Of a DNA stretch of 64,000 bases, positions 1 to 64,000 are shown one piece after another (position 1 is the first letter of the stretch; every line of letters starts with the position of its first letter). This stretch comes from an uncultured Nitrosopumilales archaeon (GTDB lineage: Archaea; Thermoproteota; Nitrososphaeria; Nitrososphaerales; UBA213). The notes beneath the pieces are model-generated. The model was not told the DNA's origin. It searched no databases and saw only the letters and a program-made list of their open reading frames with translations. The position numbers and the translations under genes were made by a program. The stretch covers positions 10,480 to 74,479 of the forward strand of contig CAYJSN010000003.1 of NCBI GenBank assembly GCA_964373125.1, in the 5' to 3' direction.

Positions 1-1
1 G

Positions 2-298
2 GAGGAGATCATACGTAACACGAAGAAGGGGCTCCTTGTTGGCAGGCTCTGGTACACGTATGCCGTCAACCCGGAGAGGGGCGACTTTTCCTGCACGGCC
101 AGGAGCGGCATATTCGAGGTGAGCAACGGCGAGATCGTGGGTGCGCGCAGGATGGTCAGGATAATCGACAACCTGAAGAGGCTGCTGATGAGCGTATCCG
201 CGATAGGGAAGGAGCAAAAACATGTCCTGCAGTGGCACGCCACCCCTGTGCTGGCGCCGCCGCTCAGGGTCGACAACATCAGGATAATCCCGGTCTGA
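2..298 (+). CDS. TldD/PmbA-family protein, C-terminal fragment (5' end outside window)
   Basis: Open frame from the window edge to TGA 296-298. Hand translation ...KKGLLVGRLWYTYAVNPERGDFSCTARSGIFEVSNGEIVGARRMVRIIDNL... resembles the conserved C-terminus of TldD/PmbA proteins. Absent from the ORF track because it has no start codon in the window. Confidence 0.55.
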   Translation, partial: EEIIRNTKKGLLVGRLWYTYAVNPERGDFSCTARSGIFEVSNGEIVGARRMVRIIDNLKRLLMSVSAIGKEQKHVLQWHATPVLAPPLRVDNIRIIPV

Positions 299-322
299 CT
301 CTGCAGATCGTGCCCAGAATCG

Positions 323-328
323 TTTATA
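323..328 (+). promoter_or_regulatory. TATA-like box upstream of purM
   Basis: TTTATA centred about 28 nt upstream of the TTG start at 354. This spacing is typical of archaeal leaderless transcripts. Confidence 0.35.
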
Positions 329-353
329 GACCCACCAGGATTATCGAGCACCG

Positions 354-1382
354 TTGAGGATCAGATACAAGGATGCGGGCGTCGACCTCGCAAAGATGAG
401 GAGAGCACACGAGACGATCGAGGGCCTGATCTCTGCGACGCACAGGTTTAACCGCTCGATAATATCGGGGTACGGCCACTACGCGGGCCTCATCGAGATG
501 GATGGCGATGTCTTGGCGATACACACCGACGGGGTCGGCACAAAAGTCTTGGTGGCCCAGATGGCGGGCCGCTTCGACACCGTGGGGATAGACTGCGTGG
601 CGATGAACGTCAACGACATAATCTGCGTCGGCGCTAAACCTACCGCGTTTGTTGACTATATCGCCGTGCGGAAGGCCAACGAGCGGCTCGTGCGCCAGAT
701 CACCAAGGGCCTTGTGAAGGGCGCAAAGGAGGCCGGCGTCGCTATCGTGGGCGGGGAGACCGCGGTCATGCCCGACGTGATAAGCGGCTATAACGATGAA
801 ACGGCCTTCGACCTTGCCGGCACTGTGATCGGCATCGCCAAGAAGAAGGAGTTGATTATGGGCGATAAGATTGCTGCCGGCGATGTGATCGTCGGCGTGG
901 AGAGCAATGGATTGCACTCCAACGGCTACAGCCTGGCAAGGAAGGTCCTCCTCCGCCGGTACAGGATTGATGAGCGGGTGAAGGAACTCGGTCATGAACT
1001 TGGAGCGGAGATGCTCAGGCCGACCAGGATCTATGTTAGACCTGTGCTGGAAGTGCTGAAAAATATCAAAGTCCACGGGCTGGCGCACATAACGGGCGGC
1101 GCCTTTACAAAGCTCACGCGCCTCAACAAAAAATTCGGCTTCGAGTTTGAGAGCATGCCGGAGCCGCCGGCGGTCTTCAGGCTGATACAACGACATGCCG
1201 GGATCAGTGAGAAAGAGATGTACCGCACCTTCAACATGGGCGTCGGCTTCTGTCTCATAGTCCCGAGAGGGGCGGAGGATAAAGTGATGCGAGTATTCCG
1301 GCGGCATAAGATGAGAAGTTCTGTGGTGGGCCGGGTTGGCGCGAGAAGCGGAATTTATATAGGCAGGCTCCGACTTTGCTGA
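354..1382 (+). CDS. purM: Phosphoribosylformylglycinamidine cyclo-ligase (AIR synthetase)
   Basis: 342 aa. N-terminal YKDAGVD, HTDGVGTKV and GIDCVAMNVNDI motifs and overall PurM architecture. Confidence 0.9.
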   Translation: MRIRYKDAGVDLAKMRRAHETIEGLISATHRFNRSIISGYGHYAGLIEMDGDVLAIHTDGVGTKVLVAQMAGRFDTVGIDCVAMNVNDIICVGAKPTAFVDYIAVRKANERLVRQITKGLVKGAKEAGVAIVGGETAVMPDVISGYNDETAFDLAGTVIGIAKKKELIMGDKIAAGDVIVGVESNGLHSNGYSLARKVLLRRYRIDERVKELGHELGAEMLRPTRIYVRPVLEVLKNIKVHGLAHITGGAFTKLTRLNKKFGFEFESMPEPPAVFRLIQRHAGISEKEMYRTFNMGVGFCLIVPRGAEDKVMRVFRRHKMRSSVVGRVGARSGIYIGRLRLC

Positions 1383-1502
1383 TCTCATGTCAGCTTTCTT
1401 GTCCGTCTCAAGCACCTCCTTCACTGAGATGGAAAGTTTTGACCCAGTAATCCACTCATATACGCTCTCATGATGATATTAGTTTCTCACCAATCTCAGC
1501 GC

Positions 1503-1715
1503 ATGGCAGTAGCCTCAAACGCGCCGAATGCAGTATCGAAGAGCTTCACGACAGGTCAGACTTGGGGAGCCTTGCGAAAGGCTTGGAAGGGATACAAGAT
1601 CGCGAAGGTACAAGGCGACCGCAGCAAGATGACGGAGTACGCACAGAAGATACGAAAGCTAGAAGGCGAGCTGGGAGTGCCAAAAGCATCCTTCCCAGAG
1701 CTCTCCCTAAACTAG
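1503..1715 (+). CDS. Small hypothetical protein (about 70 aa)
   Basis: ORF 1470-1715; the internal ATG at 1503 (MAVASNAPN...) fits better with the upstream TATA-like CATATAC. Lys-rich helical sequence, followed by a T-rich tract. No recognisable family. Confidence 0.35.
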   Translation: MAVASNAPNAVSKSFTTGQTWGALRKAWKGYKIAKVQGDRSKMTEYAQKIRKLEGELGVPKASFPELSLN

Positions 1716-1724
1716 CTCTCTCCT

Positions 1725-1740
1725 TATTTTTGTTTTATTT
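1725..1740 (+). terminator. Oligo-T tract (archaeal-type terminator candidate)
   Basis: TATTTTTGTTTTATTT lies immediately after the stop at 1715. Confidence 0.3.
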
Positions 1741-1862
1741 AATATGATCTGCTACACCGTTGTAGCGAATCCCGCCAGGCCCGCTCACATTTTAGTATGG
1801 AAATTTGGGCAGAACCACACTAGGGCACAGCCTAGGCTGTCAGCGTCCCTAATCAGGGACAG

Positions 1863-2174
1863 TTACACTATCTTTTGCCCGAGCTCAGCAACGAGGTCCT
1901 TGATCGTCTCCTCGACCTTCTTCTCATCCTCTTTGGCCAGCCTAGAGAGCAGCTCCGCTAAACTCTCCCCCTCACCGACAGGAGCAAACTCCACACCTCT
2001 AGCCTTCAACAGCTTCACAAAGGCAGCGGTCATCTTGCTCATCGCATCATAAAGCCGCGATCTCTGCCGAGGAGTTGCAGCCCTCACCATATCTTTATGC
2101 AATTCCTTCAATCGCTCATAGGAGAGCATTATCAGTTCATCAAGCTGCTCAGGCTTCAGCTGTGAATCCTGCAC
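1863..2174 (-). CDS. Hypothetical protein (103 aa, helical)
   Basis: Intact ORF in an otherwise empty interval, with normal charged/helical composition. The overlapping + strand ORF 1744-2052 is Ser/Leu-rich and looks like a shadow. Confidence 0.4.
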   Translation of the reverse strand: MQDSQLKPEQLDELIMLSYERLKELHKDMVRAATPRQRSRLYDAMSKMTAAFVKLLKARGVEFAPVGEGESLAELLSRLAKEDEKKVEETIKDLVAELGQKIV

Positions 2175-2232
2175 GCTATTTGAAGGCCCCCTATACTGTT
2201 TTCACGCACGCGCGTTATAACGCGGGCGAGGT

Positions 2233-2241
2233 TTTAATATA
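2233..2241 (+). promoter_or_regulatory. TATA box for elp3-lysK
   Basis: TTTAATATA centred about 25 nt upstream of the GTG start at 2262 (leaderless geometry). Confidence 0.4.
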
Positions 2242-2261
2242 GAACTCCCTTAACAAGTCAG

Positions 2262-3854
2262 GTGCAAGGAAGCGAGGTATATCATGCAGCCTGCAGCGAG
2301 ATCGCAAACATAATCAGCAGCATAGATCAGCCCGAGATCAAAACCATAAAGCATGTGATAAAGCAGGTCTCCGCAAAATATGAATTATCTACACTGCCGA
2401 GAAACTCCGACCTCATCAGCAACCTGCCGAAGGAATCCTATGAACGGCTGAGAAGGATGCTGATGGTAAAGCCCACCAAGACCGCGTCGGGAGTTGCGGT
2501 CGTTGCGGTGATGCCGGAACCGTATGCATGCCCGCACGGCAGGTGTATCTACTGTCCCGGCGGCGTCGAGGTTGGAACGCCGAACAGTTACACCGGCAAG
2601 GAACCGTCAACGATCAACGCCATCCAATACAACTATGACCCATATGAGCAGATATCTTCAAAGCTCCAGCGCCTGATGGATAATGGACATGAGCTCTCCA
2701 AGGTCGAGATCGTCGTGGTGGGCGGGACCTTCCTCTTCATGCCGAAAGATTACCAACTAAAATTTATCAAATCATGCTACGACGCGCTCAACGGCTTCAG
2801 GGCAAGAAGCCTAGAGGAAGCAAAGACCCTCAACGAGACTGCAAGGGTGAGAAACGTCGGCCTCACCATCGAGACGAAGCCAGACTACTGCAGGCGAGAG
2901 CATATTGATATGATGCTTGCGTACGGTGCCACCAGGGTCGAGATCGGCGTGCAGGCGCTGAGGGACGATGTCTACAGGATAACCAACAGGGGCCACACGC
3001 TGGATGATGTTATAGAAGCATTCCAGACAGCAAGAGATGCAGGATACAAGATCGTGGCGCACATGATGCCCGGGCTGCCCGGCTCGACGCCAGAACAAGA
3101 TCTCGAGGATTTCAGGCGCCTCTTCCAGGACGAGCGGTTCAGGCCGGACATGCTGAAGATCTACCCGACGCTGGTCATCGCCGGAACCGGGCTCTTCGAG
3201 ATGCACAAAGATGGCCGCTACAAAGCATACAACGACGACGATATGATAGAACTGATCGTGCAGGTGAAGAAGACGATCCCGAGGTGGGTCAGGATAATGC
3301 GCGTGCAGCGCGAGATAGCATCGGCAGAGATCATCGCAGGCCCCAGGAGCGGAAACCTGCGGCAGATCGTGCTGAAGCGGCTCGAGGCAGAGGGCCAGAG
3401 ATGTAGGTGCATCAGGTGCAGGGAAGCAGGTCTTGCACACCTCAGGCATGGCCTGAGCTTCGGCGGCGCTGAGCTGCTCAGGGAAGATTACGCCGCATCC
3501 GGTGGCAGTGAAGTATTCCTCTCCTACGAAGACCCCGCCAGCGACGTGCTCTTCGGTTTCCTCAGGATGCGAAAGCCGAGCGAAATAGCTCACAGGCCGG
3601 AAGTTGATCAGGATACTTGCATTGTAAGAGAACTGCACGTTTACGGTCAGGCGCTGCAGCTGGGAAGCAGGAACGATAAGAGCTGGCAGCACAGGGGCTT
3701 CGGCACCCTCCTGATGCAGGAGGCGGAGCGGATCGCGAGTGAAGAATTTGATGCCAGGAAATTGTTGGTGATAAGCGCCGTCGGCACGAGAGCATATTAT
3801 AGAAAACTCGGCTACGGGCCCGAAGGCCCGTATATGAGCAAGTATCTGGGGTGA
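2262..3854 (+). CDS. elp3: Elongator protein 3 homologue (radical SAM + GNAT; tRNA U34 carboxymethylation)
   Basis: 530 aa. Radical-SAM cluster CPHGRCIYCPGG, a central TIM-like region, and a C-terminal acetyltransferase-like HRGFGTLLMQEAE...YYRKLGY. Confidence 0.9.
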   Translation: MQGSEVYHAACSEIANIISSIDQPEIKTIKHVIKQVSAKYELSTLPRNSDLISNLPKESYERLRRMLMVKPTKTASGVAVVAVMPEPYACPHGRCIYCPGGVEVGTPNSYTGKEPSTINAIQYNYDPYEQISSKLQRLMDNGHELSKVEIVVVGGTFLFMPKDYQLKFIKSCYDALNGFRARSLEEAKTLNETARVRNVGLTIETKPDYCRREHIDMMLAYGATRVEIGVQALRDDVYRITNRGHTLDDVIEAFQTARDAGYKIVAHMMPGLPGSTPEQDLEDFRRLFQDERFRPDMLKIYPTLVIAGTGLFEMHKDGRYKAYNDDDMIELIVQVKKTIPRWVRIMRVQREIASAEIIAGPRSGNLRQIVLKRLEAEGQRCRCIRCREAGLAHLRHGLSFGGAELLREDYAASGGSEVFLSYEDPASDVLFGFLRMRKPSEIAHRPEVDQDTCIVRELHVYGQALQLGSRNDKSWQHRGFGTLLMQEAERIASEEFDARKLLVISAVGTRAYYRKLGYGPEGPYMSKYLG

Positions 3855-3861
3855 TCTTGGG

Positions 3862-5442
3862 ATGCAGATAATCGGAAGAGGCACCTGGCTCGACAAGGTT
3901 GCAGCAAAGCTTGTGGAGCGTGAGAAAAAACTCTCGCGCGACCTCTCGCTGCTCAGGGTCGAGAGCGGGCTCGGCGCATCAGGCATACCGCACATCGGCA
4001 GCCTCGGCGACGCAGTGAGGGCCTACGGCATAAAGCTCGCGCTGGAAAACATGGGACACAGATCAGAGCTCGTCGCGTACTCGGACGACATGGACGGGCT
4101 CAGGAAGGTCCCGGAGGGCCTGCCGGATTGGCTGAAGGAGCACATCGCCAAGCCGGTATCCACCATTCCCGACCCGTTCGACTGCCACCAGTCCTACGGC
4201 GCCCACATGAGCGGCCTGCTGCTGGATGCCCTCGACCGGATTGGTATTAAGTACAGGTTCCAGAGCGGCGCCGATGCCTACAGGAGCGGCCTGCTGGCGA
4301 AGCAGATCGACACGCTGCTCAGCAACGCGCAGAAGATAGGTTACAAGATCGAGGAGATGGTGGGGCAGGAGAAGTTCACAGCCGCACTTCCGTACTTCCC
4401 GGTCTGCGAGAGCTGCAAGCGCATCTACGTTGCGGAGGCCTATGAGTACCGGAGCGCGGAGAAGAAGATACTCTACAGGTGCAAGGGTACAAGGATCGGG
4501 AAGGAGATGATCGAGGGCTGCGGCCACGAGGGCGCGGCCGACATACGCACCAATTCCGGTAAATTGAGCTGGAAGGTGGAGTTCGCGGCAAGGTGGCAAG
4601 CCTTCGACATCAGGTTCGAGGCCTACGGCAAGGACATAGCTGACTCGGTCAAGGTTAATGACTGGGTCGCTGACGAGATCCTGGGCTACCCGCACCCGCT
4701 GCATGTGAGGTACGAGATGTTCCTAGACAAGGCGGGCAGGAAGATATCCAAGTCGCTCGGCAACGTCCTCACGCCGCAGGCCTGGCTCAGGTATGGTACA
4801 CCGCAATCGATAATGCTGTTGCTCTTCAAGCGCATAGTGGGAACCAGGCACATCGGGCTGGACGACGTCCCCAAGCTGGTCGATGAATATGACTACTTGG
4901 AGGACGTTTACTTTGACAAGGTGAAGATAGACAACGAGATGAAGCGCGCAAAGCTCTCCGGCATCTACGGATACATCAACCACCTGAAGCCACCGGCAGC
5001 CCCGTCGCAGCACGTCCCGTACATGCTGCTGGTCCAGCTCGCATCCGTGGCAAGGGATGAAGGTAGAACTGATTACGTTGTGAACCGGCTGAAGAGCTAT
5101 GGGTTGATCAAGGAGAAGAGCGACGACCTTGTTAGCAGGATACAGCTTGCTGGCAACTGGGCCGACGACTTTGGCGGCTTCGAGAAGGCCGAGGTCACAG
5201 TCGGCGATGCGGAGCGCAGGGCGCTGGTCGAGCTCATCGACCTGATAAGGAGGGAGGGCGATCCCAAGATACTGCAGACGAACATATTCGAGATCGCGCG
5301 CAGGAACGGCCTGGAGCCGAAGGACTTCTTCAGGCTGCTCTACAATATTCTGGTGGGTGCCGACAAGGGACCGCGCCTGGGCCCGTACATAGTGGATGTC
5401 GGCAGGGATAAGATCGCAGAGGTCTTGGGCAAGCACGTTTGA
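3862..5442 (+). CDS. lysK: Lysyl-tRNA synthetase, class I
   Basis: 526 aa. HIGH-like GIPHIGSLGD, KMSKS-like RKISKSLGN and a Cys cluster CESCKR...C...C typical of archaeal class I LysRS. Sits 8 nt after elp3. Confidence 0.9.
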   Translation: MQIIGRGTWLDKVAAKLVEREKKLSRDLSLLRVESGLGASGIPHIGSLGDAVRAYGIKLALENMGHRSELVAYSDDMDGLRKVPEGLPDWLKEHIAKPVSTIPDPFDCHQSYGAHMSGLLLDALDRIGIKYRFQSGADAYRSGLLAKQIDTLLSNAQKIGYKIEEMVGQEKFTAALPYFPVCESCKRIYVAEAYEYRSAEKKILYRCKGTRIGKEMIEGCGHEGAADIRTNSGKLSWKVEFAARWQAFDIRFEAYGKDIADSVKVNDWVADEILGYPHPLHVRYEMFLDKAGRKISKSLGNVLTPQAWLRYGTPQSIMLLLFKRIVGTRHIGLDDVPKLVDEYDYLEDVYFDKVKIDNEMKRAKLSGIYGYINHLKPPAAPSQHVPYMLLVQLASVARDEGRTDYVVNRLKSYGLIKEKSDDLVSRIQLAGNWADDFGGFEKAEVTVGDAERRALVELIDLIRREGDPKILQTNIFEIARRNGLEPKDFFRLLYNILVGADKGPRLGPYIVDVGRDKIAEVLGKHV

Positions 5443-5482
5443 TCGGCTCAATCTTTTAATCTCCCGGAGATGAAGCTCGCGT

Positions 5483-6280
5483 GTGATCCGCTTCAGGTAC
5501 ATGCATCTCTACGCCGAGCCGTCCTCGTCCACGCTAGATATCGATGCCATCAGCGATTACATCACCAGCATGGTAAAGTGCGAGGTGGACGTCAGGAAGG
5601 AGTTCTTCACGCACTTCCTGCCACGTGATAAGGCCGACCATGCTGCGAGAGAGATGGCGGCCGCTAGGGTCTTCAATACGCGCATGCCGTATGCGAGGCA
5701 CGAGCCCTCCGCCGAGGATGCGGAGCTGGAGAAGACGATCCTCTCGGACCCGGGCAGGAGATACTTGGAGCACATCTACGACGGCTTCGAGGCCCAGAAG
5801 ATCCTGGAAGCGCTGATCCCCGCAGAAGAAAATAGCCTCGACCACGTGCACATCGCATTCACCAACAGGCTGCTCTGCACCTACAGCTGGGACGACCTCA
5901 GATACCACTACCGGACGATAATATGCGGCTATCCCTCGATCATCTGCACGAGCGGCATAGTTGAAGCACCGGCAAAGCCGAGGGAGTTCTACCTGCTCTA
6001 CAACTACTATGCATCGATGGGCATGGCCAGCGTGGAGGAGCTGAAGAAGAAGTTCGAGGGCCGGTTCATAGACTACGACGACCCGAGGCTGACCGAGGTC
6101 GTGAAGGGCTTCGTGCTGCAGGCCGTATTCTATTATCTTGTGGGCGATCCTTTTTGCGAGAAGAAGGATTGTAGATTGCTTAATGCCCACTGGCAGGAAG
6201 ATATGATAGAATCGCAGCTGAAGCATGGAAGATTGTGTGACGAGCATCTGAATACGATAAGAAAGCTTGGCAGGCAGTAA
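5483..6280 (+). CDS. Conserved-looking hypothetical protein with a C-terminal Cys/His cluster
   Basis: 265 aa with good coding composition. C-terminal GDPFCEKKDCRLLNAHWQ...HGRLCDEH suggests metal binding. Start could be GTG 5483 or ATG 5501. Family not recognised. Confidence 0.5.
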   Translation: MIRFRYMHLYAEPSSSTLDIDAISDYITSMVKCEVDVRKEFFTHFLPRDKADHAAREMAAARVFNTRMPYARHEPSAEDAELEKTILSDPGRRYLEHIYDGFEAQKILEALIPAEENSLDHVHIAFTNRLLCTYSWDDLRYHYRTIICGYPSIICTSGIVEAPAKPREFYLLYNYYASMGMASVEELKKKFEGRFIDYDDPRLTEVVKGFVLQAVFYYLVGDPFCEKKDCRLLNAHWQEDMIESQLKHGRLCDEHLNTIRKLGRQ

Positions 6281-6413
6281 CGCCCGCGCTTGCGGATGAT
6301 ATAGGGGGTATTCAAATACTCTGCAGGATAAATTCATACTTATGAGAGCTGGGTATTGGAGGAATTGTATGGACCGCCCTTTGGTTGAACAGACTGTGAT
6401 GCGATGATGCGGG

Positions 6414-6605
6414 CTACTGCTCCTCGATTGTCTTTAGGTCGCGGTTCAGGAGCTCGATCATCTTCGGGATCTCCTTCGGCGCGCACTGCAGGCAGTACTT
6501 CTGGAACGAGCTGGGCAGCGTGAAGTACCTCTGATTATACTCGATATTCTTCCTGCACGACGTGCATATGGTCTGCTTGTGCGGGTTGGTGTTCTTTACG
6601 ATCAA
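6414..6605 (-). CDS. Small zinc-ribbon-like protein (63 aa)
   Basis: CTSC...(28 aa)...CLQC arrangement; isolated ORF. Confidence 0.45.
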   Translation of the reverse strand: MIVKNTNPHKQTICTSCRKNIEYNQRYFTLPSSFQKYCLQCAPKEIPKMIELLNRDLKTIEEQ

Positions 6606-6651
6606 CGCAGAGAGATGTTTGAAGCTTCGATAAATACCTCACCCAGCTAAG

Positions 6652-6658
6652 TTAATAT
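6652..6658 (+). promoter_or_regulatory. TATA box for tRNA-Arg
   Basis: TTAATAT centred 27 nt upstream of tRNA position 1 (6682). Confidence 0.4.
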
Positions 6659-6681
6659 CTTGCACGGCTGAGCTTTGAACC

Positions 6682-6798
6682 GGGCCCGTGGCCTAGTCAG
6701 TTGTGCGTCTTCGTAATTAATCGGGGGGCATGACCTAGCGAGGATATGGCGGGAGCTTGCGGAGCTCCAGGACGAGGGATCGAAGCCCTCCGGGCCCG
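6682..6798 (+). tRNA. tRNA-Arg (anticodon GCG) with a 42-nt intron in the D-loop
   Basis: Acceptor GGGCCCG/CGGGCCC with discriminator G. Anticodon arm GGAGC-TTGCGGA-GCTCC (U33, GCG, G37). T arm GAGGG-ATCGAAG-CCCTC. D arm GCCT...TGGC is interrupted. Removing 6699-6740 gives a 75-nt cloverleaf. No encoded CCA. Confidence 0.8.
6699..6740 (+). other. Non-canonical (D-loop) tRNA intron, relaxed BHB (HBh') fold
   Basis: Central helix CTAG 6693-96 / CTAG 6735-38. 5' bulge TCA 6697-99, 3' bulge CGA 6739-41. 7-bp inner helix 6700-06 / 6728-34. Cutting after the second bulge nucleotide yields D-loop AGUCAGGAUA. Confidence 0.6.
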
Positions 6799-6800
6799 CT
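6779..6800 (+). repeat. Direct repeat copy 1 (3' end of tRNA-Arg; att-like)
   Basis: ATCGAAGCCCTCCGGGCCCGCT, identical to 7336-7357 and 8224-8245. Confidence 0.95.
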
Positions 6801-6859
6801 ATCTAACCAAACGTTCTTCGTGTAAATTTATATACAAACAGCAAGAGTCTTACCTAACT

Positions 6860-7066
6860 ATGACTTCGCAGCCAAGCGTCAAAGATATCATGAAGGAAAT
6901 CAGAGTGATTCGAGGTAAGATAGACAAGTTAGAAAACATTGTTGAAAAAAGACTGATTGGTGAAGGAAAACCCGATAAATATGAAAAGAAGGCCGTTGCT
7001 GAATTTGAGAAGAAAAGAAAGTCTGGCAAACTAAAATTTGTACCTTTGGCTGAGCTAGAGGAATAA
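6860..7066 (+). CDS. Putative antitoxin (aRelB-like coiled-coil protein, 68 aa)
   Basis: ATG 6860; the track ORF start at 6746 would overlap the tRNA. Small, charged and helical. Ends 4 nt before the RelE-family toxin gene. Confidence 0.5.
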   Translation: MTSQPSVKDIMKEIRVIRGKIDKLENIVEKRLIGEGKPDKYEKKAVAEFEKKRKSGKLKFVPLAELEE

Positions 7067-7070
7067 TCAT

Positions 7071-7325
7071 TTGGCATTCAAGGTTCTTATAGAAAAGAGA
7101 GCGGCAAAGCAACTAGACGGATTACCTGTTGATATTAGGAACAGAATTATCAACGCCTTGAAGGAACTTGAAAAGGGATTCTCTGCTAGGCTTGACATAA
7201 ATAAGCTCAAAGGAACCAAGAATCATTATAGAATTAGAGTTGGCGATTATAGAATTCTGTTTGTCTTGGAATCGGATACTACATATGTTTATGATGTTTC
7301 TCATAGAAAGAGCGTGTACAAGTAG
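7071..7325 (+). CDS. RelE/ParE-family type II toxin
   Basis: 84 aa. ...AKQLDGLP..IRNRIINALKEL...LKG..NHYRIRVGDYRILFVLE...YVYDVSHRKSVY is a typical RelE/StbE pattern. Confidence 0.8.
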   Translation: MAFKVLIEKRAAKQLDGLPVDIRNRIINALKELEKGFSARLDINKLKGTKNHYRIRVGDYRILFVLESDTTYVYDVSHRKSVYK

Positions 7326-7335
7326 AGAACGATTG

Positions 7336-7357
7336 ATCGAAGCCCTCCGGGCCCGCT
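7336..7357 (+). repeat. Direct repeat copy 2 (tRNA-Arg 3' end)
   Basis: Perfect 22-nt copy. Upstream ACGATTG versus tRNA ACGAGGG destroys the T-stem, so it is not a tRNA. Followed by the partial copy CACTCCAGCGATCGAA (7358-7373). Confidence 0.95.
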
Positions 7358-7453
7358 CACTCCAGCGATCGAAATGTTAGATGAAACCACAAACAGTGCA
7401 AAGATTCAATCCATGTCAAGAGCAAACAATATATCATGGCATTCTGCTATAAA

Positions 7454-7696
7454 ATGGTGATTAACTTGGAGATGGTGATTAAGGACATTGACGAACAGGG
7501 AAGAGTCATAATTCCAAAGGAATTAAGAAAGAAATACAAGATAAAGGAGAAGGTGATTATAAGATCAGGTGAGGGTAAAATTGAACTCATACCGCTTGAA
7601 GAAAAAGAACTTGCAAAGTTTTTTGATTTGGCTACTGCAGATATCAAGACCGATCTGTCAGATTGGCACAAGATAAGGAAAGAAGTACGGAAATGA
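7454..7696 (+). CDS. AbrB/SpoVT-family antitoxin (VapB-like)
   Basis: DEQGRVIIPKELRKKY swapped-hairpin motif. Start is ambiguous (ATG 7436, 7454 or 7472); 7454 fits a leaderless start about 26 nt after the TATA. Its stop overlaps the VapC start (ATGA). Confidence 0.75.
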   Translation: MVINLEMVIKDIDEQGRVIIPKELRKKYKIKEKVIIRSGEGKIELIPLEEKELAKFFDLATADIKTDLSDWHKIRKEVRK

Positions 7697-8112
7697 GATT
7701 TGTTGACGCAAGTGTTTTTGTTCATGCATTCATCAAGCCTAGGCGAAGACTGAAGCCTCATGAACAGCGAATAAAGAAGAATGCGAAGCATATAGTGAAG
7801 AGAATAGATTCTGGAGAAGAAATTGCTATCAGCACGGTGCATCTGTCAGAAGTTGCCAATATACTGGAGGATTTCATGCCATTCAGGAGCGCTTTAGAGA
7901 TTGTAACATCATTAATATCAAAACCAAGTATTACGCTTCTAAATGTTACTGGCAAGGATTGCATAAAAGCAGTGTTAATAGCACAAACAGATACGATCGG
8001 GTTTACTGACGCAATAGCATGTGTACTCATGTCTGAAAGCAAGACAAGAGAAATCTACTCCTTTGATAGAGACTTTGACAAAGTAAAGGACATTAAGCGT
8101 ATTAGTGAATAA
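7693..8112 (+). CDS. vapC: PIN-domain ribonuclease toxin VapC
   Basis: MRFVDASVF... with conserved acidic residues (D5, E in SEVANILE, D in FTDAIA, D in SFDRDFD). ATG 7693 overlaps the antitoxin stop. Confidence 0.85.
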   Translation: MRFVDASVFVHAFIKPRRRLKPHEQRIKKNAKHIVKRIDSGEEIAISTVHLSEVANILEDFMPFRSALEIVTSLISKPSITLLNVTGKDCIKAVLIAQTDTIGFTDAIACVLMSESKTREIYSFDRDFDKVKDIKRISE

Positions 8113-8223
8113 CCACGGATCCAATTAACATATTATCTTAGAATATATTAAAGGCAGATTTATGAGTAATTAAACATGCGAAAAAATAATATCTGTAAAA
8201 ACAGGGCGCCACACGCTCCAGCA

Positions 8224-8245
8224 ATCGAAGCCCTCCGGGCCCGCT
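8224..8245 (+). repeat. Direct repeat copy 3 (tRNA-Arg 3' end)
   Basis: Perfect 22-nt copy. Upstream GCTCCAGCA mimics the anticodon-stem 3' strand with the variable/T-stem part deleted. The downstream flank CTATCTAC resembles the flank of copy 1 (ATCTAAC). Confidence 0.95.
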
Positions 8246-8290
8246 CTATCTACTAAGGAAATACCGCCAATCTACTGGTAAGGCGGCCCT

Positions 8291-8734
8291 CTATTTGATA
8301 TTATTTTCCAACTTTCCAAGAGGCCGTTTCCAGATTCCTAGTCCTATCAACACAACCGCACCGATAGTAAACACCGACCCAACAACTAATACTTCGTTAG
8401 GACGCTGAATTAATCTCGAAGTGAGAGAAACTCCGAATACGATTATAAGAATAATTGCGTAAATGAGAGCGCCGTTAATAAGCAATAATGTGGATACCGC
8501 AAAAGAAGGTTCTTTTCTTTCAACTACAAAACCAATTATAGACATTATTATCGCGCCGCCAGCGAATACATTTGCTCTTGTTGCTTCATTAAATGGAAGG
8601 AACCCTGCAAGTTCCTCATGCTCTTCACCAGCCTCAACTGGATGACTAGATTCCATCAACTCATCTGCAGCGTAAATGATAAGGAGTATCAAGGACGCAA
8701 CCAGCAATGCCATGGAAATGCTTATTTTAGTCAT
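8291..8734 (-). CDS. Membrane protein (about 4 TM segments), hypothetical
   Basis: 147 aa, hydrophobic segments separated by short loops. Lies in an AT-richer stretch continuous with the cassettes. Confidence 0.5.
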   Translation of the reverse strand: MTKISISMALLVASLILLIIYAADELMESSHPVEAGEEHEELAGFLPFNEATRANVFAGGAIIMSIIGFVVERKEPSFAVSTLLLINGALIYAIILIIVFGVSLTSRLIQRPNEVLVVGSVFTIGAVVLIGLGIWKRPLGKLENNIK

Positions 8735-8777
8735 GGTCGGTGACCGGTTCGATCCATAGTATGAGAATATTTAAGAT

Positions 8778-9506
8778 TTAGGTTAGCTTCAGATGCAACT
8801 TACCCCAGTCGTCTGGAGCCGCTAGGACGTCCTTTATCGTTGGCGAACCTATGGCAAACTGTTTTCCGCCCGAATTTGCGGGCCATTCCACAAAGTTGTT
8901 ATGGTAACCATCACTCACGTAAAGATAGAACCGCATCTTTTCCTCGAAGCCGTAAGGCCCGGTGGGAATCTTCAACTCGTAACTCACATGCCCGTTCTTA
9001 TCATCGTATGGGCTGGAGTGCGAATAACCGATTCTGGCAAACCTGTCCACCAGTTTGGCATCCTGAATAATAACCCATCCACTGCCGCTACCCTGCATTA
9101 TGCCGCTCGTGGTGCGGCCTGTCCTTGTAGCCGCATAAAAACAGTAATCATCCTCAAGGGGAACATTCCCATCATCGCTCTTTGTATCAAAGCAGGCTAC
9201 GGCTAGATCCCTGCTCCTGTCAAGGCCCTGGTCTGAGACAAAGTCGATAAGTATGTACAGAAATCTTTCATTATATTTTGCCCTGAGGTATGCCATCAGC
9301 CCATCCGCTACGATCTTGGTTTCGCTAGCATCGAGCCACTCTGTTTCGGTGCTCCATACCCCGTCTATCTCTACTGGGTTTGCAGCCTTTGATATGACAA
9401 GAACTTCCTCATTTTTACCAAATGACGGCCCTAGCGCTGACGGCGTTAGCATCAAAATTATCAAGGGCAGAAGCAATGTCACCCTTATCGGTATGTGAGA
9501 TGCCAA
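8778..9506 (-). CDS. Secreted protein, CBM9/DOMON-like fold suspected
   Basis: 242 aa. N-terminal signal-like LLLPLIILMLTPSALG. The motif PVEIDGVWSTETEWLDA resembles the start of CBM9/DOMON-type domains. Family assignment is tentative. Confidence 0.45.
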   Translation of the reverse strand: MASHIPIRVTLLLPLIILMLTPSALGPSFGKNEEVLVISKAANPVEIDGVWSTETEWLDASETKIVADGLMAYLRAKYNERFLYILIDFVSDQGLDRSRDLAVACFDTKSDDGNVPLEDDYCFYAATRTGRTTSGIMQGSGSGWVIIQDAKLVDRFARIGYSHSSPYDDKNGHVSYELKIPTGPYGFEEKMRFYLYVSDGYHNNFVEWPANSGGKQFAIGSPTIKDVLAAPDDWGKLHLKLT

Positions 9507-9621
9507 CCTAGTTTATTACCAAGCACAACTATTTGACTGTTGCATCAATTCGCTCCCGGCGATCAACCGGTCGTGTTTAGATAATTAAATTCAAGGCTTG
9601 ACGAAAGTTCGCCGTGCAAAA

Positions 9622-10038
9622 TCAGAGCAGGAGCAGCGACCTGAAGGTATCCGTCATTGCCCTCTGCAGGTCGCGCTGTGTTACTATTCCTACGTATCTA
9701 TCATTTTCCTTGACCAAGAGTCTTCGTATCTTGTGCCTGATCATCATCTCTGCCGCGTCCCCGATGGTTTTGATCGAATTTATGCTGATCAGCGGCTTGC
9801 TCATTACCACCTCAACCGGCGTGTCGGGCCTTACGGCCTTCCTGTAGGCTAGAGACTTGAGGATGTCCCGCTCTGTCACTATGCCCACCGGCCTTCCCTG
9901 CGAGGTGATCACGACGGAACCCACGCCCTTGCGAACCATCGTCTTGATTGCGGACCTTATACGCAGGTCCTTCTCGATCGAGATCATGTCTTTGCTCATT
10001 ACCGCCCTTACCCTCACTGTAACATTGAGAGCCATCAA
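9622..10038 (-). CDS. CBS-domain pair protein
   Basis: 138 aa. Two CBS repeats (VMSKDMISIEKD...GIVTERDILK and VMSKPLISIN...GIVTQRDLQRA). Confidence 0.8.
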   Translation of the reverse strand: MMALNVTVRVRAVMSKDMISIEKDLRIRSAIKTMVRKGVGSVVITSQGRPVGIVTERDILKSLAYRKAVRPDTPVEVVMSKPLISINSIKTIGDAAEMMIRHKIRRLLVKENDRYVGIVTQRDLQRAMTDTFRSLLLL

Positions 10039-10138
10039 ACGCCCAATGCAGCAGCCTATCTATAAAGAATACTAATGCCTGAAACCATCTTAAATCGGCC
10101 TTGGATAGTTTAAGTTTGGGACTCGACGAAGGTTTGCC

Positions 10139-11389
10139 GTGTGCAAGATTAACAGCGTGATGGCTGTCCTCGCAGCAGCAGCACTGGTAACATCGCTTTA
10201 TACAACACTCAGCCTCGAACAGGCGGCGGCGGAGGAACCGAAAGATTCTGGCATCTCCGTGGCCGTCAAGCACAAGAAAAAGGTATCGCTGCTCGCGGTC
10301 AAGAACAACGGAAGCGAAGAGATATTCGGCGTGCGGATAGACATCGAGAACGGAAAGATCAAGTCTGTAAGCGCCAGGGGATGGGACCGTGATAGAATAG
10401 AGATGAACGCGGTAATCGTGCAGACGGGCGACAAATCCCTCCTGCCGGGCAGGTCGATGATAATCCTGCTGATAGTCGATAACAAGGACTCCCCGCTCGG
10501 GTGGGCAGTATTCGGCAAAAATAACCACACGATCGCGAGTTCGGGCCCTGAAATGGACAGAAAGGTGATCAGCCGCAAGATCGGCGAGATGAACATGCGG
10601 GGAAGGGCCGAGGCGGAATCCGGCAAATACAAATCCGCATATGCAGTGAATAACTGTCCCGGCTGCAAGATCGCGCTCGTAAGGCCGATATTCACAGACA
10701 CGGCATACACGGACGCGTTCTACGTGTTTTACGAGCTGCATCAAAACGATACCGCGACATCGGAAGACCTGTCCTACCTCACCGCGGTGGTCAAGGATAC
10801 ATGGCTGGGCATTCAGTGGAGTTCCTACAAATTCTTCAAACCTTGGCTTGAAAATAATACGATCAACCTGATTACGGACATCGAGGTGCATCTAAACAGG
10901 ATCCAGCAGTACGACAAGATAATACTACTGCACAGCGAGTACGTGACGCAGCAGTACTATGACAACCTGCGCGAGTGGGTCAGCAACGGCGGCACCATGA
11001 TCCTGGTGGACGGAAACGCGCTTTACGCCGAGGTGGAGTACGGCCAGACTGCTACAAAAGCAATGATAAGGCTCAGTAAGGGACACGGCTGGGAGTTCAA
11101 CGGCACCCTTGCTGTGCAATCAGTTAAGGAAAGATGGCTGGAAGAGAACAAGGAGTTCATCGGCAGCCACTTCGGCGGCATAGGCAGGTACCACGAATAC
11201 AACGTCATCGCGAACGATGCAGCAACATGCCTGAAGGAGTGGGACCGGACGCCGGAGGGCAGGGTCTGCACCTACAAATTCCAATATGGCAACGGTACGA
11301 TATACCACGCGGGCATATTCGGGAGCCTCTTCATAGACGAGCTGCCAGAGCTGCGGCAGATGTTGCTGGAGTTTCTGCAGCTGGGCTAG
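10139..11389 (+). CDS. Exported hypothetical protein
   Basis: 416 aa. N-terminal hydrophobic signal/anchor (AVLAAAALVTSLY). Start is GTG 10139 or ATG 10160. No recognisable catalytic motif. The long antisense ORF 9812-10891 is treated as a shadow. Confidence 0.55.
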   Translation: MCKINSVMAVLAAAALVTSLYTTLSLEQAAAEEPKDSGISVAVKHKKKVSLLAVKNNGSEEIFGVRIDIENGKIKSVSARGWDRDRIEMNAVIVQTGDKSLLPGRSMIILLIVDNKDSPLGWAVFGKNNHTIASSGPEMDRKVISRKIGEMNMRGRAEAESGKYKSAYAVNNCPGCKIALVRPIFTDTAYTDAFYVFYELHQNDTATSEDLSYLTAVVKDTWLGIQWSSYKFFKPWLENNTINLITDIEVHLNRIQQYDKIILLHSEYVTQQYYDNLREWVSNGGTMILVDGNALYAEVEYGQTATKAMIRLSKGHGWEFNGTLAVQSVKERWLEENKEFIGSHFGGIGRYHEYNVIANDAATCLKEWDRTPEGRVCTYKFQYGNGTIYHAGIFGSLFIDELPELRQMLLEFLQLG

Positions 11390-11425
11390 AAACCACTTTA
11401 AGAGCCCTCCGCCAGTATCGAGTCA

Positions 11426-12274
11426 GTGAGGTTTCAGGACAAGGTAGTCGTTGTAACTGGGGCTAGCTCTGGAATAGGCAAGGCAACCGCAATCAGTTTA
11501 GCTAAGACAGGCGCGACTGTTGTTATTGTATGTAGAGATGAGAAGCGGGGCGAGGCAGCATTAAATGAGATTAAGAAAAGTGGGAACGAATCAGTGTCCC
11601 TAATGGTAGCAGATCTTGCATCACAAAAATCGATATGCAGGCTCGTACGGGACTTCAGGCGCAACTATAACCGTCTGGATGTTTTGATCAACAATGCCGG
11701 GGTCTTTCTAGCAAGGCGCGCCCTGACCGAAGATGGAATAGAGTCGGCCTTTGCAATAAACCACCTGGCTCCTTTCTTGCTGACAAATCTGCTAATCGAT
11801 GTTCTAAGATCGAGCGCCCCTTCACGTATCGTGAATGTTTCTTCAAGTGCGCACTACAGGGGCCGCATAGACTTTGATGATATTCAAGGAGAAATTAACT
11901 ACAGCGGGATCAAGGCGTACAGTCAGTCCAAGTTAGCGAACGTATTATTTACCTATGAACTGGCAAGGAGACTTGAGGGAAGCGGCGTGACGGCCAATTG
12001 TCTTCATCCCGGGGCGGTTCGCACAAATTTGGTACGTCTCGATTCCGGGATTTATGGCTTGATCTGGAAGATGCTGGGCCCCTTGATGCCAGGTGCAGAG
12101 AAAGGCGCCGATACGTGTATCTACCTGGCGTCATCCCCTGAAGTGGAAAGTATCAGCGGGAAATACTTTGTGAAGAGAAGGAATGTCGTATCTTCAGAAG
12201 AATCGTATAACGAGGCAATTGCTAAGAAGCTATGGCAGGTAAGTGCCGAGCTGACGGGTCTTGAACAAACCTAA
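11426..12274 (+). CDS. Short-chain dehydrogenase/reductase (SDR)
   Basis: 282 aa. TGASSGIGKATA cofactor motif, NNAG, and catalytic YSQSK. Confidence 0.85.
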   Translation: MRFQDKVVVVTGASSGIGKATAISLAKTGATVVIVCRDEKRGEAALNEIKKSGNESVSLMVADLASQKSICRLVRDFRRNYNRLDVLINNAGVFLARRALTEDGIESAFAINHLAPFLLTNLLIDVLRSSAPSRIVNVSSSAHYRGRIDFDDIQGEINYSGIKAYSQSKLANVLFTYELARRLEGSGVTANCLHPGAVRTNLVRLDSGIYGLIWKMLGPLMPGAEKGADTCIYLASSPEVESISGKYFVKRRNVVSSEESYNEAIAKKLWQVSAELTGLEQT

Positions 12275-12332
12275 CATGCTTTAGTTAATTCTTCAGTTAC
12301 TGGAATCTCGACAAGATTGTTTTGCAAGGTAA

Positions 12333-13046
12333 TCAGGTGATGTCGTACCAGCGGTCCGTGTCCTTGACCTTGCGCATCTCGTTATCCACAGCTTCGGCCA
12401 TAACGTCGAGCTCGCTGAGCGCGCCGAACTTCAGGTAGGTCAGCCTCTCCAGCGTCTGCAGCACGCTCTTCGCCGCCCTGTACTGGGGTATCCGCGGTTC
12501 GGTTATCTCGCCGTAGAGCCCGATCCCGAGGATGTCGTTCGTCTTGGCGAAGCCCAGGACGAGGCCGTTGAAGCCGGTGATCAGCGACGAGCCGGGGGTA
12601 GGCTCGATGCCGAGCTTGCCGATCTTCTCGGCCAGCTCTTGGGTGGTCGCGGTAAAGAATGTCTTCGGCTCGTTGCCGATCTTCCTGTCCGTGTGAAACG
12701 CGCCCAGAGTGTAGACCAGCTGCGCCGAGTGGGCCCTAGCAACGCCGATGACATCCCCGCATAGATCGTATAGCTCCCTGTTGGTCTGAGGCTGGCCAGC
12801 CCCGCCGCCGAAGACTATCATGTCCTTGCTGTACCTGTACTCCCACCTCTGCCGCTGGTACTCGATGTGCCCGCCCTTGTCCACCACGTAGTCGGGGTAC
12901 GGGACCGAGATGTGCCTGAAGGGGCGCGTGCCCAGGCTCTTGTTGATCTGATCTACTGCTATGCTTGCGACGTTGCCCATATCCTGCATGGCCGCGATGA
13001 GTATCGGCCTGCTCAGGTCGGGCTTCTCGACCTCCGTGACTTCCAC
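12333..13046 (-). CDS. PAC2 (proteasome assembly chaperone 2)-family protein, tentative
   Basis: 237 aa. The pattern PILIAAMQDMGNVASIAVD...FGGGAGQP...ITGFNGLVLG resembles archaeal PAC2/PbaA-like proteins. Assignment is by recollection only. Confidence 0.45.
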   Translation of the reverse strand: MEVTEVEKPDLSRPILIAAMQDMGNVASIAVDQINKSLGTRPFRHISVPYPDYVVDKGGHIEYQRQRWEYRYSKDMIVFGGGAGQPQTNRELYDLCGDVIGVARAHSAQLVYTLGAFHTDRKIGNEPKTFFTATTQELAEKIGKLGIEPTPGSSLITGFNGLVLGFAKTNDILGIGLYGEITEPRIPQYRAAKSVLQTLERLTYLKFGALSELDVMAEAVDNEMRKVKDTDRWYDIT

Positions 13047-13095
13047 ATCAGGTATTCCAAGGTAAGTGATTTAAAAGTTGATGCCCAAACAGGTC

Positions 13096-13938
13096 TTATT
13101 CGGCCGAGAGGTCCCAGTAGTTTGCGTCCTTGACTATCTCGGTGGGCAGGCCCAGCGACTTCCACTCCTTCAGTGACCTGGCATATAGCTTGACGTTCCT
13201 GTGCCCTGCCAATAGCAAGCCGTAGTATGCAAGCCCGGAGAGCGTGCCTACGCTGCCGCAGTAGGTGATCACCTCGCCGCCGTCGGGTATCCCACGGTTC
13301 TTCAGCAGCCGCCTCAGCTCCTCGCCGCTCCTCAGGATGCGGTCCTCGCCGGAGAAGGTCTTCCAGGGTATGTTTATCGCCTTCGGTATGTGGTGGTCGA
13401 GGTAGTTCAGCCTCTCCCTCGAGTCCAGCAGCGTCTTGCCGTCGCTCCCGATCGAGGTGTTGACATAATCTGCCGTTGCCAGTATGCCGTTGTTGAGCCG
13501 GAGGGAGTGGGCCTTCTTCGGATAGACGTTCTTCTTGCGCTCCACCTCCAGCCCCAGCGACTTCCAAGTGCCGTAGGTAACGGCGAGCAGCGAGACGTCC
13601 CGATGCCCGATGTACTCGAGCGTCCATGCCACCCGGGCGGCCAGGGCCCCGAAGGTATCGTCGTAAACCACGACGTGGGTATCGTCGTCTATCCCGGCCC
13701 TGCCATACACCTCGGCAACCTGCTCCATGTTCTGGGCGTTCAGGACATCGGCCAGCGGGATCGACACCGCGCTTGGGATGTGGCCCTTCCTGTACTCCTC
13801 GGGCTTCCGTACATCGACGACACGCACACGCTTCTTCCGGATTGCTTCAAGTAGATCGCGTGGCTCGATGAGGATCGGGTGCTTCCTTGGGCCCGGGCCT
13901 GAGACCTGCTGCTCGCCCGACTGGGTCAAGCCGCACAT
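13096..13938 (-). CDS. Rhodanese-family sulfurtransferase (two rhodanese domains)
   Basis: 280 aa. VVDVRKPEEYRKGHIPSAV in domain 1 and the active-site loop YCGSVGTLSG in domain 2. Its start overlaps the stop of the upstream sulfite reductase by 13 nt. Confidence 0.8.
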   Translation of the reverse strand: MCGLTQSGEQQVSGPGPRKHPILIEPRDLLEAIRKKRVRVVDVRKPEEYRKGHIPSAVSIPLADVLNAQNMEQVAEVYGRAGIDDDTHVVVYDDTFGALAARVAWTLEYIGHRDVSLLAVTYGTWKSLGLEVERKKNVYPKKAHSLRLNNGILATADYVNTSIGSDGKTLLDSRERLNYLDHHIPKAINIPWKTFSGEDRILRSGEELRRLLKNRGIPDGGEVITYCGSVGTLSGLAYYGLLLAGHRNVKLYARSLKEWKSLGLPTEIVKDANYWDLSAE

Positions 13939-15728
13939 TCGCCCCTAGCTGTCTTTGCTGTGAACGCACGGTCGTTGCCGTAGTCCATGTAGGAATCGGG
14001 GCTCTCCTCCGGGCTCGGCAGTTTAGCAGCCTCGTCAACCACCCGCTTCAGGTCGTCGTTGTTCTTCACGGCTGATGTTCCTGCACCACGCATGACCCGG
14101 CTTACCCACTGCGGGAAGCTCTCGCCGGCGCCGCGCTCCTGTTTGTAGATGTCCAGCATCCTCAGGAGTACGTCGATCACCTTCTTTGCCGGCACCCTCG
14201 TGAGCATCTTGCCCAGCGTGGCGTTCTCGCCCGTGCTTCCTCCGATGAGCATGTTGTAGGTGGGCGCCAGCGTGTTGCTGACCCTCGACGCGCCGCCGTA
14301 GAAGCCGACCGTGGCAACCTCGTGCTGGCCGCATGAGTTGGGGCAACCGCTTATCTTTATCGTGGCGTCCATCAGCCCGTCCTCGGTGTCAAGGCCCAGC
14401 TCCAGGAACTTTGCCTGGATCTCCTTTGCCAGCCTGTGGGAGTTTGTTATCGCAAGGTTGCAAGACGTGGTGCCCGTGCAGCCGACCGCCGAGGCTATGG
14501 TGAGCGCGCCGGGATTCGCAAGCCCGGACGCCACGAGTTTCTGATATAGTTCCGGCAGGTCGGACTTCAAAACCCACCTGAGCACGAAGTTCTGGTTGGT
14601 CGTCGTGCGCACGCATCCCTCCGCCGAGAACTCCCTGCATATCTGGGCAAGCGCCCTGAGCTGGCGCGAAGTTATGTCTCCTGCCTGCAATGTGACAAAT
14701 GCCATCACGTAGCCGCGCTGCCTCTGCTCCACGACATTCGTAGCAACCCACCTCTGGTATCCGGACGGGTAGGACGAGGATTCGTGTGACACGATCGAGG
14801 GCGCCTCGCTCGGGTACTGTATCTCCTCCGGCACGAGCTTCACGGCCGTCGACTTGGTCGCATTGACTATCATGCGCTCTTTCAGGACCAGCTGCTGGAA
14901 CTTCGCAAAGCCCATATCATGGACCAGGTACCGCATCCTGTTCCTGTGCATCTTCTCCCTGTCGCCCAGCCTGTCGAAGAGCCTGACCGTCGCCATGCAT
15001 GTGGGCAGGACCTTGTCCATCGGGGTGAACTCCTCCAGGGGCTCGGCTATGAACGAGGCCGGGCCGAGGCCGCCGCCAAGGTATATCCTGAAGCCACGTA
15101 CCTCCTCGCCGTTGATCTCCCTGACAGCGGGAACGAGCCCGATGTCTGCTATCCTGACCAGGCTGTGCTCCTCGCAGCAGGCGAAATTAAACTTGAACTT
15201 CCTGGGCAGGTTCTGGTTCATCGGGTTCCTGAGGAAGAACCTTGCCACAGCATTGGCGTATGGCGTCGCGTCGAACGCCTCGGCCGCACAGACGCCCGCA
15301 TAGGGGCTGCAGACGATGTTCCTGATCGTGTTACCGCAGGCCTCCCTGGTCGTGAGCCCGGCCGATACCAGGCCGCGTATGGCCTCCGAGACATCGTCGA
15401 GCTGGACCCAGTGCAGCTGCACGTTCTGCCTGGTGGAGACGTGGGCACTACCTATTGAATAAGCATCGCTGACGTATCCAAGCTTCTCCAGCTGCTCGGG
15501 CGTGAGTATGCCCGAGGGAATCTTCACGCGCACCATGCTGTAGTCGCTCTGCATCCTGGAGCCGTAGGTACCGTTCTGGAGCCTGAACCGGCGGAACTCT
15601 TCCTCGCTGATCTTCTTCTGCCTGAAGAGCTTCACGATCTCTGCGAAGGTGTCGACCTCTTCCTCCCTCCCCCACTTTGCCGAATGTGTCCTGATGCGGA
15701 GCGGCCTGCTCTGGGCACGCCTCTTCAT
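13926..15728 (-). CDS. Ferredoxin-type sulfite (or nitrite) reductase, siroheme/[4Fe-4S] hemoprotein
   Basis: 600 aa. Duplicated NiR/SiR ferredoxin-like halves and Cys cluster GCTGTTSCNLAITNS...CPNSCGQHEVATVGFYG. Confidence 0.85.
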   Translation of the reverse strand: MKRRAQSRPLRIRTHSAKWGREEEVDTFAEIVKLFRQKKISEEEFRRFRLQNGTYGSRMQSDYSMVRVKIPSGILTPEQLEKLGYVSDAYSIGSAHVSTRQNVQLHWVQLDDVSEAIRGLVSAGLTTREACGNTIRNIVCSPYAGVCAAEAFDATPYANAVARFFLRNPMNQNLPRKFKFNFACCEEHSLVRIADIGLVPAVREINGEEVRGFRIYLGGGLGPASFIAEPLEEFTPMDKVLPTCMATVRLFDRLGDREKMHRNRMRYLVHDMGFAKFQQLVLKERMIVNATKSTAVKLVPEEIQYPSEAPSIVSHESSSYPSGYQRWVATNVVEQRQRGYVMAFVTLQAGDITSRQLRALAQICREFSAEGCVRTTTNQNFVLRWVLKSDLPELYQKLVASGLANPGALTIASAVGCTGTTSCNLAITNSHRLAKEIQAKFLELGLDTEDGLMDATIKISGCPNSCGQHEVATVGFYGGASRVSNTLAPTYNMLIGGSTGENATLGKMLTRVPAKKVIDVLLRMLDIYKQERGAGESFPQWVSRVMRGAGTSAVKNNDDLKRVVDEAAKLPSPEESPDSYMDYGNDRAFTAKTARGECAA

Positions 15729-15793
15729 ATTACGCAGATCACCGTCTATACAATATAAACTTTCGAAAGATGTATTAGGAAAAAGATTAAAGA

Positions 15794-16462
15794 ATGGTCG
15801 TGACGATTTCTGTCAACCGCCTCACCCTGTCGATGGAGATCTTCTTCAGGAACGCCGTCCTGCAGGACAACAAGAGCTTTGCCGAGGCTTTTGACAGGAA
15901 CGGTTTCAAGCTGTCCTACGGCACGCCGGAGTCGCCGGTAATGGCAAGGGAGGCGTTCACGGTGCGGCTGGGCAAGGCGCCCAAGGTCAGGGGGAGGGCG
16001 ATAAACGTCGCGGCTCTCTCGGTGGCCCCCAAGGACATAGCCAGGTTTATCGACCACATAATGAGCGTGAAGACGATACTCGCAAAAGAGCTCGGGCTCG
16101 ATCTGGAGCAGGAGTTCACGAGCTGCTCGCTGATCGCGAACGCCTGGGTCCACACGGACAACAACGCGGAGTCGGTCCTGAGCAGGCTGAAGGACATCAA
16201 CGGCATCGAGGATCTGAGGGGATTTGTATCACACAGGACTCCCTTCGCCAAGCTTGAGTTCGTCTCCGAATCCGCGCGGGGCCTGCTCGACTACGACGAG
16301 TGGCAGAAGATGGAGATCGACTCCACGCCAGAGGGGGAGTACCTGCTCTCGCTCCATCATAACGGCAGCTCGCTCGAGGGAACGACCGCGTATCTTGGGA
16401 AGATGGGCGAGAAGATAACATCGGTCATAGGCGCGATCGAGTCCAAGGTTCTGCAGTCATAG
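15794..16462 (+). CDS. Hypothetical protein (222 aa)
   Basis: Intact ORF with ordinary soluble-protein composition, divergent from the sulfite reductase gene. The overlapping ORFs are Arg/Pro-rich shadows. Confidence 0.5.
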   Translation: MVVTISVNRLTLSMEIFFRNAVLQDNKSFAEAFDRNGFKLSYGTPESPVMAREAFTVRLGKAPKVRGRAINVAALSVAPKDIARFIDHIMSVKTILAKELGLDLEQEFTSCSLIANAWVHTDNNAESVLSRLKDINGIEDLRGFVSHRTPFAKLEFVSESARGLLDYDEWQKMEIDSTPEGEYLLSLHHNGSSLEGTTAYLGKMGEKITSVIGAIESKVLQS

Positions 16463-16519
16463 TCGTACGAGTGGTTTTATGGAAACTTTTAAGAATGGGT
16501 CTCCACACGCCCACCGCTA

Positions 16520-17401
16520 ATGACGAACACAAAGTTCTTGCTGCTGGGGCTTTTGCTGGTACCGCTTGCAGCCATGATGAGCTTGCAGAGTGCAGACGCC
16601 GAAGAAGCCAAGGTCGTAATCGCTGCGAACTCACAGGTCGCAACCTGCGCCGACGAAGACAAGTGCTACATTCCGTCGACAATCACCGTCGCGAAGGGCA
16701 CGACTGTGACATGGGTAAACGAGGACTCGGCAGGACACACAGTAACCGGAGCATCGGATCCTCTGGACCCGGGCACATGGGGCAGCCTGACCGTTGGGGG
16801 CCAGACATTTGATTCATTGTTCCCGCTGATCAAGCCGAGCGGTGGTGAATACAAGTTCACCTTCACGGAGACAGGAGAGTTCCCATATACGTGCCAGGTG
16901 CATCCGCACATGATAGGCAAGGTCGTGGTGGTCGAGGCGATGGCTGAGGAAGAAGAGGAAGAGGTTCACACGATGGGAGGCACGGTTAAAGTGATGCATG
17001 ACGGCAACAGCTTCGACGTCCCCGTCTCGCTGTCCAACGGAAGCGTGAAGAGCATCACTGTCGACGCAGACTTTACCAGCGTGGTACTGACACTTGAGAC
17101 AACAAACGCAAACGGCGATCTCATGGTGACGCTGCCAAGGAACCTGGTCGACTCGAAGGCCGATAGCGGTGACGACGCATTCATAGTGCTTGTGGACGGC
17201 GACGAGGCTGACTTTACGGAATCGAAGACCACAGATTCGGCAAGGGAACTCACCATACCCATATCTGGCGGAACAGAAGAGGTAGAGATAATCGGCACGC
17301 AGGTAATACCGGAGTTTCCGTTCGCGGTCATTGCTGTGATGGGCGCTGTGGCTGGGTTGGCAGTGGCGGTCAGCAGGTTCAGGATGCCGGTAAGGCCCTA
17401 A
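16520..17401 (+). CDS. Exported type-1 blue copper protein (plastocyanin/amicyanin-like) with PEFG-CTERM-type tail
   Basis: 293 aa. Signal peptide. Cu ligands GHTV...YTCQVHPHM (C-x2-H-x2-M). An acidic linker and a second beta-rich domain. C-terminal IPEFPFAVIAVMGAVAGLAVAVSRFR sorting-like signal. Confidence 0.8.
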   Translation: MTNTKFLLLGLLLVPLAAMMSLQSADAEEAKVVIAANSQVATCADEDKCYIPSTITVAKGTTVTWVNEDSAGHTVTGASDPLDPGTWGSLTVGGQTFDSLFPLIKPSGGEYKFTFTETGEFPYTCQVHPHMIGKVVVVEAMAEEEEEEVHTMGGTVKVMHDGNSFDVPVSLSNGSVKSITVDADFTSVVLTLETTNANGDLMVTLPRNLVDSKADSGDDAFIVLVDGDEADFTESKTTDSARELTIPISGGTEEVEIIGTQVIPEFPFAVIAVMGAVAGLAVAVSRFRMPVRP

Positions 17402-17406
17402 CTCCT

Positions 17407-17426
17407 TCTTTTTACTTATTTTATTT
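17407..17426 (+). terminator. Oligo-T tract after the cupredoxin gene
   Basis: CTTTTTACTTATTTTATTTG lies directly after the stop at 17401. Confidence 0.3.
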
Positions 17427-17463
17427 GGAATGTTTAAGTAATTAGGTGCAGGTCTGTATCCTA

Positions 17464-17727
17464 ATGCTATTCATAACCCTGATCAGGTTCAAGAAGAAGG
17501 TCAGAGACGTGGTCGAGGTCGGGAAGAAGCTGATGGAGAACCTGCCGCCGGGCGTGAAGATCATCGGCACGTACTGGACGCTGGGCAGGTTCGACGGAGT
17601 CTGGGTCTACGAGGCGCCGAGCGAGAAGGACCCCATAAAGATCTTCCTAGACGCGGGGGACGTTGCGTCGTTCGAGACGCTGGTCGCGATACCCAGAGAA
17701 GAAGGGATGAAGCTGCTGAAGGACTAG
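17464..17727 (+). CDS. GYD-domain-like small protein
   Basis: About 87 aa starting MLFITLIRFKKK. The pattern ...IGTYWTLGRFDGVWVYEAPSEKD...FETLVAIP matches GYD family proteins. The track ORF starts at 17446. Confidence 0.5.
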   Translation: MLFITLIRFKKKVRDVVEVGKKLMENLPPGVKIIGTYWTLGRFDGVWVYEAPSEKDPIKIFLDAGDVASFETLVAIPREEGMKLLKD

Positions 17728-17782
17728 GCTTCAGCCATGACGGCTAAAAATATTAAAGGGCCGGGCGTGAACTATCCATGAT

Positions 17783-18019
17783 ATGCGCGGCAGGGATCTG
17801 ATGTGGATTCTGGTCATCGCATCGATCGGTGTTACTATAGTCTCACTACTGCTCGGCACGTTCTTCCTCTTCCTTTTCTTCCCGCTGGTATTCCCGCTCG
17901 CGTTTGCGCGCAGGTTCAGAGCGTCCAGGCAGCACGCCTACAGGAGACCGCCGGAGCAGGACGCCTACACTAAGCAGGAACCTAGAGAAGAGAGGGACTG
18001 GCGGGAGAAGTGGAAGTAA
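17783..18019 (+). CDS. Small membrane protein, hypothetical
   Basis: 78 aa. Two hydrophobic segments then a basic/acidic tail. No family recognised. Confidence 0.35.
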   Translation: MRGRDLMWILVIASIGVTIVSLLLGTFFLFLFFPLVFPLAFARRFRASRQHAYRRPPEQDAYTKQEPREERDWREKWK

Positions 18020-18029
18020 GATGCTTGAT

Positions 18030-18431
18030 CTAACTTTGCTTGTCCAGTTTTAGCGCGGCCGAGTTTATGCAGTACCGCCTGTGGGTGGGCTCGGGGCCGT
18101 CCTCGAAGACGTGGCCTAGGTGGGCGCCGCAACTCTTGCACATAACCTCGACCCTCAGCATGCCGTAGCTCCGGTCAACCTCGTACTCCACATTGTCCGC
18201 TATGGGAGCCCAGAAGCTCGGCCAGCCGGTGCCGGAGTCGTACTTGGTCTCCGAGATGAAGAGCTCGCTGCCGCAGCAGACGCATCTGTAAGTTCCCTTC
18301 TCCTTGCAGTCGTGGTACTCGCCCGAGAACGGAGATTCTGTTCCCTTCATCCTGCAGACATCGTACTGCTCGGACGTCAAGGTCTTTTTCCACTCATCAT
18401 CTGTCCTCTGCGTGGATTCTTTCTTCGACAT
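18030..18431 (-). CDS. msrB: Peptide-methionine (R)-S-oxide reductase
   Basis: 133 aa. Zn site CVCCG...CKSCG, GWPSF, and the catalytic region [21 protein letters not shown]. Confidence 0.9.
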
Positions 18432-18508
18432 GTCGGAAACACCGCTATACGGTTATTTGAATATATTTGCAGGAGCCCCGTAGCAAACAAAAGTAAGCGC
18501 GCCGATCT

Positions 18509-18817
18509 TCACCGGCGCTTAGGAGCAGACCTTTCAGTTTTTTCAGCTGCATCAGCAGCTGCTTGTGCGGTCGCTGCCAATGCTTTAGCGGCAGCTATCA
18601 GGTCAGCCATCTCAGCCGGATTTTCTGTTGCAACCTCGGCTAATTGTGCAGCGGCTCTAGCCGCTGCCTGAGCAGCTTCGGCTGCTTGCGCGGTTGCCTG
18701 TACAGCTTTGGCAGCGCGAGGATTATCTTTCGCGGCGTCTGATGCTCTTTTAGCCACTTGTTCTGCTGCTCGTGCTGCTTCGGCTGCTTGCTTCGCAAAA
18801 TCTGCAGGAGACGACAT
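18509..18817 (-). CDS. Alanine-rich repetitive helical protein, hypothetical
   Basis: 102 aa, mostly A/Q/E/K, with two similar segments around DNPRAAKAVQATAQAAEAA and ENPAEMADLIAAAKALAATAQAA. The TATA-like ATTTAAG lies about 29 nt upstream of the ATG. Low-complexity sequence, so coding status is uncertain. Confidence 0.4.
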   Translation of the reverse strand: MSSPADFAKQAAEAARAAEQVAKRASDAAKDNPRAAKAVQATAQAAEAAQAAARAAAQLAEVATENPAEMADLIAAAKALAATAQAAADAAEKTERSAPKRR

Positions 18818-19226
18818 TGAATATTATATACACGCCGTGGCTCTTAAATCTTAGCTGATAAAAATTCGGATGAATTCTGCAATCTACATGTTATGACTGT
18901 GATATTGTGGGAGATTTTTGAGAACTATTGGTGGTCTTCTCAAAATAAGTCGATTGTATGATCATCTTTTAATGCCTACATTTTAACCGGCGCACGGTGT
19001 GGTTGAGGTAGCATGAATAGCAATTAATCACTAGCGATGCGAAAATTACAGATGCCGAAAGCGTCCTATGAAATTTGTTTATTGGTTTGAACGGTGGCCC
19101 CCACCAAATTCATTCCCGCTTAGTAAAATCGGAGCCATATTAGGAGAGCACCAATCCCGTCACATCTGGTCCGAATTTCGTTCAATTTTATACCGGTACC
19201 CGACGGGCCCACGTAAAATGAATTAT

Positions 19227-20357
19227 CTACAGCTTTGTCAGGCTTATCTTCTTGAGCCTTGTTACAACGATCATCGCAGCCACTACTGCTACCATAATTG
19301 CCGCTGCTCCAAATGGAAACTCAGGAACTACTACTAGATCGAACTCTGCCTTCTCTATTATAGCCTCACTGATACCGCCACCAAGAGAAAAGGTGCCTAG
19401 ATAGGTTACTTCCACATGCACCCTACCCGCGGATTCGAAGGTAACCTCGTGGATTCTCTGCCCAGTATTCTCTACCTTATACACAACCTTTCCCGCTGCA
19501 TCAGTTATCTCCAGGTCGTACCTCGGATTAGGGAGAGTTTTGCCCCTGGTATCGGTGATGGTCACCTCGAGCTGCACGGTCTGGCCAGGCTCCATCGTCT
19601 CCGGGTTCCAAGAGAGATCTACGACGAAGGTAGCAGAGTTTGTATGTTTGCTCAGCGGTGGTTTTGGCACCACCAGCTTCGCCTCTGGGGGTTCTGGAGG
19701 TGTATCTGTGATCCTTGTCTCTAACAGCTCATACTCGAACAGGACCGGTATCGGGTGCTGAGATACCAGTGCGAAAACCTTCGCCTTTACCGGGAATGGA
19801 AAATTATCGCTTATCCAGAAAGTACTGTCAACGGCGTAGTGAAACCCTACCAGAGATGTGTCCCATGACTTGCCAGCCGCATCGATCGTTTCGCTTCCTA
19901 CCGGATGCACGATTATGCCCCCGCCTCCCAATCCGGCTATCACGCCCCAGTTTTCAAAACCAGTAAGCGCCTTGGGGTTTATCTTTGAAGCATAGCTGCT
20001 TAGCCATGCGAGTGTCTGGTCTATCACCCCTGCATAGGGTCGGAATTCTTCAGAGATGGAACCTATAGGCTCCAGTGTCAGCGATGCAAGCAGCAACTCC
20101 TCGGTTACCACCTTACCCTCGTCCTCAACTATCGTGAAGGCCTTCCAGTTATCCTTCTCGTCCCTAGACTCTAACAAGATGGTTACATCTATCGGCTGGC
20201 TCTTCTTGTAATCGAAGAACGCGATCCTGTACTTCATTAAAAGGCCCTCCTGCGCACCATCTCCGGGATACCATTCACCCTGCGCATAGGCTGCTTTGGT
20301 TGCAAGGATACCGGATCCCAGCAAGATGCCCATCAATGCATACGTCCAGTACCTCAT
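19227..20357 (-). CDS. Exported protein with PEFG-CTERM-type tail
   Basis: Start moved to ATG 20357 (MRYWTYALMGILLGSGILATKAAYA signal peptide). The track start at 20513 adds 52 non-signal residues. C-terminal VVPEFPFGAAAIMVAVVAAMIVVTRLKK. Ig-like beta-rich C-terminal half. Confidence 0.65.
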   Translation of the reverse strand: MRYWTYALMGILLGSGILATKAAYAQGEWYPGDGAQEGLLMKYRIAFFDYKKSQPIDVTILLESRDEKDNWKAFTIVEDEGKVVTEELLLASLTLEPIGSISEEFRPYAGVIDQTLAWLSSYASKINPKALTGFENWGVIAGLGGGGIIVHPVGSETIDAAGKSWDTSLVGFHYAVDSTFWISDNFPFPVKAKVFALVSQHPIPVLFEYELLETRITDTPPEPPEAKLVVPKPPLSKHTNSATFVVDLSWNPETMEPGQTVQLEVTITDTRGKTLPNPRYDLEITDAAGKVVYKVENTGQRIHEVTFESAGRVHVEVTYLGTFSLGGGISEAIIEKAEFDLVVVPEFPFGAAAIMVAVVAAMIVVTRLKKISLTKL

Positions 20358-20507
20358 TGACATTAACAAAGTGAGACTGAATTGATAAATGTTGGTATAG
20401 GACTCCGTCATATTAGTGCTGAATTTTGGTTGATTTTGATACGGTGCCCGACGAACCCGTAAGTTTATGTTAGCTGGCATCGAATCCATCAATCGCGAAT
20501 GGAAACA

Positions 20508-20627
20508 ATGCATTGCCCTTGTTGCGGCGACCTCATGGAACCCGAGGAGGAACTCGAGATATCAATAAAGTACAGGTGCAGGGGCTGCGGCCTGAGCGAC
20601 ACAAGGCTGAAGGAGAAAGCAAAGTAG
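20508..20627 (+). CDS. Small zinc-ribbon protein (39 aa), not in the ORF track
   Basis: Hand translation MHCPCCGDLMEPEEELEISIKYRCRGCGLSDTRLKEKAK, with CPxCG...CxxCG spacing typical of archaeal mini zinc ribbons. Confidence 0.35.
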   Translation: MHCPCCGDLMEPEEELEISIKYRCRGCGLSDTRLKEKAK

Positions 20628-20688
20628 CGTGCTTCCATGTTTGAACCCGACCTAAAGCTTATCTAATCTAGTGGGAGAGATAGCATCC

Positions 20689-22140
20689 ATGCCATTTGAA
20701 AGCCTGACCGAGTACGTCAAGGCACTGGAGGACGCGAACCAGCTCAAGCGTGTGAGAAGCAGGGTGAGCGTCGACCTCGAGCTCGCGGAGGTACTGCGGC
20801 GGCTCATGTACAGCAACGGCCCGGCAGTGCTCTTCGAGAACGTCGACGGCTTCAGGACGCCGGTCCTCGGCAACGCCTTTGGGAGCATGGCTAGGATGCA
20901 ACTGGCTCTGCAGACAGAAAACTTCGAGGAGATCGGGGAGAGGATAGTCGGCCTCACAAAGATGGAGCTCCCCACCGGGATGCTCGATAAATTGAAGATG
21001 CTGCCGAAGCTCTCCGAGATAGCCGATGTGGGCCCCAAGCTTGTCGGCAAGGGCTCGGTCTCCGAGGTCTACGAGGACTCTGCTAAGGCATCGCTTAACA
21101 ACCTACCCGCGCTGAAGTGCTGGCCCAAGGATGCCGGCAGGTTCATCACCTTCGGGATGGTTGTAACCAAGCACCCGGAGACGGGGATCAGGAACTTTGG
21201 CGTCTACCGGATGCAGATCCTGGACGAGAAGCGCGCGATAATGCACTGGCAGGTTCACAAGCGGGGCGCGCAGCACTACCTGATGGCAAAGGAGAGGGAC
21301 GCGAAGAAGATCGAGGTCGCGGTTGTAATCGGCGCCGATCCTGCCACGGTCTTCTCTGCTGTAGCGCCAGTGCCTGAAGGAATGGACAAGTACCTCTTCG
21401 CAGGCATAGTGAGGAAGAAGGGCGTCAGGCTCGTCAAGTGCAAGAGCGTCGACCTTGAAGTTCCTGCAGACGCGGAGATCGTGCTCGAGGGTTACGTTGA
21501 TCCTGCAGACATCAGGATGGAGGGTCCTTTCGGCGATCATACGGGATACTACACGCCGCAGGAACCGTACCCGACCTTCACGCTGACCGGCATAATGAGG
21601 AAGGAGAACCCGATCTACCTCACAACAGTGGTTGGAAAACCGATACTGGAGGACGCCTACATCGGGAAGGTCATAGAGCGGTCCTTCCTCCCGCTGGTGA
21701 GGATGTTCCAGCCCGAGGTCGTGGACTTTGCGATGCCCCCCGCCGGATGGTTCCAAGGACTAGCAGTAGTATCGATAAAGAAGCGCTACCCCGGGCAGGC
21801 CAAGAAGGTGATGATGGGACTCTGGGGCCTGGGGCAGCTCGCGCTCACGAAGATGCTGATCGTGGTCGACGACGATGTCAACGTGCACAGCATCGACGAC
21901 GTCATCTGGGCCGTGACGGCGCGGGCCGACCCGAAGCGTGATACAGTGATCATCGACAACACGCCCACAGACACGCTGGACCCCGCTTCCCCCTTACTGA
22001 ACCTGGGCTCGAAGCTGGGCATAGACGCGACCACCAAGTGGAAGGAGGAGGGCTACGAGCGGGAGGTTCAGGAACTTGCAAAAACTGACCTGCAGACGAA
22101 GGACCTCGTTGATAAGAGATGGAAGGAGTACGGCCTCTGA
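20689..22140 (+). CDS. UbiD-family (prFMN-dependent) decarboxylase, likely the menaquinone/futalosine-pathway enzyme
   Basis: Starts MPFESLTEYVKALEDANQLKRV (ATG 20689; the track gives GTG 20671). Contains GPFGDHTGYY and the overall UbiD pattern. Adjacent to Mqn genes. Confidence 0.88.
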   Translation: MPFESLTEYVKALEDANQLKRVRSRVSVDLELAEVLRRLMYSNGPAVLFENVDGFRTPVLGNAFGSMARMQLALQTENFEEIGERIVGLTKMELPTGMLDKLKMLPKLSEIADVGPKLVGKGSVSEVYEDSAKASLNNLPALKCWPKDAGRFITFGMVVTKHPETGIRNFGVYRMQILDEKRAIMHWQVHKRGAQHYLMAKERDAKKIEVAVVIGADPATVFSAVAPVPEGMDKYLFAGIVRKKGVRLVKCKSVDLEVPADAEIVLEGYVDPADIRMEGPFGDHTGYYTPQEPYPTFTLTGIMRKENPIYLTTVVGKPILEDAYIGKVIERSFLPLVRMFQPEVVDFAMPPAGWFQGLAVVSIKKRYPGQAKKVMMGLWGLGQLALTKMLIVVDDDVNVHSIDDVIWAVTARADPKRDTVIIDNTPTDTLDPASPLLNLGSKLGIDATTKWKEEGYEREVQELAKTDLQTKDLVDKRWKEYGL

Positions 22141-22144
22141 CCTG

Positions 22145-23263
22145 TCAGCAGTGCCTCACTATGTTGTAGAAGTTGTCCCGCTCGGCCACCTGCAGCCCGA
22201 TCTGCTTCACGGCGTCGATTATCTTCTCCTGTGTCAGGGTCGTTGACCTGGAACCGGTGGCGGTGACCACCTCCTCGCCGTGGAGCGTGCCGCCAAAATC
22301 ATCTGCTCCATACTCGAGGGCGAGCTGGGCCATGCCTATCCCATTGGTCAGCCACGATGATTGAAGATGATCTATCAGCCCGTGCAGCATTATCCTGGAG
22401 ATCGCGATCATCTTCAGGAGCTGCAGCCCACCGGCGGAGTACCTGACGCTGCCCTCCTCCTTCAGCTGTGTGTTGTTGGGCTCGAAGCTCCAGGGTATGA
22501 ATGCCATGAAGCCATGTGTCTTCTGCTGGAGCTCGATTATCCGCATAAGCGACCTCGCCCTGTGTTCGAGGCTCTCGATGTGGCCGTACATCAGGGTTGC
22601 CGATGCCGGGATCTCTAGGTTATGAGCCTCCTCCATTATCCTGAGCCACTCCGCGCTCTTTATCTTGAGCGGGCTTATCATCTCTCTTACGCTGTCGACG
22701 AGGATCTCGGCGCCCGCCCCTGGTAATGAATCAAGCCCTGCATCCTTCAGCCTGCCCAGAACCTCCCTGGTGCTGGAGCGCTCCACCTTTGCGATCGTGT
22801 CTATCTCCGATGGCGATAGCCCGTGTATGCCAACGCCCGGGCACTGCTCCTTTATCCGCCTGAACATCTCCTCGTAGTACTCGATCTTCAGAGAGGGGTT
22901 GTGCCCGCCCTGCATCAGGACCTGCGTTATGTTGAACATCTGCCTGGCCAGCGCGACGCGCCTGACGCCATCATCGATGTTTACTGTATAGCCTTCTTCA
23001 TGTCCCGGCGGCCTGTAGAAGGCGCAGAACTTGCAGTAGGTGATGCAGACATTGGTGTAGTTGAAGATCAGGTTGTTCACGAAGGTGGCCTGCCTGCCGA
23101 AGCGATCCTCCTTCAGCCTGTTGGCGACCAGCCCCATCAGGTGGACATCGCCGGACCTGAGCAGCCGGATGCAGTCGTCGAGATCGGGCCGCCCGCCGTC
23201 AAGGACCTTTGCGAGGATATCGCCAATGTCGGAGCGGTTCACCATCTGCGCTAGCTGGCTCAA
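22145..23263 (-). CDS. Radical SAM enzyme of the MqnC/MqnE (futalosine pathway) family
   Basis: 372 aa. NYTNVCITYCKFCAFYR cluster motif and overall CofH/MqnC/MqnE architecture. Cannot separate MqnC from MqnE by eye. Confidence 0.8.
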   Translation of the reverse strand: MSQLAQMVNRSDIGDILAKVLDGGRPDLDDCIRLLRSGDVHLMGLVANRLKEDRFGRQATFVNNLIFNYTNVCITYCKFCAFYRPPGHEEGYTVNIDDGVRRVALARQMFNITQVLMQGGHNPSLKIEYYEEMFRRIKEQCPGVGIHGLSPSEIDTIAKVERSSTREVLGRLKDAGLDSLPGAGAEILVDSVREMISPLKIKSAEWLRIMEEAHNLEIPASATLMYGHIESLEHRARSLMRIIELQQKTHGFMAFIPWSFEPNNTQLKEEGSVRYSAGGLQLLKMIAISRIMLHGLIDHLQSSWLTNGIGMAQLALEYGADDFGGTLHGEEVVTATGSRSTTLTQEKIIDAVKQIGLQVAERDNFYNIVRHC

Positions 23264-23364
23264 ACCGGATAAGCGGGACTCCCATGCTATTTATTCTTTA
23301 GCGCCTACTTGCGGCTCCGTTGTCGAGCGAGCATTTTATATAAAGTTCCGCTCCACCTAACCCG

Positions 23365-24462
23365 ATGCTCAGCAACATCCTCAACGGCTCGCGGGCGCTC
23401 GAGCGAGCTCTGGCAGGAGAGGAGCTCGACTTCAACGACGGCCTAGAGCTGATGAAGGACGACAACATCTTCATGCTCGGGGCGATCGCCGACCGGGTGC
23501 GAAAGCAGACGAAGGGCGATCTCGTTACCTTCACCGCGTCATACTACGTCAACTACACCAATGTCTGCGCGGCGAGCTGCCCGCTCTGCGCCTTTTACCG
23601 CAAGGACGGCGAGGCTGATGCTTACACACTGACAGTTGACCAGATCCTCGAGCGCGTGAGTAAGGCCGTTGGCATGGGCGCCACCGAGCTCCACATAGTG
23701 GGCGGCTTCCACCCGAAGCTGGAGATCGAGTACTACGAGGAGATGATGCGGGCGATCAAGCAGAGGTTCCCCGGCGTGACGATCAAGGCCTTCACGCCGG
23801 CCGAGATATTCTTCATCGCGCGGGTCACACACAACACCGTGAAGGAGGTGCTCCTCCGGCTCAAGGAGGCGGGACTTGATGCGAATGCAGGCGGAGGGGC
23901 CGAGATCTTCCACCCCGATGCGAGGAAGGAGATCGTGATCGGGAAGTGTTCCGGCGATGAGTGGCTCCAAGTTGCCGAGCAGGCCCACAACCTCGGGATA
24001 AGAGGCAACTGCACCATGCTCTACGGGCATGTGGAAAAACCCGAGCACGTCGTCGACCATATAATCAAGCTCAGAGAACTACAGAAGAAGACCGGCGGCT
24101 TTTTGACCTTCATACCGCTCAAGTTCAGCCCCGAGAACACCGAGCTCCAGAAGAATCGAAAAGTTACAGCGCAGTCTCCCGCCACCTACGACCTCAGGGT
24201 CATCGCTCTCTCCAGGCTGATGCTGGCCAACGTGCTGAACAACATATCGGTCTACTGGATAGCCATGGGCAAGAAGATGGCGCAGGTTGCGCTCACGTAC
24301 GGCGGCAGCGACCTAGTCGGCACCGCCTTTGAGGAGGAGATCTTCAGGGCTGCGGGGCTCTCCTACAGCTCATCGGTGGAAGAATTAGCGAATATGATTA
24401 GGGAGATCGGGCGCGTGCCGGCGCAGAGGGATACCTTCCACAACATAATACGCAACTTCTAG
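23365..24462 (+). CDS. Radical SAM enzyme of the MqnC/MqnE family (paralogue of 22145-23263)
   Basis: 365 aa. NYTNVCAASCPLCAFYR. Collinear similarity with the divergently transcribed neighbour. Confidence 0.8.
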   Translation: MLSNILNGSRALERALAGEELDFNDGLELMKDDNIFMLGAIADRVRKQTKGDLVTFTASYYVNYTNVCAASCPLCAFYRKDGEADAYTLTVDQILERVSKAVGMGATELHIVGGFHPKLEIEYYEEMMRAIKQRFPGVTIKAFTPAEIFFIARVTHNTVKEVLLRLKEAGLDANAGGGAEIFHPDARKEIVIGKCSGDEWLQVAEQAHNLGIRGNCTMLYGHVEKPEHVVDHIIKLRELQKKTGGFLTFIPLKFSPENTELQKNRKVTAQSPATYDLRVIALSRLMLANVLNNISVYWIAMGKKMAQVALTYGGSDLVGTAFEEEIFRAAGLSYSSSVEELANMIREIGRVPAQRDTFHNIIRNF

Positions 24463-24504
24463 CGGCCGTTTCCTTTAAATCGGCTGGGAACATCTCCTAC
24501 ACCC

Positions 24505-24987
24505 GTGGAGATCTATCTTATGCGGCACGGCGAGGCCGCGGCCAGCGGGGATGATACGGAAAGCATGCTCACGGAGCAGGGCGCAGGCGACGTGGCGCTG
24601 GTGGCAAAGCACCTGGCCTCGATGGGTCTGAAGGTCTCCAGGATCTATCATTCCGAAAAGCTCAGGGCGCAGCAGACTGCCGAGATGGTCAGGCAGAACC
24701 TGACGATGCCCAAGGAGGGCCTCAGGCAGCTGAACGGGCTGGGGCCCAATGATGATATCAGCTCGACCATGACCATAATCGAATACTCACAGCAGCCAAT
24801 AATCATCGTCGGCCACCTGCCGCACCTGGGCAAGCTGCTCTCCGAGCTGGTCGTGCACAACCAGAACGCAGAACTGGTGAGTTTCGATGCCGGCAGCGTC
24901 GTGTGCCTGGCCAAGGGCGACAAGCGCTGGAACCTGAGATGGATCGTGCACGCCAAGACTCTCAGGCAGCAGCGGGAACAGCGCTAG
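24505..24987 (+). CDS. sixA: Phosphohistidine phosphatase SixA-like (histidine phosphatase superfamily)
   Basis: 160 aa. N-terminal IYLMRHGEA and a later VGHLPHLG, matching the short SixA branch. Confidence 0.7.
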   Translation: MEIYLMRHGEAAASGDDTESMLTEQGAGDVALVAKHLASMGLKVSRIYHSEKLRAQQTAEMVRQNLTMPKEGLRQLNGLGPNDDISSTMTIIEYSQQPIIIVGHLPHLGKLLSELVVHNQNAELVSFDAGSVVCLAKGDKRWNLRWIVHAKTLRQQREQR

Positions 24988-25238
24988 GTTGGGGTACCTG
25001 GGCTGAAAGTTGTTGCGCCTTGGCCCCCGCCGGGACGCCTCTTCCTTCTGTTCAGCCCGAAGCTTATGAGCGTCAGCAGCACGCCTATGCCTGCTATCAG
25101 GATCCCTATCTGGATGATGCCGCGCGATACATTGAACTCATCGAGCGGGCCGCTGAAGAGTATGTTGCTGTAGATTATGTTCAATATTATACCGGTCACG
25201 ATCATCGCGATTCCGCCAGCAAGGAAGCGCCAGTCCAC
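24984..25238 (-). CDS. Small membrane protein (2 TM), hypothetical
   Basis: 84 aa. Two clear hydrophobic helices and a basic/Gly-rich tail. Confidence 0.4.
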   Translation of the reverse strand: MDWRFLAGGIAMIVTGIILNIIYSNILFSGPLDEFNVSRGIIQIGILIAGIGVLLTLISFGLNRRKRRPGGGQGATTFSPGTPT

Positions 25239-25274
25239 GATCTACGATTCTACAAACGATCTAATAACTTTTAA

Positions 25275-26105
25275 TCACGGCCGGCCGGCGATGGCAACCT
25301 CGACCGCTCCTAGGATCTTTCGCTGCCCGGCCATAGCGAACATCTCCTCCAGCGCCCGGGCTCCCTGTTCGCCCATGTCCAAGGTGAGGTCGTTGACGTA
25401 CATCTTCGCGAATCTTTCTATTGTCTGGCGGGGCGTTCCCCGCGCGTACCACATGGCGTGGTCGAGGGCAGCGTCCAGATTTTCGAGGCCGAAGCGTATC
25501 GAGCGCCTGAGCAGGTCATCGAACTTTGTTATCAGCTCTGTGCCGAGCTTCCTGCCGGCAACATTGATCCCAAGCGGCAGTGGAAGGCCGTTCGTGTTTC
25601 TGTCCCACCACGCCCCCAAGTCCAGCGTGTTCACCAGCTTGGCCTGGTCGTAGGTTATCTGCGCCTCGTGTATTACCAGCCCGACATCGACCTCTCCTCT
25701 CTCTACAGCTCCGTTTATCTCGCTGAACCGCATCTCGATCGAGTCGAACTCGCCGATCGCCATCCTGAGCAGGAGGTAGGCCGTGGTCATCTTACCGGGC
25801 ACGGCAATCCTGCACCTCTTAAGCTCGTCTATGTCCATCCTTTTCTTCGCGACCACGATCGGCCCGTAGGCCCTGCCGAAGCTCCCGCCGCTGCGCAGGA
25901 CGACATAATCATTGACGTAGGCAAGGGCATGTGCCGAGACGGCCGTGACATCGAGCTCGTGCTTCAGTGCGCGCTTGTTCAGGGACTCGATGTCCTCGAC
26001 GACGTGCTTTACCTGCAGGTCACCGGCTGTGACGTTGTTGGACTCGATGCCGTAAAACATCAGGGCGTCGTCGGCATCGGGCGTGTGACCTACAGTAATC
26101 TGCAC
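25275..26105 (-). CDS. MqnA/MqnD-family menaquinone biosynthesis protein (probably 1,4-dihydroxy-6-naphthoate synthase)
   Basis: 276 aa. N-terminal ITVGHTPDADDALMFYG and a periplasmic-binding-protein-like fold pattern of the VitK2 biosynthesis family. Sits in the Mqn gene neighbourhood. Confidence 0.65.
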   Translation of the reverse strand: MQITVGHTPDADDALMFYGIESNNVTAGDLQVKHVVEDIESLNKRALKHELDVTAVSAHALAYVNDYVVLRSGGSFGRAYGPIVVAKKRMDIDELKRCRIAVPGKMTTAYLLLRMAIGEFDSIEMRFSEINGAVERGEVDVGLVIHEAQITYDQAKLVNTLDLGAWWDRNTNGLPLPLGINVAGRKLGTELITKFDDLLRRSIRFGLENLDAALDHAMWYARGTPRQTIERFAKMYVNDLTLDMGEQGARALEEMFAMAGQRKILGAVEVAIAGRP

Positions 26106-26158
26106 CTGTCTCGCATCGATGGGCAGATATTAAAAGGTAGCATCGCCTAGCGTTACGC

Positions 26159-27085
26159 ATGAAGACCGTGGAGGCTTTTGAGCTGGAGATCGGTTATCAA
26201 TTGGAGGAGCTCCCGCGGCTGGCCGGCGAACTTGCACCAAACAAGCTGAGCTTGGAGGATCAGGAGAAAACTGTGATAACGGGCGCCGGCGATTCCTTCG
26301 CCGCCGCGATGATTGCGGAATCTGCATCAGGTAACATGGTGCGCTGCATCGATCCCCTGGATATCTGCTCAAACCCATCGACAGTGAAGAACAGGATCCT
26401 TTATGCGGTATCGATCTCGGGAAGCACCAAGACCAATGTCGAGGCGGCCGAGGCTGCTCGCAGCATAGCCTCAAGGAGAGTTGCGATAACATCGAGGAAG
26501 GATAGCTTGCTTGCAAAAGCCTGCGACGAGGTGATCGAACTCAGGTTCAGGAATGCCGGCATCCTCACGGCCGGGAGCATCGGTTTCACGGCCAGCATGC
26601 TTACCTGCCTCTCGCTCGTGCAGGACGTGAAGATCAAGAACCCGGGAAGATTGTTTGAGAGCGCAAGGAACGATGTGGGCCAGATAACATTGGGCAACGA
26701 AGCCTACATCGTGGGAAGCGGGATCACGTACCCGCTGGCGGTCTACGGCTGCGCAAAGCTCTTCGAGGTGCTGGGGATAAAGGCCCGGCCAGCAAGGCTG
26801 GAGCAATTCAGCCACATGGAGATCTTCTCCATCAGGAAGAATGACGTGATCCTGATCCTCTCTGGCGATCGCAGGGCCAAACAGTTGTCGTCAAAATTGA
26901 AGGCCGCCGGCTACGACGCACTTGTGCTTGGGCCGAAGGGCGGAACCCTGGAGGAAGAAGCATTCTACTATGCATTCCTGCTGCAGATGGTTGCGCTGCA
27001 GCACGCCAAGCGTATGAAACTCGAAGAATGCTACTTCGTGACAAACGACAAATTAAGGAAGATCAGCAGCTCGATGATCTACTGA
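26159..27085 (+). CDS. SIS (sugar isomerase) domain protein
   Basis: 308 aa. GAGDSFAAAMI and VSISGSTKTNVEAA motifs in two SIS-like halves. Confidence 0.65.
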   Translation: MKTVEAFELEIGYQLEELPRLAGELAPNKLSLEDQEKTVITGAGDSFAAAMIAESASGNMVRCIDPLDICSNPSTVKNRILYAVSISGSTKTNVEAAEAARSIASRRVAITSRKDSLLAKACDEVIELRFRNAGILTAGSIGFTASMLTCLSLVQDVKIKNPGRLFESARNDVGQITLGNEAYIVGSGITYPLAVYGCAKLFEVLGIKARPARLEQFSHMEIFSIRKNDVILILSGDRRAKQLSSKLKAAGYDALVLGPKGGTLEEEAFYYAFLLQMVALQHAKRMKLEECYFVTNDKLRKISSSMIY

Positions 27086-27927
27086 CCGATCTTTGCCTTC
27101 GCCTTCCGCTTGGCCCTGACGTATGCTATGAACCCGATTATCGCGCCGCCCACCACTATTGCGACTATCGGTGGCAGCAACGGATCTGCTGGGCTGATCT
27201 TCGAGGGTTCCACGCCGCCTCCGATCGGGGGCACGGTCATCCTCCACCGCAGCGTCAGGTCCTCGTCTGGTATCTGGTCGAACTCCCACGTTGCCGCGGT
27301 CAGGGTGGTCCTGCTGGGCGCGATCGAGTGGGCCATTATCATCCCGTTTTCGTGGGCCGTCGAGATCACGAGCCTTTCTAACGGCTTGGGCCACCGGGAG
27401 GCATCCTGCAGCAGCACGGTCAGGTCGCTCTCGATCCCGGCAATGCCGCTGCCCGTTGCATTAACCTCCAGAACGTTTGTGCCGGGCGGGAGGGTGAGGT
27501 TCAGCGTATAGAGCGAGAAGCCCGTGCCAGCGCCCCCGGGATTGGCATACTCAGAGCCGGTGTAGTTGATCCTGTCGGAGTTGAGAGCGAGCGACAAGGA
27601 GCCGCCTTCAAGCGAGACCATGAGGGGCAGCTTCACCGAAAGGCTGACAGGATCGGTGCCGTCGTTCTGCAAGACATACCTGGAGTTCATGGTCATCCTC
27701 ACAGCGTGGTGCGGCTCGTACCCCGCGATCGGTTTCTCCCAGCTCGAGGACATCTGCAGATCCATGTACGCTTCCTTCATGTAAATATCGGCTCGGGGAG
27801 TCCCGGGATAGGGCAGCCCGACCGTATCGCCTATCTGCAGGTACTGCACCCCATACACTCCGGGGAGGATGATCGCCAGAAGCAACAGTTGCGCCAACAT
27901 AATTTTCACTGCACCAAAACGGACCAC
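27079..27927 (-). CDS. Exported, C-terminally anchored hypothetical protein
   Basis: 282 aa. N-terminal signal (LLLLAIILPGVYG), a beta-rich body, and a C-terminal TM plus KRKAKAK tail. Confidence 0.5.
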   Translation of the reverse strand: MVRFGAVKIMLAQLLLLAIILPGVYGVQYLQIGDTVGLPYPGTPRADIYMKEAYMDLQMSSSWEKPIAGYEPHHAVRMTMNSRYVLQNDGTDPVSLSVKLPLMVSLEGGSLSLALNSDRINYTGSEYANPGGAGTGFSLYTLNLTLPPGTNVLEVNATGSGIAGIESDLTVLLQDASRWPKPLERLVISTAHENGMIMAHSIAPSRTTLTAATWEFDQIPDEDLTLRWRMTVPPIGGGVEPSKISPADPLLPPIVAIVVGGAIIGFIAYVRAKRKAKAKIGQ

Positions 27928-27947
27928 CGGAGATCTCTAGCAGAAGG

Positions 27948-27958
27948 ATTAAATAAAG
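27948..27958 (+). promoter_or_regulatory. TATA-like box upstream of aEF-2 exon 1
   Basis: ATTAAATAAAG centred about 34 nt upstream of ATG 27987. Confidence 0.3.
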
Positions 27959-27986
27959 ATGCCCGATAGAGTTTTGCCCGAGTCTA

Positions 27987-30207
27987 ATGCCGAGGTACAA
28001 GTCAACCACGGAAGTGCTGAAGATCATAGGCAATAAGGACCAGATTCGAATGGTGTGAAAGTAGTTCTTTACACCCGAATAATTTTGGCGTTATTGCCCA
28101 CGTAGATCACGGAAAAACAACCATGAGCGACAGCCTCCTCGCCGCTACGGGCATGATCAGTCCCTCGGTCGCAGGCGAGGCGCTCGCGCTTGACTACATG
28201 GATCTCGAGCAGCAGAGGCAGATGACGATCAAGGCCGCCAACGTGACCCTCTACTACGAGGAGGAGGGCAAGGCGTACGTCATCAACATGATCGATACGC
28301 CGGGGCACATCGACTTTACCGGCAGGGTCACCAGGAGCCTTAGGGCGATCGATGGCGCGTGCGTCGTCTGCGACTCGGTCGAGGGCGTGATGACCCAGAC
28401 CGAGACCGTCACGAGGCAGGCGCTTGAGGAGAGGGTCAGGCCTGTTCTCTACATCAACAAGATCGACCGCCTGGTGAAGGAGCTCCGCCTCACCCCCGAG
28501 AAGATGCAGGAGTGGCTGGCTAGGATAATCGCCGATTTCAACAGGCTCATCGATATCTACGGCGAGCCCGAGTTCAAGGACAAGTGGAAGGTGAACATCC
28601 AGAACGACAGCGTTGCCTTCGGCTCCGCGAAGGACAGATGGGGGTTCACGGCCAGCATCGCTGCAAAGAAGGGCGTCAATTTCAGCGACGTCTACGAAGC
28701 ATATACCACCGGGGATCCGAAGAACCTTGCAGAGAAGATCCCGCTGCACGAGGCTGTCTTGAGCATGGTGGTGAAGCATCATCCACCCCCACACGTGGCA
28801 CAGCGCTACAGGATCCCCAAGATATGGAAGGGCGATCTCAACTCGGATGTTGGAAAGGCCCTGCTGGAGTGCGACGACAAGGGCCCGGCCGTGATGATGG
28901 TCACTACTATAGTAGTTGACCCCCAGGCGGGCCCGGTTGCTGTCGGCAGGCTCTTCTCCGGCACGCTGAGCGACGGCGACCAAGTTTATCTTATCGATTC
29001 CAAGCGAACCGAGCGCGTCCAGTCGGTCAACATGTTCATGGGATCCACGAGGGAGATCGTCAACACGCTCAGCGCAGGAAACATACCGGCGCTGCTCGGG
29101 CTCAAATATGCGAGGTCCGGAGAGACCATCGGCACCATAAAAGAGGTTATACCATTCGAATCGATCAAGTACGTCTCCGAGCCGGTCGTCACGGTCGCAG
29201 TGGAGCCGAAGCATCCTAGGGACCTGCCCAAGCTTGTGGAGACACTGAGGAAGATCAGCATCGAGGACCCCAACCTAGTCGTGAAGATCAACGAGGAGAC
29301 TGGCGAGACTCTCATGTCGGGGATGGGCGTGCTGCACCTTGAGATCGCAACCACCCTGATCCAGCAGGCGGGGCTGGAGATCGTCACCTCGCAGCCGCTC
29401 ATCAACTACCGGGAGACAGTGCGCGCAAGCGCAGGCCCGGTGATGTCCAAGTCTCCGAACAGGCACAACAAGCTCTTCATGCGCATCGAGCCGCTCTCCG
29501 ATGATGTCATCGAGCTCTTGCGGACGGGCAAGATAAACGAGAACATGGACAAGAAGGAGATAGCCAAGGTCCTCAGGGAGAAGGGCTGGGATGCGGACGA
29601 GGCCAAGAACGTTGTTACGATGGAGAGCAACAGCATGCTGGTGGACGCGACGAAAGGTGTGCAGTACCTCCAGGAATCGATGGACTCGATCAAGTCAGGC
29701 TTTACCGACATCATGCTGAGCGGCCCGCTGGCACAGGAACGGTGCAGGGGCCTGAAGCTGATACTCCACCACTTCGTGCCGCACGAGGACCCGGCGCACA
29801 GGACGCTCGCTCAATTGATGCCGGCCAGCAGGAGGGTGATAATGGGGGCCATGCTGAGCGCCAACCCTGTGCTGCTCGAGCCAGTGCTGGGCATCGAGGT
29901 CAAGTGCCCCGCGGAGATGATCGGCAACGTTGCCGGCGTGATCTCCGGAAAGCGCGGCAAGCTCCTGAACATCGACCAGAAGGGAGTGATCGCGATCGTG
30001 CTGGGCGAGGTGCCGGCATCGGAGACGTTCGACCTCTCCGAAATAATGCGCGGCCAGACCGCCGGCAAGGCGATGTGGAACACGCACTTCAAGCTGTGGC
30101 AGGCCGTGCCGCAATCGATGCTGTTGCCGCTGATCGCCGAGATACGGAAGCGCAAGGGCCTGAATCCTGAACCCCCTAGACCTGACGAATTCATAGACAG
30201 CGAGTAA
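27987..30207 (+). CDS. fusA: Translation elongation factor 2 (aEF-2), interrupted; proposed join(27987..28050,28082..30207)
   Basis: Exon 1 encodes MPRYKSTTEVLKIIGNKDQIR, then hits TGA/TAG/TAA. The remainder (NFGVIAHVDHGKTT, DTPGH, NKID, HEDPAHR ... to 30207) is in the +1 frame with no start codon before the P-loop. The track ORF start at 28123 lies inside the P-loop. Confidence 0.85.
28051..28081 (+). other. 31-nt insert in aEF-2 with hBHBh'-like fold (candidate mRNA intron)
   Basis: Outer helices 28029-36/28091-98 and 28040-44/28084-88. Central 4-bp helix 28045-48/28076-79. Bulges AAT 28049-51 and TAAT 28080-83. Inner hairpin 28052-61/28067-75. Excision restores frame and consensus. Confidence 0.6.
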
Positions 30208-30241
30208 AAGGCTTAAGAAATACTGCATTATAACTCACTCA

Positions 30242-30673
30242 GTGAATGCAGTAGTTATCCAAGCAGGTCTCGCAGCAGCACTAATCGTCGCGAGCATCTT
30301 TGTCTTTATGCCGGTAGAGAAAGCAGGCACGGTACACAGAATCATACAAGGCACTCAGCTAAATAATGTTCCAGCCGCATTAATCAACTGCTCAGCCGGT
30401 TTGCTCGGTGACACTCTTATCGTAACATCAGACAGGGATTTCATAGTACATCTGAATGTAGTTAACGAGTCGGGTGGTACGCTCATTCTGACAATATCTG
30501 ATGGTGCTGGCGGTGCAGCTGATCTGGCAGTAACTGTTGATCCTCTCTTGAGCTTTTCAGCCACCCATGCATACGAGGGTGGCGTTACAGTAACATTCTC
30601 AGGTGATGCAAACACTCTAGACGGATGTACAACTGTAATTACAGAGGGCGGAGGAACTGCGAGCATAACTTGA
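30242..30673 (+). CDS. Membrane-anchored/secreted hypothetical protein (paralogue A)
   Basis: 143 aa. N-terminal hydrophobic helix followed by the shared motif VEKAGTVHRIIQGTQL. Confidence 0.5.
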   Translation: MNAVVIQAGLAAALIVASIFVFMPVEKAGTVHRIIQGTQLNNVPAALINCSAGLLGDTLIVTSDRDFIVHLNVVNESGGTLILTISDGAGGAADLAVTVDPLLSFSATHAYEGGVTVTFSGDANTLDGCTTVITEGGGTASIT

Positions 30674-30683
30674 GTGGCCTGAG

Positions 30684-31109
30684 ATGAACAAACTGATTAT
30701 TCCAGCGCTAATGGGCATGGCAGTATTGGCTGCGGGAATCCTAGCATTCACATCGGTAGAAGAGGCAGGCACCGTGCATACGAGTATACAAGGCACTCAG
30801 TTAAGCAAGGCCGGAGCAAGGGCGGCGGCACAGTTCTCTAATGACTTGAGCACGAACTCGATAACTATAACGTCAACACGTGACTTTGTGGTATATTGTT
30901 CGATTTCAGAAGATAATAAGGACGCTGGTACCTTTCGGGTAAGTGATGGTGTAGAAAGCGAAGACTACGATCTGGTTGGCACCATTTCTTTGAGCATAGT
31001 TTGGGCGGCGAATGCAGGCGAAACAATTACGGTGGGCAACGCCAACAAGGCTTACGATGGTCTCTGTACTGCAATAACACAAGCTGATGGTACAGTAACA
31101 TTCGGGTAG
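30684..31109 (+). CDS. Membrane-anchored/secreted hypothetical protein (paralogue B)
   Basis: 141 aa. Same architecture and motif (VEEAGTVHTSIQGTQL). Tandem to paralogue A, followed by a T5 tract at 31121-31125. Confidence 0.5.
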   Translation: MNKLIIPALMGMAVLAAGILAFTSVEEAGTVHTSIQGTQLSKAGARAAAQFSNDLSTNSITITSTRDFVVYCSISEDNKDAGTFRVSDGVESEDYDLVGTISLSIVWAANAGETITVGNANKAYDGLCTAITQADGTVTFG

Positions 31110-31197
31110 CCCCCGCACTATTTTTATAGACAAATAGAAGCGCGGTTGCGCAAATCTCGTATCATATGATCTAAGCGATCGTTCCTCTCACACCAAG

Positions 31198-31686
31198 GTG
31201 GTAAGACTTAATTTCCTCTACGGCGATAGTGACGCCATGACCGAAGAAGGGGACGGCAACGGCCAGGACTACGTGCAGGCCAGGATAAGCTACGTCGGGT
31301 TCGTAGACCCCTACGGCGTGGAGGGCGTTGTCATATTAAAGGCCGAGGACGGCAAGGAGTTCCACATGCGGGCCTTCTCGGGCGAGGTTGCCCGGCACAT
31401 CGCCAGGTTCAGGGATGGCGACAAGGCCAGCATACCCACCATCTACAATTTGGTGGAAGAAATAGCCGAGATGAAGGAGCTCCTGCTCACCGAGGTCCGC
31501 GTATATCAGAGCGGCTCCGTGCTGAGGGCGAACCTCCACTTTGGCGCCAGGGACGATCACATCGTGCTGAGGAACTACAGGGCCTCAGATTCTATCGCGC
31601 TAGCCACGTACTACGACATCCCGATCAAGGTGCGGAAGAACCTCTTCGAGGAGCAGCTGGAGAAAGATAATTCAGACCTCAGATAG
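31198..31686 (+). CDS. Bifunctional nuclease (DNase/RNase, DUF151)-family protein
   Basis: GVVILKAEDGKEFHMRAFSGEVARHI...IPTIYNL...RASDSIALATYYDIPIKV follows the BFN family pattern. Start is GTG 31198 or ATG 31237. Confidence 0.6.
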   Translation: MVRLNFLYGDSDAMTEEGDGNGQDYVQARISYVGFVDPYGVEGVVILKAEDGKEFHMRAFSGEVARHIARFRDGDKASIPTIYNLVEEIAEMKELLLTEVRVYQSGSVLRANLHFGARDDHIVLRNYRASDSIALATYYDIPIKVRKNLFEEQLEKDNSDLR

Positions 31687-31687
31687 A

Positions 31688-32782
31688 TCAGGTAACGATC
31701 TCGCCGATCCTATCTTCCAGCTGTGCGTTCTTTATCTCCATCGCTATGCGCCTGCCCACGCCGAAGACCCTGCCATAAGCATACTTTGTGTAGGGGCTGG
31801 TAGTGGCCATTATCGGATTGCCCGGCACCCTCAGCGATACGTCGTAAACTACGATATCCAGATCGACGGTCACTATGCTCTGCAGGGAGAAGGGCCCGAT
31901 TATCCCGGGCGGGTACTCACGCTTCGTGGCCCGCACGAACCTGTCCCCGATCTCGAAGACCTTCTCCAGCATCGACTCTCTTATGCTGGCCGGCATGTGG
32001 CCTATCTCTATGTTCTGCAGATTCACATCAACATCTAACTGCTGCCTGGCGGGCACGCTCACAAAGTCGTGCAGGTTGGTCTGGAGCCTCCTCTCAATGC
32101 CCAAGAATTCAACCTCATCCTTGAGCGGCGAGTAGAAGAAGTTGAAGTTGAAGTAGGTGCCCAGCACGAACTCCTCGATCACCGCCTTCCTGAGGTCGCG
32201 CTCGCTCACGATCCTCTTCTTTATCCGCTCCTGCACCTTCCGCTCGTAGTCCCTGTAGGAGGATGCTATGAAGAAGGCGCGCTCCAGCTTCCTTTTTGCC
32301 TCCTGCACCTTCACTATCGCGGGCCCGCTTATCCTTCTGGGATTCTTCAGAATCTTCGGGTGCTTTATCCTAGCCTTCTCCAGAAGATAGTACTGGTTCC
32401 GCTTCACCGTCCGCTCCTCGGCCCTCAGCAGCATCCTGCTGCCGAAGATCGGGACGTGCAGGTCATCCTCGATCCCGTCGTACCCCAGATAGGCTGTGAA
32501 GGCCCTGTGCGGCACCAGAATGGTATGCAAATTCCTGAGCTGCTTCTGGACGTCCCTGCGCAGCATCGTCTTGAAATTGTCGAGGACGATCATCTTGTCG
32601 GCCAGCCGGCTGAATCTTCTGTAGGGCGTGTCCCTGCCCCGCTGGCAGACAACAACTGTGCGCAATCCTTCGTCCTTGGCGCCGTCCATTATCTCCAGCG
32701 CCGAGTGACTGCCCAAGGTTCCCACCGCGACATCGCCGTAGCCCCTAGCGAGATCGGTCATCTCGCCGCGCGATATAGCCAT
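31688..32782 (-). CDS. purP: 5-formaminoimidazole-4-carboxamide ribonucleotide (FAICAR) synthetase, archaeal PurP
   Basis: 364 aa. VGTLGSHSALEIMDGAKDEGL N-terminus and an ATP-grasp body typical of PurP. Confidence 0.85.
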   Translation of the reverse strand: MAISRGEMTDLARGYGDVAVGTLGSHSALEIMDGAKDEGLRTVVVCQRGRDTPYRRFSRLADKMIVLDNFKTMLRRDVQKQLRNLHTILVPHRAFTAYLGYDGIEDDLHVPIFGSRMLLRAEERTVKRNQYYLLEKARIKHPKILKNPRRISGPAIVKVQEAKRKLERAFFIASSYRDYERKVQERIKKRIVSERDLRKAVIEEFVLGTYFNFNFFYSPLKDEVEFLGIERRLQTNLHDFVSVPARQQLDVDVNLQNIEIGHMPASIRESMLEKVFEIGDRFVRATKREYPPGIIGPFSLQSIVTVDLDIVVYDVSLRVPGNPIMATTSPYTKYAYGRVFGVGRRIAMEIKNAQLEDRIGEIVT

Positions 32783-32827
32783 GCCCAGCCTGAAGCGGGT
32801 GTGTCCTCGTAAAAAGGGTTTGCTTGA

Positions 32828-33676
32828 TCAGTACTCTGCCTTCCTGTCTATCATGCCCTTGTTCCTCGCTACGCGATCCGCGAGCCTGAAGAGCAGGAAC
32901 CCGATCACCGCCACTGCCAGCGTGCTGAGAGCCATGTAGCTCAGGTCGGCTGCGAAATCTCCCGAGCCCGAGAGCGCGGCCCTTACGAGGTTGAGGAAGT
33001 GGGTCGTGGGCAGCGAGTAACTCACCTCCTGCGCCACGGCCGGAAGCATGCTGGGCGGGAATACCACGCCCGAGAGGAGGAAGAGTATCCCGGTCGTATA
33101 TTCGCTCATCGAGTACTGCATCTTGAATGACACAAGCGTTATCGAGTAAAGGATCAGCCCTAGGAAGCTGAAGGCCGTGACACCGAGGACAATGCTGCCT
33201 ACCAGCAGCGGGTAGTTCACCTGCAGGGCGCTTATCCCAAGCTCGAGCCCAAAGAACGTGCCGAAGATCAGGACGCTGATCACCAGCGCCGCTATTACAG
33301 ATACAGTTGCGTTTATCGCGGTGGAGACGACCCTGCCGAAGATGTAGGGCTTCACCGACTCGGGCGCTATGTAGATGTGCTTCAGCACCTCGTACTTTGC
33401 TCTGTCTTCGTGCACAAGGTAGCCCAGCGAAACCATCACTGTGGCAGGGTAGATGAAGAAGACTGCGCCAGTGAAGGTGTAGAAGAAATATTCTTGGCTG
33501 GCCGTACCGGCGGCGTCGCTCCCGATCAGGAAGATCAGGCCTATCATCAGGACACCGGCTATCGGCTTTGCCATCATGTATGCGAGGAAGACAAAGGGAT
33601 CGGTCCAGTTCGACTCGACCTTCCAGCCTATCCAGGCCCCCTGCGCCAGCACCTTTGCCTTGTTCCTCACTGCCAT
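32828..33676 (-). CDS. ABC-2 type transporter permease
   Basis: 282 aa, about 6 TM. Overlaps the upstream permease gene by 10 nt. Confidence 0.75.
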   Translation of the reverse strand: MAVRNKAKVLAQGAWIGWKVESNWTDPFVFLAYMMAKPIAGVLMIGLIFLIGSDAAGTASQEYFFYTFTGAVFFIYPATVMVSLGYLVHEDRAKYEVLKHIYIAPESVKPYIFGRVVSTAINATVSVIAALVISVLIFGTFFGLELGISALQVNYPLLVGSIVLGVTAFSFLGLILYSITLVSFKMQYSMSEYTTGILFLLSGVVFPPSMLPAVAQEVSYSLPTTHFLNLVRAALSGSGDFAADLSYMALSTLAVAVIGFLLFRLADRVARNKGMIDRKAEY

Positions 33677-34491
33677 CTCAGGGTCAGCCTCCCCTCCCTC
33701 TTGCTGATCTTCTCCATCTTCCTCAGCGCAAAGTACGCAGCAGGCATCAGGATCGCGGCAAGTATAGCAAGGCCTGCTATGTGCAGCAGGACGCTGTTCA
33801 GGTCCCCGCCCAGGATCAGGAGCTGCCTTATCCCGTCTATGCCCAGCGTGAGAGGTATGGCCGTTGCGAGCAGCTTCACCGCGCCGGGGAAGAACCTGCT
33901 GCCCAGCACTGGATAATACATGCCAGAGAGCAGGTAGATCGGCTCCTGCAGCAGGTCCGCTGTATGGGTCGCCTCCCTCCCGTAGAGCAGGAAGAGCGAG
34001 GCGAAGAGCATCCCCATGCCGTAGAGCGCCACGACCGTTAGGACAAAGATCGCCGCCAGAGCGTACAAGTTGCCGACGGAGAACGCCACCGGAAAGAGCA
34101 GGGTGCCTATCGCCAGGATCGAGATCGATCTCATAGTTGTGTTCAGAATGCCTCCCACAGCCATCCCGACCAGCACCGACATCTTCGACACCGGCGCGAT
34201 CATGTAGAGCTCCAGCGTCCCGGTCTCCTTCTCCCAGTAGAACTGGGCCGACATCCCCCAGAGCACGTTGCTCCAGAACGCAAGCATCGCTCCTCCCACC
34301 ACGACAAAGCCGAGGAACTCCGGCGGCGCGCTGAGCGCCTGGTACATGTAGATGTAGGCGCTGACCGAGAGCAGCGGGATTATAACCTCGGCGATGCTCC
34401 AGTGGGGCTCCCGCATCAGCCCCTTCAGCCTGACGTATGCTCTTGCATAAACAACGCGCCCGTGGTTCGCGAGGTCACCTGCTATGGTCAT
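33667..34491 (-). CDS. ABC-2 type transporter permease
   Basis: 274 aa, about 6 TM. Overlaps the ATPase gene by 17 nt. Confidence 0.75.
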   Translation of the reverse strand: MTIAGDLANHGRVVYARAYVRLKGLMREPHWSIAEVIIPLLSVSAYIYMYQALSAPPEFLGFVVVGGAMLAFWSNVLWGMSAQFYWEKETGTLELYMIAPVSKMSVLVGMAVGGILNTTMRSISILAIGTLLFPVAFSVGNLYALAAIFVLTVVALYGMGMLFASLFLLYGREATHTADLLQEPIYLLSGMYYPVLGSRFFPGAVKLLATAIPLTLGIDGIRQLLILGGDLNSVLLHIAGLAILAAILMPAAYFALRKMEKISKREGRLTLRWQ

Positions 34492-35461
34492 CCCTGCCTA
34501 TTCCCCTGCCCACATACTTGATGTAAACGTCCTCCAGCGAGGGCTGGAAGGTGTTTATCGAGATTATCTTGTGGCCGTTCCTTGTCAGGTATGAGACAAG
34601 GTCAGATATCCTTGATTCGTCGTCGAGGACGACTCTTATGCTGGTTACTCCGTTCCCGTTCGTTTCAACAGAGGAGCCGACCACGCCGGCGACCTGCTCT
34701 ATGCCGCGCACCTCCGAGCTGTTCCTAACCTCGACCCGCACGGCTGTGTTCCTGCCCACCGAGTCCTTCAGCGCCTGCGGCGTCTCGTACGCGACGATCC
34801 TGCCGTTGTAGATTATCGCGACCCTGTCGCATATCTCCTCGGCCTCGGCCATGTAGTGCGTGGTGAGCATGACTGCCCTCGACCTGTCGCTGCGGACCCA
34901 GTTCTTGACGTAGTTACGTATGTGCTTGGCGTTGATTATGTCCAGGCCCAGCGTCGGCTCGTCCAAGAAGAGCACCTTTGGGGAGTTGATGAAGCCCCTC
35001 GCCAGGTTGAGCCGCTGCTTGTAGCCGGTGGAGAGCTTGTGCATCCTAGTATCTACATAATCCTCCAGCTCCATGTCGTGGATGAGCTGGTCCACGCGCT
35101 CCCTCGCCTGGTTCTTCGAGAGCCCGTAGAGCTGGGAAAAGAACCAGAGGTTCTCCTTCACCGTCAGTATCCCGTACCCCGGGGTCTCGCCGCCGCTCAC
35201 CAAGTTGATGACCCTCCTGACTTGGTTTGACTGCCTCACCACGTCGAAGCCGTAGACTGTTGCGCTACCCTCCGACGGCAGCAAGAGCGTGGAAAGCACC
35301 TTCACCAGCGTTGTCTTGCCCGCGCCGTTCGCGCCGAGTAGTCCTACTATCTCTCCATAGTTTATCCTGAGGTTGACCTTGTCGAGCGCTAGGATCTGGC
35401 CGCCCCTCACCTTGAATACTCTGGAGAGCGAGTCTGTCTCAACCGCGTGCATGATCATCAC
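34475..35461 (-). CDS. ABC transporter ATP-binding protein (DrrA/ABC-2 exporter type)
   Basis: 328 aa. Walker A GANGAGKTT, signature LSTGYKQRL, Walker B LFLDEPT, plus a C-terminal regulatory-like domain. Confidence 0.9.
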   Translation of the reverse strand: MMIMHAVETDSLSRVFKVRGGQILALDKVNLRINYGEIVGLLGANGAGKTTLVKVLSTLLLPSEGSATVYGFDVVRQSNQVRRVINLVSGGETPGYGILTVKENLWFFSQLYGLSKNQARERVDQLIHDMELEDYVDTRMHKLSTGYKQRLNLARGFINSPKVLFLDEPTLGLDIINAKHIRNYVKNWVRSDRSRAVMLTTHYMAEAEEICDRVAIIYNGRIVAYETPQALKDSVGRNTAVRVEVRNSSEVRGIEQVAGVVGSSVETNGNGVTSIRVVLDDESRISDLVSYLTRNGHKIISINTFQPSLEDVYIKYVGRGIGRDDHSR

Positions 35462-35691
35462 AATTTCGTGTGTTAGCTAGTTAGGGCTTCCTTATTATAT
35501 TCTCTATCTCTGCCCAACTGGCCGTCGGTCTCTGCTTCGTGATTGTTGGAGTGAACCGCAACGGACCGGCTCTGCGCGTCAAGCTCGAAAAACGCTCAGA
35601 ATTGATACGAACCCCACTAGGCCCGCTGTCTTAGTTCTAAGCTCAAGCAGAAGGCTACATATCTGTGACCTGAAACCATGCTAATTTCTCG

Positions 35692-36222
35692 CTAGGCTAT
35701 CTGCGCGCTGACCTTTATCACGTGGGACATGCTGTAGATTGCCGGGCAGCGTTCCTCTGCCATCCTCACCAGCTCCTGGAGCTTCTGCCTGTCGGCGTCG
35801 TCGCTCTCCGCGTCTATGCGGAAGCTCACGCCCTCGGTTATGGGCTCGTCGGCAACATCGAAGGTCTTCGCGAAGTTGATCGTACATTCTGCATCCACGG
35901 CCAGCCGGGTCAGCCTGACGCCGTTGAGTGCGGCGACGCTCACGAATGTCGCTATGAAGCACGAGGTTATCCCGGCTACGCAGTAGGCCATCGGGCCGAG
36001 CCTGCCGCCCTGCCCACCGAGGAATGATGGTGAATCGATCTCGATCAACTGCTTGCCCTTCTCGTACGACATCTCTGTCATGAATTGAAATCCTTTGCTT
36101 GGGTCGAGGTTCCACTCGCCGTGCAGCTTCACTGGCTTCTTCAGGGTGTTCCTGTCCTTCCTTCCGTTTTCGGCCGTCTGGGCTATCTTGTCCAGATCCA
36201 CGTTGTTCAGTATCCTTGCCAT
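35692..36222 (-). CDS. OsmC/Ohr-family protein
   Basis: 176 aa. The pattern ...GGQGGRLGPMAYCVAGITSCF... and C-terminal ...EERCPAIYS carries the two conserved Cys of OsmC-like peroxiredoxins. Confidence 0.75.
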   Translation of the reverse strand: MARILNNVDLDKIAQTAENGRKDRNTLKKPVKLHGEWNLDPSKGFQFMTEMSYEKGKQLIEIDSPSFLGGQGGRLGPMAYCVAGITSCFIATFVSVAALNGVRLTRLAVDAECTINFAKTFDVADEPITEGVSFRIDAESDDADRQKLQELVRMAEERCPAIYSMSHVIKVSAQIA

Positions 36223-36279
36223 GTGTGATGGAGGAAAGGCGGCAGATAAAATGGTTTTTATCGCACGGATCCTGGCGGG

Positions 36280-36726
36280 TCACTTTGCTACCTGGATGAA
36301 CTTGGACGGGAAGAGCTGCTTCGACTCCTCCTCGGCGAGCCCCTCGAACTCCAGCCAGATCTCGCTTCCGGCCTTGAACCTTCCTGTTAACTGGGTCGCT
36401 AGGTTGACGATGAACTCATTCTCGGCTGAGACCTTGGCCTCAGAGATGAAGGTCCTTTGGCTCTTCCTCACTATGCTGCCCCCCACAGTCTGCCTAAGGA
36501 ACTCCTCCACAGCCGACCTGACCTCGTCGCTACATTCAACAACGTACATGCCGAGGCCGCTCATCGGCTCCTTGTCAAAGGGAACCCCGCCCCTGAACCA
36601 GAAGACGCTGAAGTACGACGATTCAGAGAACCCGCACCGTATCTCCCAGTGAACCAGCTTCCCTACAGGATACGGCGTAGCCTTGACCTCCTCGGGGGTC
36701 AGGTGCCAGTAGAGCGCCCGTACCAT
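36280..36726 (-). CDS. Hypothetical protein (148 aa)
   Basis: Start moved to ATG 36726 (MVRALYWHLTPEEV...). The upstream 122 residues of the track ORF are Arg/Pro/Gly-rich and overlap the neighbouring regulator gene. Confidence 0.45.
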   Translation of the reverse strand: MVRALYWHLTPEEVKATPYPVGKLVHWEIRCGFSESSYFSVFWFRGGVPFDKEPMSGLGMYVVECSDEVRSAVEEFLRQTVGGSIVRKSQRTFISEAKVSAENEFIVNLATQLTGRFKAGSEIWLEFEGLAEEESKQLFPSKFIQVAK

Positions 36727-36818
36727 GGCCACCAAATGATGGTTTGGGCTCTTAATATGTTTGGACTGCCCGATGGCAGGAAGCCTGACTAGAAAAATAA
36801 AAGAATCGCGCCCCGCGG

Positions 36819-37226
36819 TCAGGGCGTGAGGCCGTTGTAGGCGGAGCGGCGTTCGTCCTCGCCGTTGTGGCCGCTGCCCTCGCTCTGGTCCGTCGCGTGC
36901 ATCATGGCTATCAGCCGCGCAAGTATCTCCTTCAGGATTATGCCCTCCTTCGTGACCGAGAGGCCGCCCTTGGTCACGTCTATGAAGCCCTTCTTGGAGA
37001 GTTCGGTGACGCGCTTCATGGCCTGGTAGTAGTCGAAGCCGAGCGTCCTTGCCACCTGGTAGACCTTCAGCTTCGGGCTCATCGTGACGCACTGGAGGAT
37101 GCAGAAGTTCTGCACGTAGGACGGCCTGCGCTTCATGCTCCTTGCCACGTCGAGCAGCTCGATGTCGAGGTGGGTCTTCTCTTCCATGTCCATATTATCC
37201 AGCCGGGAGATATTATTTGGCATCAA
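36819..37226 (-). CDS. Winged-helix transcriptional regulator, tentative
   Basis: 135 aa. ...KLKVYQVARTLGFDYYQAMKRVTELSKKGFIDVTKGGLSVTKEG... looks like an HTH plus wing. Confidence 0.5.
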   Translation of the reverse strand: MMPNNISRLDNMDMEEKTHLDIELLDVARSMKRRPSYVQNFCILQCVTMSPKLKVYQVARTLGFDYYQAMKRVTELSKKGFIDVTKGGLSVTKEGIILKEILARLIAMMHATDQSEGSGHNGEDERRSAYNGLTP

Positions 37227-37302
37227 ATAATAATTAATGGCACATATTAATTAACTTTTGGTATATAAAATATACTGGGAAATAATAAATCCCGAATGAG
37301 GG

Positions 37303-39402
37303 CTACTGCGCCGTGACGACGGTTCCTTCGGGGCCGATCGAGAACATGTAGACCGAATCTACGTTCGCGTTCTCGAATATGTCGGCATCGTGGGTGATGA
37401 TGATTATCTGCGATAACGGTCCCAGACCCTCCCTGAAGGCCTCGGTTATTATGCTCACCAGTCGTTGTCTTCGCTCCTCGTCAAGGTGCGTTGTGGGCTC
37501 ATCGAGGATCACGAAGTCCACACTCCCGTGGCCCATCACATATGCCATCGCGAGCCTGAGCGCAAGCGCTATGGCGACCTTCTCCCCCCCACTGAGCGAG
37601 CTCATGTCTATAGCGCCCCTGGGCCCGTAGCACGTTATCTCCACATCCCTGCGCTTCTCCGTGAGCTCCAGCCTAGAGACATTGACGCCGAACATGCTGA
37701 TGTACTCCGAGCCCTTCTGGGAGATGATCCTGAGCGCCCACGACCTAAGGCTCATCGCGACTGACCCGTCCCTGTTGAAGACACCCTCTCTTATCCCCTC
37801 CAGCAGCCTGACATAGGCGTAGGCGCTCTTCAGCTCCTCCAAGGCCTTTGAAAGCGTATCTATATCCATCCTTGCACGTTCGTTTATCGCAGTGAACCTT
37901 CCGATATCTCTTTCAAGCATCTTCTCCTTGCTGACAAGTTCGTCGTGCATGCTCTGCTTTTCATCGTACTCCTTCCGGTCAAAGCTGGCCACCTCCTTGC
38001 GGAGCCTGCCGATCCTGTTTACAAGCGCGTGCGAGTAGTCATCGATCACGAGCTTTTCGGGGTCGTGAGCATCCACGACCATTTCGGGCATGCTACCGAT
38101 CTCCTTGTTCTTCTTCCGTATCTCCTCCCTGATCCTAGCCACATCCTCGCTGCCGCGCATCCCGGCATCTCTCAGGGACTTGATGGCGGCCTTCGCCAGA
38201 CTCTGCAACTCCAAGAGCTTGTTCTCATCATTTTTAAGTTCGCTTAGACTGGTCTTCTTCTTTTGCAGGTCCTTCTCAATAGTCGACAGGTCGTCGCGTA
38301 TGTGTTCCGGGTCGTACTTCAGTTTGGTCTTGGAGCCTTTAACCTCGGCGCCGCAGACCGGGCACTTGCCGTCGACCGGCTTCAGGTACTCTGCACACTC
38401 CAGAAGACCGTTCAGCCTGCCCAGCGCACTTTCGCTTTTCTCTACGCTCTCTTCTAGCTTCTCGATCTTCTTCCTTGTCGGCTCCAGCTTCGTCTCCACC
38501 TCCGATATCAGCGAGGCCTGCTCCAAGTTAGCGGTGGCGGTACCGAGCCGGTCCTCCAGCTCCAGCAGCTCGTTACTCAGCGTCTCCTTCATTTCGACGG
38601 ACTTTCTCCTAACGTACTCGAGCAGGTCGGACTCCTGCTCCTCCAGCTCCTGCGACTTGAGGCTCAGGTGCTCCAGCACGTTGAGCCTCTGCTTGATCTT
38701 GCTTGTCTGCTCGCTCAGGCCCAGTAGCCTGCTCTTCATTTTGTCGAGCTCGGCCTGCGATTCTTCTAGGTCTTTCCTGGCATCGAAAATCTTCTGCTTC
38801 ACGGTCTCGATGTCCTGGTCGTCGTAGCCGGTCATCTTCCTAAGCCTCTCCCTGAAGAGCGTGATGAGCCTGCCCATGCTCTCGAAGGCCCGATCGAGCC
38901 GCTCTATCCCGATCAGCGCGTTGATCAGCTCCTTGAACTCCCTAGGCTTGTTCTCCAGGATCGCGTCCAGCTCGCCCTGCTGCACAACCGCGGCGACCCT
39001 CAGCTTCTCATAGTCTAGGCCGATCAGGTTGCCTGCCTCCACGCTCATCGCCTCGCCCATCGTCCTACGCTCGCCGTACCCGAGGATTCTGGGGCCTGCC
39101 TCGGTGATCTCTTCTAGTTTTGCCAGTGTCAGCGAGCCTCTTGCATCGAGCGTCCTCGTTGCCTGGTATCGCTTCGAGTCCATCGTGAACGTGAGTGCCA
39201 CCTTGGAGCCCTCGGAACCGCGGCGCACAAGGTTCCTGTTCTGCCCCCTAGTGTGCTGGCCGTAGAGCGCGAAGGTTATCGCGTCTATGACCGATGACTT
39301 GCCGGAGCCGTTCCTGCCGATGAAGATCGTGACGCCGCGGTCGAACTTCAGCAGTGTCTCCCTGTGGGATACAAAGTTCTCGAGCTCGATCTTCTCAAGC
39401 AT
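37303..39402 (-). CDS. rad50: DNA double-strand break repair ATPase Rad50
   Basis: 699 aa from ATG 39402 (MLEKIELENFVSH...). Walker A GRNGSGKSS, zinc hook CPVCG mid-protein, signature LSGGEKVAIALALRLA, Walker B FVILDEPT. Overlaps mre11 by 8 nt. Confidence 0.88.
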   Translation of the reverse strand: MLEKIELENFVSHRETLLKFDRGVTIFIGRNGSGKSSVIDAITFALYGQHTRGQNRNLVRRGSEGSKVALTFTMDSKRYQATRTLDARGSLTLAKLEEITEAGPRILGYGERRTMGEAMSVEAGNLIGLDYEKLRVAAVVQQGELDAILENKPREFKELINALIGIERLDRAFESMGRLITLFRERLRKMTGYDDQDIETVKQKIFDARKDLEESQAELDKMKSRLLGLSEQTSKIKQRLNVLEHLSLKSQELEEQESDLLEYVRRKSVEMKETLSNELLELEDRLGTATANLEQASLISEVETKLEPTRKKIEKLEESVEKSESALGRLNGLLECAEYLKPVDGKCPVCGAEVKGSKTKLKYDPEHIRDDLSTIEKDLQKKKTSLSELKNDENKLLELQSLAKAAIKSLRDAGMRGSEDVARIREEIRKKNKEIGSMPEMVVDAHDPEKLVIDDYSHALVNRIGRLRKEVASFDRKEYDEKQSMHDELVSKEKMLERDIGRFTAINERARMDIDTLSKALEELKSAYAYVRLLEGIREGVFNRDGSVAMSLRSWALRIISQKGSEYISMFGVNVSRLELTEKRRDVEITCYGPRGAIDMSSLSGGEKVAIALALRLAMAYVMGHGSVDFVILDEPTTHLDEERRQRLVSIITEAFREGLGPLSQIIIITHDADIFENANVDSVYMFSIGPEGTVVTAQ

Positions 39403-40558
39403 CGCTGCGCCCTCCTTTCGATTTGGACTTTTCGTAGACCTGCCAGGCCAGCTCCAAGGCCTCATCAATCTCCCCGCGCTCCAGCGGCGGCAGCAAATCA
39501 TTGACAGCGAACCTAGATTCGTCCTCGCTGCCCAACTCTTTGCTGGCAAGCTCGAGCAGCTTTGTGGTGATATCGCCGGGCTTTTCTTCCAGCAAAGTGT
39601 AGCCGCCGGGCTCGTCGATCACGTCCCACCTGCTGTGCAGCATGATGGTGGCAAGTTTGGAGACCAGGTCTGCGACCCGCCTAGAATCGACCTCCTTGCC
39701 GCTTACTGTCAAATGTAGCACAGGCTTCCTCTGCATCTTTTGCACGCTTTCCCTGAGCTCGTCCAGCCTTGCGGCGAGTTCGTCATACTTCACCGAGACA
39801 GAGATCTGTGGCCTGATGTCCAGCTTCTGCCATTGCGCGCTGGCCTCCTTCCCGGAGAGATCCACTATGTAGAACCCCTTCTCGGCCTCGCCGGCCGCCT
39901 CTCTCACCGCTTCGGACGGTGTTATCTCGATCGAGCCCGGATAGACCAGCGGCCCGCCGAGGTGGTCGAACCTGTGGGTGCTCCTGTCGTGGTAGTGACC
40001 CATCGCGTAGTAGGTGAAGTTCTGCGGCAGATCGTTCGAGCCAATCTCTCCAGCGTACTTGTTTATGTCGAGCAGTCCTTCGTGCAGGATCAACACCCTG
40101 TGGCCGCTGAACTCCTTGGCCTTCTGGTCGACCTCCCTCAGCCTAACAATAAGATCCTCGATCTCGCTACGCCTGTACTTGTCGAAGCCCACGAAGAGCG
40201 TGTTATTGAACTCGTGCAGATCCTCGCCATTCTTGAGGTAGGTTGCAAAACCCAAGTTGTGGAAGGTCCATGAGACGGGTACGCCCCTCACTCTGCTCAC
40301 GTCGTGCTCCCCGAGGACGAAGAAGACGCGTATGTTCTTCTCCTTCAGCTTCTTCAGCTGATCTCCTAGCTTCACTATCGCCCTGCCGGGCGGCTTCGGC
40401 GAGTCGAAGATATCGCCCGCGAGTATCACGGCCCTGACGCCCTCCCTGATCGAGATGTCGATTGCCTGCTCGAAGGCGTTGTAGATGTCCTTTTCCCTCT
40501 CCTCGAGGTTGAACTGCGAGTAACCAAGGTGGATGTCGGAGAGGTGAGCAACCAGCAT
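39395..40558 (-). CDS. mre11: DNA double-strand break repair nuclease Mre11
   Basis: MLVAHLSDIHLG (motif I), GDIFD, LGEHD, and MGHYH phosphoesterase motifs. ATG 40558 is preferred over the track start 40594, which overlaps herA. Confidence 0.85.
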   Translation of the reverse strand: MLVAHLSDIHLGYSQFNLEEREKDIYNAFEQAIDISIREGVRAVILAGDIFDSPKPPGRAIVKLGDQLKKLKEKNIRVFFVLGEHDVSRVRGVPVSWTFHNLGFATYLKNGEDLHEFNNTLFVGFDKYRRSEIEDLIVRLREVDQKAKEFSGHRVLILHEGLLDINKYAGEIGSNDLPQNFTYYAMGHYHDRSTHRFDHLGGPLVYPGSIEITPSEAVREAAGEAEKGFYIVDLSGKEASAQWQKLDIRPQISVSVKYDELAARLDELRESVQKMQRKPVLHLTVSGKEVDSRRVADLVSKLATIMLHSRWDVIDEPGGYTLLEEKPGDITTKLLELASKELGSEDESRFAVNDLLPPLERGEIDEALELAWQVYEKSKSKGGRSDA

Positions 40559-40568
40559 GGATGACCAA

Positions 40569-42107
40569 CTAGTCTTTGAGGTATTCTCTTTCAATCACTG
40601 CCTGTGTCGATTCTTTCGAGTCTTCCCTGATCTTGCGCATCTGACGCCACTGCTTGACGGCCCGCTGATCCGCGCCGGTCTTCTTCTCCAGCACCTGATC
40701 TATACGCACGAAGGTGGGCAGGTTCACCCACTGGCCGACCAAGATGGCGTCGCCGGGGTTTAGCGCCGGCAGCTGCTCCACTATCTCCTTGCTCAGGGCC
40801 TCGCTCGCGGCCGCTGCCTGCGCCTGGTCGTCCTGCTGCACCATCTTCATGACGGCCAGGGAGCCCATCTGGCTGAGAATGTTGGGATCTATGCTTCTCG
40901 GCCTTTGCGAAACTATGACCAGGCCCAGGCCGAACTTCCGCCCCTCCCTAGCCACCTTTCCGGCTATGTACTTTGTATCGGTCTCTTCGTCCCTGCTGAT
41001 GAACACGTGCGCTTCCTCCAGCACAACCAGCACGGGCGCGGTGAACCTTGGAGCTTTCTTGTCTTCCTCGCCGCCTTTCGCCCTAGTCATCTTCGATGCG
41101 CGTTTCCTGTCGTATAGTAGCTCCTCCAGATAGAACCCGACCGCGATATCGGCCTGGCGATCCGTCAACTCGATTAGGTTTACCACGTTCACCTTTCCGT
41201 TCTTGATCAGCGCGGTGGGGTCGCTGACGCCAGCATCTAGTATGCTCTTGAGTCGCTTCCTTGCGAAATCGATCTTGTCCTGCACCCTCTCTGCTGCTTC
41301 CCTGTATGTCTTTTCGCTTACACGCTCGTTCACCTTTGTGTATAATGTGTCCCAGAAACCCTCGCCGTGCCTGACCGTGGCTTCTTTGAAGGCCTCGTTG
41401 AGGACGGTCCGCTGCTTGTCGGCGCCTTTCCTTATCTCCATGACATCGGCGAATTTATCGAACTCCAAGTACCGCGGGTTTATCTTGGCGTCCATCACGT
41501 TTATGCCGTCTATGTTCAGCAGGGAATAATCGTCGTGGTAATCGAATATCACCATCGTGCCTCCGACTTTTGCCATCTGCTTTGCCAGCAGGGACACGAG
41601 GTTGCTCTTTCCCATCCCGGTCATCGCTAGTATAGCAAGATGCCTTGAGACCATCATGTCCATGTTCGCCCTCACCTCGACCTTGCCGTTCCTGAGCAGT
41701 GCCCCCACCCTGATCCATTCCTCGCCGTCGGGAGCAAAGACGCCGCCGAGATCCTCTCCGCCCGCTTCAGATATCTCCTTACCTGGCAGTGGTGGCACGG
41801 CCGGGATGATCGCCTTTCCGTTCTGGAGCTGGTCCAAGTAGCCCAGCACCCTCACTCTTGCCCTGTAGCTCTTATCGCGGAGATTTTCCTCTGCCACTTT
41901 CTTGCTCTCCAAGGCTTCGCTGTAATTCCGGATATCTTTCCCCAAGGCGTCGCTCACTATCATGGAGCTCTCTACCAGTCCCAGGATCTTCCCGTTGTCG
42001 CTGTTGATTATAACATACTCGCCAGCGCTCACCGGCCTGCTAGCCTCGAACATAATCTCATGAGGCTTTGATTCGCCGACAACTATGCCTATCTCCTTGG
42101 TGAGCAC
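40569..42107 (-). CDS. herA: HerA hexameric DNA helicase/translocase
   Basis: 512 aa. N-terminal HAS-barrel-like region, Walker A TGMGKSN, Walker B VLVVLEEAH. The TATA-like TTTTATA lies about 35 nt upstream. Confidence 0.9.
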   Translation of the reverse strand: MLTKEIGIVVGESKPHEIMFEASRPVSAGEYVIINSDNGKILGLVESSMIVSDALGKDIRNYSEALESKKVAEENLRDKSYRARVRVLGYLDQLQNGKAIIPAVPPLPGKEISEAGGEDLGGVFAPDGEEWIRVGALLRNGKVEVRANMDMMVSRHLAILAMTGMGKSNLVSLLAKQMAKVGGTMVIFDYHDDYSLLNIDGINVMDAKINPRYLEFDKFADVMEIRKGADKQRTVLNEAFKEATVRHGEGFWDTLYTKVNERVSEKTYREAAERVQDKIDFARKRLKSILDAGVSDPTALIKNGKVNVVNLIELTDRQADIAVGFYLEELLYDRKRASKMTRAKGGEEDKKAPRFTAPVLVVLEEAHVFISRDEETDTKYIAGKVAREGRKFGLGLVIVSQRPRSIDPNILSQMGSLAVMKMVQQDDQAQAAAASEALSKEIVEQLPALNPGDAILVGQWVNLPTFVRIDQVLEKKTGADQRAVKQWRQMRKIREDSKESTQAVIEREYLKD

Positions 42108-42157
42108 CTCTTCCTGCCTCCCTACTCAATCACAGTGGGACGGGTATAAAAGAATAG

Positions 42158-42604
42158 TTAAGGTTTACCTAGTAAAACTTCTGATCCATCAAACTTATAG
42201 CTGGATAAAATAGTCGAAAGTCTTTCCCTAAGCATAACTTCATCTTCTGGTGAGAACTTTACCGCTTCTCTCTGCCCATAGTACTTTCGTGCCGCAGCTT
42301 CTCCTATTACCGCCTCGAGGTTAAACCGGTGACGAACATGAAATTTAGCACCGCTACTAAAGATTATAGCATATTTCCACTCATGATCATACAATCTTTT
42401 CGACTCGTTTTGATCATCCTCAACTAAATCTTCAAAAATTAACATCCCCGCAACTCTACCCAGAAATCTTCCAGGTTCATCTTGCTTAACTATTTGAAGA
42501 AGCAGAGGTTCGCCTTTCTCTATAGAAGGTCGTTCGTCCAAGAAAAACTTCTTTACTTGAAAGATTTTGTCAAGGTACATCTTCCTGATGTTTAAACGCC
42601 ACAT
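42158..42604 (-). CDS. AT-rich hypothetical protein inserted between nurA and herA (PUA/ASCH/EVE-like fold suspected)
   Basis: 148 aa intact ORF. A spot count of one 60-nt line gives about 35% GC against about 50-60% in herA/nurA lines. Only 6 nt separate it from the nurA stop. Fold guess is based on the pattern MWRLNIRK...GEPLLLQIVK...GRVAGMLIFE and is weak. Confidence 0.55.
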   Translation of the reverse strand: MWRLNIRKMYLDKIFQVKKFFLDERPSIEKGEPLLLQIVKQDEPGRFLGRVAGMLIFEDLVEDDQNESKRLYDHEWKYAIIFSSGAKFHVRHRFNLEAVIGEAAARKYYGQREAVKFSPEDEVMLRERLSTILSSYKFDGSEVLLGKP

Positions 42605-42610
42605 GAGTTT

Positions 42611-43456
42611 TCATCTGAGCACTTCCCTAGCGCCGATCTCGTTCTTCAGCCCGTAGATGCCGGCCAGCCTCTCTATGTCGTCGTCGCTGACCAGCGCGGT
42701 CTTGTGCGCCAGTTTGAGGACGTACGGATAACCGGAGACGCTTCCGTATGTGATCCGATCGAGGATGTTTTTTACCTCGTCTTCGCCGACCTCCCCCGGG
42801 ATCTCGAGCTTCACGACCGGGGTATAGTCGCTGAGCCTGGCATAAATGAAGGTAACGGGCTCGGCATGGACCCTCACGCGGTGAGGCTTGCTGTAGCCGG
42901 CCTCCCTGCTCACGCGGCCGAAGTAGTAGATATCGCCCATCCTGCCGTTCATCTTGCCCAGAATCTCGGTGCTGTCAGACGACTTGGCCACAAAGACCAC
43001 GTTGGAGTGCCTGCCGATGAGTCCGGCTAGGCTCTTCAGTGCGTGAGAATCGGGGCTCGCGCCAACGAATCTGGAGGTCATGGCGCCGTCTATCAGCACC
43101 AGGTCAATATCATCTGCGGCCTTCTGCGCCACGTCCGTCTCAAGCTCCATCGATCTTGCCTCAAGCCAGCTCTGACCTATCCTTTCTATGCCGTCGGCAA
43201 AGTCCTTCGAGAGTATCTTTCCGTCGCTGCCCACGCACACCGCGTCCACGACGTAGAGGTGGAAGCCCTGAAATTGCTGCCTGTTGTAGCTGCTGTCAAC
43301 TCCCCCGAGGACGGATTTTTTGGTCCTAGGCGAATAGCCCACCCAGAGCTCTCTCGCGCGGTCGAGGATCTTTTTGTTCTTCGAGTCGGTATCTGAAAGC
43401 GCTGCCATCCTATCCTCGCGCTTCTTTATCGCGTCCAAGTACACATCGTGGAGCAT
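42611..43456 (-). CDS. nurA: NurA 5'-3' nuclease
   Basis: 281 aa. GGVDSSYNRQ and LVLIDGAM motifs of the NurA/RNase H-like fold. First gene of the herA-mre11-rad50 operon. Confidence 0.75.
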   Translation of the reverse strand: MLHDVYLDAIKKREDRMAALSDTDSKNKKILDRARELWVGYSPRTKKSVLGGVDSSYNRQQFQGFHLYVVDAVCVGSDGKILSKDFADGIERIGQSWLEARSMELETDVAQKAADDIDLVLIDGAMTSRFVGASPDSHALKSLAGLIGRHSNVVFVAKSSDSTEILGKMNGRMGDIYYFGRVSREAGYSKPHRVRVHAEPVTFIYARLSDYTPVVKLEIPGEVGEDEVKNILDRITYGSVSGYPYVLKLAHKTALVSDDDIERLAGIYGLKNEIGAREVLR

Positions 43457-43529
43457 GCCGTAATGGGGAAGGAACTTGCTTAAATTTTTAGTTGCGCACT
43501 CCTTAACAATTTATAGCTCTCCCACCCGA

Positions 43530-43991
43530 ATGATCCCGATGAACACCAAGATCATAGCCGCCGTGGTGGGCGCTGCCATTGCCGTTGCTATCCCAGTCTA
43601 TCTGGCGTCGCTGCCGGCCGAGGAGGTGCCGGTGATCCACGGCGCCGGGCTGATGAATGCCGACAAATGCATCGACGGCGAATTCACAGCCGATCCATCG
43701 CAGGAGGTCGTGGAGGTAAGTATGAAGGCGTACCAGTGGCGGTTCAGCTACTGCACCATCACGGTGCACCAAGGCCAGACTGTAGTGCTGACACTCGAGA
43801 GCCTGGATACGCCCCACGGGTTTGCGATTGACGGCTACCCGGAGGTCGGCAACAAGCACATAAGTCCCAATGCTGAAACGGTGGTCAGGTTCACGGCCGA
43901 CAAGGCAGGCCGGTTCACCTACTACTGCACCGTCTTCTGCGGCGAGGGCCATCCGTTACACCTCGGCAAGCTTGTGGTGCTGGCAGCCTAG
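43530..43991 (+). CDS. Membrane-anchored cupredoxin, cytochrome oxidase subunit II (CuA)-like domain
   Basis: ATG 43530 (MIPMNTKIIAAVVGAAIAVAI anchor). WRFSY...TPHGFAIDG...YYCTVFCGEGHPLHLG gives H...C-x3-C-x3-H-x2-H, CuA-like but with the Met position occupied by His. Confidence 0.65.
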   Translation: MIPMNTKIIAAVVGAAIAVAIPVYLASLPAEEVPVIHGAGLMNADKCIDGEFTADPSQEVVEVSMKAYQWRFSYCTITVHQGQTVVLTLESLDTPHGFAIDGYPEVGNKHISPNAETVVRFTADKAGRFTYYCTVFCGEGHPLHLGKLVVLAA

Positions 43992-44089
43992 ACCATGCAC
44001 CTCATGAGAATAAATTCAACGAGCAGCTTAAGTAGAGCTGCACTGACATCCTGTAGTAACATGCTCGAATACTGCTGCGATCTTGGCAT

Positions 44090-45013
44090 GTGATCAGTAT
44101 GACAAGTTTGCATGCTTATGCGGGAAGGCTGCTGATCATCTCGCTCCTGCTGGTGCCGCTGTCCTTCCGTATCGCGGAGGGGGACACGGCTGGAGAGACC
44201 AGAGAGTGGGAAGCGCGAGAACCGTCGGCCGATATCGGCGTGGGCAACGCTGTAGCGCTGTCCCTTGCCTTCGGCCTTGTGCCGCTCTACATCGGCCTCA
44301 CAAACTCCAGGCTGTCGCGAAATCTGAGGGATGGCACGAAAGGATTCATCGCTGGCGTAGCCTTCGGCATGGCTATCTTTTCGCTCTTCGATCTGCTCGG
44401 CGGCGCGTCGAGGCTGGGCATAGACTTTGGGTTCAAGGCTCTTGGCCTGCAGGCGAGTATGATGCTGGCTTTCGCAGTCGGACTCGTGATCCCATTCATA
44501 GCGGAGCGCCGCTCGAAGAGCCACGGCAGCGCGCCGGCCTGGAGCACGGCATACGGCACGGTATATCTCTTCGCGCTTGCGTTTGCGTTCCACGCCTTTG
44601 CCGAGGGTATCGTCATAGGATATGACCTCCAGACCGGGTATTCGTTTACCTCCGCCCAGCGCACGCTCCAAGGCACCAGCTTCGTGCTCCACAAGATCGC
44701 CGAGGGATTCGTGATCTCGATACCGCTGGTGCTGGGTGCCGCTTGGTTAAGGAAGGACACAGAGACTTTCGTGCTCGCGGGTATCTTGGGCTCGACCCCG
44801 CTATCGGTGGGAGTTGCACTCGCATACCTCGGGGCGCCTGGCCTCGCAGCGTCCTACGGGTTCGCACTCGGCGCGGGCACGCTGGTGTATGTTCTCTTCA
44901 AGCTAGCGCACATATCACAGACGCTCTCGGAAGCAAGACTGCGCATCTTTGCTGGGATCATAATAGGCGTGCTCTTCATGTACTTTGCAGGCTGGATTCA
45001 CTCGATTCAATAG
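44090..45013 (+). CDS. ZIP-family-like metal ion permease, tentative
   Basis: 307 aa polytopic membrane protein. HAFAEGIVIG and HKIAEGFVIS resemble the ZIP/ZupT HxxxEG motifs. Confidence 0.5.
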   Translation: MISMTSLHAYAGRLLIISLLLVPLSFRIAEGDTAGETREWEAREPSADIGVGNAVALSLAFGLVPLYIGLTNSRLSRNLRDGTKGFIAGVAFGMAIFSLFDLLGGASRLGIDFGFKALGLQASMMLAFAVGLVIPFIAERRSKSHGSAPAWSTAYGTVYLFALAFAFHAFAEGIVIGYDLQTGYSFTSAQRTLQGTSFVLHKIAEGFVISIPLVLGAAWLRKDTETFVLAGILGSTPLSVGVALAYLGAPGLAASYGFALGAGTLVYVLFKLAHISQTLSEARLRIFAGIIIGVLFMYFAGWIHSIQ

Positions 45014-45050
45014 AGATATAAGGTCTCCCGAAAATAATCAGAGGGTAACT

Positions 45051-46694
45051 TTGTCCAAGAATAGCAAGCCGGCCAGTTTGTCTAGGAAGAGCAAGCCGGC
45101 CAGCAGCGCCAAGAAGTTCATAATCATAGGCGTCATAGCCGCGCTGGTAGCATCGACCTTTGCCGTGCTCTACAGGCCGGGTGCCCCGCAGAGTGAGGAT
45201 GAGATGAAGGCGCTGGGGCTCTTCTGCGGTTCCGGCGTGGCCATGTCCAACAGGTACATCCAGGAGTTCGTGATCCCGACCGAATGCGCAGAGCCGGTGG
45301 GCATAACCGTCGGCCCCGACGGAACGGTGTGGTTCGCCGAATCCGGCGCCAGAAAGATCGGAAGGTTCGACCCGGCAACGGAGGAGTTCAAGGAATACAC
45401 CCTGCCCGGCACGCAGGAGAGGGAGAAGGTGGCGCCGGTCGCGTCGATCTGGTCGCTCAAGTTCGACGAAGCGGGCAGCCTCTGGTTCCCCGACGTGGTG
45501 ACAAACGCCATCTGGAAGTTCGACCCTGCCTCCGGCAATTTTGAGAGGTACCACATACCCACCACGTCGCAGTTCGGAACGTCATACCCGATAAACTTCG
45601 AGTTCAGCGACGGCAAGCTGTGGTTCAGCGAGATCTACGGCAAGAATATCGGAGTCCTCGACCCGGCGGAGGCAAGGCACGCAACCGCCAACGGGATAAC
45701 CGAGATCCCCGCAATGGTGGAGCCAGAGACGCTGGGACCGCTGGCCCTAGACAGTGACGGCAATGTGTGGTTCACCGCCCTCACATACCCGGCAATCGGA
45801 CAGCTCGTTAAACTTGACCCGGATGCTGACGTTCTCACCACCTACAAGATGCCGGATGGCGTGGCGTCCCCCGTCGGGATAGTTCCTGACGGCAAAGGCA
45901 GCCTATGGATAAACGACCACGGCACCAGCATGATCCTCAAGTTCAACCCGGTAACGAACGATACAGTAACCTATGCCACGTCGCTGCCGCAGAGGAGCAC
46001 CTCGATCGGGCTCTACGAGCAGTGCCTTGCGCGCGCGGGCGGCTCGCCACCTACATGCGGCGGGTTCCCGGTATCGCTGCCCTACTGGAACACCATCGAC
46101 AGCAGGGGAAGGGTCTGGTTCAACGAGCACCAGGGCAACTCGCTCGGCGTCTTCGACGAGTCCACGATGACGATGCTCGAGTACTTCGTCCCGACGCAGA
46201 ACCCGCGCTGGGGCGCCTGCGAGGGCTACAGCGAGCCCTGCGGCATAGCCAACCCGCTGCAGTTCACGATCGCCCCCGACGGCAGGGTGTGGTTCACGGA
46301 ATGGAGCGAGGGCAGGATAGGCGTGCTGAACCCGAACCTGCCGCTGCCGGTCTCGCTGGAAGTGGTGAACGATGATCGGCCGATGATGGTTGAGCAAGGT
46401 GCAGAACTCAACCTTGACATAGCGATTACAGCGCACGAAGATCTTGATTCCGGGGTGGAGATGCGCCTATCCGGCACGATGACGCCCAGCGGCCAGCTCT
46501 CAAACATGCTCGTGAGCTTCAGCGAGCCGATCGTTGCATTCGACGGGCCGTCCACGAAGACCGTCAACCTGAAGCTCGTGCCCACTGACTTGGAGCCAGG
46601 CGACTACAGGATCACGGTCAGCGCCAAGTACAAAGAGGTAACCTACTCAAAGATGGTCGAGATCACGGTGGAGCCGGCCAAGGCAGAGCTCTAG
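45051..46694 (+). CDS. Membrane-anchored beta-propeller protein, Vgb (streptogramin lyase)-like repeats, plus a C-terminal Ig-like domain
   Basis: Repeats such as GITVGPDGTVWFAESGARKIGRFDP, LDSDGNVWFT, DSRGRVWFNE, APDGRVWFTEW. N-terminal anchor FIIIGVIAALVASTFAVL. Start uncertain: TTG 45051 is proposed, the track gives 44985. Confidence 0.65.
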   Translation: MSKNSKPASLSRKSKPASSAKKFIIIGVIAALVASTFAVLYRPGAPQSEDEMKALGLFCGSGVAMSNRYIQEFVIPTECAEPVGITVGPDGTVWFAESGARKIGRFDPATEEFKEYTLPGTQEREKVAPVASIWSLKFDEAGSLWFPDVVTNAIWKFDPASGNFERYHIPTTSQFGTSYPINFEFSDGKLWFSEIYGKNIGVLDPAEARHATANGITEIPAMVEPETLGPLALDSDGNVWFTALTYPAIGQLVKLDPDADVLTTYKMPDGVASPVGIVPDGKGSLWINDHGTSMILKFNPVTNDTVTYATSLPQRSTSIGLYEQCLARAGGSPPTCGGFPVSLPYWNTIDSRGRVWFNEHQGNSLGVFDESTMTMLEYFVPTQNPRWGACEGYSEPCGIANPLQFTIAPDGRVWFTEWSEGRIGVLNPNLPLPVSLEVVNDDRPMMVEQGAELNLDIAITAHEDLDSGVEMRLSGTMTPSGQLSNMLVSFSEPIVAFDGPSTKTVNLKLVPTDLEPGDYRITVSAKYKEVTYSKMVEITVEPAKAEL

Positions 46695-46696
46695 CG

Positions 46697-47956
46697 ATGA
46701 TACCCCCGGCGATCGACCGAGCTGTCGGCATCGAGGTCTACTCCACAGGGTTTGCGGGCACCGGCGGCAGGATAAGGAAGGCCAGAGATCATTTCCTGGT
46801 CGAGGAGATGCTCGACGCAACATTGGATGTTGTGCCCAGGGCAGATGAAACCCATGCTTACCCCCTCTACCTGCTGACCAAGGAAGGCATCGACTCCACC
46901 CACGCGCTGGAGGAGGTCCGCAGCGAGGCCGGGCTGAGGCTCAAAGTAGTAGGATTGAAGGACGCCAGAGCCGTTACGAAGCAGTTTGCCAGCGCCACGA
47001 GCAAGAATGCAAAGACGACAGAACGGTGCACGACAAGGCACTGCTCGCTCGAACTCGCGGGGTTCACGAACAGGCCGATCACGAAGCGAGTTCTGATGGC
47101 CAACAGGTTCGTGATCACCGTAAGCGATCTCATGTCGAACGCGCAGGACTCGCTGGAGGGTCTTCAGGACAGCATACGCAGGAAGGCCTTGGCAAACTTT
47201 TACGGCCACCAGAGGTTCGGGAGCACCCGGCCTGTAACGCACCTGGTCGGCAGGGCGATGATCAGGCGCGACTTTGCGGGGGCCGTGGAGGTCTTCCTCA
47301 CACACACCGGCGAGCACGAGGATGAGGGGCGGAAGGATCTGAGAGCGATGTGCAGGGAGCCTTCCCGGTTTCAGGAAGCACTGCGGCTGATGCCAAGGCA
47401 GATGGATCTGGAGCGGGCGCTGATCACAGCGATGATCGAGAGCAACGACCCGCTGAAGGCTATGAGAAAACTGCCGGTGAGTGTGAGGCGGCTCTTCGCG
47501 CAGGCATACCAGTCCTACATATTCAACAGGTCGCTGAGCACGGCAGTGAGAGAAGGATACGATCTATCGAGGCCGCAGCAGGACGACATCTGCTTCGCCT
47601 ACGGCAGCGGCCTCCAGGTCGCCGGGATGAACAGGTTCGACAATAACACAAAGCTGCAACTGCCGGCGATCCCGCTTGCCGGCTACGCCTTCAGGGACGG
47701 CAGGAACAGGTTCGCCCCGCTCGTGAAAAGCGTCCTGAAGGAAGAGGATGTGAATGCAAGCGACTTTTACGTAAAGGAGATGCAGGAGATCAGCCAGGAG
47801 GGCGGCTTCAGGCAGGCGCCGATCCTGTGCAGAGAATTTTCTTATAGCACCGACGACTCGCTGCAGGTAAGGTTTGTGCTGCCCAAGGGCGCCTACGCGA
47901 CCGTGCTGCTGAGGGAACTGATGAAACCGCAGGACCCGGTGGCTGCCGGGTTCTAG
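46697..47956 (+). CDS. truD: tRNA pseudouridine synthase TruD/Pus7 family
   Basis: 419 aa. GIEVYST...GGRIRKARDHFLVEE N-terminus and NFYGHQRFG motif characteristic of TruD. Confidence 0.85.
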   Translation: MIPPAIDRAVGIEVYSTGFAGTGGRIRKARDHFLVEEMLDATLDVVPRADETHAYPLYLLTKEGIDSTHALEEVRSEAGLRLKVVGLKDARAVTKQFASATSKNAKTTERCTTRHCSLELAGFTNRPITKRVLMANRFVITVSDLMSNAQDSLEGLQDSIRRKALANFYGHQRFGSTRPVTHLVGRAMIRRDFAGAVEVFLTHTGEHEDEGRKDLRAMCREPSRFQEALRLMPRQMDLERALITAMIESNDPLKAMRKLPVSVRRLFAQAYQSYIFNRSLSTAVREGYDLSRPQQDDICFAYGSGLQVAGMNRFDNNTKLQLPAIPLAGYAFRDGRNRFAPLVKSVLKEEDVNASDFYVKEMQEISQEGGFRQAPILCREFSYSTDDSLQVRFVLPKGAYATVLLRELMKPQDPVAAGF

Positions 47957-48837
47957 TCGATGTGTTTTATCTTCCTTATCGTCTTCTCGGACTCCACCTG
48001 GACCGTCGTGTGGCTGATCCCGAACTTTTCCCTGAGCATCACGGATATCTCTTCGACGATCCTTGCAGACTGGCTCACCATCTGGTCCTTCACGACCACG
48101 TGCACGCTCAGGGCGTGCATATCCGAGGAGATCGTCCATATGTGCAGGTCGTGGATGTCGTGCACGCCTTGGACGCTCAGGATCTCGGCCTCGATCCTCT
48201 GCAGGTTGATCCCGGCGGGTGTGCCCTCGAGCAGTACGCGCGTACACTCTTTCAGTATGCCTGCCGCGCTACGCACGATCAGCCCGGCTATGATGAACGC
48301 TATGATTGGGTCCACAGCGTAGAACTGGGTCAGCGCGGCAATCACACCTCCCACAATCACGCCGGCTGATGAGAGAGTGTCGGCAAGCACGTGCAGGAAC
48401 GCGCTCCGCACGCCTATGCTACCCCAGTGCGCCTCCCTGAGGATCAGCGCCATCGATACATTGGCTGCGAGCCCGACCGAGGCCACGCTTATCAGTATGA
48501 GAGGGTCCACTGCTGGCGGGTTTATCAGGCGCATGTAGCCCTCCCTGAAGATGAAGACGGCTATCAAAGCAAGGACGATGCCGTTGGCAAGGGCCGCAAG
48601 AACCTCCGCCCTGTGGTACCCGTACGTCAGCCGGCGGGTGTGCGGCCTTGCTGCGAGCCTGATCGCAAACAGGCTCAGCGATATCGCCGAAGCGTCCACC
48701 AGCATATGCCCCGAATCGCTCAGCAGCGCGATGCTGTTGCTGAGCAGGCCGCCAAAGAACTCCAGGACCGCCACGCCGCCGGCGATGGCAAGCGCTAGGA
48801 ACAGTTTACCTTGCGTGACAGAACCGGAACCCTGCAT
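47953..48837 (-). CDS. Cation diffusion facilitator (CDF) family metal efflux transporter
   Basis: 294 aa. 6 TM with SDSGHMLVDA and FLHVLADTLSS metal-site motifs, and a C-terminal cytoplasmic domain. Confidence 0.85.
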   Translation of the reverse strand: MQGSGSVTQGKLFLALAIAGGVAVLEFFGGLLSNSIALLSDSGHMLVDASAISLSLFAIRLAARPHTRRLTYGYHRAEVLAALANGIVLALIAVFIFREGYMRLINPPAVDPLILISVASVGLAANVSMALILREAHWGSIGVRSAFLHVLADTLSSAGVIVGGVIAALTQFYAVDPIIAFIIAGLIVRSAAGILKECTRVLLEGTPAGINLQRIEAEILSVQGVHDIHDLHIWTISSDMHALSVHVVVKDQMVSQSARIVEEISVMLREKFGISHTTVQVESEKTIRKIKHID

Positions 48838-48894
48838 CCAGAGTCCGATCGTGCTTAGTAAATATAAATTCTGGCAGGCAGAGCTTTTAGATTA

Positions 48895-49365
48895 TTACTT
48901 CCTGATCGGCGAGCCGACCAGCCCCAGCCTGTGCCTGAGTTCTCTATCTTTGTAGATGGTGGGCTTGCTCCCGTCCACAAGTATGCACTCGAACCAGTAA
49001 TTCTTCCCGTCCTTGTAGAGAAAGTAAGAACCGATCACCTGCATGTTTGGATACTTTTCGCCGACCCGCCTCTCCGCAACCTTCCGCATATTGTCCGACT
49101 GCTTTATCCTGACAACGCCGAGGTGCTTGGGCCTCCTCCCGGATCTGGGCCTCTGCCTGCGCATACCACCCCTCCCGACCTTTATCCTGACAACAACGAA
49201 GCCTTGTTTTGCCCTGTAACCCAGCCTCCTCGCCCTGTCGAGCCTCGAGGGCCGCTCCACCCTGGTTATGGTGTGCTGCCTCCTCCACTCGATGGCCTTT
49301 GCCTTCATCTCATCGGGGTTTGTCTTATAGAGCCTGTGCCAGGATTCGCTGATCTGGCTGTACAT
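48895..49365 (-). CDS. rpl15e: 50S ribosomal protein L15e
   Basis: 156 aa. ...EWRRQHTITRVERPSRLDRARRLGYRAKQGFVVVRIKVGRGG... matches L15e. Confidence 0.9.
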   Translation of the reverse strand: MYSQISESWHRLYKTNPDEMKAKAIEWRRQHTITRVERPSRLDRARRLGYRAKQGFVVVRIKVGRGGMRRQRPRSGRRPKHLGVVRIKQSDNMRKVAERRVGEKYPNMQVIGSYFLYKDGKNYWFECILVDGSKPTIYKDRELRHRLGLVGSPIRK

Positions 49366-49374
49366 GTCTGCCCG

Positions 49375-50307
49375 CTATGACCCGCCCTTTAATATTTGTA
49401 TTATCCTCTCAGCTATGAAGTTGGCGGCAAGCTCCTGGGCCTCGCGGGTCTGTGCTCCTATGTGGGGCGTGCAGACAACGTTGGGGAGCCTGACCAAGTC
49501 GCTGCCTGTCGGGGGCTCCACGTCGAATACGTCCAGACCTGCGCCCGCTATCCTTCCCTCCTTCAGGGCCTTGTAGAGGGCCTTCTCGTCCACCACCGTC
49601 CCCCTGGACGTGTTTATCAGGCAGGCGCTCTTCTTCATCAGGGCCAGCCTCTGCTCGTTGATAAGATGCTTCGTCTGCTCGGTCAGCGGGACGTGCAGGG
49701 TGACGAAATCAGCGCTGCCGAGCAGGGTGTTCAGGTCGGCCACGACCATCCCCACCTCCCTAGCGAACTGCTGGTCTATGGGTACTACATCGTGCCCGAT
49801 CAGGTTCATGTTGAAACCTCTTGCTATCCTGGCGATCCTCCTGCCCATCCTGCCCACGCCAACTATGCCGAGGTACTTCCCGCTGAGCTCTGTCCCCAAC
49901 AGCTCCTTCTTGAGCCACTTCCCTTCCTTTATGGCGGCGTCTGCCCTGGGGATGCTCCTGGCAAGGCAGAGCATTAGCCCCACCGCCAGCTCCGCGACCG
50001 AGGTCATGGCAGCTGCCTCCGCGTTTATCACCTCCATGCCCTGTGCTTTTGCGTGCGCCACATCGATGTTGTCCAAGCCCACCCCGACCCTTGCGATTAT
50101 CCTTACTTTCGTGGCTGCATCGATGACCTCCCTAGTGACCCTGGTCCTGCTTCTCACCACGAGGACGTCATAGTCCTTCGCAGATGCTAAGAGCTCCTCG
50201 GGCTTGATCTCCGGCCTGTAGTCCACGTCCAGGCCGGCCTTCCTCATTATCTCTATCCCCTTCTGGTCTATGGCATCGCAGACCAGAACCCTGCCGCTTG
50301 CTTGCAT
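49375..50307 (-). CDS. D-isomer-specific 2-hydroxyacid dehydrogenase (D-3-phosphoglycerate dehydrogenase-like)
   Basis: GIVGVGRMGRRIA NAD motif and catalytic RG...E...H pattern (NTSRGTVVDE, TPHIGA). ATG 50307 is preferred over the track start 50352. Confidence 0.8.
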   Translation of the reverse strand: MQASGRVLVCDAIDQKGIEIMRKAGLDVDYRPEIKPEELLASAKDYDVLVVRSRTRVTREVIDAATKVRIIARVGVGLDNIDVAHAKAQGMEVINAEAAAMTSVAELAVGLMLCLARSIPRADAAIKEGKWLKKELLGTELSGKYLGIVGVGRMGRRIARIARGFNMNLIGHDVVPIDQQFAREVGMVVADLNTLLGSADFVTLHVPLTEQTKHLINEQRLALMKKSACLINTSRGTVVDEKALYKALKEGRIAGAGLDVFDVEPPTGSDLVRLPNVVCTPHIGAQTREAQELAANFIAERIIQILKGGS

Positions 50308-50378
50308 CGTGGAGCTTTGGACGGGAGGGTAATTAATCATTTTGAAAAGCATTTTTACTGCGGCTGCTATCCTACGAT

Positions 50379-50783
50379 GTGGCGCAGAACTACATACTCC
50401 GGATATCGAAGGACGAATGGGAGAAGCGGGTCTTTGCGGGGAAATCCTACTACGCGGGCGTCAGGAGAGAGTGGGAAAAGGACGCGAAGATCCTCCTCGT
50501 CAAGAAGACCGGGGGCGGAGATGCCTTCATAGGCTATGCTGTCATAAGCAAGGTCGCGGGACTTGACCAGATGGATGGGCAGGAGAGGGAGATGTGCGAG
50601 GGTAACAACTGGAACAAGAAGCTTTCCTTCGGCAAGCTGGTAAGGTTCGAGCCGCCGGTCCCTGTCAGGGACACAGCGGTATCCAGCTGGGGGCAGAAGG
50701 GCGCGCTGCTGCACGGCGCGCCGATATCCGAGACCGATCTGCAGGCCATCATCGGCGCGGCAAAGACCAAGATCGTTTCCTGA
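50379..50783 (+). CDS. Hypothetical protein (134 aa), PUA/ASCH-like fold suspected
   Basis: Intact ORF (GTG start). The pattern ILRISKDEWEK...ILLVKKTGGGDAFIGYAVI is loosely similar in style to 42158-42604. No firm family. Confidence 0.4.
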   Translation: MAQNYILRISKDEWEKRVFAGKSYYAGVRREWEKDAKILLVKKTGGGDAFIGYAVISKVAGLDQMDGQEREMCEGNNWNKKLSFGKLVRFEPPVPVRDTAVSSWGQKGALLHGAPISETDLQAIIGAAKTKIVS

Positions 50784-50858
50784 AACTGGATAAGTAGCCA
50801 GACTTGGCTGCTAGTTAAAAGGGCTGCTGCTGATTCTTATACCGTCTTCGATAAACGC

Positions 50859-50865
50859 TTAAATA
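50859..50865 (+). promoter_or_regulatory. TATA box for the 710-aa cupredoxin/propeller gene
   Basis: TTAAATA centred about 29 nt upstream of ATG 50891. Confidence 0.35.
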
Positions 50866-50890
50866 GTTTCTTACTTAACTCGATCGCACA

Positions 50891-53023
50891 ATGAACAAGA
50901 CCATAATTGCAGGAATAGCAGCAGGGATAATCGTTATTGGACTGATTCTGGCTCCGCTGTCGGTCGACCAGTTTGCTGAGGCAAAGAAAGTGAAACGAAT
51001 CTTCACCTCACAGACGCTCGAATCGATGCAGGATCCAGGACAGGGACATGAGACGCACCAAATTGCCATAATACTACCGCCGGCAGATAATGTGATGTAC
51101 ACAGGCCGGTTCACCTACAGTGCAAGCGCACCGGTGGAGGTCGTGGTACTCCATGAGATTCCGGCGGGAACGACGCCGCCAAAGGTATACACAATCGATG
51201 GACAGAAGAAGTGGGGACTCTCGCTGATCTTCCTCGGCGGTGAAAAGACCGGCGCCGCGGCAGGTTCGATGTCATTTGCAGGAGCTGCACTCGCGCTGCA
51301 CACGCTTGACGGGACGCCGTTCACGGCAACCGTGACCGTGCATGCGCAGGCAAAGGCGGCGATGGGCGAGCTGCCTATGATGGCGCCGCCAGCTGAGCCG
51401 ACGGAGATGCCGCCAATGATGCCGACGAATGTGAAGACGATCACTGTCAGCGAGTGGCAACCTTGGTTCCAGCCTTCGGCCTTGCAGGTAGAGCCTGGCA
51501 CTCAGATAGTGTGGGATGCAGCAGAGACGGCGTCGATCCACACGATAACGTTCGTCACCAGGGTTACGGATCTGCAGCTGAGCATGGACCCGGAGTACAC
51601 CGTAAAGACGCACGCAATACTGACTCCCGGTTCGGTATCTGCACCATTCACCGCTGACGCCGGCGTGTACGTGTATGTATGCGCAATACACCCGTACATG
51701 ACAGGAGTCATATCGGCTGGAGTTCCGTACAACCTGATAACTGGCGAGATGGGAACCGGCGCGGGCGACCCAACGGTAGCAAAGTTCGCACCGTGGTACC
51801 CGAGCGTTGCACCATGGCAGGATCAGCGACCCTTCATGGATGTACCGGCAACACCTGGTGTTGGTGAGGTATGGGTAGACACGCAGTTCGAGGTCATGCC
51901 CAACCCAGATTCGCCGACCGGCAAATTCGGCAAGCAGTGGCCTGGAACCGTCACCGTGGTTGATGCCTCAACATGGAAGATCACGAACAAGGTAGTGGGC
52001 GGACTGAACGGACCTCACAACTTGGAGCACTCGCCTGATGGCCAGTACGTAATACAGACGAACTGGCATGATGACTATATGACGCTGATCGATGCGAAGA
52101 CGAAGCAGATCGTAAAGAACTACATCCAGACCGGTCCAGACCCGGCGCACGTAGCATGGACTGACGACAACAGGATCATCATCAGCGTGAATGCTGGTGC
52201 TGAGCTGCAAGTGTTCGATGGCGCACAGGTGACCGATCCGGACATGGCTGCGTCAGATATAGCGCCGACAGGATCGATAAAGGCTTCCACACCATTAGCG
52301 GGTCCGCACGGATTCTGGTACAGGGAGGGCATGGCATCGGTACCATACCACCTGGCAAACCAGATGGTTCTGGTTGACACAACCGAAATGAAGGAAATGT
52401 TCGCGCCAATAAACACAGGCGACCTCGACGATCCGATTGCCGGTGGAAAGATCGGTCCGGGCATAAACCTGGCATCATACATGGGTCCGGAGATAAACGG
52501 GCATAGGTTCTGGGTAACGACCGAAGTGCTGCTGTCGCATGAAAAGCTGCTGCAGGGAAGAGAGATACTGTACGACATCGGAAGCGCAGTTGGTGGTCCA
52601 ACAAATCCAACACTGGTGAAGATCTTGGAAGTCGGTTCGATACCGATACAGTCACCAGTAAGTCCTGACGGCAGGTATGTCGTGACCGCTAATGCAGGAG
52701 GAATCGGTGCACCGGGAATGATAACCGTGACAGAATTGGATTACAACGACCCAGCAAATTCAAGAGTGGTAGCAGAATTGTCAGGGTATCCGGGCTCGCA
52801 CGGCGTCACCTACGGATACAAGCAGGGCGGAGGAATATACGCGTACGTCACGAACAAGTTTGCTCCGGTACTGCAGGTAGTGGACCTCACGGCGAAGCCT
52901 CCAACACTGGCGGGCGAAGTGGACTTGGGCAACGGCTGGGGCGGAATGGGCGTGATGGCACTGCCAACCGCAACGTTCTACCCGACGTTGGCTGAACACC
53001 CGCTCGGGAAGCTGTACAAGTAG
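50891..53023 (+). CDS. Exported multidomain protein: N-terminal beta domain + type-1 cupredoxin + beta-propeller (YVTN/NosZ-N-terminal-like)
   Basis: 710 aa. Signal anchor. Pro/Met-rich linker (MMAPPAEPTEMPPMMP). Cupredoxin ligands SIHTITF ... YVCAIHPYM (C-x2-H-x2-M). Then repeats such as SPDGQYVIQTN and SPDGRYVVTAN typical of 7-bladed propellers. Confidence 0.7.
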   Translation: MNKTIIAGIAAGIIVIGLILAPLSVDQFAEAKKVKRIFTSQTLESMQDPGQGHETHQIAIILPPADNVMYTGRFTYSASAPVEVVVLHEIPAGTTPPKVYTIDGQKKWGLSLIFLGGEKTGAAAGSMSFAGAALALHTLDGTPFTATVTVHAQAKAAMGELPMMAPPAEPTEMPPMMPTNVKTITVSEWQPWFQPSALQVEPGTQIVWDAAETASIHTITFVTRVTDLQLSMDPEYTVKTHAILTPGSVSAPFTADAGVYVYVCAIHPYMTGVISAGVPYNLITGEMGTGAGDPTVAKFAPWYPSVAPWQDQRPFMDVPATPGVGEVWVDTQFEVMPNPDSPTGKFGKQWPGTVTVVDASTWKITNKVVGGLNGPHNLEHSPDGQYVIQTNWHDDYMTLIDAKTKQIVKNYIQTGPDPAHVAWTDDNRIIISVNAGAELQVFDGAQVTDPDMAASDIAPTGSIKASTPLAGPHGFWYREGMASVPYHLANQMVLVDTTEMKEMFAPINTGDLDDPIAGGKIGPGINLASYMGPEINGHRFWVTTEVLLSHEKLLQGREILYDIGSAVGGPTNPTLVKILEVGSIPIQSPVSPDGRYVVTANAGGIGAPGMITVTELDYNDPANSRVVAELSGYPGSHGVTYGYKQGGGIYAYVTNKFAPVLQVVDLTAKPPTLAGEVDLGNGWGGMGVMALPTATFYPTLAEHPLGKLYK

Positions 53024-53035
53024 GACTATCCCACA

Positions 53036-53058
53036 TTTCCATTTTTTGTTTTCTTTCA
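53036..53058 (+). terminator. Oligo-T tract after 50891-53023
   Basis: TTTCCATTTTTTGTTTTCTTTCA begins 13 nt after the stop. Confidence 0.35.
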
Positions 53059-53130
53059 CTTATTCAAAAATCTACTCGGTGCCAGAAGGCAACCTCATAT
53101 TTATTAGGAGACTGTCATCATACTGCCGCT

Positions 53131-54516
53131 GTGAAGTACAGAGTCGACAAGGATTCTCTGGGGGAAGTAAAGATCCCTGCCGATACGTACTACGGGCCGT
53201 TCACTGCCAGGGCCCTGAAGCACTATCATATCACGGGGCAGAGGTCGCACAGAAACCTGGTCAGGGCGTACGTTATGATAAAGAGGTCCGCCGCGCTTGC
53301 GAATATGCAGCTGAGGAAGCTCGACGTAAGGAAGGGCAATGCGATAGTCAGGGCGTGCGACGAGATCCTGAAGGGCTCGTTGGTGGACCAGTTCGTTGTC
53401 GATGCGATAAACTCGGGCGCCGGGACTGCGTTCAACATGAACGTGAACGAGGTGATAGCAAACAGGGCGCTCGAGCTGCTGGGCAGGAGCAAGGGCGATT
53501 ACAAATCAGTTAGTCCGAATGACGACGTGAATATGTCGCAGTCCAGCAACGACACGTTCCCGACCGCGATGCATGTAGCGGTGCTAATAGGAATCGACGA
53601 ACTTCTGCCGGCGGTCGATAAGCTCACCGCTGCACTGAGAAGGAAGGGCAAAGAGTTCGGCAGGGTTGCAAAAGTTGGAAGGACCCACCTGATGGACGCC
53701 CTGCCGATTACACTAGGTTCAGAGTTCACCGCCTACGCGAACGCTGTTGGGAGCGCGCGGAAAGCTCTCGAGGGCTCGAAAACGGAACTGGAGTATGTTG
53801 CGCTCGGCGGAACCGCCGTGGGCAGCGGCGCCAATGCCCCAAAAGGGTACAGGGAGATCGCGATAAGGAACCTTGCAAAAATATCTGGTCTGAGGCTGAA
53901 GCCCGAGAAGGACATGCAGTACGCGCTCCAGAGCAGGTTCGGGATCGCGAACACGTCATCGGCGCTCCGTAACCTCGCGCTGGAGCTGATCCGTGTTGCG
54001 AACGACATCAGGCTGATGGCCTCCGGCCCCATCGCCGGTCTGGGCGAGGTCACCATCCCCGTGGTGCATGCGGGCTCTTCGATAATGCCAGGCAAGGTGA
54101 ACCCCTCGCTCGCCGAATGCCTTGACATGGTGTGCTTCAACGTTGTCGGGAACGATCTTTCGGTGGCACTGGCAGTACAGGCGGGCCAGTTCGAGCTCAA
54201 CGTGATGCTCCCGGTGATGACAAAGTGCGTGCTCGACTCGACCGATATGCTCAAGAACCTGCTCCCGGAGTTCGCAGATGATATGATTAGCGGGCTGAAG
54301 GCCAATAAAGAGCGGCTCAAGGCAAATATGGAGAAGAACCCGATCCTTGTTGCGCTGCTGGCGCCTTACATAGGCTACCTGCAGGCGGCCGAGCTCTACA
54401 AGGAGTCGCTCAGGACCGGCACCAGCGTGGCAGAGCTCGTCGTGAAAAAGAAACTGATGGAGCGCGCAAAGGTGAACAGGATACTCTCGGCGAGAAACCT
54501 TCTGAACACTGGCTAG
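53131..54516 (+). CDS. Class II fumarase/aspartase family lyase (aspartate ammonia-lyase-like)
   Basis: 461 aa. Signature GSSIMPGKVNP. N-terminal RVDKDSLGEVKIPADTYYG. AspA versus FumC is not resolvable by eye. Confidence 0.85.
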   Translation: MKYRVDKDSLGEVKIPADTYYGPFTARALKHYHITGQRSHRNLVRAYVMIKRSAALANMQLRKLDVRKGNAIVRACDEILKGSLVDQFVVDAINSGAGTAFNMNVNEVIANRALELLGRSKGDYKSVSPNDDVNMSQSSNDTFPTAMHVAVLIGIDELLPAVDKLTAALRRKGKEFGRVAKVGRTHLMDALPITLGSEFTAYANAVGSARKALEGSKTELEYVALGGTAVGSGANAPKGYREIAIRNLAKISGLRLKPEKDMQYALQSRFGIANTSSALRNLALELIRVANDIRLMASGPIAGLGEVTIPVVHAGSSIMPGKVNPSLAECLDMVCFNVVGNDLSVALAVQAGQFELNVMLPVMTKCVLDSTDMLKNLLPEFADDMISGLKANKERLKANMEKNPILVALLAPYIGYLQAAELYKESLRTGTSVAELVVKKKLMERAKVNRILSARNLLNTG

Positions 54517-54538
54517 ACTATTTTGTTGGCTGGCGAAG

Positions 54539-55831
54539 ATGATGCCCAAGGTCTGGATAGAATCTTACGGGTGCTCCGCCAGCATGGCCGACTCGGAGAT
54601 GATCGCCGGGCAGCTGAAAAACAACGGATACGAGATCGCCAGGGATGTAAACAGCGCCGATGTAAATCTGATAGTTACATGCGCGGTGAAGGACAAAACC
54701 GCAAACAGAATGGTTTACAGGATACGAGATCTCACCAGGACGGGCAGACCGCTGATCGTGGCGGGGTGCCTTGCAAAGGCCGAGCCCGAAAGTGTGGCAA
54801 AGACAAGCCCAAGAGCGAGCCTGCTGGGCCCCGATGCCATAGACCGTACCATCGAAGTGGTAAATTCTGCCCTCTCCGGGCTGCGCTCCATCGTCCTGGA
54901 GGGCACGGGCAGGCCGAAGGTGAACCTTCCGCGCCTGAGGCTGAACCCGGCTGTGAGCATAGTCGAGATAGCCAGCGGCTGCCTCAGCGACTGCACCTTC
55001 TGCGAGACCAGGCTGGCGAAGGGCAGGCTGCGGTCCTACAGGATCGGCGATATAGTGAGGCAGGTCAGGCTGGACGTGGCGGAGGGCTGCAGGGAGGTCT
55101 GGCTGACATCCACCGACAACGGGCCCTACGGCAGGGACATCGGCTGCAACTTGGCCGACCTTATTAATGCCGTCTGCGATGTTGGGGATGATTTCATGGT
55201 GAGGGTGGGGATGATGAACCCCGCGTACCTGCCCTCCATGCTCGAGGACCTGATAGAAGCATACCACAACGAGAAAGTCTTCAAGTTCATGCACGTGCCT
55301 GTGCAGAGCGGCAGCGACAGGATACTGAGGCTGATGAGGCGGGGCCACAGGGCATCGCTTCTGGCCGACATCGTCAAGAGGTTCAGAAATGAGTTCGGAG
55401 AATTCACCATAGCAACAGACGTGATAGTCGGCTTCCCGACCGAGAGCGAGGCCGACTTCCAGGCGACGCTCGACCTGATGCGCGAGGTCGAGCCAGACAT
55501 TATTAACATCTCGAGGTACAGCGCCAGGCCTGGAACGGAAGCAAGCCGCATGGAGAAGACTGGTGTAAAGATTGTAAAGGAGCGGAGCGGCACGCTGCAC
55601 CGGCTTGCAAACACACTGAGTTACAGGAGGAATAAGAGATGGATTTCGTGGCGGGGCGAGGTTGTCGTCGATGAGATTAAGAAAAAGAACGGCAATCCCA
55701 TTGGCCTGCAGGGAAGAAACTACGCCTACAAGCCCGTATTCCTGAGAGGAAGGACCGAACTGGGCTCGAAGGTAAAGACGCGCGTAACTTCAGCGACAAA
55801 CCATTCGCTGGTTGGCGTTGTCGAGCTGTGA
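54539..55831 (+). CDS. MiaB-like tRNA methylthiotransferase, archaeal MtaB/CDKAL1 type
   Basis: 430 aa. UPF0004 domain with ESYGCSASMADSE, radical-SAM GCLSDCTFCETR, and a C-terminal TRAM domain. Confidence 0.85.
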   Translation: MMPKVWIESYGCSASMADSEMIAGQLKNNGYEIARDVNSADVNLIVTCAVKDKTANRMVYRIRDLTRTGRPLIVAGCLAKAEPESVAKTSPRASLLGPDAIDRTIEVVNSALSGLRSIVLEGTGRPKVNLPRLRLNPAVSIVEIASGCLSDCTFCETRLAKGRLRSYRIGDIVRQVRLDVAEGCREVWLTSTDNGPYGRDIGCNLADLINAVCDVGDDFMVRVGMMNPAYLPSMLEDLIEAYHNEKVFKFMHVPVQSGSDRILRLMRRGHRASLLADIVKRFRNEFGEFTIATDVIVGFPTESEADFQATLDLMREVEPDIINISRYSARPGTEASRMEKTGVKIVKERSGTLHRLANTLSYRRNKRWISWRGEVVVDEIKKKNGNPIGLQGRNYAYKPVFLRGRTELGSKVKTRVTSATNHSLVGVVEL

Positions 55832-55927
55832 CGTGCCGGCGAGATCAATTTTCTTCAATCCGCCGCGAGATCGCTGTAAAGTAACAAAGTTTTTTAACAA
55901 ACCTTATGTAAGCATAAGGGGGACGGC

Positions 55928-56902
55928 TTGGCTATCGAGATAAAAAGTCCGATACTTCTCGTTGGTGTCGGTGGCGTTGGAGCATCGCTCGCTGCGGCGG
56001 CCAAGAAGAATCTCGGTGTAAACTCGCTCCTTATAAGCAACGACGCGAACGACCTCAACCATCCCGGCTGTGAGAGCGTCTTCGTTGACGCCAAGCCCTT
56101 ACTGAACCCGTCCCCGAACAGCATCCGAAGCGCGCTTCTCAGGGTGCAGGAGTCCATCATGTTCAAGCTGCACTGCAGCTCCACGGTGGTGGTTGTGGGA
56201 AACCTAGCCGGCAGGGCAGGCGTTGGCATAGCTCCGATGATAACAAGGATGGCGAAGCAGGCGAAGAAGAACGTTGCCTCGTTCGTCATAATGCCCTTCA
56301 AGTTCGAGAAGAACAAGCTCTTCGGCGCCGGTGTTGCACTGAAGCGGCTGAAAGAATCTTCCGACTGCTTGGTGATCGTTGACAACGATGCGTTCCTCTT
56401 CAACAACCCGGACCTGACGCCGGAGGCATGCTACGGGATAATCAACGACGCGATGCTCGAAGCTCTCGGCTCCTTGGTGAAGGGCTCGCTGACGGAGGAC
56501 GTCAACGTCCTGAGCACGAGCAGGGCATCCCCCAATGGCGCCGAGTCGGCTCTCAAGGACTCGATAAGGATGCTATACAGCGAGGTCGACCCGGAGAACG
56601 TCAAGCGGGCAATGATCTACGTGATCGGGGGCGACAGGGTGCCGGTCGGCGTGCTGAACACGATGGTCAACCATGTCCACACCATACTCGGGAAGAGCGG
56701 CGTCGAAGTAGGACTTGCGCTTTCGCCATCGTCCTCTGCCCAAGGCGTCAGGGTTCTGCTGCTGGCATCCGTGCTGGAGCAGACCAGGTTCGACAGTTAC
56801 GACCCGCTGAGCATCATCCCGGCCGACTCTGTTCTGGACTGGGATGAGATCGAGTGCGACCTAGCGCTGGAGCTGGATACAAGCATCCCCAGGATCGACT
56901 GA
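55928..56902 (+). CDS. Divergent FtsZ/tubulin-like protein
   Basis: 324 aa (TTG start). LVGVGGVGASLA (T1-like), GNLAGRAGVGIAPMITRMAK in place of GGGTGTGAAPV, and IMPFKFEKNK...LVIVDNDAFL collinear with FtsZ. Confidence 0.6.
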   Translation: MAIEIKSPILLVGVGGVGASLAAAAKKNLGVNSLLISNDANDLNHPGCESVFVDAKPLLNPSPNSIRSALLRVQESIMFKLHCSSTVVVVGNLAGRAGVGIAPMITRMAKQAKKNVASFVIMPFKFEKNKLFGAGVALKRLKESSDCLVIVDNDAFLFNNPDLTPEACYGIINDAMLEALGSLVKGSLTEDVNVLSTSRASPNGAESALKDSIRMLYSEVDPENVKRAMIYVIGGDRVPVGVLNTMVNHVHTILGKSGVEVGLALSPSSSAQGVRVLLLASVLEQTRFDSYDPLSIIPADSVLDWDEIECDLALELDTSIPRID

Positions 56903-56909
56903 TCTGTCA

Positions 56910-57608
56910 TCAACCGGACTCTGTGTCGACCGTCACGATCACTCTGAACTGTTTCTTCACAACGTCTTCTTCTTGCGTAGTCTTGGCCGTGTAGGTGCCG
57001 GCAGTAAAGTTTGAGAGATCTGTCGCGAATGTGAAGCTGCCATTTGAATCAGAGACCGTCGATCCCACGACGCGGACATTTCCGGTTGCATCAAGTATAT
57101 CGATCCTTACGGGTTTGTCTGAGAGACCGGTGCCGGTCACAACTATTGACTCGCCGGCACGATAGACCGACATGCTGAGATCTGCAGGAACATGATCTTT
57201 GGCATCGGATGCGTGCTGGTCATGCTCTGGGCCGTTCGCGTCATCTACCACATCGTCTTCCACCTCGTAGGCCTCCAGTTCCTTCTTTAGCTCTGCTACC
57301 TCGTCCTTCAACTCGTCGAGCCTTTCGATCTGTGAATTTATCGAGCCGAGCTCGCGCTCCAAGTTCGATATCTCGGCCTTTATCGCATCAAGGTCGAGTT
57401 TTGGTTTTTCATCGTCTGCACCTTTTTCCTTCAGCTCCTTAACATCGCCGCTCACTTCCTCGAGCTTCTGGCTCATGGCCTTCAGGCTATCCTGCATGTT
57501 GCCGTACTGTTGCGGGTCGGTCACCTTGAATGGCAGCGCCTGCTGCATGGAGAGCACTGCTACCCCTGCAACTATGGCAGCGCCTATGATGATCACGAGC
57601 AACTTCAC
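56910..57608 (-). CDS. Membrane-anchored coiled-coil protein with a C-terminal beta (Ig-like) domain, hypothetical
   Basis: 232 aa (GTG start). N-terminal TM, about 100 aa of heptad-like E/K/L-rich sequence, then a beta-rich tail. Confidence 0.5.
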   Translation of the reverse strand: MKLLVIIIGAAIVAGVAVLSMQQALPFKVTDPQQYGNMQDSLKAMSQKLEEVSGDVKELKEKGADDEKPKLDLDAIKAEISNLERELGSINSQIERLDELKDEVAELKKELEAYEVEDDVVDDANGPEHDQHASDAKDHVPADLSMSVYRAGESIVVTGTGLSDKPVRIDILDATGNVRVVGSTVSDSNGSFTFATDLSNFTAGTYTAKTTQEEDVVKKQFRVIVTVDTESG

Positions 57609-57721
57609 CGAATATGCGCCTCCATCACGCTCTATACGTCAGTACGAAATCTTAAGAATCTCGACTAGGAGAGAAGATGATCTCTTTGTCAACTTTTGAT
57701 AAATCGTGAGGCGTTGTTTTC

Positions 57722-58327
57722 TCAGTCCGCCTCGTCGGCCTTGGACTTTTTCCTTCCACTGCCCTTCTTCTCTGTCTTCGCTTCAGGCTTGCCTGCCTCG
57801 CCCCTCATCTCTTCCTCGATCATCTCGGCGATCTCCTCCTCGCTCAGCACGACCTTCTCCTCTTCCACAGGGGGTTCTTCCTCCCTGCCCTTCTCCTCCA
57901 CGACCTCGGGCTCTTTCACCTCTACTGCCTCGGCCTTCGCCTCCGGTTCGACGACTTTTGGCACAACCTCCGGCTTGGCAGCTTCGGCCACGGCAGGCTG
58001 CGCTGCTGGCACGGCAACCTCGGCAGGCTTGGCCTCGGCAACCTCCTCCTTCTTCGCCTCTTCGGCGTAGGGCCCGACCGTGACGATGCCGTCGGCGTCC
58101 TTCGTCATCTTTACCCTGATCCTGCGCGGCGGGTTCCGTATGCTCGTCTCCCAGATCTCCCTGTTCAGGCCCTCGTCGATCTTGACCTCCTCGGCCTTCA
58201 TGTGGCGGAAGGCAAACTCCTTGATCATGTTCACGGCTCGCTTGGCCCTGCGGATCTTCGGGCTGATTATAACCTTTGAAAGGTTGATCGTGTAAACGCG
58301 GCTCTCTTCCTCTTCAGACAAGACCAT
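57722..58327 (-). CDS. rpl31e: 50S ribosomal protein L31e with a long acidic low-complexity C-terminal extension
   Basis: Core RVYTINLSKV...RAKRAVNMIKEFAFRHM...NREIWETSIRNPPRRIRVKM matches L31e (about 90 aa). It is followed by about 110 aa rich in E/A/K/V/P. ATG 58327 shares one base with the L39e stop. Confidence 0.85.
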   Translation of the reverse strand: MVLSEEEESRVYTINLSKVIISPKIRRAKRAVNMIKEFAFRHMKAEEVKIDEGLNREIWETSIRNPPRRIRVKMTKDADGIVTVGPYAEEAKKEEVAEAKPAEVAVPAAQPAVAEAAKPEVVPKVVEPEAKAEAVEVKEPEVVEEKGREEEPPVEEEKVVLSEEEIAEMIEEEMRGEAGKPEAKTEKKGSGRKKSKADEAD

Positions 58328-58485
58328 CACCCGACGTTAACATCGGTCTTCCTCCAGGCTCGCTGCCTGGGGTTCCGCCTGACCCTCCTGTGGGTCCGGA
58401 CAATTACCCAAGCTGGAACCGAGGAGTTCTGCCTGACCTTCTTCATCAGCCTGTTCTTCCTGCCGGTGGGCTTTCTGGAGGCCAT
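58327..58485 (-). CDS. rpl39e: 50S ribosomal protein L39e (52 aa; below the ORF-track cutoff)
   Basis: Hand translation MASRKPTGRKNRLMKKVRQNSSVPAWVIVRTHRRVRRNPRQRAWRKTDVNVG. Sits in the classic rpl39e-rpl31e arrangement. Confidence 0.8.
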   Translation of the reverse strand: MASRKPTGRKNRLMKKVRQNSSVPAWVIVRTHRRVRRNPRQRAWRKTDVNVG

Positions 58486-58511
58486 GAAGGTAGCATCTAG
58501 GAGTGCCCCTT

Positions 58512-59078
58512 TTAAATCATTCCACGCTCGCGCAGGATGTCGTGCACCTGCTTCAGGACGCGGGCAGTCGCACCCCAGATGACGTTGCCGCCGTACTCGA
58601 ACTTGTAGAGCTCGTTCAGGCCGGCATGCTCGGCGTCAGGCTTCATAGTCCTGAGTAGGTCGAGCAGCGGCAGGTCGAGCACGGCATCGATCTCTTCTGC
58701 GTTGGGCCTGAAGTTCTCAATATGTTCCACCAGCGCAACATAGGGCATTATCACGAAGCTCGAGGTGAGCGTGGTCACGCTCCGCAGGTGGCCCACCACC
58801 TCGCTCTCGCTTACCCTGACCCCGATCTCCTCGGCGGTCTCCCTGATCGCAGTCTGGACAGGACCGTTGTCGGATTCTGCAAGGGTTCCGCCCGGAAACG
58901 AGATCTGCCCGGCGTGCGTCTTCAGCCTGGCGCTGCGCTTGGTGAGCACAACGTATGGCTCTCCGTTGCGGAAGTGGATTATCACCAGCACCGCGGAAAG
59001 GATTCTGTCCTTCTCCAAGCCGGGCGGCTCGCTCGACAGGTGCGGCTTCAAAACGTTCAGCAGCAATGAAGATTCCAT
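58512..59078 (-). CDS. NUDIX hydrolase (CoA pyrophosphatase-like)
   Basis: 188 aa. Nudix box GGTLAESDNGPVQTAIRETAEEIGV. Confidence 0.8.
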   Translation of the reverse strand: MESSLLLNVLKPHLSSEPPGLEKDRILSAVLVIIHFRNGEPYVVLTKRSARLKTHAGQISFPGGTLAESDNGPVQTAIRETAEEIGVRVSESEVVGHLRSVTTLTSSFVIMPYVALVEHIENFRPNAEEIDAVLDLPLLDLLRTMKPDAEHAGLNELYKFEYGGNVIWGATARVLKQVHDILRERGMI

Positions 59079-59111
59079 TCACGGAAAATTGCTCTGCCAG
59101 AATTAATATGC

Positions 59112-60665
59112 CTATGCCTTTGCAAGCAGCGTTATGACCTTCTTCGGGATGTCGTTAAGCCTGCTGATCGCCACGCATTTGTCGTACCCGAGCTTCTTCA
59201 GGTTTCGCGTTATGGCCAGGGCCCTAGAAGTGTTCTCGCCGATGCCGAAGGAGACCATCCTTACGCCCATCCTCCTGAGCTCGGATATTGCCTCCTTGGC
59301 GGCGGTGGGATCGTTGGGCTCGCCGTCGCTCAGGGTCAGGAATATCTCCGGCTTGAAGGATTTCACCAGCAGCTCGATGTTGCGGTAAACCTCTGCCAGT
59401 GGTGTGCCGCCGCTGGCCATCACATTCTGCACCCTGCGCTCGGAGATCTTTGTCCACCTCTCCTCTGGCGATTTGATCACCCAGCACTTCACGGCGCCTT
59501 TTGTGGTGTTGAACGCAAGGGCCACGAATTTTACGCCGAGGTAGTCCAGCACCTTGCAGAGCGCGATGAAGATGCGTTTGTAGTCGGCCTCGCCCGCCTG
59601 GATGCTGCTCGAATGATCGAGGAGGATCGCTAGCTTGCTCTTCACCCTGAGGTCGATCTCCCTCACGAAGGACTTGTCGCGGCCGTGCAGGAAGCCCTCG
59701 ACATCGAACTCCTCGCCGGTCCCGCTCTGCCTCTCCACCCACCCGCTCTTCCAGTTCTTCAGCAATCTTTGCAACTTGTTGACCAGATCGGTGTCCGGCA
59801 AAAGACTTTCAGCATCTGGCGACTCGGGGATCTCGACGGGGAACTTTGCCACGCTGACCTTTTCCTGCATCTCCGTTGCCTGGCTCAGCCTCCGTATGCT
59901 CTCGAACTCGGCCCTGATCTTCCTGCCCTCCAGGATGTCCCTTACCGATGCGTCGTACTCCTCGATCCGTCTTGCCTTCGTCTTCAGCATCCTCTCTATC
60001 AGGGCGATGAGCTCCTCGTTCCTGACCTTCACGCCCATCTTTGATCTGGCGATGGGCAGCGGAATGGAAAGAAGCGGGGCCGCGCCGAGCTCCTTCAGGA
60101 TCTTCTGCACCGACTGCTCGACCCACGAAGTTCCATAACCCTTCTGGACCGCCTCCTCGACTACATCCTCCGCGATCTTTGCCGCGCGCTCGACCCTCGC
60201 CATCTCGAAACCGTCCAGGTCTCCCTTGATGTACCCGGTAAGGAAGTACTGGGAAAACGCTACAACCCTCCTGTGTATGCCGTAGAGCGAGTTCACCACG
60301 GGCCTGTTCTGCCAGGACACGGCCTCGCTGAAGATCAGCTCGTCGATCATCCCGGGCCACTCGACCACGCCGATCCTCTCGACGCGCTTCTGCTCCAGGG
60401 TATTGAGCACGTGCCCGTACGCAACATCGTCGGAGAGTATCTTCGTGGAGTGCTTCAGCCGCATGGCCGAGAGCCAGCAGAGGACGCGCCACTGCCTGTA
60501 CCTCTCAAAGTCATTGCCGTAGTAGTGCTCCAGCGTCGGGACGACGACCGTGCTCTGCTCGAGGATCACGCGCGGCTCCGCGCTCCTCATCTTCACAACC
60601 ACGTTCCTGCCGGACCAGGCCTTCACGAGGAAGGTGGCCAGCTCAACCAGGAGATCGGTCTTCAT
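59112..60665 (-). CDS. von Willebrand factor A (VWA) domain protein, NorD/CbbO/CobT-like partner of the upstream AAA+ ATPase
   Basis: C-terminal VWA with MIDAS LDHSSSI (DxSxS). ATG 60665 forms an ATGA overlap with the ATPase stop; the track start 60725 is less likely. Confidence 0.75.
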   Translation of the reverse strand: MKTDLLVELATFLVKAWSGRNVVVKMRSAEPRVILEQSTVVVPTLEHYYGNDFERYRQWRVLCWLSAMRLKHSTKILSDDVAYGHVLNTLEQKRVERIGVVEWPGMIDELIFSEAVSWQNRPVVNSLYGIHRRVVAFSQYFLTGYIKGDLDGFEMARVERAAKIAEDVVEEAVQKGYGTSWVEQSVQKILKELGAAPLLSIPLPIARSKMGVKVRNEELIALIERMLKTKARRIEEYDASVRDILEGRKIRAEFESIRRLSQATEMQEKVSVAKFPVEIPESPDAESLLPDTDLVNKLQRLLKNWKSGWVERQSGTGEEFDVEGFLHGRDKSFVREIDLRVKSKLAILLDHSSSIQAGEADYKRIFIALCKVLDYLGVKFVALAFNTTKGAVKCWVIKSPEERWTKISERRVQNVMASGGTPLAEVYRNIELLVKSFKPEIFLTLSDGEPNDPTAAKEAISELRRMGVRMVSFGIGENTSRALAITRNLKKLGYDKCVAISRLNDIPKKVITLLAKA

Positions 60666-61480
60666 GCTGAGCCAAACATGGACGAGATCAGGTCCATCAC
60701 TTTTCTGTACTCTGTCTCTCCCCACTGCTCGTAGACGTTTGCGAAGATGGACTCGGCCGCGAGCCTCGGTTTCACGCCCGACCTGATAAGCTTGGCAAAT
60801 GCGATGGTCTCTCTTATGCTGGGGCCGTAGTAGAGCTCCTCGACGGACGCAGCCTCGCGGAGCGTGTTTGCGAGCCGGATCATCCGCCTGATCTCCTCCT
60901 GCTGGCCCTCGAGTGGTACGTGGGCCATGATTATCTCGAATTCAATGTCTTCGGGCGGGTAGTCCATCCTTATCCTGACGGGAAACCTGCTGAGCAGCTG
61001 CGGCGGCAGCTCCTTCGTCCCAACATGGGATAAGGGGTTGATCGTTGCAACGACGAACCAATCAGGGTGAGCGTCGATCACCTGCCCGCTGGCCTCCTTC
61101 AGCACCACCTGCCGTCGGTCGTCCAGCGCCTCGTCCAGCCTGAGCAGGACGTCGGCCTCGGCCGCGTTAAGCTCGTCCAAGTATAGCAGGCTGCCGCTCT
61201 TCATCGACCTGAGCAGGAGTCCTTCGACAAAGTCTACCTGGCCGTCCCCCAGGGTCTGGGAGCCGATAAGGTGGCTCTCCCTGGTCCGCAGGCTGAAGTT
61301 CACGGTGGTCATCTCCTTCCCGTGCAGGTAGGCAAACTTTCTCACAAGCGAGGTCTTGCCGGTGCCCTTCGGTCCTATGATCAGGACAAAGAGCCCGGTG
61401 CCGTGGGCCTTCCGCATCAGCTCGAGCGAATCGTTCCAGTCCAGATAAACTAGGTCCTGACCCGCGCCAGCCTTCGACAT
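60662..61480 (-). CDS. MoxR-class AAA+ ATPase of the CbbQ/NirQ/NorQ type
   Basis: 272 aa. Walker A GPKGTGKTS, Walker B LLYLDELN, single AAA module. Confidence 0.85.
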   Translation of the reverse strand: MSKAGAGQDLVYLDWNDSLELMRKAHGTGLFVLIIGPKGTGKTSLVRKFAYLHGKEMTTVNFSLRTRESHLIGSQTLGDGQVDFVEGLLLRSMKSGSLLYLDELNAAEADVLLRLDEALDDRRQVVLKEASGQVIDAHPDWFVVATINPLSHVGTKELPPQLLSRFPVRIRMDYPPEDIEFEIIMAHVPLEGQQEEIRRMIRLANTLREAASVEELYYGPSIRETIAFAKLIRSGVKPRLAAESIFANVYEQWGETEYRKVMDLISSMFGSA

Positions 61481-61597
61481 GGATTCCGCCGCTACTTCGG
61501 CTGCAGGACATATAAGTTTACTCGGGTAGCAGCTGAGTTTGCGAGCTGATCAGATTTATTCGCAAGATTTAGATTAAGATTCTCATCTGCGTCCCGC

Positions 61598-62371
61598 ATG
61601 GCAGACACCAAAGCGATCTACGCGATCGCGGTGGCAGTATTTGCAGGCCTGGCAGTAATAGCTCTGACGAACCAGTTCGCGACAAACACAGAAACCAGAC
61701 TGATCGGCGAGCAGGAAGCGTACGCCCAGTACGGCTCGATAGTGGGCATCAGGCAGAACATCATCACCGTTCAAGGTTCAGCGTCATCGAGTGTTGATCC
61801 CGACCTCCTGGTCGTGAGCTTCGGAGTGGAGACACAGGCAACTACGGCCTCGCAGGCAACCCAAGAGAATGCGCAGAAGATGAACGCAGTAGTCAACGCT
61901 GTGATGGCGCTTGGGATAACGAAGGACGATATAAGCACATCGGACTTCGCGGTGTACCCAATCTACGACACGGACTACCGGTTCATCACAGCGTACGAAG
62001 TATCCAACATGGTTACAGTGGAGACAGCCCAGCTGGACAAGGCAAGCCAGATAATCGACACAGCGACAGGAGCGGGAGCAAACAGGGTCAACAACGTCTT
62101 CTTCACGCTCTCCGGCGAGACGATGAAGAAGGTCAGCGACCAGCTCATCGGCGAGTCCGTAAAGGATGCGAAGAGCAAGGCCGGACTGGCGCTGGAACCG
62201 CTGGACATGCACGTAACTGGGGTGAAGAGCGTCTCGCTGGAATACTTTTCGATACCGCAGCCGGTTCCGCTTCTTGAGCGAGCCGTAGCGGCTGAAGCAG
62301 TGCCAACCCCGATCTTCGAGTCCGAGCAGCAGGTCAGCATGAGCGTTACCGTGATATTCCTGATAGGGTAA
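61598..62371 (+). CDS. SIMPL (DUF541) domain protein, membrane-anchored
   Basis: 257 aa. N-terminal TM, then a pattern (ITVQGSA...DLLVVSFGVETQA..TASQA...N...) typical of SIMPL/26-kDa periplasmic immunogenic protein-like domains. A T5 tract follows the stop. Confidence 0.65.
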   Translation: MADTKAIYAIAVAVFAGLAVIALTNQFATNTETRLIGEQEAYAQYGSIVGIRQNIITVQGSASSSVDPDLLVVSFGVETQATTASQATQENAQKMNAVVNAVMALGITKDDISTSDFAVYPIYDTDYRFITAYEVSNMVTVETAQLDKASQIIDTATGAGANRVNNVFFTLSGETMKKVSDQLIGESVKDAKSKAGLALEPLDMHVTGVKSVSLEYFSIPQPVPLLERAVAAEAVPTPIFESEQQVSMSVTVIFLIG

Positions 62372-62416
62372 CGCCTTCCCTACTTTTTGTTAGTCCGCCC
62401 GGTATTTACGCATCGT

Positions 62417-63397
62417 TCACTTTGACCGAAGTTCCTTGATTGTGGCTTCCACGCTGGCCCTGTCCCCGGCGTCGGGGCACTGCTCCAGGTAGGTCAGGAG
62501 GTCGCTCGCAGCGTCATTCTTGTTGCCGAGCTCGAGCCTTGCAACGGCCCTGTTCTTGTAGATCGGGCCGAACCTGCTGGGGTTGATCTCTATGGCCTTC
62601 GAGTAGTACTGCTCCGCCCTCGGATAGTCCTGCTTCTTCAGGTGGTAGTTGCCCAGCCCCCTGTAGGCCAGGTAATACTTCGGGTTGAGCTTCACCGCCT
62701 GCTCGTAGCACTTTGCAGCTTCCTCGGAGCCGAGCTCGTTGTGGACCGAGCCCAGCATGTTCCACACGCGGGGGTTCTGCGGCTCCTCGTCCCTTGCTTT
62801 CAGAAGAACCGACAGGGCCTCCTCGCGCTTGCCCTGTATGGACAGCTTCTCGGCAAGGAAGCACATACGGTTGGATGTGGTGAACAACAACCGGTCCTTC
62901 TCAACATACCTCGCCATATCGTTCGGGACCAGCACCATCGTGAGGTTGTCGTCCTGCCTCCACAGATCGGTGAATTGTTTGTAGGCGATCGCGCCTATCC
63001 TGTCGGGCTCGGGAAAGTAGGTGAGGATCCTGTTGGTGCTGTCGTCGTAGCCCGAGACAACGGTTGCGTGCTGGACGGTCTCCCTGATCCCCGGCAGGAT
63101 CACTATGGGCGGCAGGCCTTGGTCCACGCGCTTCTTCAGGTCCTCCAGCGAGCCCCGGTAGATGAATGATCTGAAGCCGTGCTTCTCGGCGAGCTGGATC
63201 CCTTCTATCATTATGGTGCCCCGCATCTTGGGGTACATCTTCGCGATCTCCTTCGCCTCGCCGAGCGGGATCTCCTCGCCCCAGTACCTGGAGACCACAC
63301 TTATGACCAAGGGCAGGCAGATGTTGTCCTCGTCCTCCCTTACGAGGGGAAGGTCGAGCGTATGCCCTGACTGCATAGTGGAGGAAGTTTGCGGCAC
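62417..63397 (-). CDS. Peptidase C39-like domain protein fused to TPR repeats
   Basis: 326 aa. N-terminal ...ICLPLVISVVSRYWG...HATVVSGYDD (Cys/His papain-like arrangement). The C-terminal half has at least 4 TPR-like repeats (AAKCYEQAVKLNPKYYLAYRGLGNYH...). Confidence 0.6.
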   Translation of the reverse strand: MPQTSSTMQSGHTLDLPLVREDEDNICLPLVISVVSRYWGEEIPLGEAKEIAKMYPKMRGTIMIEGIQLAEKHGFRSFIYRGSLEDLKKRVDQGLPPIVILPGIRETVQHATVVSGYDDSTNRILTYFPEPDRIGAIAYKQFTDLWRQDDNLTMVLVPNDMARYVEKDRLLFTTSNRMCFLAEKLSIQGKREEALSVLLKARDEEPQNPRVWNMLGSVHNELGSEEAAKCYEQAVKLNPKYYLAYRGLGNYHLKKQDYPRAEQYYSKAIEINPSRFGPIYKNRAVARLELGNKNDAASDLLTYLEQCPDAGDRASVEATIKELRSK

Positions 63398-63436
63398 AAT
63401 AAAAAGTTATTCGAATAAAAATTTGGTTCTCTGCGC

Positions 63437-63955
63437 TTACTGAACGTCCACGTGCTCCTTGCCCTTGTTCTCGTCCAACTTCTTCAGCTCGCGCAGAAGG
63501 AACTCTCTATACTTAGCCCTGTCCGCCTTGCTTATCCTGTCCATGTTCTCGCCGAGCATTGTCGCCATCGACGTTATCCTGTCGAGCACGTCCAGCGCGA
63601 TGAACCTGCCGACATTTCCGACCCGCATCACTACGTCTAGCTGCTTCTTCACCGTCTCCTGGATGACCTGCATGTCCTCAAGGACCTCCAGTCCTTTCTT
63701 CGTTATCTGGTACTTTCCCTCCTCGGTCTCCTCGATGAGGCCTTCCTGCAGCAGCCTACCCAAAAGCGGGTAGACGAGCCCCGCAGAGGGCTTCCACATC
63801 CCTTCGCTCTGCTCTGCCGCCTCCTCCATGATCTGCTTCCCTGTCATCTGTCTCTCTTTCAGGAGGGTCAGCACATAGTAGCGCGAGAACCCCCTGGGAA
63901 CCGAACTTCCGACTCGCTGTAGCCATGATGCTATCATATCGCTAGTGAGTATCAC
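63437..63955 (-). CDS. PadR-family transcriptional regulator
   Basis: 172 aa. YYVLTLLKERQMTGKQIMEE...PSAGLVYPLLGRLLQEGLIEE winged-helix core of PadR. Confidence 0.75.
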   Translation of the reverse strand: MILTSDMIASWLQRVGSSVPRGFSRYYVLTLLKERQMTGKQIMEEAAEQSEGMWKPSAGLVYPLLGRLLQEGLIEETEEGKYQITKKGLEVLEDMQVIQETVKKQLDVVMRVGNVGRFIALDVLDRITSMATMLGENMDRISKADRAKYREFLLRELKKLDENKGKEHVDVQ

Positions 63956-64000
63956 TAGCGACTATTTATACCTTCCTGCTTCGTGCAGATAGCGGCAGAC

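Follow-up and report, generated by a model that had tools for sequence, protein, structure and literature searches.

Introduction

Integrated elements of Thaumarchaeota carry short att sites (median 17 bp), and 57% of their integrations lie in tRNA genes, while protein genes also serve as targets, at their 3' ends (PMC6563490); the smallest cryptic element reported among them measures 2.6 kb and contains an integrase (Krupovic et al. 2019, PMC6563490). The arrays that such elements form at tRNA genes in Sulfolobales and Thaumarchaeota (PMC6563490) resemble the locus described here in their repeats of the tRNA 3' part, their short att sites, the tandem re-use of one site and their foreign composition, and the use of protein-gene 3' ends also has its parallel in a related array, L052. 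These archaeal elements, however, encode an integrase, whereas the units of our locus are 0.5-0.9 kb long, hold a toxin-antitoxin (TA) operon only and recur in other genomes. Set beside the features of a tyrosine-recombinase-type element, the locus shows the tRNA-duplicating repeats and the deviant composition and has no integrase of its own.

Smaller units are known from other settings. The CIMEs of Streptococcus and other bacteria (PMC5704250) likewise have attL/attR flanks, contain no integration or transfer genes, are lined up in tandem at gene 3' ends, those of tRNA genes included, and can possibly be mobilised when an element with a matching integrase integrates alongside (PMC5704250); they are, however, bacterial, usually several kb long and visibly deletion products of ICEs or IMEs, whereas our units are minimal, of the same size and bear no trace of a parent element, and no CIME-type helper or parent backbone was found in viral, plasmid and genome collections. 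The dif modules of Acinetobacter plasmids and IMEX (PMC6160057, PMC6449649, PMC13141974) are also small, often carry TA genes, have short sites and do not encode the recombinase, and a host-supplied recombinase is thought to shuffle them (PMC6160057, PMC6449649, PMC13141974). In contrast to our direct, chromosomal copies of a tRNA 3' end, the dif modules are plasmid-borne and have XerC/XerD-binding sites in alternating orientation; we saw no pointer to XerA. Integron cassettes (PMC9668308), finally, share with our units a small size, a recombination site at the end of each, TA modules with promoters and changing neighbours, but integrons operate with IntI, attI and a structured attC, whereas our units end in sequence that repeats the 3' end of the tRNA or gene they target. 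By these comparisons the array appears akin to all three of these kinds of unit and yet fits none of them.

Here we analyse this array, which lies in the genome of a soil ammonia-oxidising archaeon and was first seen in a stretch of 64,000 nucleotides, the whole of which we call the window.

Results

Direct copies of a tRNA-Arg 3' end

A first-pass annotation of the window had pointed to three direct copies of a 22-nt sequence at and behind a tRNA-Arg, with copies 2 and 3 reaching imperfectly into the tRNA body. Both points proved correct: the 22-mer, ATCGAAGCCCTCCGGGCCCGCT, is present in exactly three copies, all on the + strand (6779-6800, 7336-7357 and 8224-8245), none of 100 shuffles gave a match even with 3 mismatches allowed, and the repeat extends imperfectly to 32 nt, over which copy 2 is 91% and copy 3 81% identical to copy 1. 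Plain ARAGORN and Rfam called no tRNA in the whole window; once a 40-47-nt insert in the D-arm region was taken out, ARAGORN called tRNA-Arg(GCG) over 6682-6798, which therefore defines the 22-mer as the T-loop, the 3' strands of T-stem and acceptor, the discriminator and 2 further nucleotides. Copy 1 completes a foldable, intact tRNA-Arg(GCG), and copies 2 and 3 are orphans. What the annotation took as its general frame, that integrative elements duplicated the 3' end of a tRNA in the manner of att sites, holds up as well. The features of the locus are the following.

6682-6798, + strand: tRNA-Arg(GCG) with a ~41-nt non-canonical intron in the D-arm region, called by ARAGORN after insert removal; proposed integration target (attB/attL side)
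6779-6800, + strand: att core copy 1, the 3' end of the real tRNA plus 2 nt
6801-7335, + strand: cassette 1, 535 bp, GC 0.364; RelE-family toxin gene plus a 68-aa putative antitoxin gene
6824-6835, + strand: archaeal promoter-like AAATTTATATAC; motif kept in L137, L145, L150 and L154
6860-7066, + strand: 68-aa putative antitoxin ORF; conserved upstream partner of the RelE toxin in 4 loci
7071-7325, + strand: RelE/ParE-family toxin, 84 aa; Pfam PF05016 (ParE_toxin) 1.3e-8, M. jannaschii RelE3 3bpq_B (PDB) 1.5e-11
7326-7357, + strand: orphan att copy 2, the perfect 22-mer (7336-7357) after diverged tRNA-like AGAACGATTG
7358-8223, + strand: cassette 2, 866 bp, GC 0.373; AbrB/MazE-fold antitoxin plus PIN toxin
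7358-7373, + strand: left-end partial repeat CACTCCAGCGATCGAA; counterpart CGCTCCAGCAATCGAA at 8214-8229
7447-7454, + strand: TATA-like CTATAAAA
7472-7696, + strand: vapB, AbrB/MazE-fold antitoxin; PF04014 (MazE_antitoxin) 3.4e-6
7693-8112, + strand: vapC, PIN toxin; PF01850 1.2e-11
8172-8245, + strand: cassette-2 end element, 74 nt, ending in orphan att copy 3 (8224-8245); homologous to L042 1350-1423
8246-9600, no strand: flank of intermediate GC (0.454) with no further att-like copy; membership in the array without support
8291-8734, - strand: membrane protein, 147 aa; no Pfam or NCBIfam match
8778-9506, - strand: secreted protein, 242 aa; no Pfam or NCBIfam match, only 4 homologues in a 5.8-billion-protein set

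Since the 5' T-stem strand is absent, orphan copy 2 is not a tRNA, and the same strand is missing from the end element that closes with copy 3. To the left of the perfect 22-nt core, the orphans carry only diverged tRNA-like sequence (AGAACGATTG at copy 2, GCTCCAG..ATCGAA at copy 3), and perfect cores with a diverged left side are the pattern expected of an attP x attB crossover rather than of a uniformly decaying duplication.

Elsewhere in the Nitrososphaerales, the 3' half of the window tRNA is closely matched by tRNA-Arg(GCG) genes that in three cases stand downstream of LysRS (L026, 93%; L039, 94%; L027, 92%), and it also matches the tRNA-Arg(GCG) 3' half of L150. The genome search that the annotation had proposed did recover the 22-mer, at 40 loci among 185,579 species representatives (the window's own species not being among them), and every one of the 40 was a genuine tRNA-Arg with no orphan beside it: there the 22-mer ends three tRNA-Arg isoacceptors and extra degenerate copies are absent. 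Orphan copies of the 22-mer are thus unusual among Nitrososphaerales species representatives. An orphan-specific degenerate pattern had no match in a metagenome collection; in viral contigs its single match was a chance one within a phage gene, and two matches to a relaxed att core were likewise chance, in high-GC phage DNA. We also considered and rejected a break in Logan assemblies as a strain polymorphism: L001 stops precisely at position 6800 while L135 begins at 6771, an overlap of 30 nt (k-1), and the break was dropped as evidence because the identical tRNA 3' half of a co-occurring species (L013, 100% identical to the window over 6750-6801) alone would branch the assembly graph.

Gene content of the two cassettes

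Cassette 1 was expected to contain an aRelB-like/RelE pair and nothing else. The RelE toxin and the promoter-like motif were found, and from its Pfam and PDB matches the toxin belongs to the family of the archaeal aRelE/RelE3 toxins of known RelBE systems; its 68-aa partner matched no known antitoxin profile, and because of this it is called a putative antitoxin by its position. Taken together, cassette 1 is a predicted RelBE type II TA module. Its nucleotide identity to the corresponding units is 77.7% in L150, 77% in L137 and 76% in L145, and the LysRS gene adjoining the array is only 69.4% identical in L150, a low-GC relative, below the value for the cassette.

In the second interval, the predicted AbrB-type/VapC pair with its own TATA box was indeed alone. 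Its assignment as a predicted VapBC type II TA module is based on the PIN and AbrB/MazE matches, on acidic residues D5, E42, D106 and D125, which are invariant or nearly so in 15 close homologues, and on the 4-nt ATGA start-stop overlap of vapB and vapC, all of them likenesses to known VapBC systems. The inner repeat claimed for both ends of this cassette is present. The end element, which includes GCTCCAG..ATCGAA, has a 73%-identical copy behind an unrelated cassette (L042 2029-2102) and formed no significant hairpin on folding.

As the first reading of the window had it, both intervals are AT-richer than their surroundings: cassette GC is 0.364 and 0.373 vs 0.557 and 0.570 in the flanks. The cassettes are foreign by composition to their host, a Nitrososphaerales archaeon of ~56% GC, and this gap, together with the identity of cassette 1 exceeding that of LysRS, indicates that they are probably recent arrivals. 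The genes upstream of the tRNA encode a zinc-finger protein, DUF6775 and LysRS. Downstream, a third, one-ended remnant had been suggested for 8246-9506; we found no fourth att-like copy there and only an intermediate GC, and the likeness between the flanks, CTATCTAC vs ATCTAAC, spans merely 6-7 nt, too short to count. The membrane proteins behind the arrays of the window and L042 were compared as possible homologues and no homology was found; exact-protein look-ups of the window DUF6775, VapC and secreted protein returned no record.

No recombinase was detected in 39 different window ORFs (Pfam on 37, NCBIfam on 9), in keeping with the reported lack of an integrase, and the ORFs scanned included no Cas1 or casposase-like gene. 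Neither interval contains an integrase pseudogene or other element debris, each holding two small TA genes.

The same modules behind other tRNAs

RelBE units of nearly the same size were found at further tRNA genes. In L150-L154 the unit follows the syntenic tRNA-Arg(GCG), between 29-nt repeats spaced 566 nt apart; L137/L138 have it after another tRNA, an intron-bearing one, where the repeats are 33 nt long and 570 nt apart. In the window the repeat spacing is 557 nt. For L137/L138, tRNA calling did not resolve the isotype of the L137 tRNA, probably on account of its two introns. Behind either tRNA, 23-26 nt separate the left repeat from the promoter, and the toxin gene stops 7-10 nt short of the right repeat. 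For VapBC, L046 has a unit behind tRNA-Glu(CTC) with a 20-nt repeat at 901-nt spacing, compared with 888 nt in the window. Both cassette families are thus bracketed by direct repeats of the local tRNA, be it tRNA-Arg(GCG), tRNA-Glu(CTC) or a third one. As a negative control, the longest repeat bracketing a VapC gene was 13 nt at the 64 metagenome-scan loci with enough flank, which are mostly VapC homologues ~50% identical and from other organisms.

Cassettes also occur as discrete pieces whose order and surroundings change. L042 has a VapBC cassette of ~880 nt that matches the window's at 86.5% nucleotide identity, with the match breaking off precisely at the att cores; its neighbours are other ones, HicAB upstream and a DUF2283 pair downstream. 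In L052, the array is made up of at least 6 TA-type gene pairs, with copies of a protein-coding gene's 3' end recurring between them. In L042 and L057 the att-like cores are decayed (13-18 of 22 positions), and these arrays may be fossils. A 70%-identical VapBC pair in L058 lies between core genes and has no repeats, which means that VapBC pairs of this family have further ways of moving or becoming fixed. The comparison with viruses and plasmids that the first-pass annotation had proposed gave no close relatives: viral contigs held RelE relatives at only 42-48% and no VapC relatives, and the cassette DNA had no match among INPHARED phages and PLSDB plasmids.

These data bear on the main rival explanation, in which two integrase-encoding elements integrated successively at tRNA-Arg(GCG) and were then deleted down to TA modules and att copies that are now immobile. 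Integrase-less archaeal elements are usually ascribed to gene loss after integration, and tandem integrations are known (PMC8371274, PMC6563490); bacterial CIMEs, too, originate by deletion (PMC5704250). The decayed att copies of L042 and L057 fit this account, as does the fact that neither a recombinase nor a circular form was found here. Independent deletions, however, would not be expected to produce the same boundaries again and again, as seen in the 557-, 566- and 570-nt RelBE units with their constant promoter and stop-codon distances behind two tRNAs, and in the VapBC units of 888 and 901 nt behind two tRNAs and of ~880 nt in L042. The clean intervals also argue against it, and so do the window cores, which show no mismatch even though the cassettes have diverged by 13-22% from their closest relatives, and the gain or loss of entire mini-cassettes between strains (below). 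We consider this account of the locus unlikely.

Empty and occupied sites

Sites without a cassette, which the annotation had suggested looking for, exist: in L023 and L027 the tRNA-Arg(GCG) is directly followed by dph5. They belong to other species, in which the downstream gene differs from that of the window. Also in species other than that of the window, the same tRNA site carries one cassette in L154 and two in L150. What sets these two strains apart, at an identity of 96.3-96.9%, is a 629-bp mini-cassette, the only direct gain or loss seen. This mini-cassette is not one of the window's cassettes, and its junction repeat is 15 nt long, imperfect and not a tRNA core. A candidate third, degenerate att copy in L150 (~6895-6921) was rejected, since comparison with L154 places it within the 629-bp indel, where it belongs to a long duplication that has diverged.

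Cassette ends

Cas1-type integrases duplicate a CRISPR repeat or casposon target by staggered cutting and fill-in. By analogy, the repeats might be long target-site duplications made by a staggered cut of the tRNA 3' end and fill-in in a Cas1-like manner, the cassette having no att site of its own and being free to insert at any tRNA; in fact the repeats on either side of a cassette body are those of the tRNA next to it (Arg, Glu or the third) and have no att-like sequence in common, and thaumarchaeal casposons insert in tandem at gene 3' ends (PMC6563490). However, terminal inverted repeats (TIRs) were not significant after correction in 8 cassettes (lowest shuffle p 0.05 and 0.07, the others 0.28-0.96), and repeat lengths vary (15, 20, 22, 29, 33, 50 and up to 167 nt), so that the locus shows neither the significant TIRs nor the fixed-length target duplication of a transposon, MITE or casposon. 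The diverged tRNA-like sequence left of the perfect block is not expected of a fresh duplication, the 74-nt end element is common to unrelated cassettes, and the scanned window ORFs lack Cas1 or casposase-like genes; copying of the target therefore appears very improbable.

The resemblance to integron cassettes noted in the first-pass annotation survives as an analogy only. A true integron would have a distant IntI-type integrase capturing cassettes through folded attC sites, with the tRNA end serving as attI, and the locus is indeed an array of small, TA-rich cassettes as in chromosomal integrons, while integrons do exist in archaea (PMC9668308). Against this, IntI is absent beside the array and among the window ORFs scanned, the cassettes have their own promoters, and the repeats copy the target instead of being cassette-specific imperfect palindromes. 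When four cassette ends were folded as DNA, those of the window on both strands and thus in six folds altogether, they did no better than shuffles on either strand (z -1.0 to +1.2); because the attC structure is missing, this explanation is close to refuted.

Discussion

We propose, at a probability of roughly 0.5, that the locus arose as TA mini-elements with att sites but no integrase were inserted in a tandem array, through recombination of the tyrosine-recombinase type provided in trans. Of the two readings left by the first-pass annotation, the data from other genomes favour TA-only, discrete units because modules of the same size recur, the L042 homology stops at the cores and a mini-cassette has been gained or lost between strains; decay may nonetheless be how such units originated. 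The recurrence behind other tRNAs suggests self-contained, integrase-less mobile units and not random wreckage.

For these mini-elements we infer a type of recombinase, its supply in trans, a circular intermediate and an order of insertion as follows. Each unit would comprise its own promoter, a type II TA operon and a short right-end site mimicking the 3' part of the target tRNA, and this site would be attP-like, its 22-bp crossover block perfect and the tRNA-like sequence to the left of the block diverged. The circular unit would recombine with the tRNA 3' end or a resident att copy in a tyrosine-recombinase-type reaction, which would restore the tRNA and displace the older att copy downstream, and repeated rounds would stack the cassettes, VapBC first and RelBE second. 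The recombinase would presumably come in trans from a co-resident integrative element or virus of the same att specificity, and such a helper could also ferry cassettes between cells by accretion and co-excision, while the TA content would make loss of each unit difficult. Searches of the window ORFs and of viral, plasmid and genome collections turned up neither a recombinase nor a helper element, and neither a circular junction nor an extrachromosomal carrier. Since one cassette body is joined to the att sites of different tRNAs, mobilisation in trans also needs an extra, unexplained step of att exchange.

A broader proposal, which we put forward tentatively and hold to be doubtful as it stands, is a cassette-capture system of soil Nitrososphaerales at tRNAs and gene 3' ends, integron-like in its working without being an integron, in which a recombinase acting in trans would insert, stack, shuffle and excise promoter-bearing mini-cassettes at the 3' ends of tRNA genes and some protein genes. 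The mini-cassettes, TA pairs for the most part, would each close with a short target-mimicking site, and one cassette body could be re-fitted to different targets. In a bolder variant, the repeats may be copied from the target at insertion, much as a CRISPR repeat is duplicated on spacer acquisition.

The spread of TA modules among archaeal genomes is poorly understood. Because integrated archaeal elements are surveyed from their integrase genes, units without an integrase escape notice, and since intron-bearing anchor tRNAs are missed by standard finders, such arrays will be overlooked in routine annotation. The cassettes point to the att specificity of a recombinase, and under the model of mobilisation in trans one would expect circular junctions, variants with a single cassette and, on the helper, an attP that matches. 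If the mobile units are real, they would provide a concrete route for TA dissemination and for the accumulation of TA modules at integration hot spots in globally important ammonia oxidisers, and the CIMEs, dif modules and integron cassettes of bacteria would gain a counterpart in archaea.

The repeats and their tRNA-Arg gene

In the 64-kb window neither ARAGORN nor Rfam at gathering thresholds called any tRNA, and the tRNA-Arg(GCG) gene was missed because a ~41-nt insert in its D-arm region hides it. The region nevertheless folds by eye: its acceptor stem (GGGCCCG/CGGGCCC) is perfect, its anticodon arm carries GCG and its T-arm reads GAGGG-ATCGAAG-CCCTC. ARAGORN calls tRNA-Arg(GCG) once 40-47 nt are deleted from the D-arm region; copy 1 of the repeat is therefore part of a real tRNA. 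The gene looks functional and carries a non-canonical intron. Copy 1 comprises its T-loop, 3' T-stem, 3' acceptor strand and discriminator, followed by two more bases; copies 2 and 3 have no 5' T-stem strand and are orphans.

Features of the array and its downstream flank
6682-6798, + strand: tRNA-Arg(GCG), by-eye fold and ARAGORN after intron removal
6779-6800, + strand: att copy 1, perfect 22-mer
6801-7335, + strand: interval 1, cassette 1, 535 bp, RelBE pair
6824-6835, + strand: TATA-like box AAATTTATATAC, preceding the RelBE operon
6860-7066, + strand: 68-aa ORF, conserved upstream partner of RelE in four loci
7071-7325, + strand: 84-aa RelE/ParE-family toxin (PF05016, 1.3e-8)
7336-7357, + strand: att copy 2, perfect 22-mer
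7358-8223, + strand: interval 2, cassette 2, 866 bp, VapBC pair
7447-7454, + strand: TATA-like box CTATAAAA, preceding the VapBC operon
7472-7696, + strand: AbrB/MazE-fold antitoxin, upstream gene of the VapBC pair
7693-8112, + strand: PIN toxin, ATGA overlap with the antitoxin gene
8224-8245, + strand: att copy 3, perfect 22-mer
8778-9506, - strand: predicted secreted protein, 242 aa, TTG start used

The triple direct repeat reported in the first-pass annotation was confirmed: exactly three copies of the 22-mer ATCGAAGCCCTCCGGGCCCGCT are present in the 64 kb, all on the + strand, and none of 100 dinucleotide-preserving shuffles matched it even with three mismatches permitted. Its imperfect extension into the tRNA body was likewise borne out by a repeat finder, in which the family reaches 32 nt, with copy 2 91% and copy 3 81% identical to copy 1. 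When we searched a set of 185,579 species genomes, from which the window's own species is absent, the exact 22-mer was found at 40 loci, all in ammonia-oxidising archaea (Nitrososphaeria, most named Nitrososphaerales). At 40 of 40 the 5' T-stem strand precedes it, marking a genuine tRNA-Arg 3' end, and the genes fall into three types by anticodon region (GCG, TCT and TCG); these loci hold no second copy, exact or degenerate. Since each is a real tRNA-Arg with a single copy, the orphans do not belong to a dispersed repeat family, the refuting case that the annotation had named. The nearest of these loci share only 65-70% identity in the upstream genes for LysRS and ELP3. The window organism itself is present in samples ERR3478686 and ERR4904391.

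Elsewhere in the window, 1759-1785 (GTTGTAGCGAATCCCGCCAGGCCCGCT), preceded by a GCTACA/TGTAGC hairpin, agrees with the tRNA-Arg 3' end at 20/27 positions. Even with single introns removed, no tRNA was called there; the match may be due to chance or belong to a tRNA that is split or has several introns.

Cassette content and composition

Each interval holds only a toxin-antitoxin (TA) pair behind a TATA-like box, as had been claimed, although the 68-aa partner of RelE matched no antitoxin profile in profile searches. The cassette 1 toxin matches M. jannaschii RelE3 in the PDB at 1.5e-11, and also P. horikoshii aRelE; the acidic residues of the PIN toxin are invariant or nearly so among 15 close homologues. 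The repeats and the cassettes between them are solid observations.

The intervals are indeed AT-rich, with GC of 0.364 and 0.373, the window minimum; the flanks reach 0.557 and 0.570. Arrival of the cassettes in this host was recent, because a GC of 0.36-0.37 persists in a 0.56 genome and because cassette 1 is 77.7% identical in nucleotides to its counterpart at the related locus L150 while the neighbouring LysRS gene reaches only 69.4%. The proposed absence of an integrase also stood, as Pfam (37 ORFs) and NCBIfam (9 ORFs) revealed no recombinase among 39 different window ORFs. A third, one-ended remnant reaching to about 9506 gained no support from att copies: no further att-like copy was found downstream of copy 3, and 8246-9600, with a membrane-protein gene and a secreted-protein gene, has a GC of 0.454. 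Out of 5.8 billion clustered proteins, four only are homologues of the secreted protein (identities of 96, 59, 54 and 51%), and the source of one labels it Nitrososphaerales. Because the 96% homologue has 224 aa, translation of the secreted protein probably begins 18 codons after the TTG. Lower-GC patches (~0.40-0.50 amid 0.55-0.60) also lie at 18600-19400, 30000-31000 and 42000-43000.

Occupancy of the tRNA-Arg site

Empty sites, which the annotation had proposed to look for, are seen in species other than the window's, with a different downstream gene: in L023 and L027 (L numbers denote related genomic or metagenomic loci) the diphthine synthase gene comes directly after tRNA-Arg(GCG). The same site carries one cassette (RelBE) in L154 and two in L150. 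Across 7 kb these two loci have 96.3-96.9% identity, and what sets them apart is a 629-bp unit (L150 6338-6966; L154 5334-5348) with a small ORF and a gene for a 112-aa RHH_8 protein. At the junction lies an imperfect 15-nt repeat, the empty form reading AAAATCTCATTGGTA, and the unit is also flanked by a ~95-nt duplication, with ~60% identity, that takes in the orphan att and its downstream flank. Given the empty, singly and doubly occupied sites and this strain difference, the array behind tRNA-Arg(GCG) appears to change cassette by cassette.

In L022, from another Nitrososphaeria MAG, the 3' half of tRNA-Arg(GCG) is present as a 50-nt orphan immediately before dph5 (diphthine synthase), the site seen in L023 and L027, and a 51-aa small ORF (MNKSYTTVTLPKALVDEL...) runs into it. 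This segment (181-335) is the right end of an element, the rest of which lies outside the contig, which begins 306 nt upstream. In three pairs of Nitrososphaerales MAG loci (L003/L013, L025/L036 and L004/L034) contigs break 0-4 nt past tRNA-Arg 3' ends, and their overlaps are as long as the assembler's k. Such breaks would be expected if the sequence just downstream differs among co-assembled populations; cross-species tRNA conservation would also give them.

Recurrence of the cassettes as modules

Close homologues of the toxins (VapC 67-92% identity, RelE 57-100%) are almost exclusively unnamed metagenomic proteins, and their cassettes recur behind several tRNAs.

Cassettes, anchors, bracketing repeats and repeat spacing
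Window RelBE: behind tRNA-Arg(GCG); 22 nt, perfect; 557 nt
Window VapBC: behind att copy 2; 22 nt, perfect; 888 nt
L150-L154 RelBE (low GC, ~0.41): syntenic tRNA-Arg(GCG) downstream of LysRS; 29 nt, 2 mismatches; 566 nt
L137/L138 RelBE, 76% aa (GCA_975198805.1): different intron-bearing tRNA; 33 nt, 3 mismatches; 570 nt
L046 VapBC, 79% aa (GCA_030157145.1): tRNA-Glu(CTC); 20 nt, 1 mismatch; 901 nt

The L042-L045 array runs HicB/HicA, VapBC, DUF2283 pair, and its VapBC is 86.5% identical in nucleotides to the window cassette; homology begins right after the preceding att-like core and ends exactly at ...CCCGCT, the flanks being unrelated. In L042 the 74-nt VapBC end element shares 73% identity with the end of the unrelated DUF2283 cassette. 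In a control scan of metagenomes, in which the 64 loci with enough flank were mostly VapC homologues of ~50% identity from other organisms, the longest bracketing repeat was 13 nt. An exception is L058, where a 70% homologue lies between core genes without any repeats. The evidence that the cassettes behave as modules is good, and comes from a handful of loci.

The tRNA-Glu(CTC) of L046 (9494-9589) has an apparent ~14-16-nt insert between T-loop and 3' T-stem; the 20-nt att repeat opens with the last 4 nt of this insert, and intron sequence would therefore belong to the att site. In L145 a T-arm/acceptor-like orphan, TGAGGAATCGAACCCTCAGGATTCG, comes at 6256-6310 after a RelBE cassette with 76% nt identity to that of the window; left of the cassette there is no intact tRNA and no clear matching repeat, and this site may have decayed. 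In a metagenomic locus, L052 (JGI 3300037479, Ga0394879_0014987), six or more TA-type pairs (PIN, MazE/PIN, PemK, two VapB/PIN and others) are crowded into 4900-15894. Their spacers include at least five incomplete copies, 36-177 nt long, of a surface-protein gene's 3' end.

Surface-protein sequences in L052
7377-10682, - strand: 1101-aa surface-protein gene, source of the spacer copies
14382-14549: 55-aa C-terminal pseudo-fragment of the surface protein, among the partial copies

Decay of larger elements, leaving TA modules and att copies behind, is the usual account of integrase-less inserts (PMC8371274), yet it leaves unexplained why the same boundaries and sizes are repeated behind different tRNAs, why element debris is missing and why the cores are perfect. 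We regard it as rather unlikely for the present arrays, though decay may be the ultimate origin, as with bacterial CIMEs (PMC5704250).

Mechanism and relation to known systems

The 22-nt block is perfect, and diverged tRNA-like sequence lies solely on its left (AGAACGATTG; GCTCCAG..ATCGAA without the T-stem strand). This pattern, the shared end element and the repeat lengths are what attP x attB site-specific recombination would produce. Bracketing repeats of 15-50 nt partly overlap the att lengths of thaumarchaeal integrated elements, whose median is 17 bp and of whose integrations 57% are in tRNA genes, others being in 3' ends of protein genes (PMC6563490). Insertion that copies its target, in the style of Cas1 or casposases, would account for the change of target tRNA, but is highly improbable in view of the variable repeat length, the diverged left extensions and the absence of significant terminal inverted repeats from the units.

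Because of these attP x attB-like features and those that set the units apart, each unit is most likely (about one chance in two) a minimal att-bearing element consisting of a promoter, a TA operon and a target-mimicking end. We infer that the cassettes are mobile in trans: a recombinase from outside the units would insert and stack them, VapBC first and RelBE later, adjoining the tRNA, by way of a circular intermediate and with a vehicle between cells. The model would need a further step by which one cassette body gains the att sites of different tRNAs. The suggested comparison with archaeal viruses and plasmids yielded no relatives of the cassettes in the viral or plasmid collections searched.

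The likeness to integron cassettes, as first proposed, stood for the array of small TA units but not for the rest: no IntI was found among the window ORFs scanned, and the cassette ends carry no attC-like hairpins. Archaeal integrons exist (PMC9668308), but for want of both features a true integron is scarcely credible here. The locus shares att repeats and foreign DNA with integrated elements but encodes no integrase; in a survey of the thaumarchaeal mobilome the smallest element, of 2.6 kb, had one (PMC6563490). The literature searched gave no account of archaeal TA mini-cassettes bounded by att sites. The locus works like a CIME, a dif-module or an integron-cassette system and is a member of none, and routine annotation would overlook the tRNA that anchors its array.

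Follow-up and report, generated by a model that had tools for sequence, protein, structure and literature searches.

A probable BHB mini-intron immediately before the P-loop in the translation elongation factor aEF-2 gene of Nitrososphaeria

Layout of the EF-2 locus and its frame break

The window (the whole 64-kb stretch of archaeal DNA analysed here) contains an aEF-2 gene that is divided between two reading frames. The ORF that opens at ATG 27987 comprises 21 EF-2 codons, reads MPRYKSTTEVLKIIGNKDQIRMV* and is ended by TGA 28056-58. The EF-2 body, which extends to 30207, lies in the +1 frame relative to exon 1, and the upstream stop of this frame is TAG 28027-29. As ATG, GTG and TTG are all absent from codons 28030-28122 of the body frame, the first listed start of EF-2 is at 28123 (MSDSLL...), 3' of the P-loop. 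Thus, the sequence bears out the original prediction both that the 21 EF-2 codons run into stops and that the remainder of the gene, in the +1 frame, lacks a usable start before the P-loop. The features of the locus, as we interpret them, are the following:

27949..27957, + strand: TATA-box-like promoter element TTAAATAAA, approximately 30 nt 5' of the exon-1 ATG (sequence reading)
27987..28050, + strand: aEF-2 exon 1, 21 codons (MPRYKSTTEVLKIIGNKDQIR) and base 1 of the Asn22 codon (frame reading, conservation)
28051..28081, + strand: probable BHB mini-intron, 31 nt, with in-frame TGA 28056-58 (frame repair, same-site inserts in 25 relatives, covariance model)
28082..30207, + strand: aEF-2 exon 2 (N|FGVIAHVDHGKTT...), beginning with bases 2 and 3 of the Asn22 codon and ending with the stop codon

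Deletion of 28051-28081 yields ...CGA A|AT TTT GGC..., translated as R-N-F-G-V-I-A-H-V-D-H-G-K-T-T, and repairs the frame as KDQIR|NFGVIAHVDHGKTT, i.e., the contiguous beta1/P-loop region that had been predicted; deletion of 28050-28080 would give an identical mRNA. The spliced EF-2 of the window is 729 aa long. Full EF-2 domain sets and solved structures were among the matches of the exon 2 product, and the spliced N-terminus was aligned to the solved aEF-2 structures 8hl1 and 5h7j without gaps across the junction. The TATA-box-like element 5' of exon 1 may be an archaeal promoter: among the related loci described below, L001-L003 and L008-L014 keep GGATTAAATAA(A/T) with equal spacing to the exon-1 ATG, and L025/26/30-32 have CTTTTAAAAG at the corresponding promoter-like position.

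Predicted fold of the insert

The RNAfold minimum-energy fold of 28020-28110 (-31.3 kcal/mol) is a helix-bulge-helix-bulge-helix structure. Shuffled sequences of this region had a mean energy of -15.3 +/- 2.8 kcal/mol (z = -5.8), and none of 200 folded as well. The helices and bulges that had originally been drawn by hand are reproduced in this structure, with the inner hairpin at 28052-59/28068-75. Its elements, all on the + strand and taken from the minimum-energy fold except where other evidence is added, are as follows:

28029..28044, + strand: outer (exon-exon) helices, 5' strand, GGCAAUAA (28029-36) and CCAGA (28040-44)
28045..28048, + strand: central 4-bp helix, 5' strand UUCG
28049..28051, + strand: 5' bulge AAU, predicted cut after 28050
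28052..28075, + strand: inner, intron-internal hairpin of 8 bp (28052-59/28068-75) with an 8-nt loop
28076..28079, + strand: central 4-bp helix, 3' strand CGAA
28080..28083, + strand: 3' bulge UAAU, predicted cut after 28081
28084..28098, + strand: outer (exon-exon) helices, 3' strand, UUUGG (28084-88) and UUAUUGCC (28091-98) (fold, covariation, duplex energy)

Each bulge is located 3' of its own central-helix strand, which is the bulge polarity of the 37/38 tRNA intron; for the latter, the strand polarity is reasoned from the anticodon-intron pair. In pre-tRNAs, the cut falls after the second base of each bulge, and the cut positions predicted here in both bulges are deduced from this rule. 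The 3' bulge of the window comprises 4 nt in the minimum-energy fold, or 3 nt if the pair U28083-A28044 forms; hence the motif is relaxed rather than canonical, the canonical 3-4-3 geometry being present in the related loci L025, L026, L030, L031, and L019. Relaxed bulge forms (hBH / HBh') are part of the definition of the archaeal BHB family (PMC5829648).

A simple scanner that required 5 bp or more in both the inner and the outer helix found 39 strong BHB-like motifs on both strands of the window, and those that were inspected are situated in ordinary coding sequence. As such bare motifs are frequent by chance, the fold alone does not make the EF-2 insert significant; its significance lies in the comparative data and in the fact that it falls on the frame break.

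Inserts at the same site in related archaea

Alignment of orthologous loci had been proposed as a check in the original prediction. The comparison set consisted of 80 related Nitrososphaeria EF-2 loci, or 81 with the window. An insert interrupts the same codon in 25 of the 80 (26/81 with the window), and it is precisely absent from the other 55, which are exactly contiguous at this position. The inserts are 16, 30, 31, 32, 37, 42, 45, 49, or 63 nt long, so that all residues modulo 3 are represented, and every one of the 26 carries an in-frame stop 3-7 codons past Arg21. When each bulge is cut behind its second base, the product reads R-N-(F/L)-G-V-(I/V)-A-H-V-D-H-G-K-T-T in 26/26 loci, with spliced EF-2 lengths of 727-747 aa; this is the rule by which the frame-restoring cuts of the window had been placed at 28050|28051 and 28081|28082.

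The central helix is UUCG/CGAA in 24/26 loci. In the remaining two (L017 and L019), a 1-nt displacement of the motif is accompanied by a CAGG/CCUG central helix, the cutting rule still yielding the consensus junction. All 26 loci have either AAU or AAA as the 5' bulge, and the second base of the 3' bulge, which is intronic, is A, G, or U in the relatives. In L025/26/30/31 a canonical 3-nt 3' bulge is followed by UCUGG; in the minimum-energy fold of L017 this bulge has 1 nt, not 3 nt. The inner hairpin varies in the relatives from 2-3 bp to 15 bp.

Although synonymous substitutions are numerous in exon 1, its amino acids are conserved over the 26 loci; the codon pair ATT-CGA is invariant in 24/26, and the remaining exon-1 codons vary synonymously. 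EF-2 amino-acid identity amounts to 69-85% over the 80 related loci and to 72-85% among the insert-bearing ones. Insert-bearing lineages are paraphyletic on the EF-2 neighbour-joining tree, and the intron appears to have persisted in several order-level lineages and to have been lost several times. A covariance model of the element gave 94.3 bits at 28051..28081, its sole match in the window. The top score among intronless loci was 35.9 bits in the insert-free L020, which appears to retain the exon complementarity.

Covariation and pairing between the exons

Both-side changes were observed in eight base pairs, five of them inner (of 8 inner pairs) and three outer. There were 43-44 cells with both-side changes against 12.7 +/- 4 in shuffles, none of 500 shuffles reaching the observed value, and 86% of cells were paired against 37-51% with the partners slid, both comparisons being uncorrected for phylogeny. 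Compensatory changes in the outer helix are exemplified by AAU/AUU to AAC/GUU and by the replacement of G.U with A-U or G-C. In these statistics, the compensatory central helix of L017 and L019 was scored as 'unpaired', since MAFFT and the covariance model align the two loci by sequence, not structure; it was documented by direct inspection.

The mean energy of the exon-exon duplex is -15.0 kcal/mol in insert-bearing and -4.8 kcal/mol in insert-free loci (Mann-Whitney p = 6e-13, uncorrected for phylogeny), and by this comparison the exon-exon complementarity is confined to insert-bearing loci. Both flanking helices of the motif, the outer h and the inner h', thus have evolutionary support.

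Public annotation and search for spliced products

All public EF-2 proteins examined from insert-bearing lineages have wrong (artefactual) N-termini, and many are devoid of the P-loop. The annotated forms comprise 694-aa proteins starting with MSDSLL..., 705-aa proteins starting with MAHVDHGKTT..., and 719-727-aa proteins with wrong-frame N-termini, with Ca. Nitrosocaldus cavascurensis SPC34446.1 and the RefSeq multispecies entry WP_269459694.1 among the wrong-N-terminus entries. As EF-2 is a standard phylogenetic marker, these N-termini affect both annotation and alignments.

Public proteins were searched with a profile of the spliced N-terminus and with the entire spliced EF-2; no insert-bearing lineage yielded a correctly spliced N-terminus, and no correctly spliced-type product was closer than 88% to any such lineage. 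An exact-pattern scan of JGI metagenome contigs, mostly a DNA collection, for the spliced junction GAYCARATTCGAAATYTKGGNGT returned one unrelated match and one intronless Nitrosopumilales-like gene; as the collections searched consist mostly of DNA, the absence of the spliced junction from them says little.

A tRNA-Arg intron and other scans of the window

A non-canonical tRNA intron was also found in the window, as follows:

6683..6798, + strand: tRNA-Arg(GCG) gene with a 42-nt D-loop intron at 6699-6740 (Rfam, ARAGORN after intron removal)

Its motif consists of a central helix CUAG/CUAG, bulges UCA and CGA, and an inner helix of 7 bp. Unspliced, the gene scores 25.9 bits with the Rfam tRNA model, under the gathering score of 29, and ARAGORN with default settings found no tRNA; when 6699-6740 is removed, ARAGORN calls a clean 76-nt tRNA-Arg(gcg). 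The D-loop intron of BHB type that had been noticed in this gene is thereby corroborated and, judging from its sequence, would show that the host splices non-canonical substrates. At a lowered threshold ARAGORN reported 14 'tRNAs', all of which except 6683-6798 were treated as noise.

Besides its 39 strong motifs, the naive BHB scanner returned 263 'ORF-merging' candidates in the window, too many in DNA of 56% G+C. The strongest scanner candidate, 45819-45930 (- strand), lies antisense to the gene of a 569-aa beta-propeller protein, and its fold is no more stable than those of shuffled sequences (z = -0.47); three others unmasked no tRNA, and all scanner candidates were rejected as chance. Pfam analysis of the approximately 60 window ORFs revealed no other clearly split gene.

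Alternative explanations of the frame break

The insert might never be removed: translation of EF-2 would begin at 28123 or within the +1 frame, at a downstream or non-canonical start codon, while the conserved hairpin would act in 5' regulation and the 23-codon ORF would encode an upstream leader peptide. Every public annotation treats these EF-2 genes in this way, and a short upstream ORF with its stop beside a stable hairpin resembles leaders of the attenuator type. Nevertheless, we consider this account very improbable: in the window, ATG, GTG and TTG are all missing between the upstream stop of the frame and the P-loop; a start at 28123 would leave an essential GTPase without its GTP-binding loop; the supposed leader is the EF-2 N-terminus of insert-free relatives and solved structures and is under amino-acid constraint; and the junction restores the consensus in 26/26 loci regardless of insert length. 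Even smaller is the probability that we assign to translational recoding, in which the ribosome would shift frame at the insert or hop over it in the manner of T4 gene 60, stimulated by the hairpin and the stop. Gene 60 bypassing features a stop near the break and a stable hairpin, both of which are shared by EF-2, and cbf5 introns were still confused with frameshifting by other researchers as of 2009 (PMC2738675). However, the EF-2 inserts fall into all three length classes modulo 3, and those of in-frame length carry stops, so that no single frameshift works. Moreover, matching take-off and landing codons are absent (the CGA...CGA of the window lands out of frame, and in L017 and L019 AGG is not repeated), the gap varies from 16 to 63 nt, and covariation keeps a specific bulge-helix-bulge geometry, not merely a hairpin. 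Programmed frameshift or bypass was rejected, as there is neither a constant frame offset nor an in-frame matched codon pair.

A lone frame-breaking short insert in one MAG-like contig is normally interpreted as an assembly or sequencing error, or as decay of a pseudogene copy of EF-2. Here, the insert is shared by 26 genomes that were assembled independently in different studies and is seen again in dozens of other protein clusters, strong purifying selection acts on both exons (69-85% identity; synonymous variation in exon 1), and evolution within the insert is compensatory; an artefact or pseudogene, the least credible of these accounts, is effectively refuted. Other classes of inserted elements were rejected as well. 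Group I and group II self-splicing introns have a ribozyme core of hundreds of nucleotides against the 16-63 nt of the insert, and no Rfam match was found at the EF-2 insert locus at the gathering threshold or at E <= 1. An intein is ruled out by the frame-shifting lengths and in-frame stops, and a dispersed mobile element by the covariance model, which finds no second copy in the window or the loci.

Proposed splicing of the EF-2 pre-mRNA

With the same insert at the same codon in 25 related species, the 31-nt element is very probably a real mRNA intron that was missed by gene annotation. We interpret it with considerable confidence as a BHB mini-intron in aEF-2 pre-mRNA, an archaeal mRNA intron of the cbf5 type; its excision is supported as the only reading that fits all tests run. 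The repair of the EF-2 mRNA by BHB-intron excision, as originally proposed, is thus favoured by the same-site inserts, covariation, and exon pairing, all of them comparative sequence evidence.

In the proposed mechanism, the pre-mRNA would be transcribed from the promoter approximately 30 nt 5' of ATG 27987, and exon 1 codons 15-21 would pair with exon 2 codons 22-27 in the outer helix. UUCG/CGAA would form the 4-bp central helix, with the intron as the inner hairpin, giving the geometry of the pre-tRNA 37/38 intron. EndA, which in this phylum is presumably the (alpha-beta)2 enzyme of broad specificity, would cut at 28050|28051 and 28081|28082, and an RtcB-type ligase would join the exons into an mRNA for the 729-aa EF-2, in which the beta1 strand and the P-loop are intact. 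The predicted junction of the spliced mRNA is ...GACCAGATTCGAA|ATTTTGG... (28050/28082), the predicted N-terminus of the protein is MPRYK...DQIR-NFGVIAHVDHGK, and the predicted junction-spanning peptide is DQIRNFGVIAHVDHGK; the unspliced mRNA would give only a 23-residue peptide, since the stop is three codons into the intron. EndA cleavage, RtcB ligation, and any regulatory role of the intron are inferred. EndA of the (alpha-beta)2 type with relaxed specificity has been placed in Thaumarchaeota (PMC5829648). Pfam analysis of the approximately 60 ORFs of the 64-kb window found neither EndA nor RtcB, and their presence in the genome is assumed, with indirect support from the tRNA-Arg intron and from the (alpha-beta)2 EndA reported for the phylum.

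A second EF-2 insert site, DTPGH|VDF in the switch II motif, was found in Asgard, apparently Aigarchaeota-like, and other archaea; inserts are present there in five other loci, and their removal restores DTPGH(V/I)DF in each. This second site suggests that hidden mini-introns in conserved genes form a class that can be searched for. A broader scenario, which we offer as speculation and regard as rather unlikely, is that EF-2 is a recurrent, ancient host of tRNA-type introns in TACK and Asgard archaea, that the pre-P-loop site probably predates the radiation of Nitrososphaeria, and that the intron is kept as a switch, EF-2 being made only once EndA and RtcB have acted on the mRNA, and translation of unspliced transcripts being cut short at the conserved stop three codons inside the intron. 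If so, translation capacity would be coupled to the tRNA-splicing/RNA-repair machinery, an archaeal counterpart of HAC1/XBP1 splicing, and archaeal mRNA splicing would be far commoner than the single cbf5 case.

Comparison with known systems

A BHB intron in the pre-mRNA of cbf5 (pseudouridine synthase) of Crenarchaeota was reportedly described by Watanabe in 2002 and Yoshinari in 2006. It is also treated by Yokobori 2009 (PMC2738675), and as of that year confirmed splicing of protein-coding BHB introns was limited to cbf5 of Crenarchaeota (PMC2738675). In the searchable literature, which excludes subscription-only papers, we found neither a later confirmed protein-coding BHB intron beyond cbf5 nor a description of one in EF-2; the original prediction likewise named no described EF-2 case. 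Like that of EF-2, the cbf5 intron is a short BHB-flanked insert in a protein-coding gene, is patchy among related lineages, is tied to hetero-oligomeric EndA, and is missed by automatic annotation or taken for a frameshift. Its removal by the tRNA splicing endonuclease is experimental, whereas that of the EF-2 intron is predicted from sequence. The EF-2 case differs further in its host gene, an essential and highly expressed GTPase, in its phylum (Nitrososphaeria/Thaumarchaeota), and in the position of the intron, 63 nt from the start codon and immediately before the P-loop; the EF-2 intron also seems far more deeply conserved, and EF-2 contains another, independent insertion region. With a second gene family, the tRNA-splicing machinery would have a wider range of mRNA substrates than has been supposed, here including that of an essential and universally conserved GTPase of translation, in another phylum and in several deep lineages. 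As cultures of insert-bearing Nitrosocaldus exist (Ca. Nitrosocaldus cavascurensis, N. islandicus, and N. yellowstonensis, with inserts of 32-63 nt), splicing and any regulatory role are directly testable.

HAC1/XBP1 mRNAs lose a small intron at stem-loops without the spliceosome, through cleavage by IRE1 and joining by tRNA ligase or RtcB; removal of the intron shifts the reading frame and turns on a functional protein. This IRE1-type pathway is mentioned in PMC13149111. The proposed EF-2 splicing has in common with it spliceosome-free removal of an mRNA intron, joining by a tRNA-splicing ligase, and a change of frame; HAC1/XBP1 splicing, in contrast, uses IRE1 and another recognition motif and is stress-regulated. 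T4 gene 60 bypass resembles EF-2 in having a short non-coding gap in the coding sequence, a nearby stop, and a hairpin, but matched take-off and landing codons are lacking in EF-2, where the gap length is variable and the bulge geometry conserved.

Finally, the non-canonical tRNA introns (hBH / HBh') of TACK archaea have the same motif geometry and predicted cutting rule as the EF-2 intron, and relaxed bulges are tolerated by (alpha-beta)2 EndA (PMC5829648). Unlike them, the EF-2 substrate is an mRNA whose outer helix is made by synonymous or conservative codon choices in two exons, and, as this helix is built within coding exons, its structure is constrained jointly with the protein sequence.

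Reading frames and RNA fold of the EF-2 insert

The window sequence agrees with the original description of an aEF-2 gene interrupted by a 31-nt insert. The ATG at 27987 opens MPRYKSTTEVLKIIGNKDQIR and then reads M-V-stop, while the main EF-2 frame is +1, has its upstream stop at TAG 28027-29 and ends at 30207. Because this frame contains no ATG, GTG or TTG ahead of 28123, the sole listed ORF (694 aa, MSDSLL...) begins 3' of the P-loop AHVDHGKTT. Deletion of 28051-28081 (28050-28080 is equivalent) yields CGA A-AT TTT GGC, i.e., ...DQIR-NFGVIAHVDHGKTT. The bulge-helix-bulge (BHB) fold drawn by hand in the original prediction was recovered by RNAfold as both the minimum-energy and the centroid structure of 28020-28110 (-31.3 kcal/mol; shuffles -15.3 +/- 2.8, z = -5.8). 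The elements flanking exon 1 are:

27949-57, TATA-like element TTAAATAAA, ~30 nt upstream of ATG 27987, spacing conserved in relatives
28056-58, stop TGA in the frame of exon 1, third codon after the exon-1 Arg

A conserved motif AAGGATTAAATAA(A/T) precedes the EF-2 start codon by ~30 nt in several lineages (window 27940-27960; related loci L001-L014) and is probably a BRE/TATA promoter, its function being inferred. Conservation of the TATA-like element favors the view that translation truly begins at exon 1; if the motif is indeed such a promoter, the EF-2 5' leader is very short.

A simple scanner, applied to both window strands, reported 39 BHB-like motifs whose inner and outer helices each have 5 bp or more, and those checked were located within ordinary genes or folded no better than shuffles. 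The pattern with the longest helices (45819-45930, minus strand; outer 11 bp, inner 7 bp) runs antisense to the gene of a 569-aa beta-propeller protein, has z = -0.47 against shuffles and is a chance motif. Taken alone, the EF-2 motif is weak evidence, and the weight of the argument therefore comes from comparison with other genomes.

Inserts at the same site in related EF-2 loci

The alignment of orthologous loci proposed with the original prediction covered 80 Nitrososphaeria EF-2 loci, one genome per species, whose amino-acid sequences are 69-85% identical to that of the window. In 25 of these an insert interrupts precisely this codon (L001-L019, L025, L026, L028, L030-L032), including Ca. 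Nitrosocaldus, Ca. Nitrosothermus and Ca. Nitrosomirales, as well as groundwater, hot-spring and peat Nitrososphaeria. The remaining 55, with uninterrupted ...IR-N(F/I/L)G..., comprise Nitrosopumilaceae, Nitrosotalea, Nitrosotenuis, a clade of Nitrososphaerales/Nitrososphaerota MAGs, and others. Insert lengths of 16, 30, 31, 32, 37, 42, 45, 49, and 63 nt represent all three frame classes. The flanks are conserved (AUUCGA-A(A/U)GG ... CCCGAAU-(A/G/U)AU); the sequence of the interior varies, yet it folds into a hairpin in every case. Every insert places an in-frame stop 3-7 codons past Arg21 (at the third codon in 19 of the 26 loci, the window included), and unspliced mRNA would yield only a ~23-aa peptide. 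Selection could favor this early stop as a quick end to translation of unspliced mRNA, or the stop could simply follow from the sequence of the hairpin. Hits of the covariance model R1 are confined to EF-2 5' ends (51-97 bits for the 26 loci); as nothing else in the window is hit, the insert is not a dispersed element.

Predicted cleavage and the restored protein

In pre-tRNAs with the 37/38 intron (anticodon-intron pair), the cut in each 3-nt bulge falls between its second and third bases, and the bulge is 3' to its own strand of the 4-bp helix. The EF-2 motif has the same polarity, and in every one of the 26 loci the pre-tRNA rule produced R-N-(F/L)-G-V-(I/V)-A-H-V-D-H-G-K-T-T, with an ORF length of 727-747 aa. 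The predicted spliced N-terminus aligns gap-free across the junction with solved archaeal EF-2 structures (8hl1, 5h7j).

Several details speak strongly against coincidence. In Nitrosocaldus the colinear frame reads N-D-F-G and the predicted spliced product is the consensus N-F-G, the G of GAU being intronic as the second base of the 3' bulge. In L017 and L019 all four pairs of the central helix are altered (CAGG/CCUG) and the motif is shifted by one base relative to the codons, the rule still giving R-N-F-G. In four loci (L025, L026, L030, L031) the 3' bulge is of the canonical 3-nt type (UAA or UUA), and the UCUGG next to it pairs with CCAGA; the window-type bulge, UAAU followed by UUUGG, is relaxed (4 nt).

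Selection on the RNA structure and on exon 1

When the 26 sequences were aligned with MAFFT, 86% of cells were paired, against 37-51% when the 3' partners were slid. Both-sided changes were found in eight pairs, five of the inner and three of the outer helix. They amounted to 43 cells against 12.7 +/- 4 after shuffling, a level of covariation reached by none of 500 shuffles, and a covariance-model alignment gave the same result; the controls are not phylogeny-aware.

The outer helix is itself coding sequence, codons 15-21 pairing with codons 22-27, which provides a test independent of covariation. The mean predicted exon-exon duplex energy was -15.0 kcal/mol in the 26 insert-bearing and -4.8 kcal/mol in the 55 insert-free loci (p = 6e-13). 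For example, GGC AAU AAG / GUU AUU GCC is replaced by GGC AAC AAG / GUU GUU GCC, an exon-2 Ile-to-Val change being compensated by a synonymous change in exon 1. Synonymous sites of exon 1 vary freely (four codons for Pro2 and five for Arg3), with the exception of the central-helix codons ATT-CGA, fixed in 24 of 26; the corresponding Arg of insert-free relatives is encoded by AGA, AGG, CGA, CGT or CGC. The codon pattern and the outer-helix data together argue that exon 1 is translated as part of EF-2 and that the RNA structure is maintained.

Alternative explanations and existing annotations

Frameshifting or ribosome hopping over the insert fails to account for stop-bearing inserts of variable length and all frame classes, and matched take-off and landing codons are absent. 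Assembly error or a pseudogene fails likewise, given the recurrence in 26 independent assemblies and the purifying selection. Translation from a downstream start would cost the protein its P-loop and leave a conserved, correctly placed EF-2 N-terminus unexplained. Group I or II introns and inteins were ruled out by size, absence of Rfam matches and the stops. With same-codon inserts, a cutting rule valid in 26 of 26 loci, covariation and exon pairing in its favor, the interpretation first proposed is supported: judged from sequence comparison, it is very probable that the insert is a real BHB intron of the EF-2 mRNA, with cleavage and ligation predicted.

A search of JGI contigs for cDNA with the spliced junction pattern was negative, and none of the public proteins of insert-bearing lineages has the spliced N-terminus. 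The EF-2 entries of these lineages in the databases (P0121-P0155, P0241-P0268) all have artefactual N-termini, which reveals how the intron was overlooked. The NCBI product of the window (P0121, 694 aa) and other 694-695 aa MSDSLL... entries are without the P-loop; SPC34446.1 of Ca. Nitrosocaldus cavascurensis has 695 aa; RefSeq WP_269459694.1 (705 aa) begins with MAHVDHGKTT; and other entries of 719-727 aa start with exon 1 in the wrong frame, e.g., MAIKTRFEWCEGKTFRPNNFG.

Evolution of the probable intron

When the 81 EF-2 proteins were placed on a neighbour-joining tree (single gene, midpoint root, indicative only), insert-bearing lineages were paraphyletic, with nested insert-free clades formed by Nitrosopumilales and L020, L051/L067-L076, L021, and L022-24/27/29. 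This is most simply read as an old intron that was precisely lost four times or more. Among intronless loci the best score against the covariance model (35.9 bits) belonged to insert-free L020:2934-2980 (Nitrososphaerales archaeon TH1177), which appears to retain the exon complementarity and looks like a footprint of precise intron loss.

A second insert site at switch II

Short "EF-2 N-terminal" proteins inside long contigs led to five further loci with EF-2 broken at the switch II motif DTPGH-(V/I)DF by inserts of 28-35 nt:

L083:4286-4323 and L084 (same coordinates), Jordarchaeaceae (Asgard), two samples, 31 nt
L087:2891-2925, a further contig, similar in EF-2 sequence, 28 nt
L085:3663-3699, Nitrososphaeria relative lacking the first intron, 30 nt with an in-frame stop
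L086:324-365, apparently Aigarchaeota-like by N-terminal sequence, 35 nt
L088:505-540, 29 nt

Each has a 4-bp helix and 3-nt bulges with the polarity of the first site, and the pre-tRNA rule gives DTPGH(V/I)DF(T/S)G in each. The central helices differ (GGCC/GGCU, GGGC/GCCU, CCGG/CCGG, ACGU/GCGU), and the insertion points lie 2-4 nt apart, after the His codon, within it, or within the Asp codon. In L083, genes for EndA (splicing endonuclease), a LigT-like protein and the CCA-adding enzyme occur within 4 kb.

Genomic context and the tRNA-Arg intron

The genes around EF-2 are of the ordinary thaumarchaeal kind: futalosine-pathway radical-SAM enzymes, a PurP-like protein, herA-rad50-nurA, plastocyanin-like proteins, class I LysRS, Elp3, and TruD. 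No genes for EndA or the ligase RtcB were found within the 64-kb window. The features concerned are:

6683-6798, tRNA-Arg(GCG), D-loop split by a 42-nt insert (6699-6740)
37303-39549, minus strand, rad50, DNA-repair cluster in 36280-43456
40569-42107, minus strand, herA, DNA-repair cluster
42611-43456, minus strand, nurA, DNA-repair cluster

The DNA-repair cluster (36280-43456, minus strand) is an ordinary archaeal context; an ORF at the expected mre11 place (36280-37092, minus strand) has no Pfam match. Directly 3' of EF-2 are tandem paralogous ORFs of ~142 aa (30242-30673 and 30684-31109, plus strand), both with a hydrophobic N-terminal segment and neither with a Pfam match. Two type II toxin-antitoxin pairs are located at 6746-8112. 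ORF 55928-56902 (plus strand) matches the Tubulin/FtsZ GTPase domain over profile positions 90-185 of 190 only; presumably it is the divergent FtsZ-like protein known from Thaumarchaeota, and its N-terminus may be shortened by another hidden insert.

Removal of the D-loop insert noted in the original prediction leaves a clean tRNA-Arg, the only tRNA confirmed in the 64 kb. The insert has central helix CUAG/CUAG, 3-nt bulges and a 7-bp inner helix; the unspliced gene is missed by ARAGORN at default settings and scores below the Rfam gathering threshold. This intron argues that the host splices non-canonical substrates of the BHB kind, in keeping with PMC5829648, which reports an (alpha-beta)2 EndA in Thaumarchaeota.

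Comparison with known BHB mRNA introns

No description of a BHB intron in EF-2 was found in the openly searchable full-text literature; EF-2 introns are unmentioned in the study of EF-2 evolution in archaea by Narrowe et al. (2018), and according to Yokobori et al. (2009; PMC2738675) cbf5 was the only case with confirmed splicing, other introns being just predicted. The EF-2 intron is deeply conserved and systematically mis-annotated. It is predicted to work like the crenarchaeal cbf5 intron, but both its gene and its phylum are new.
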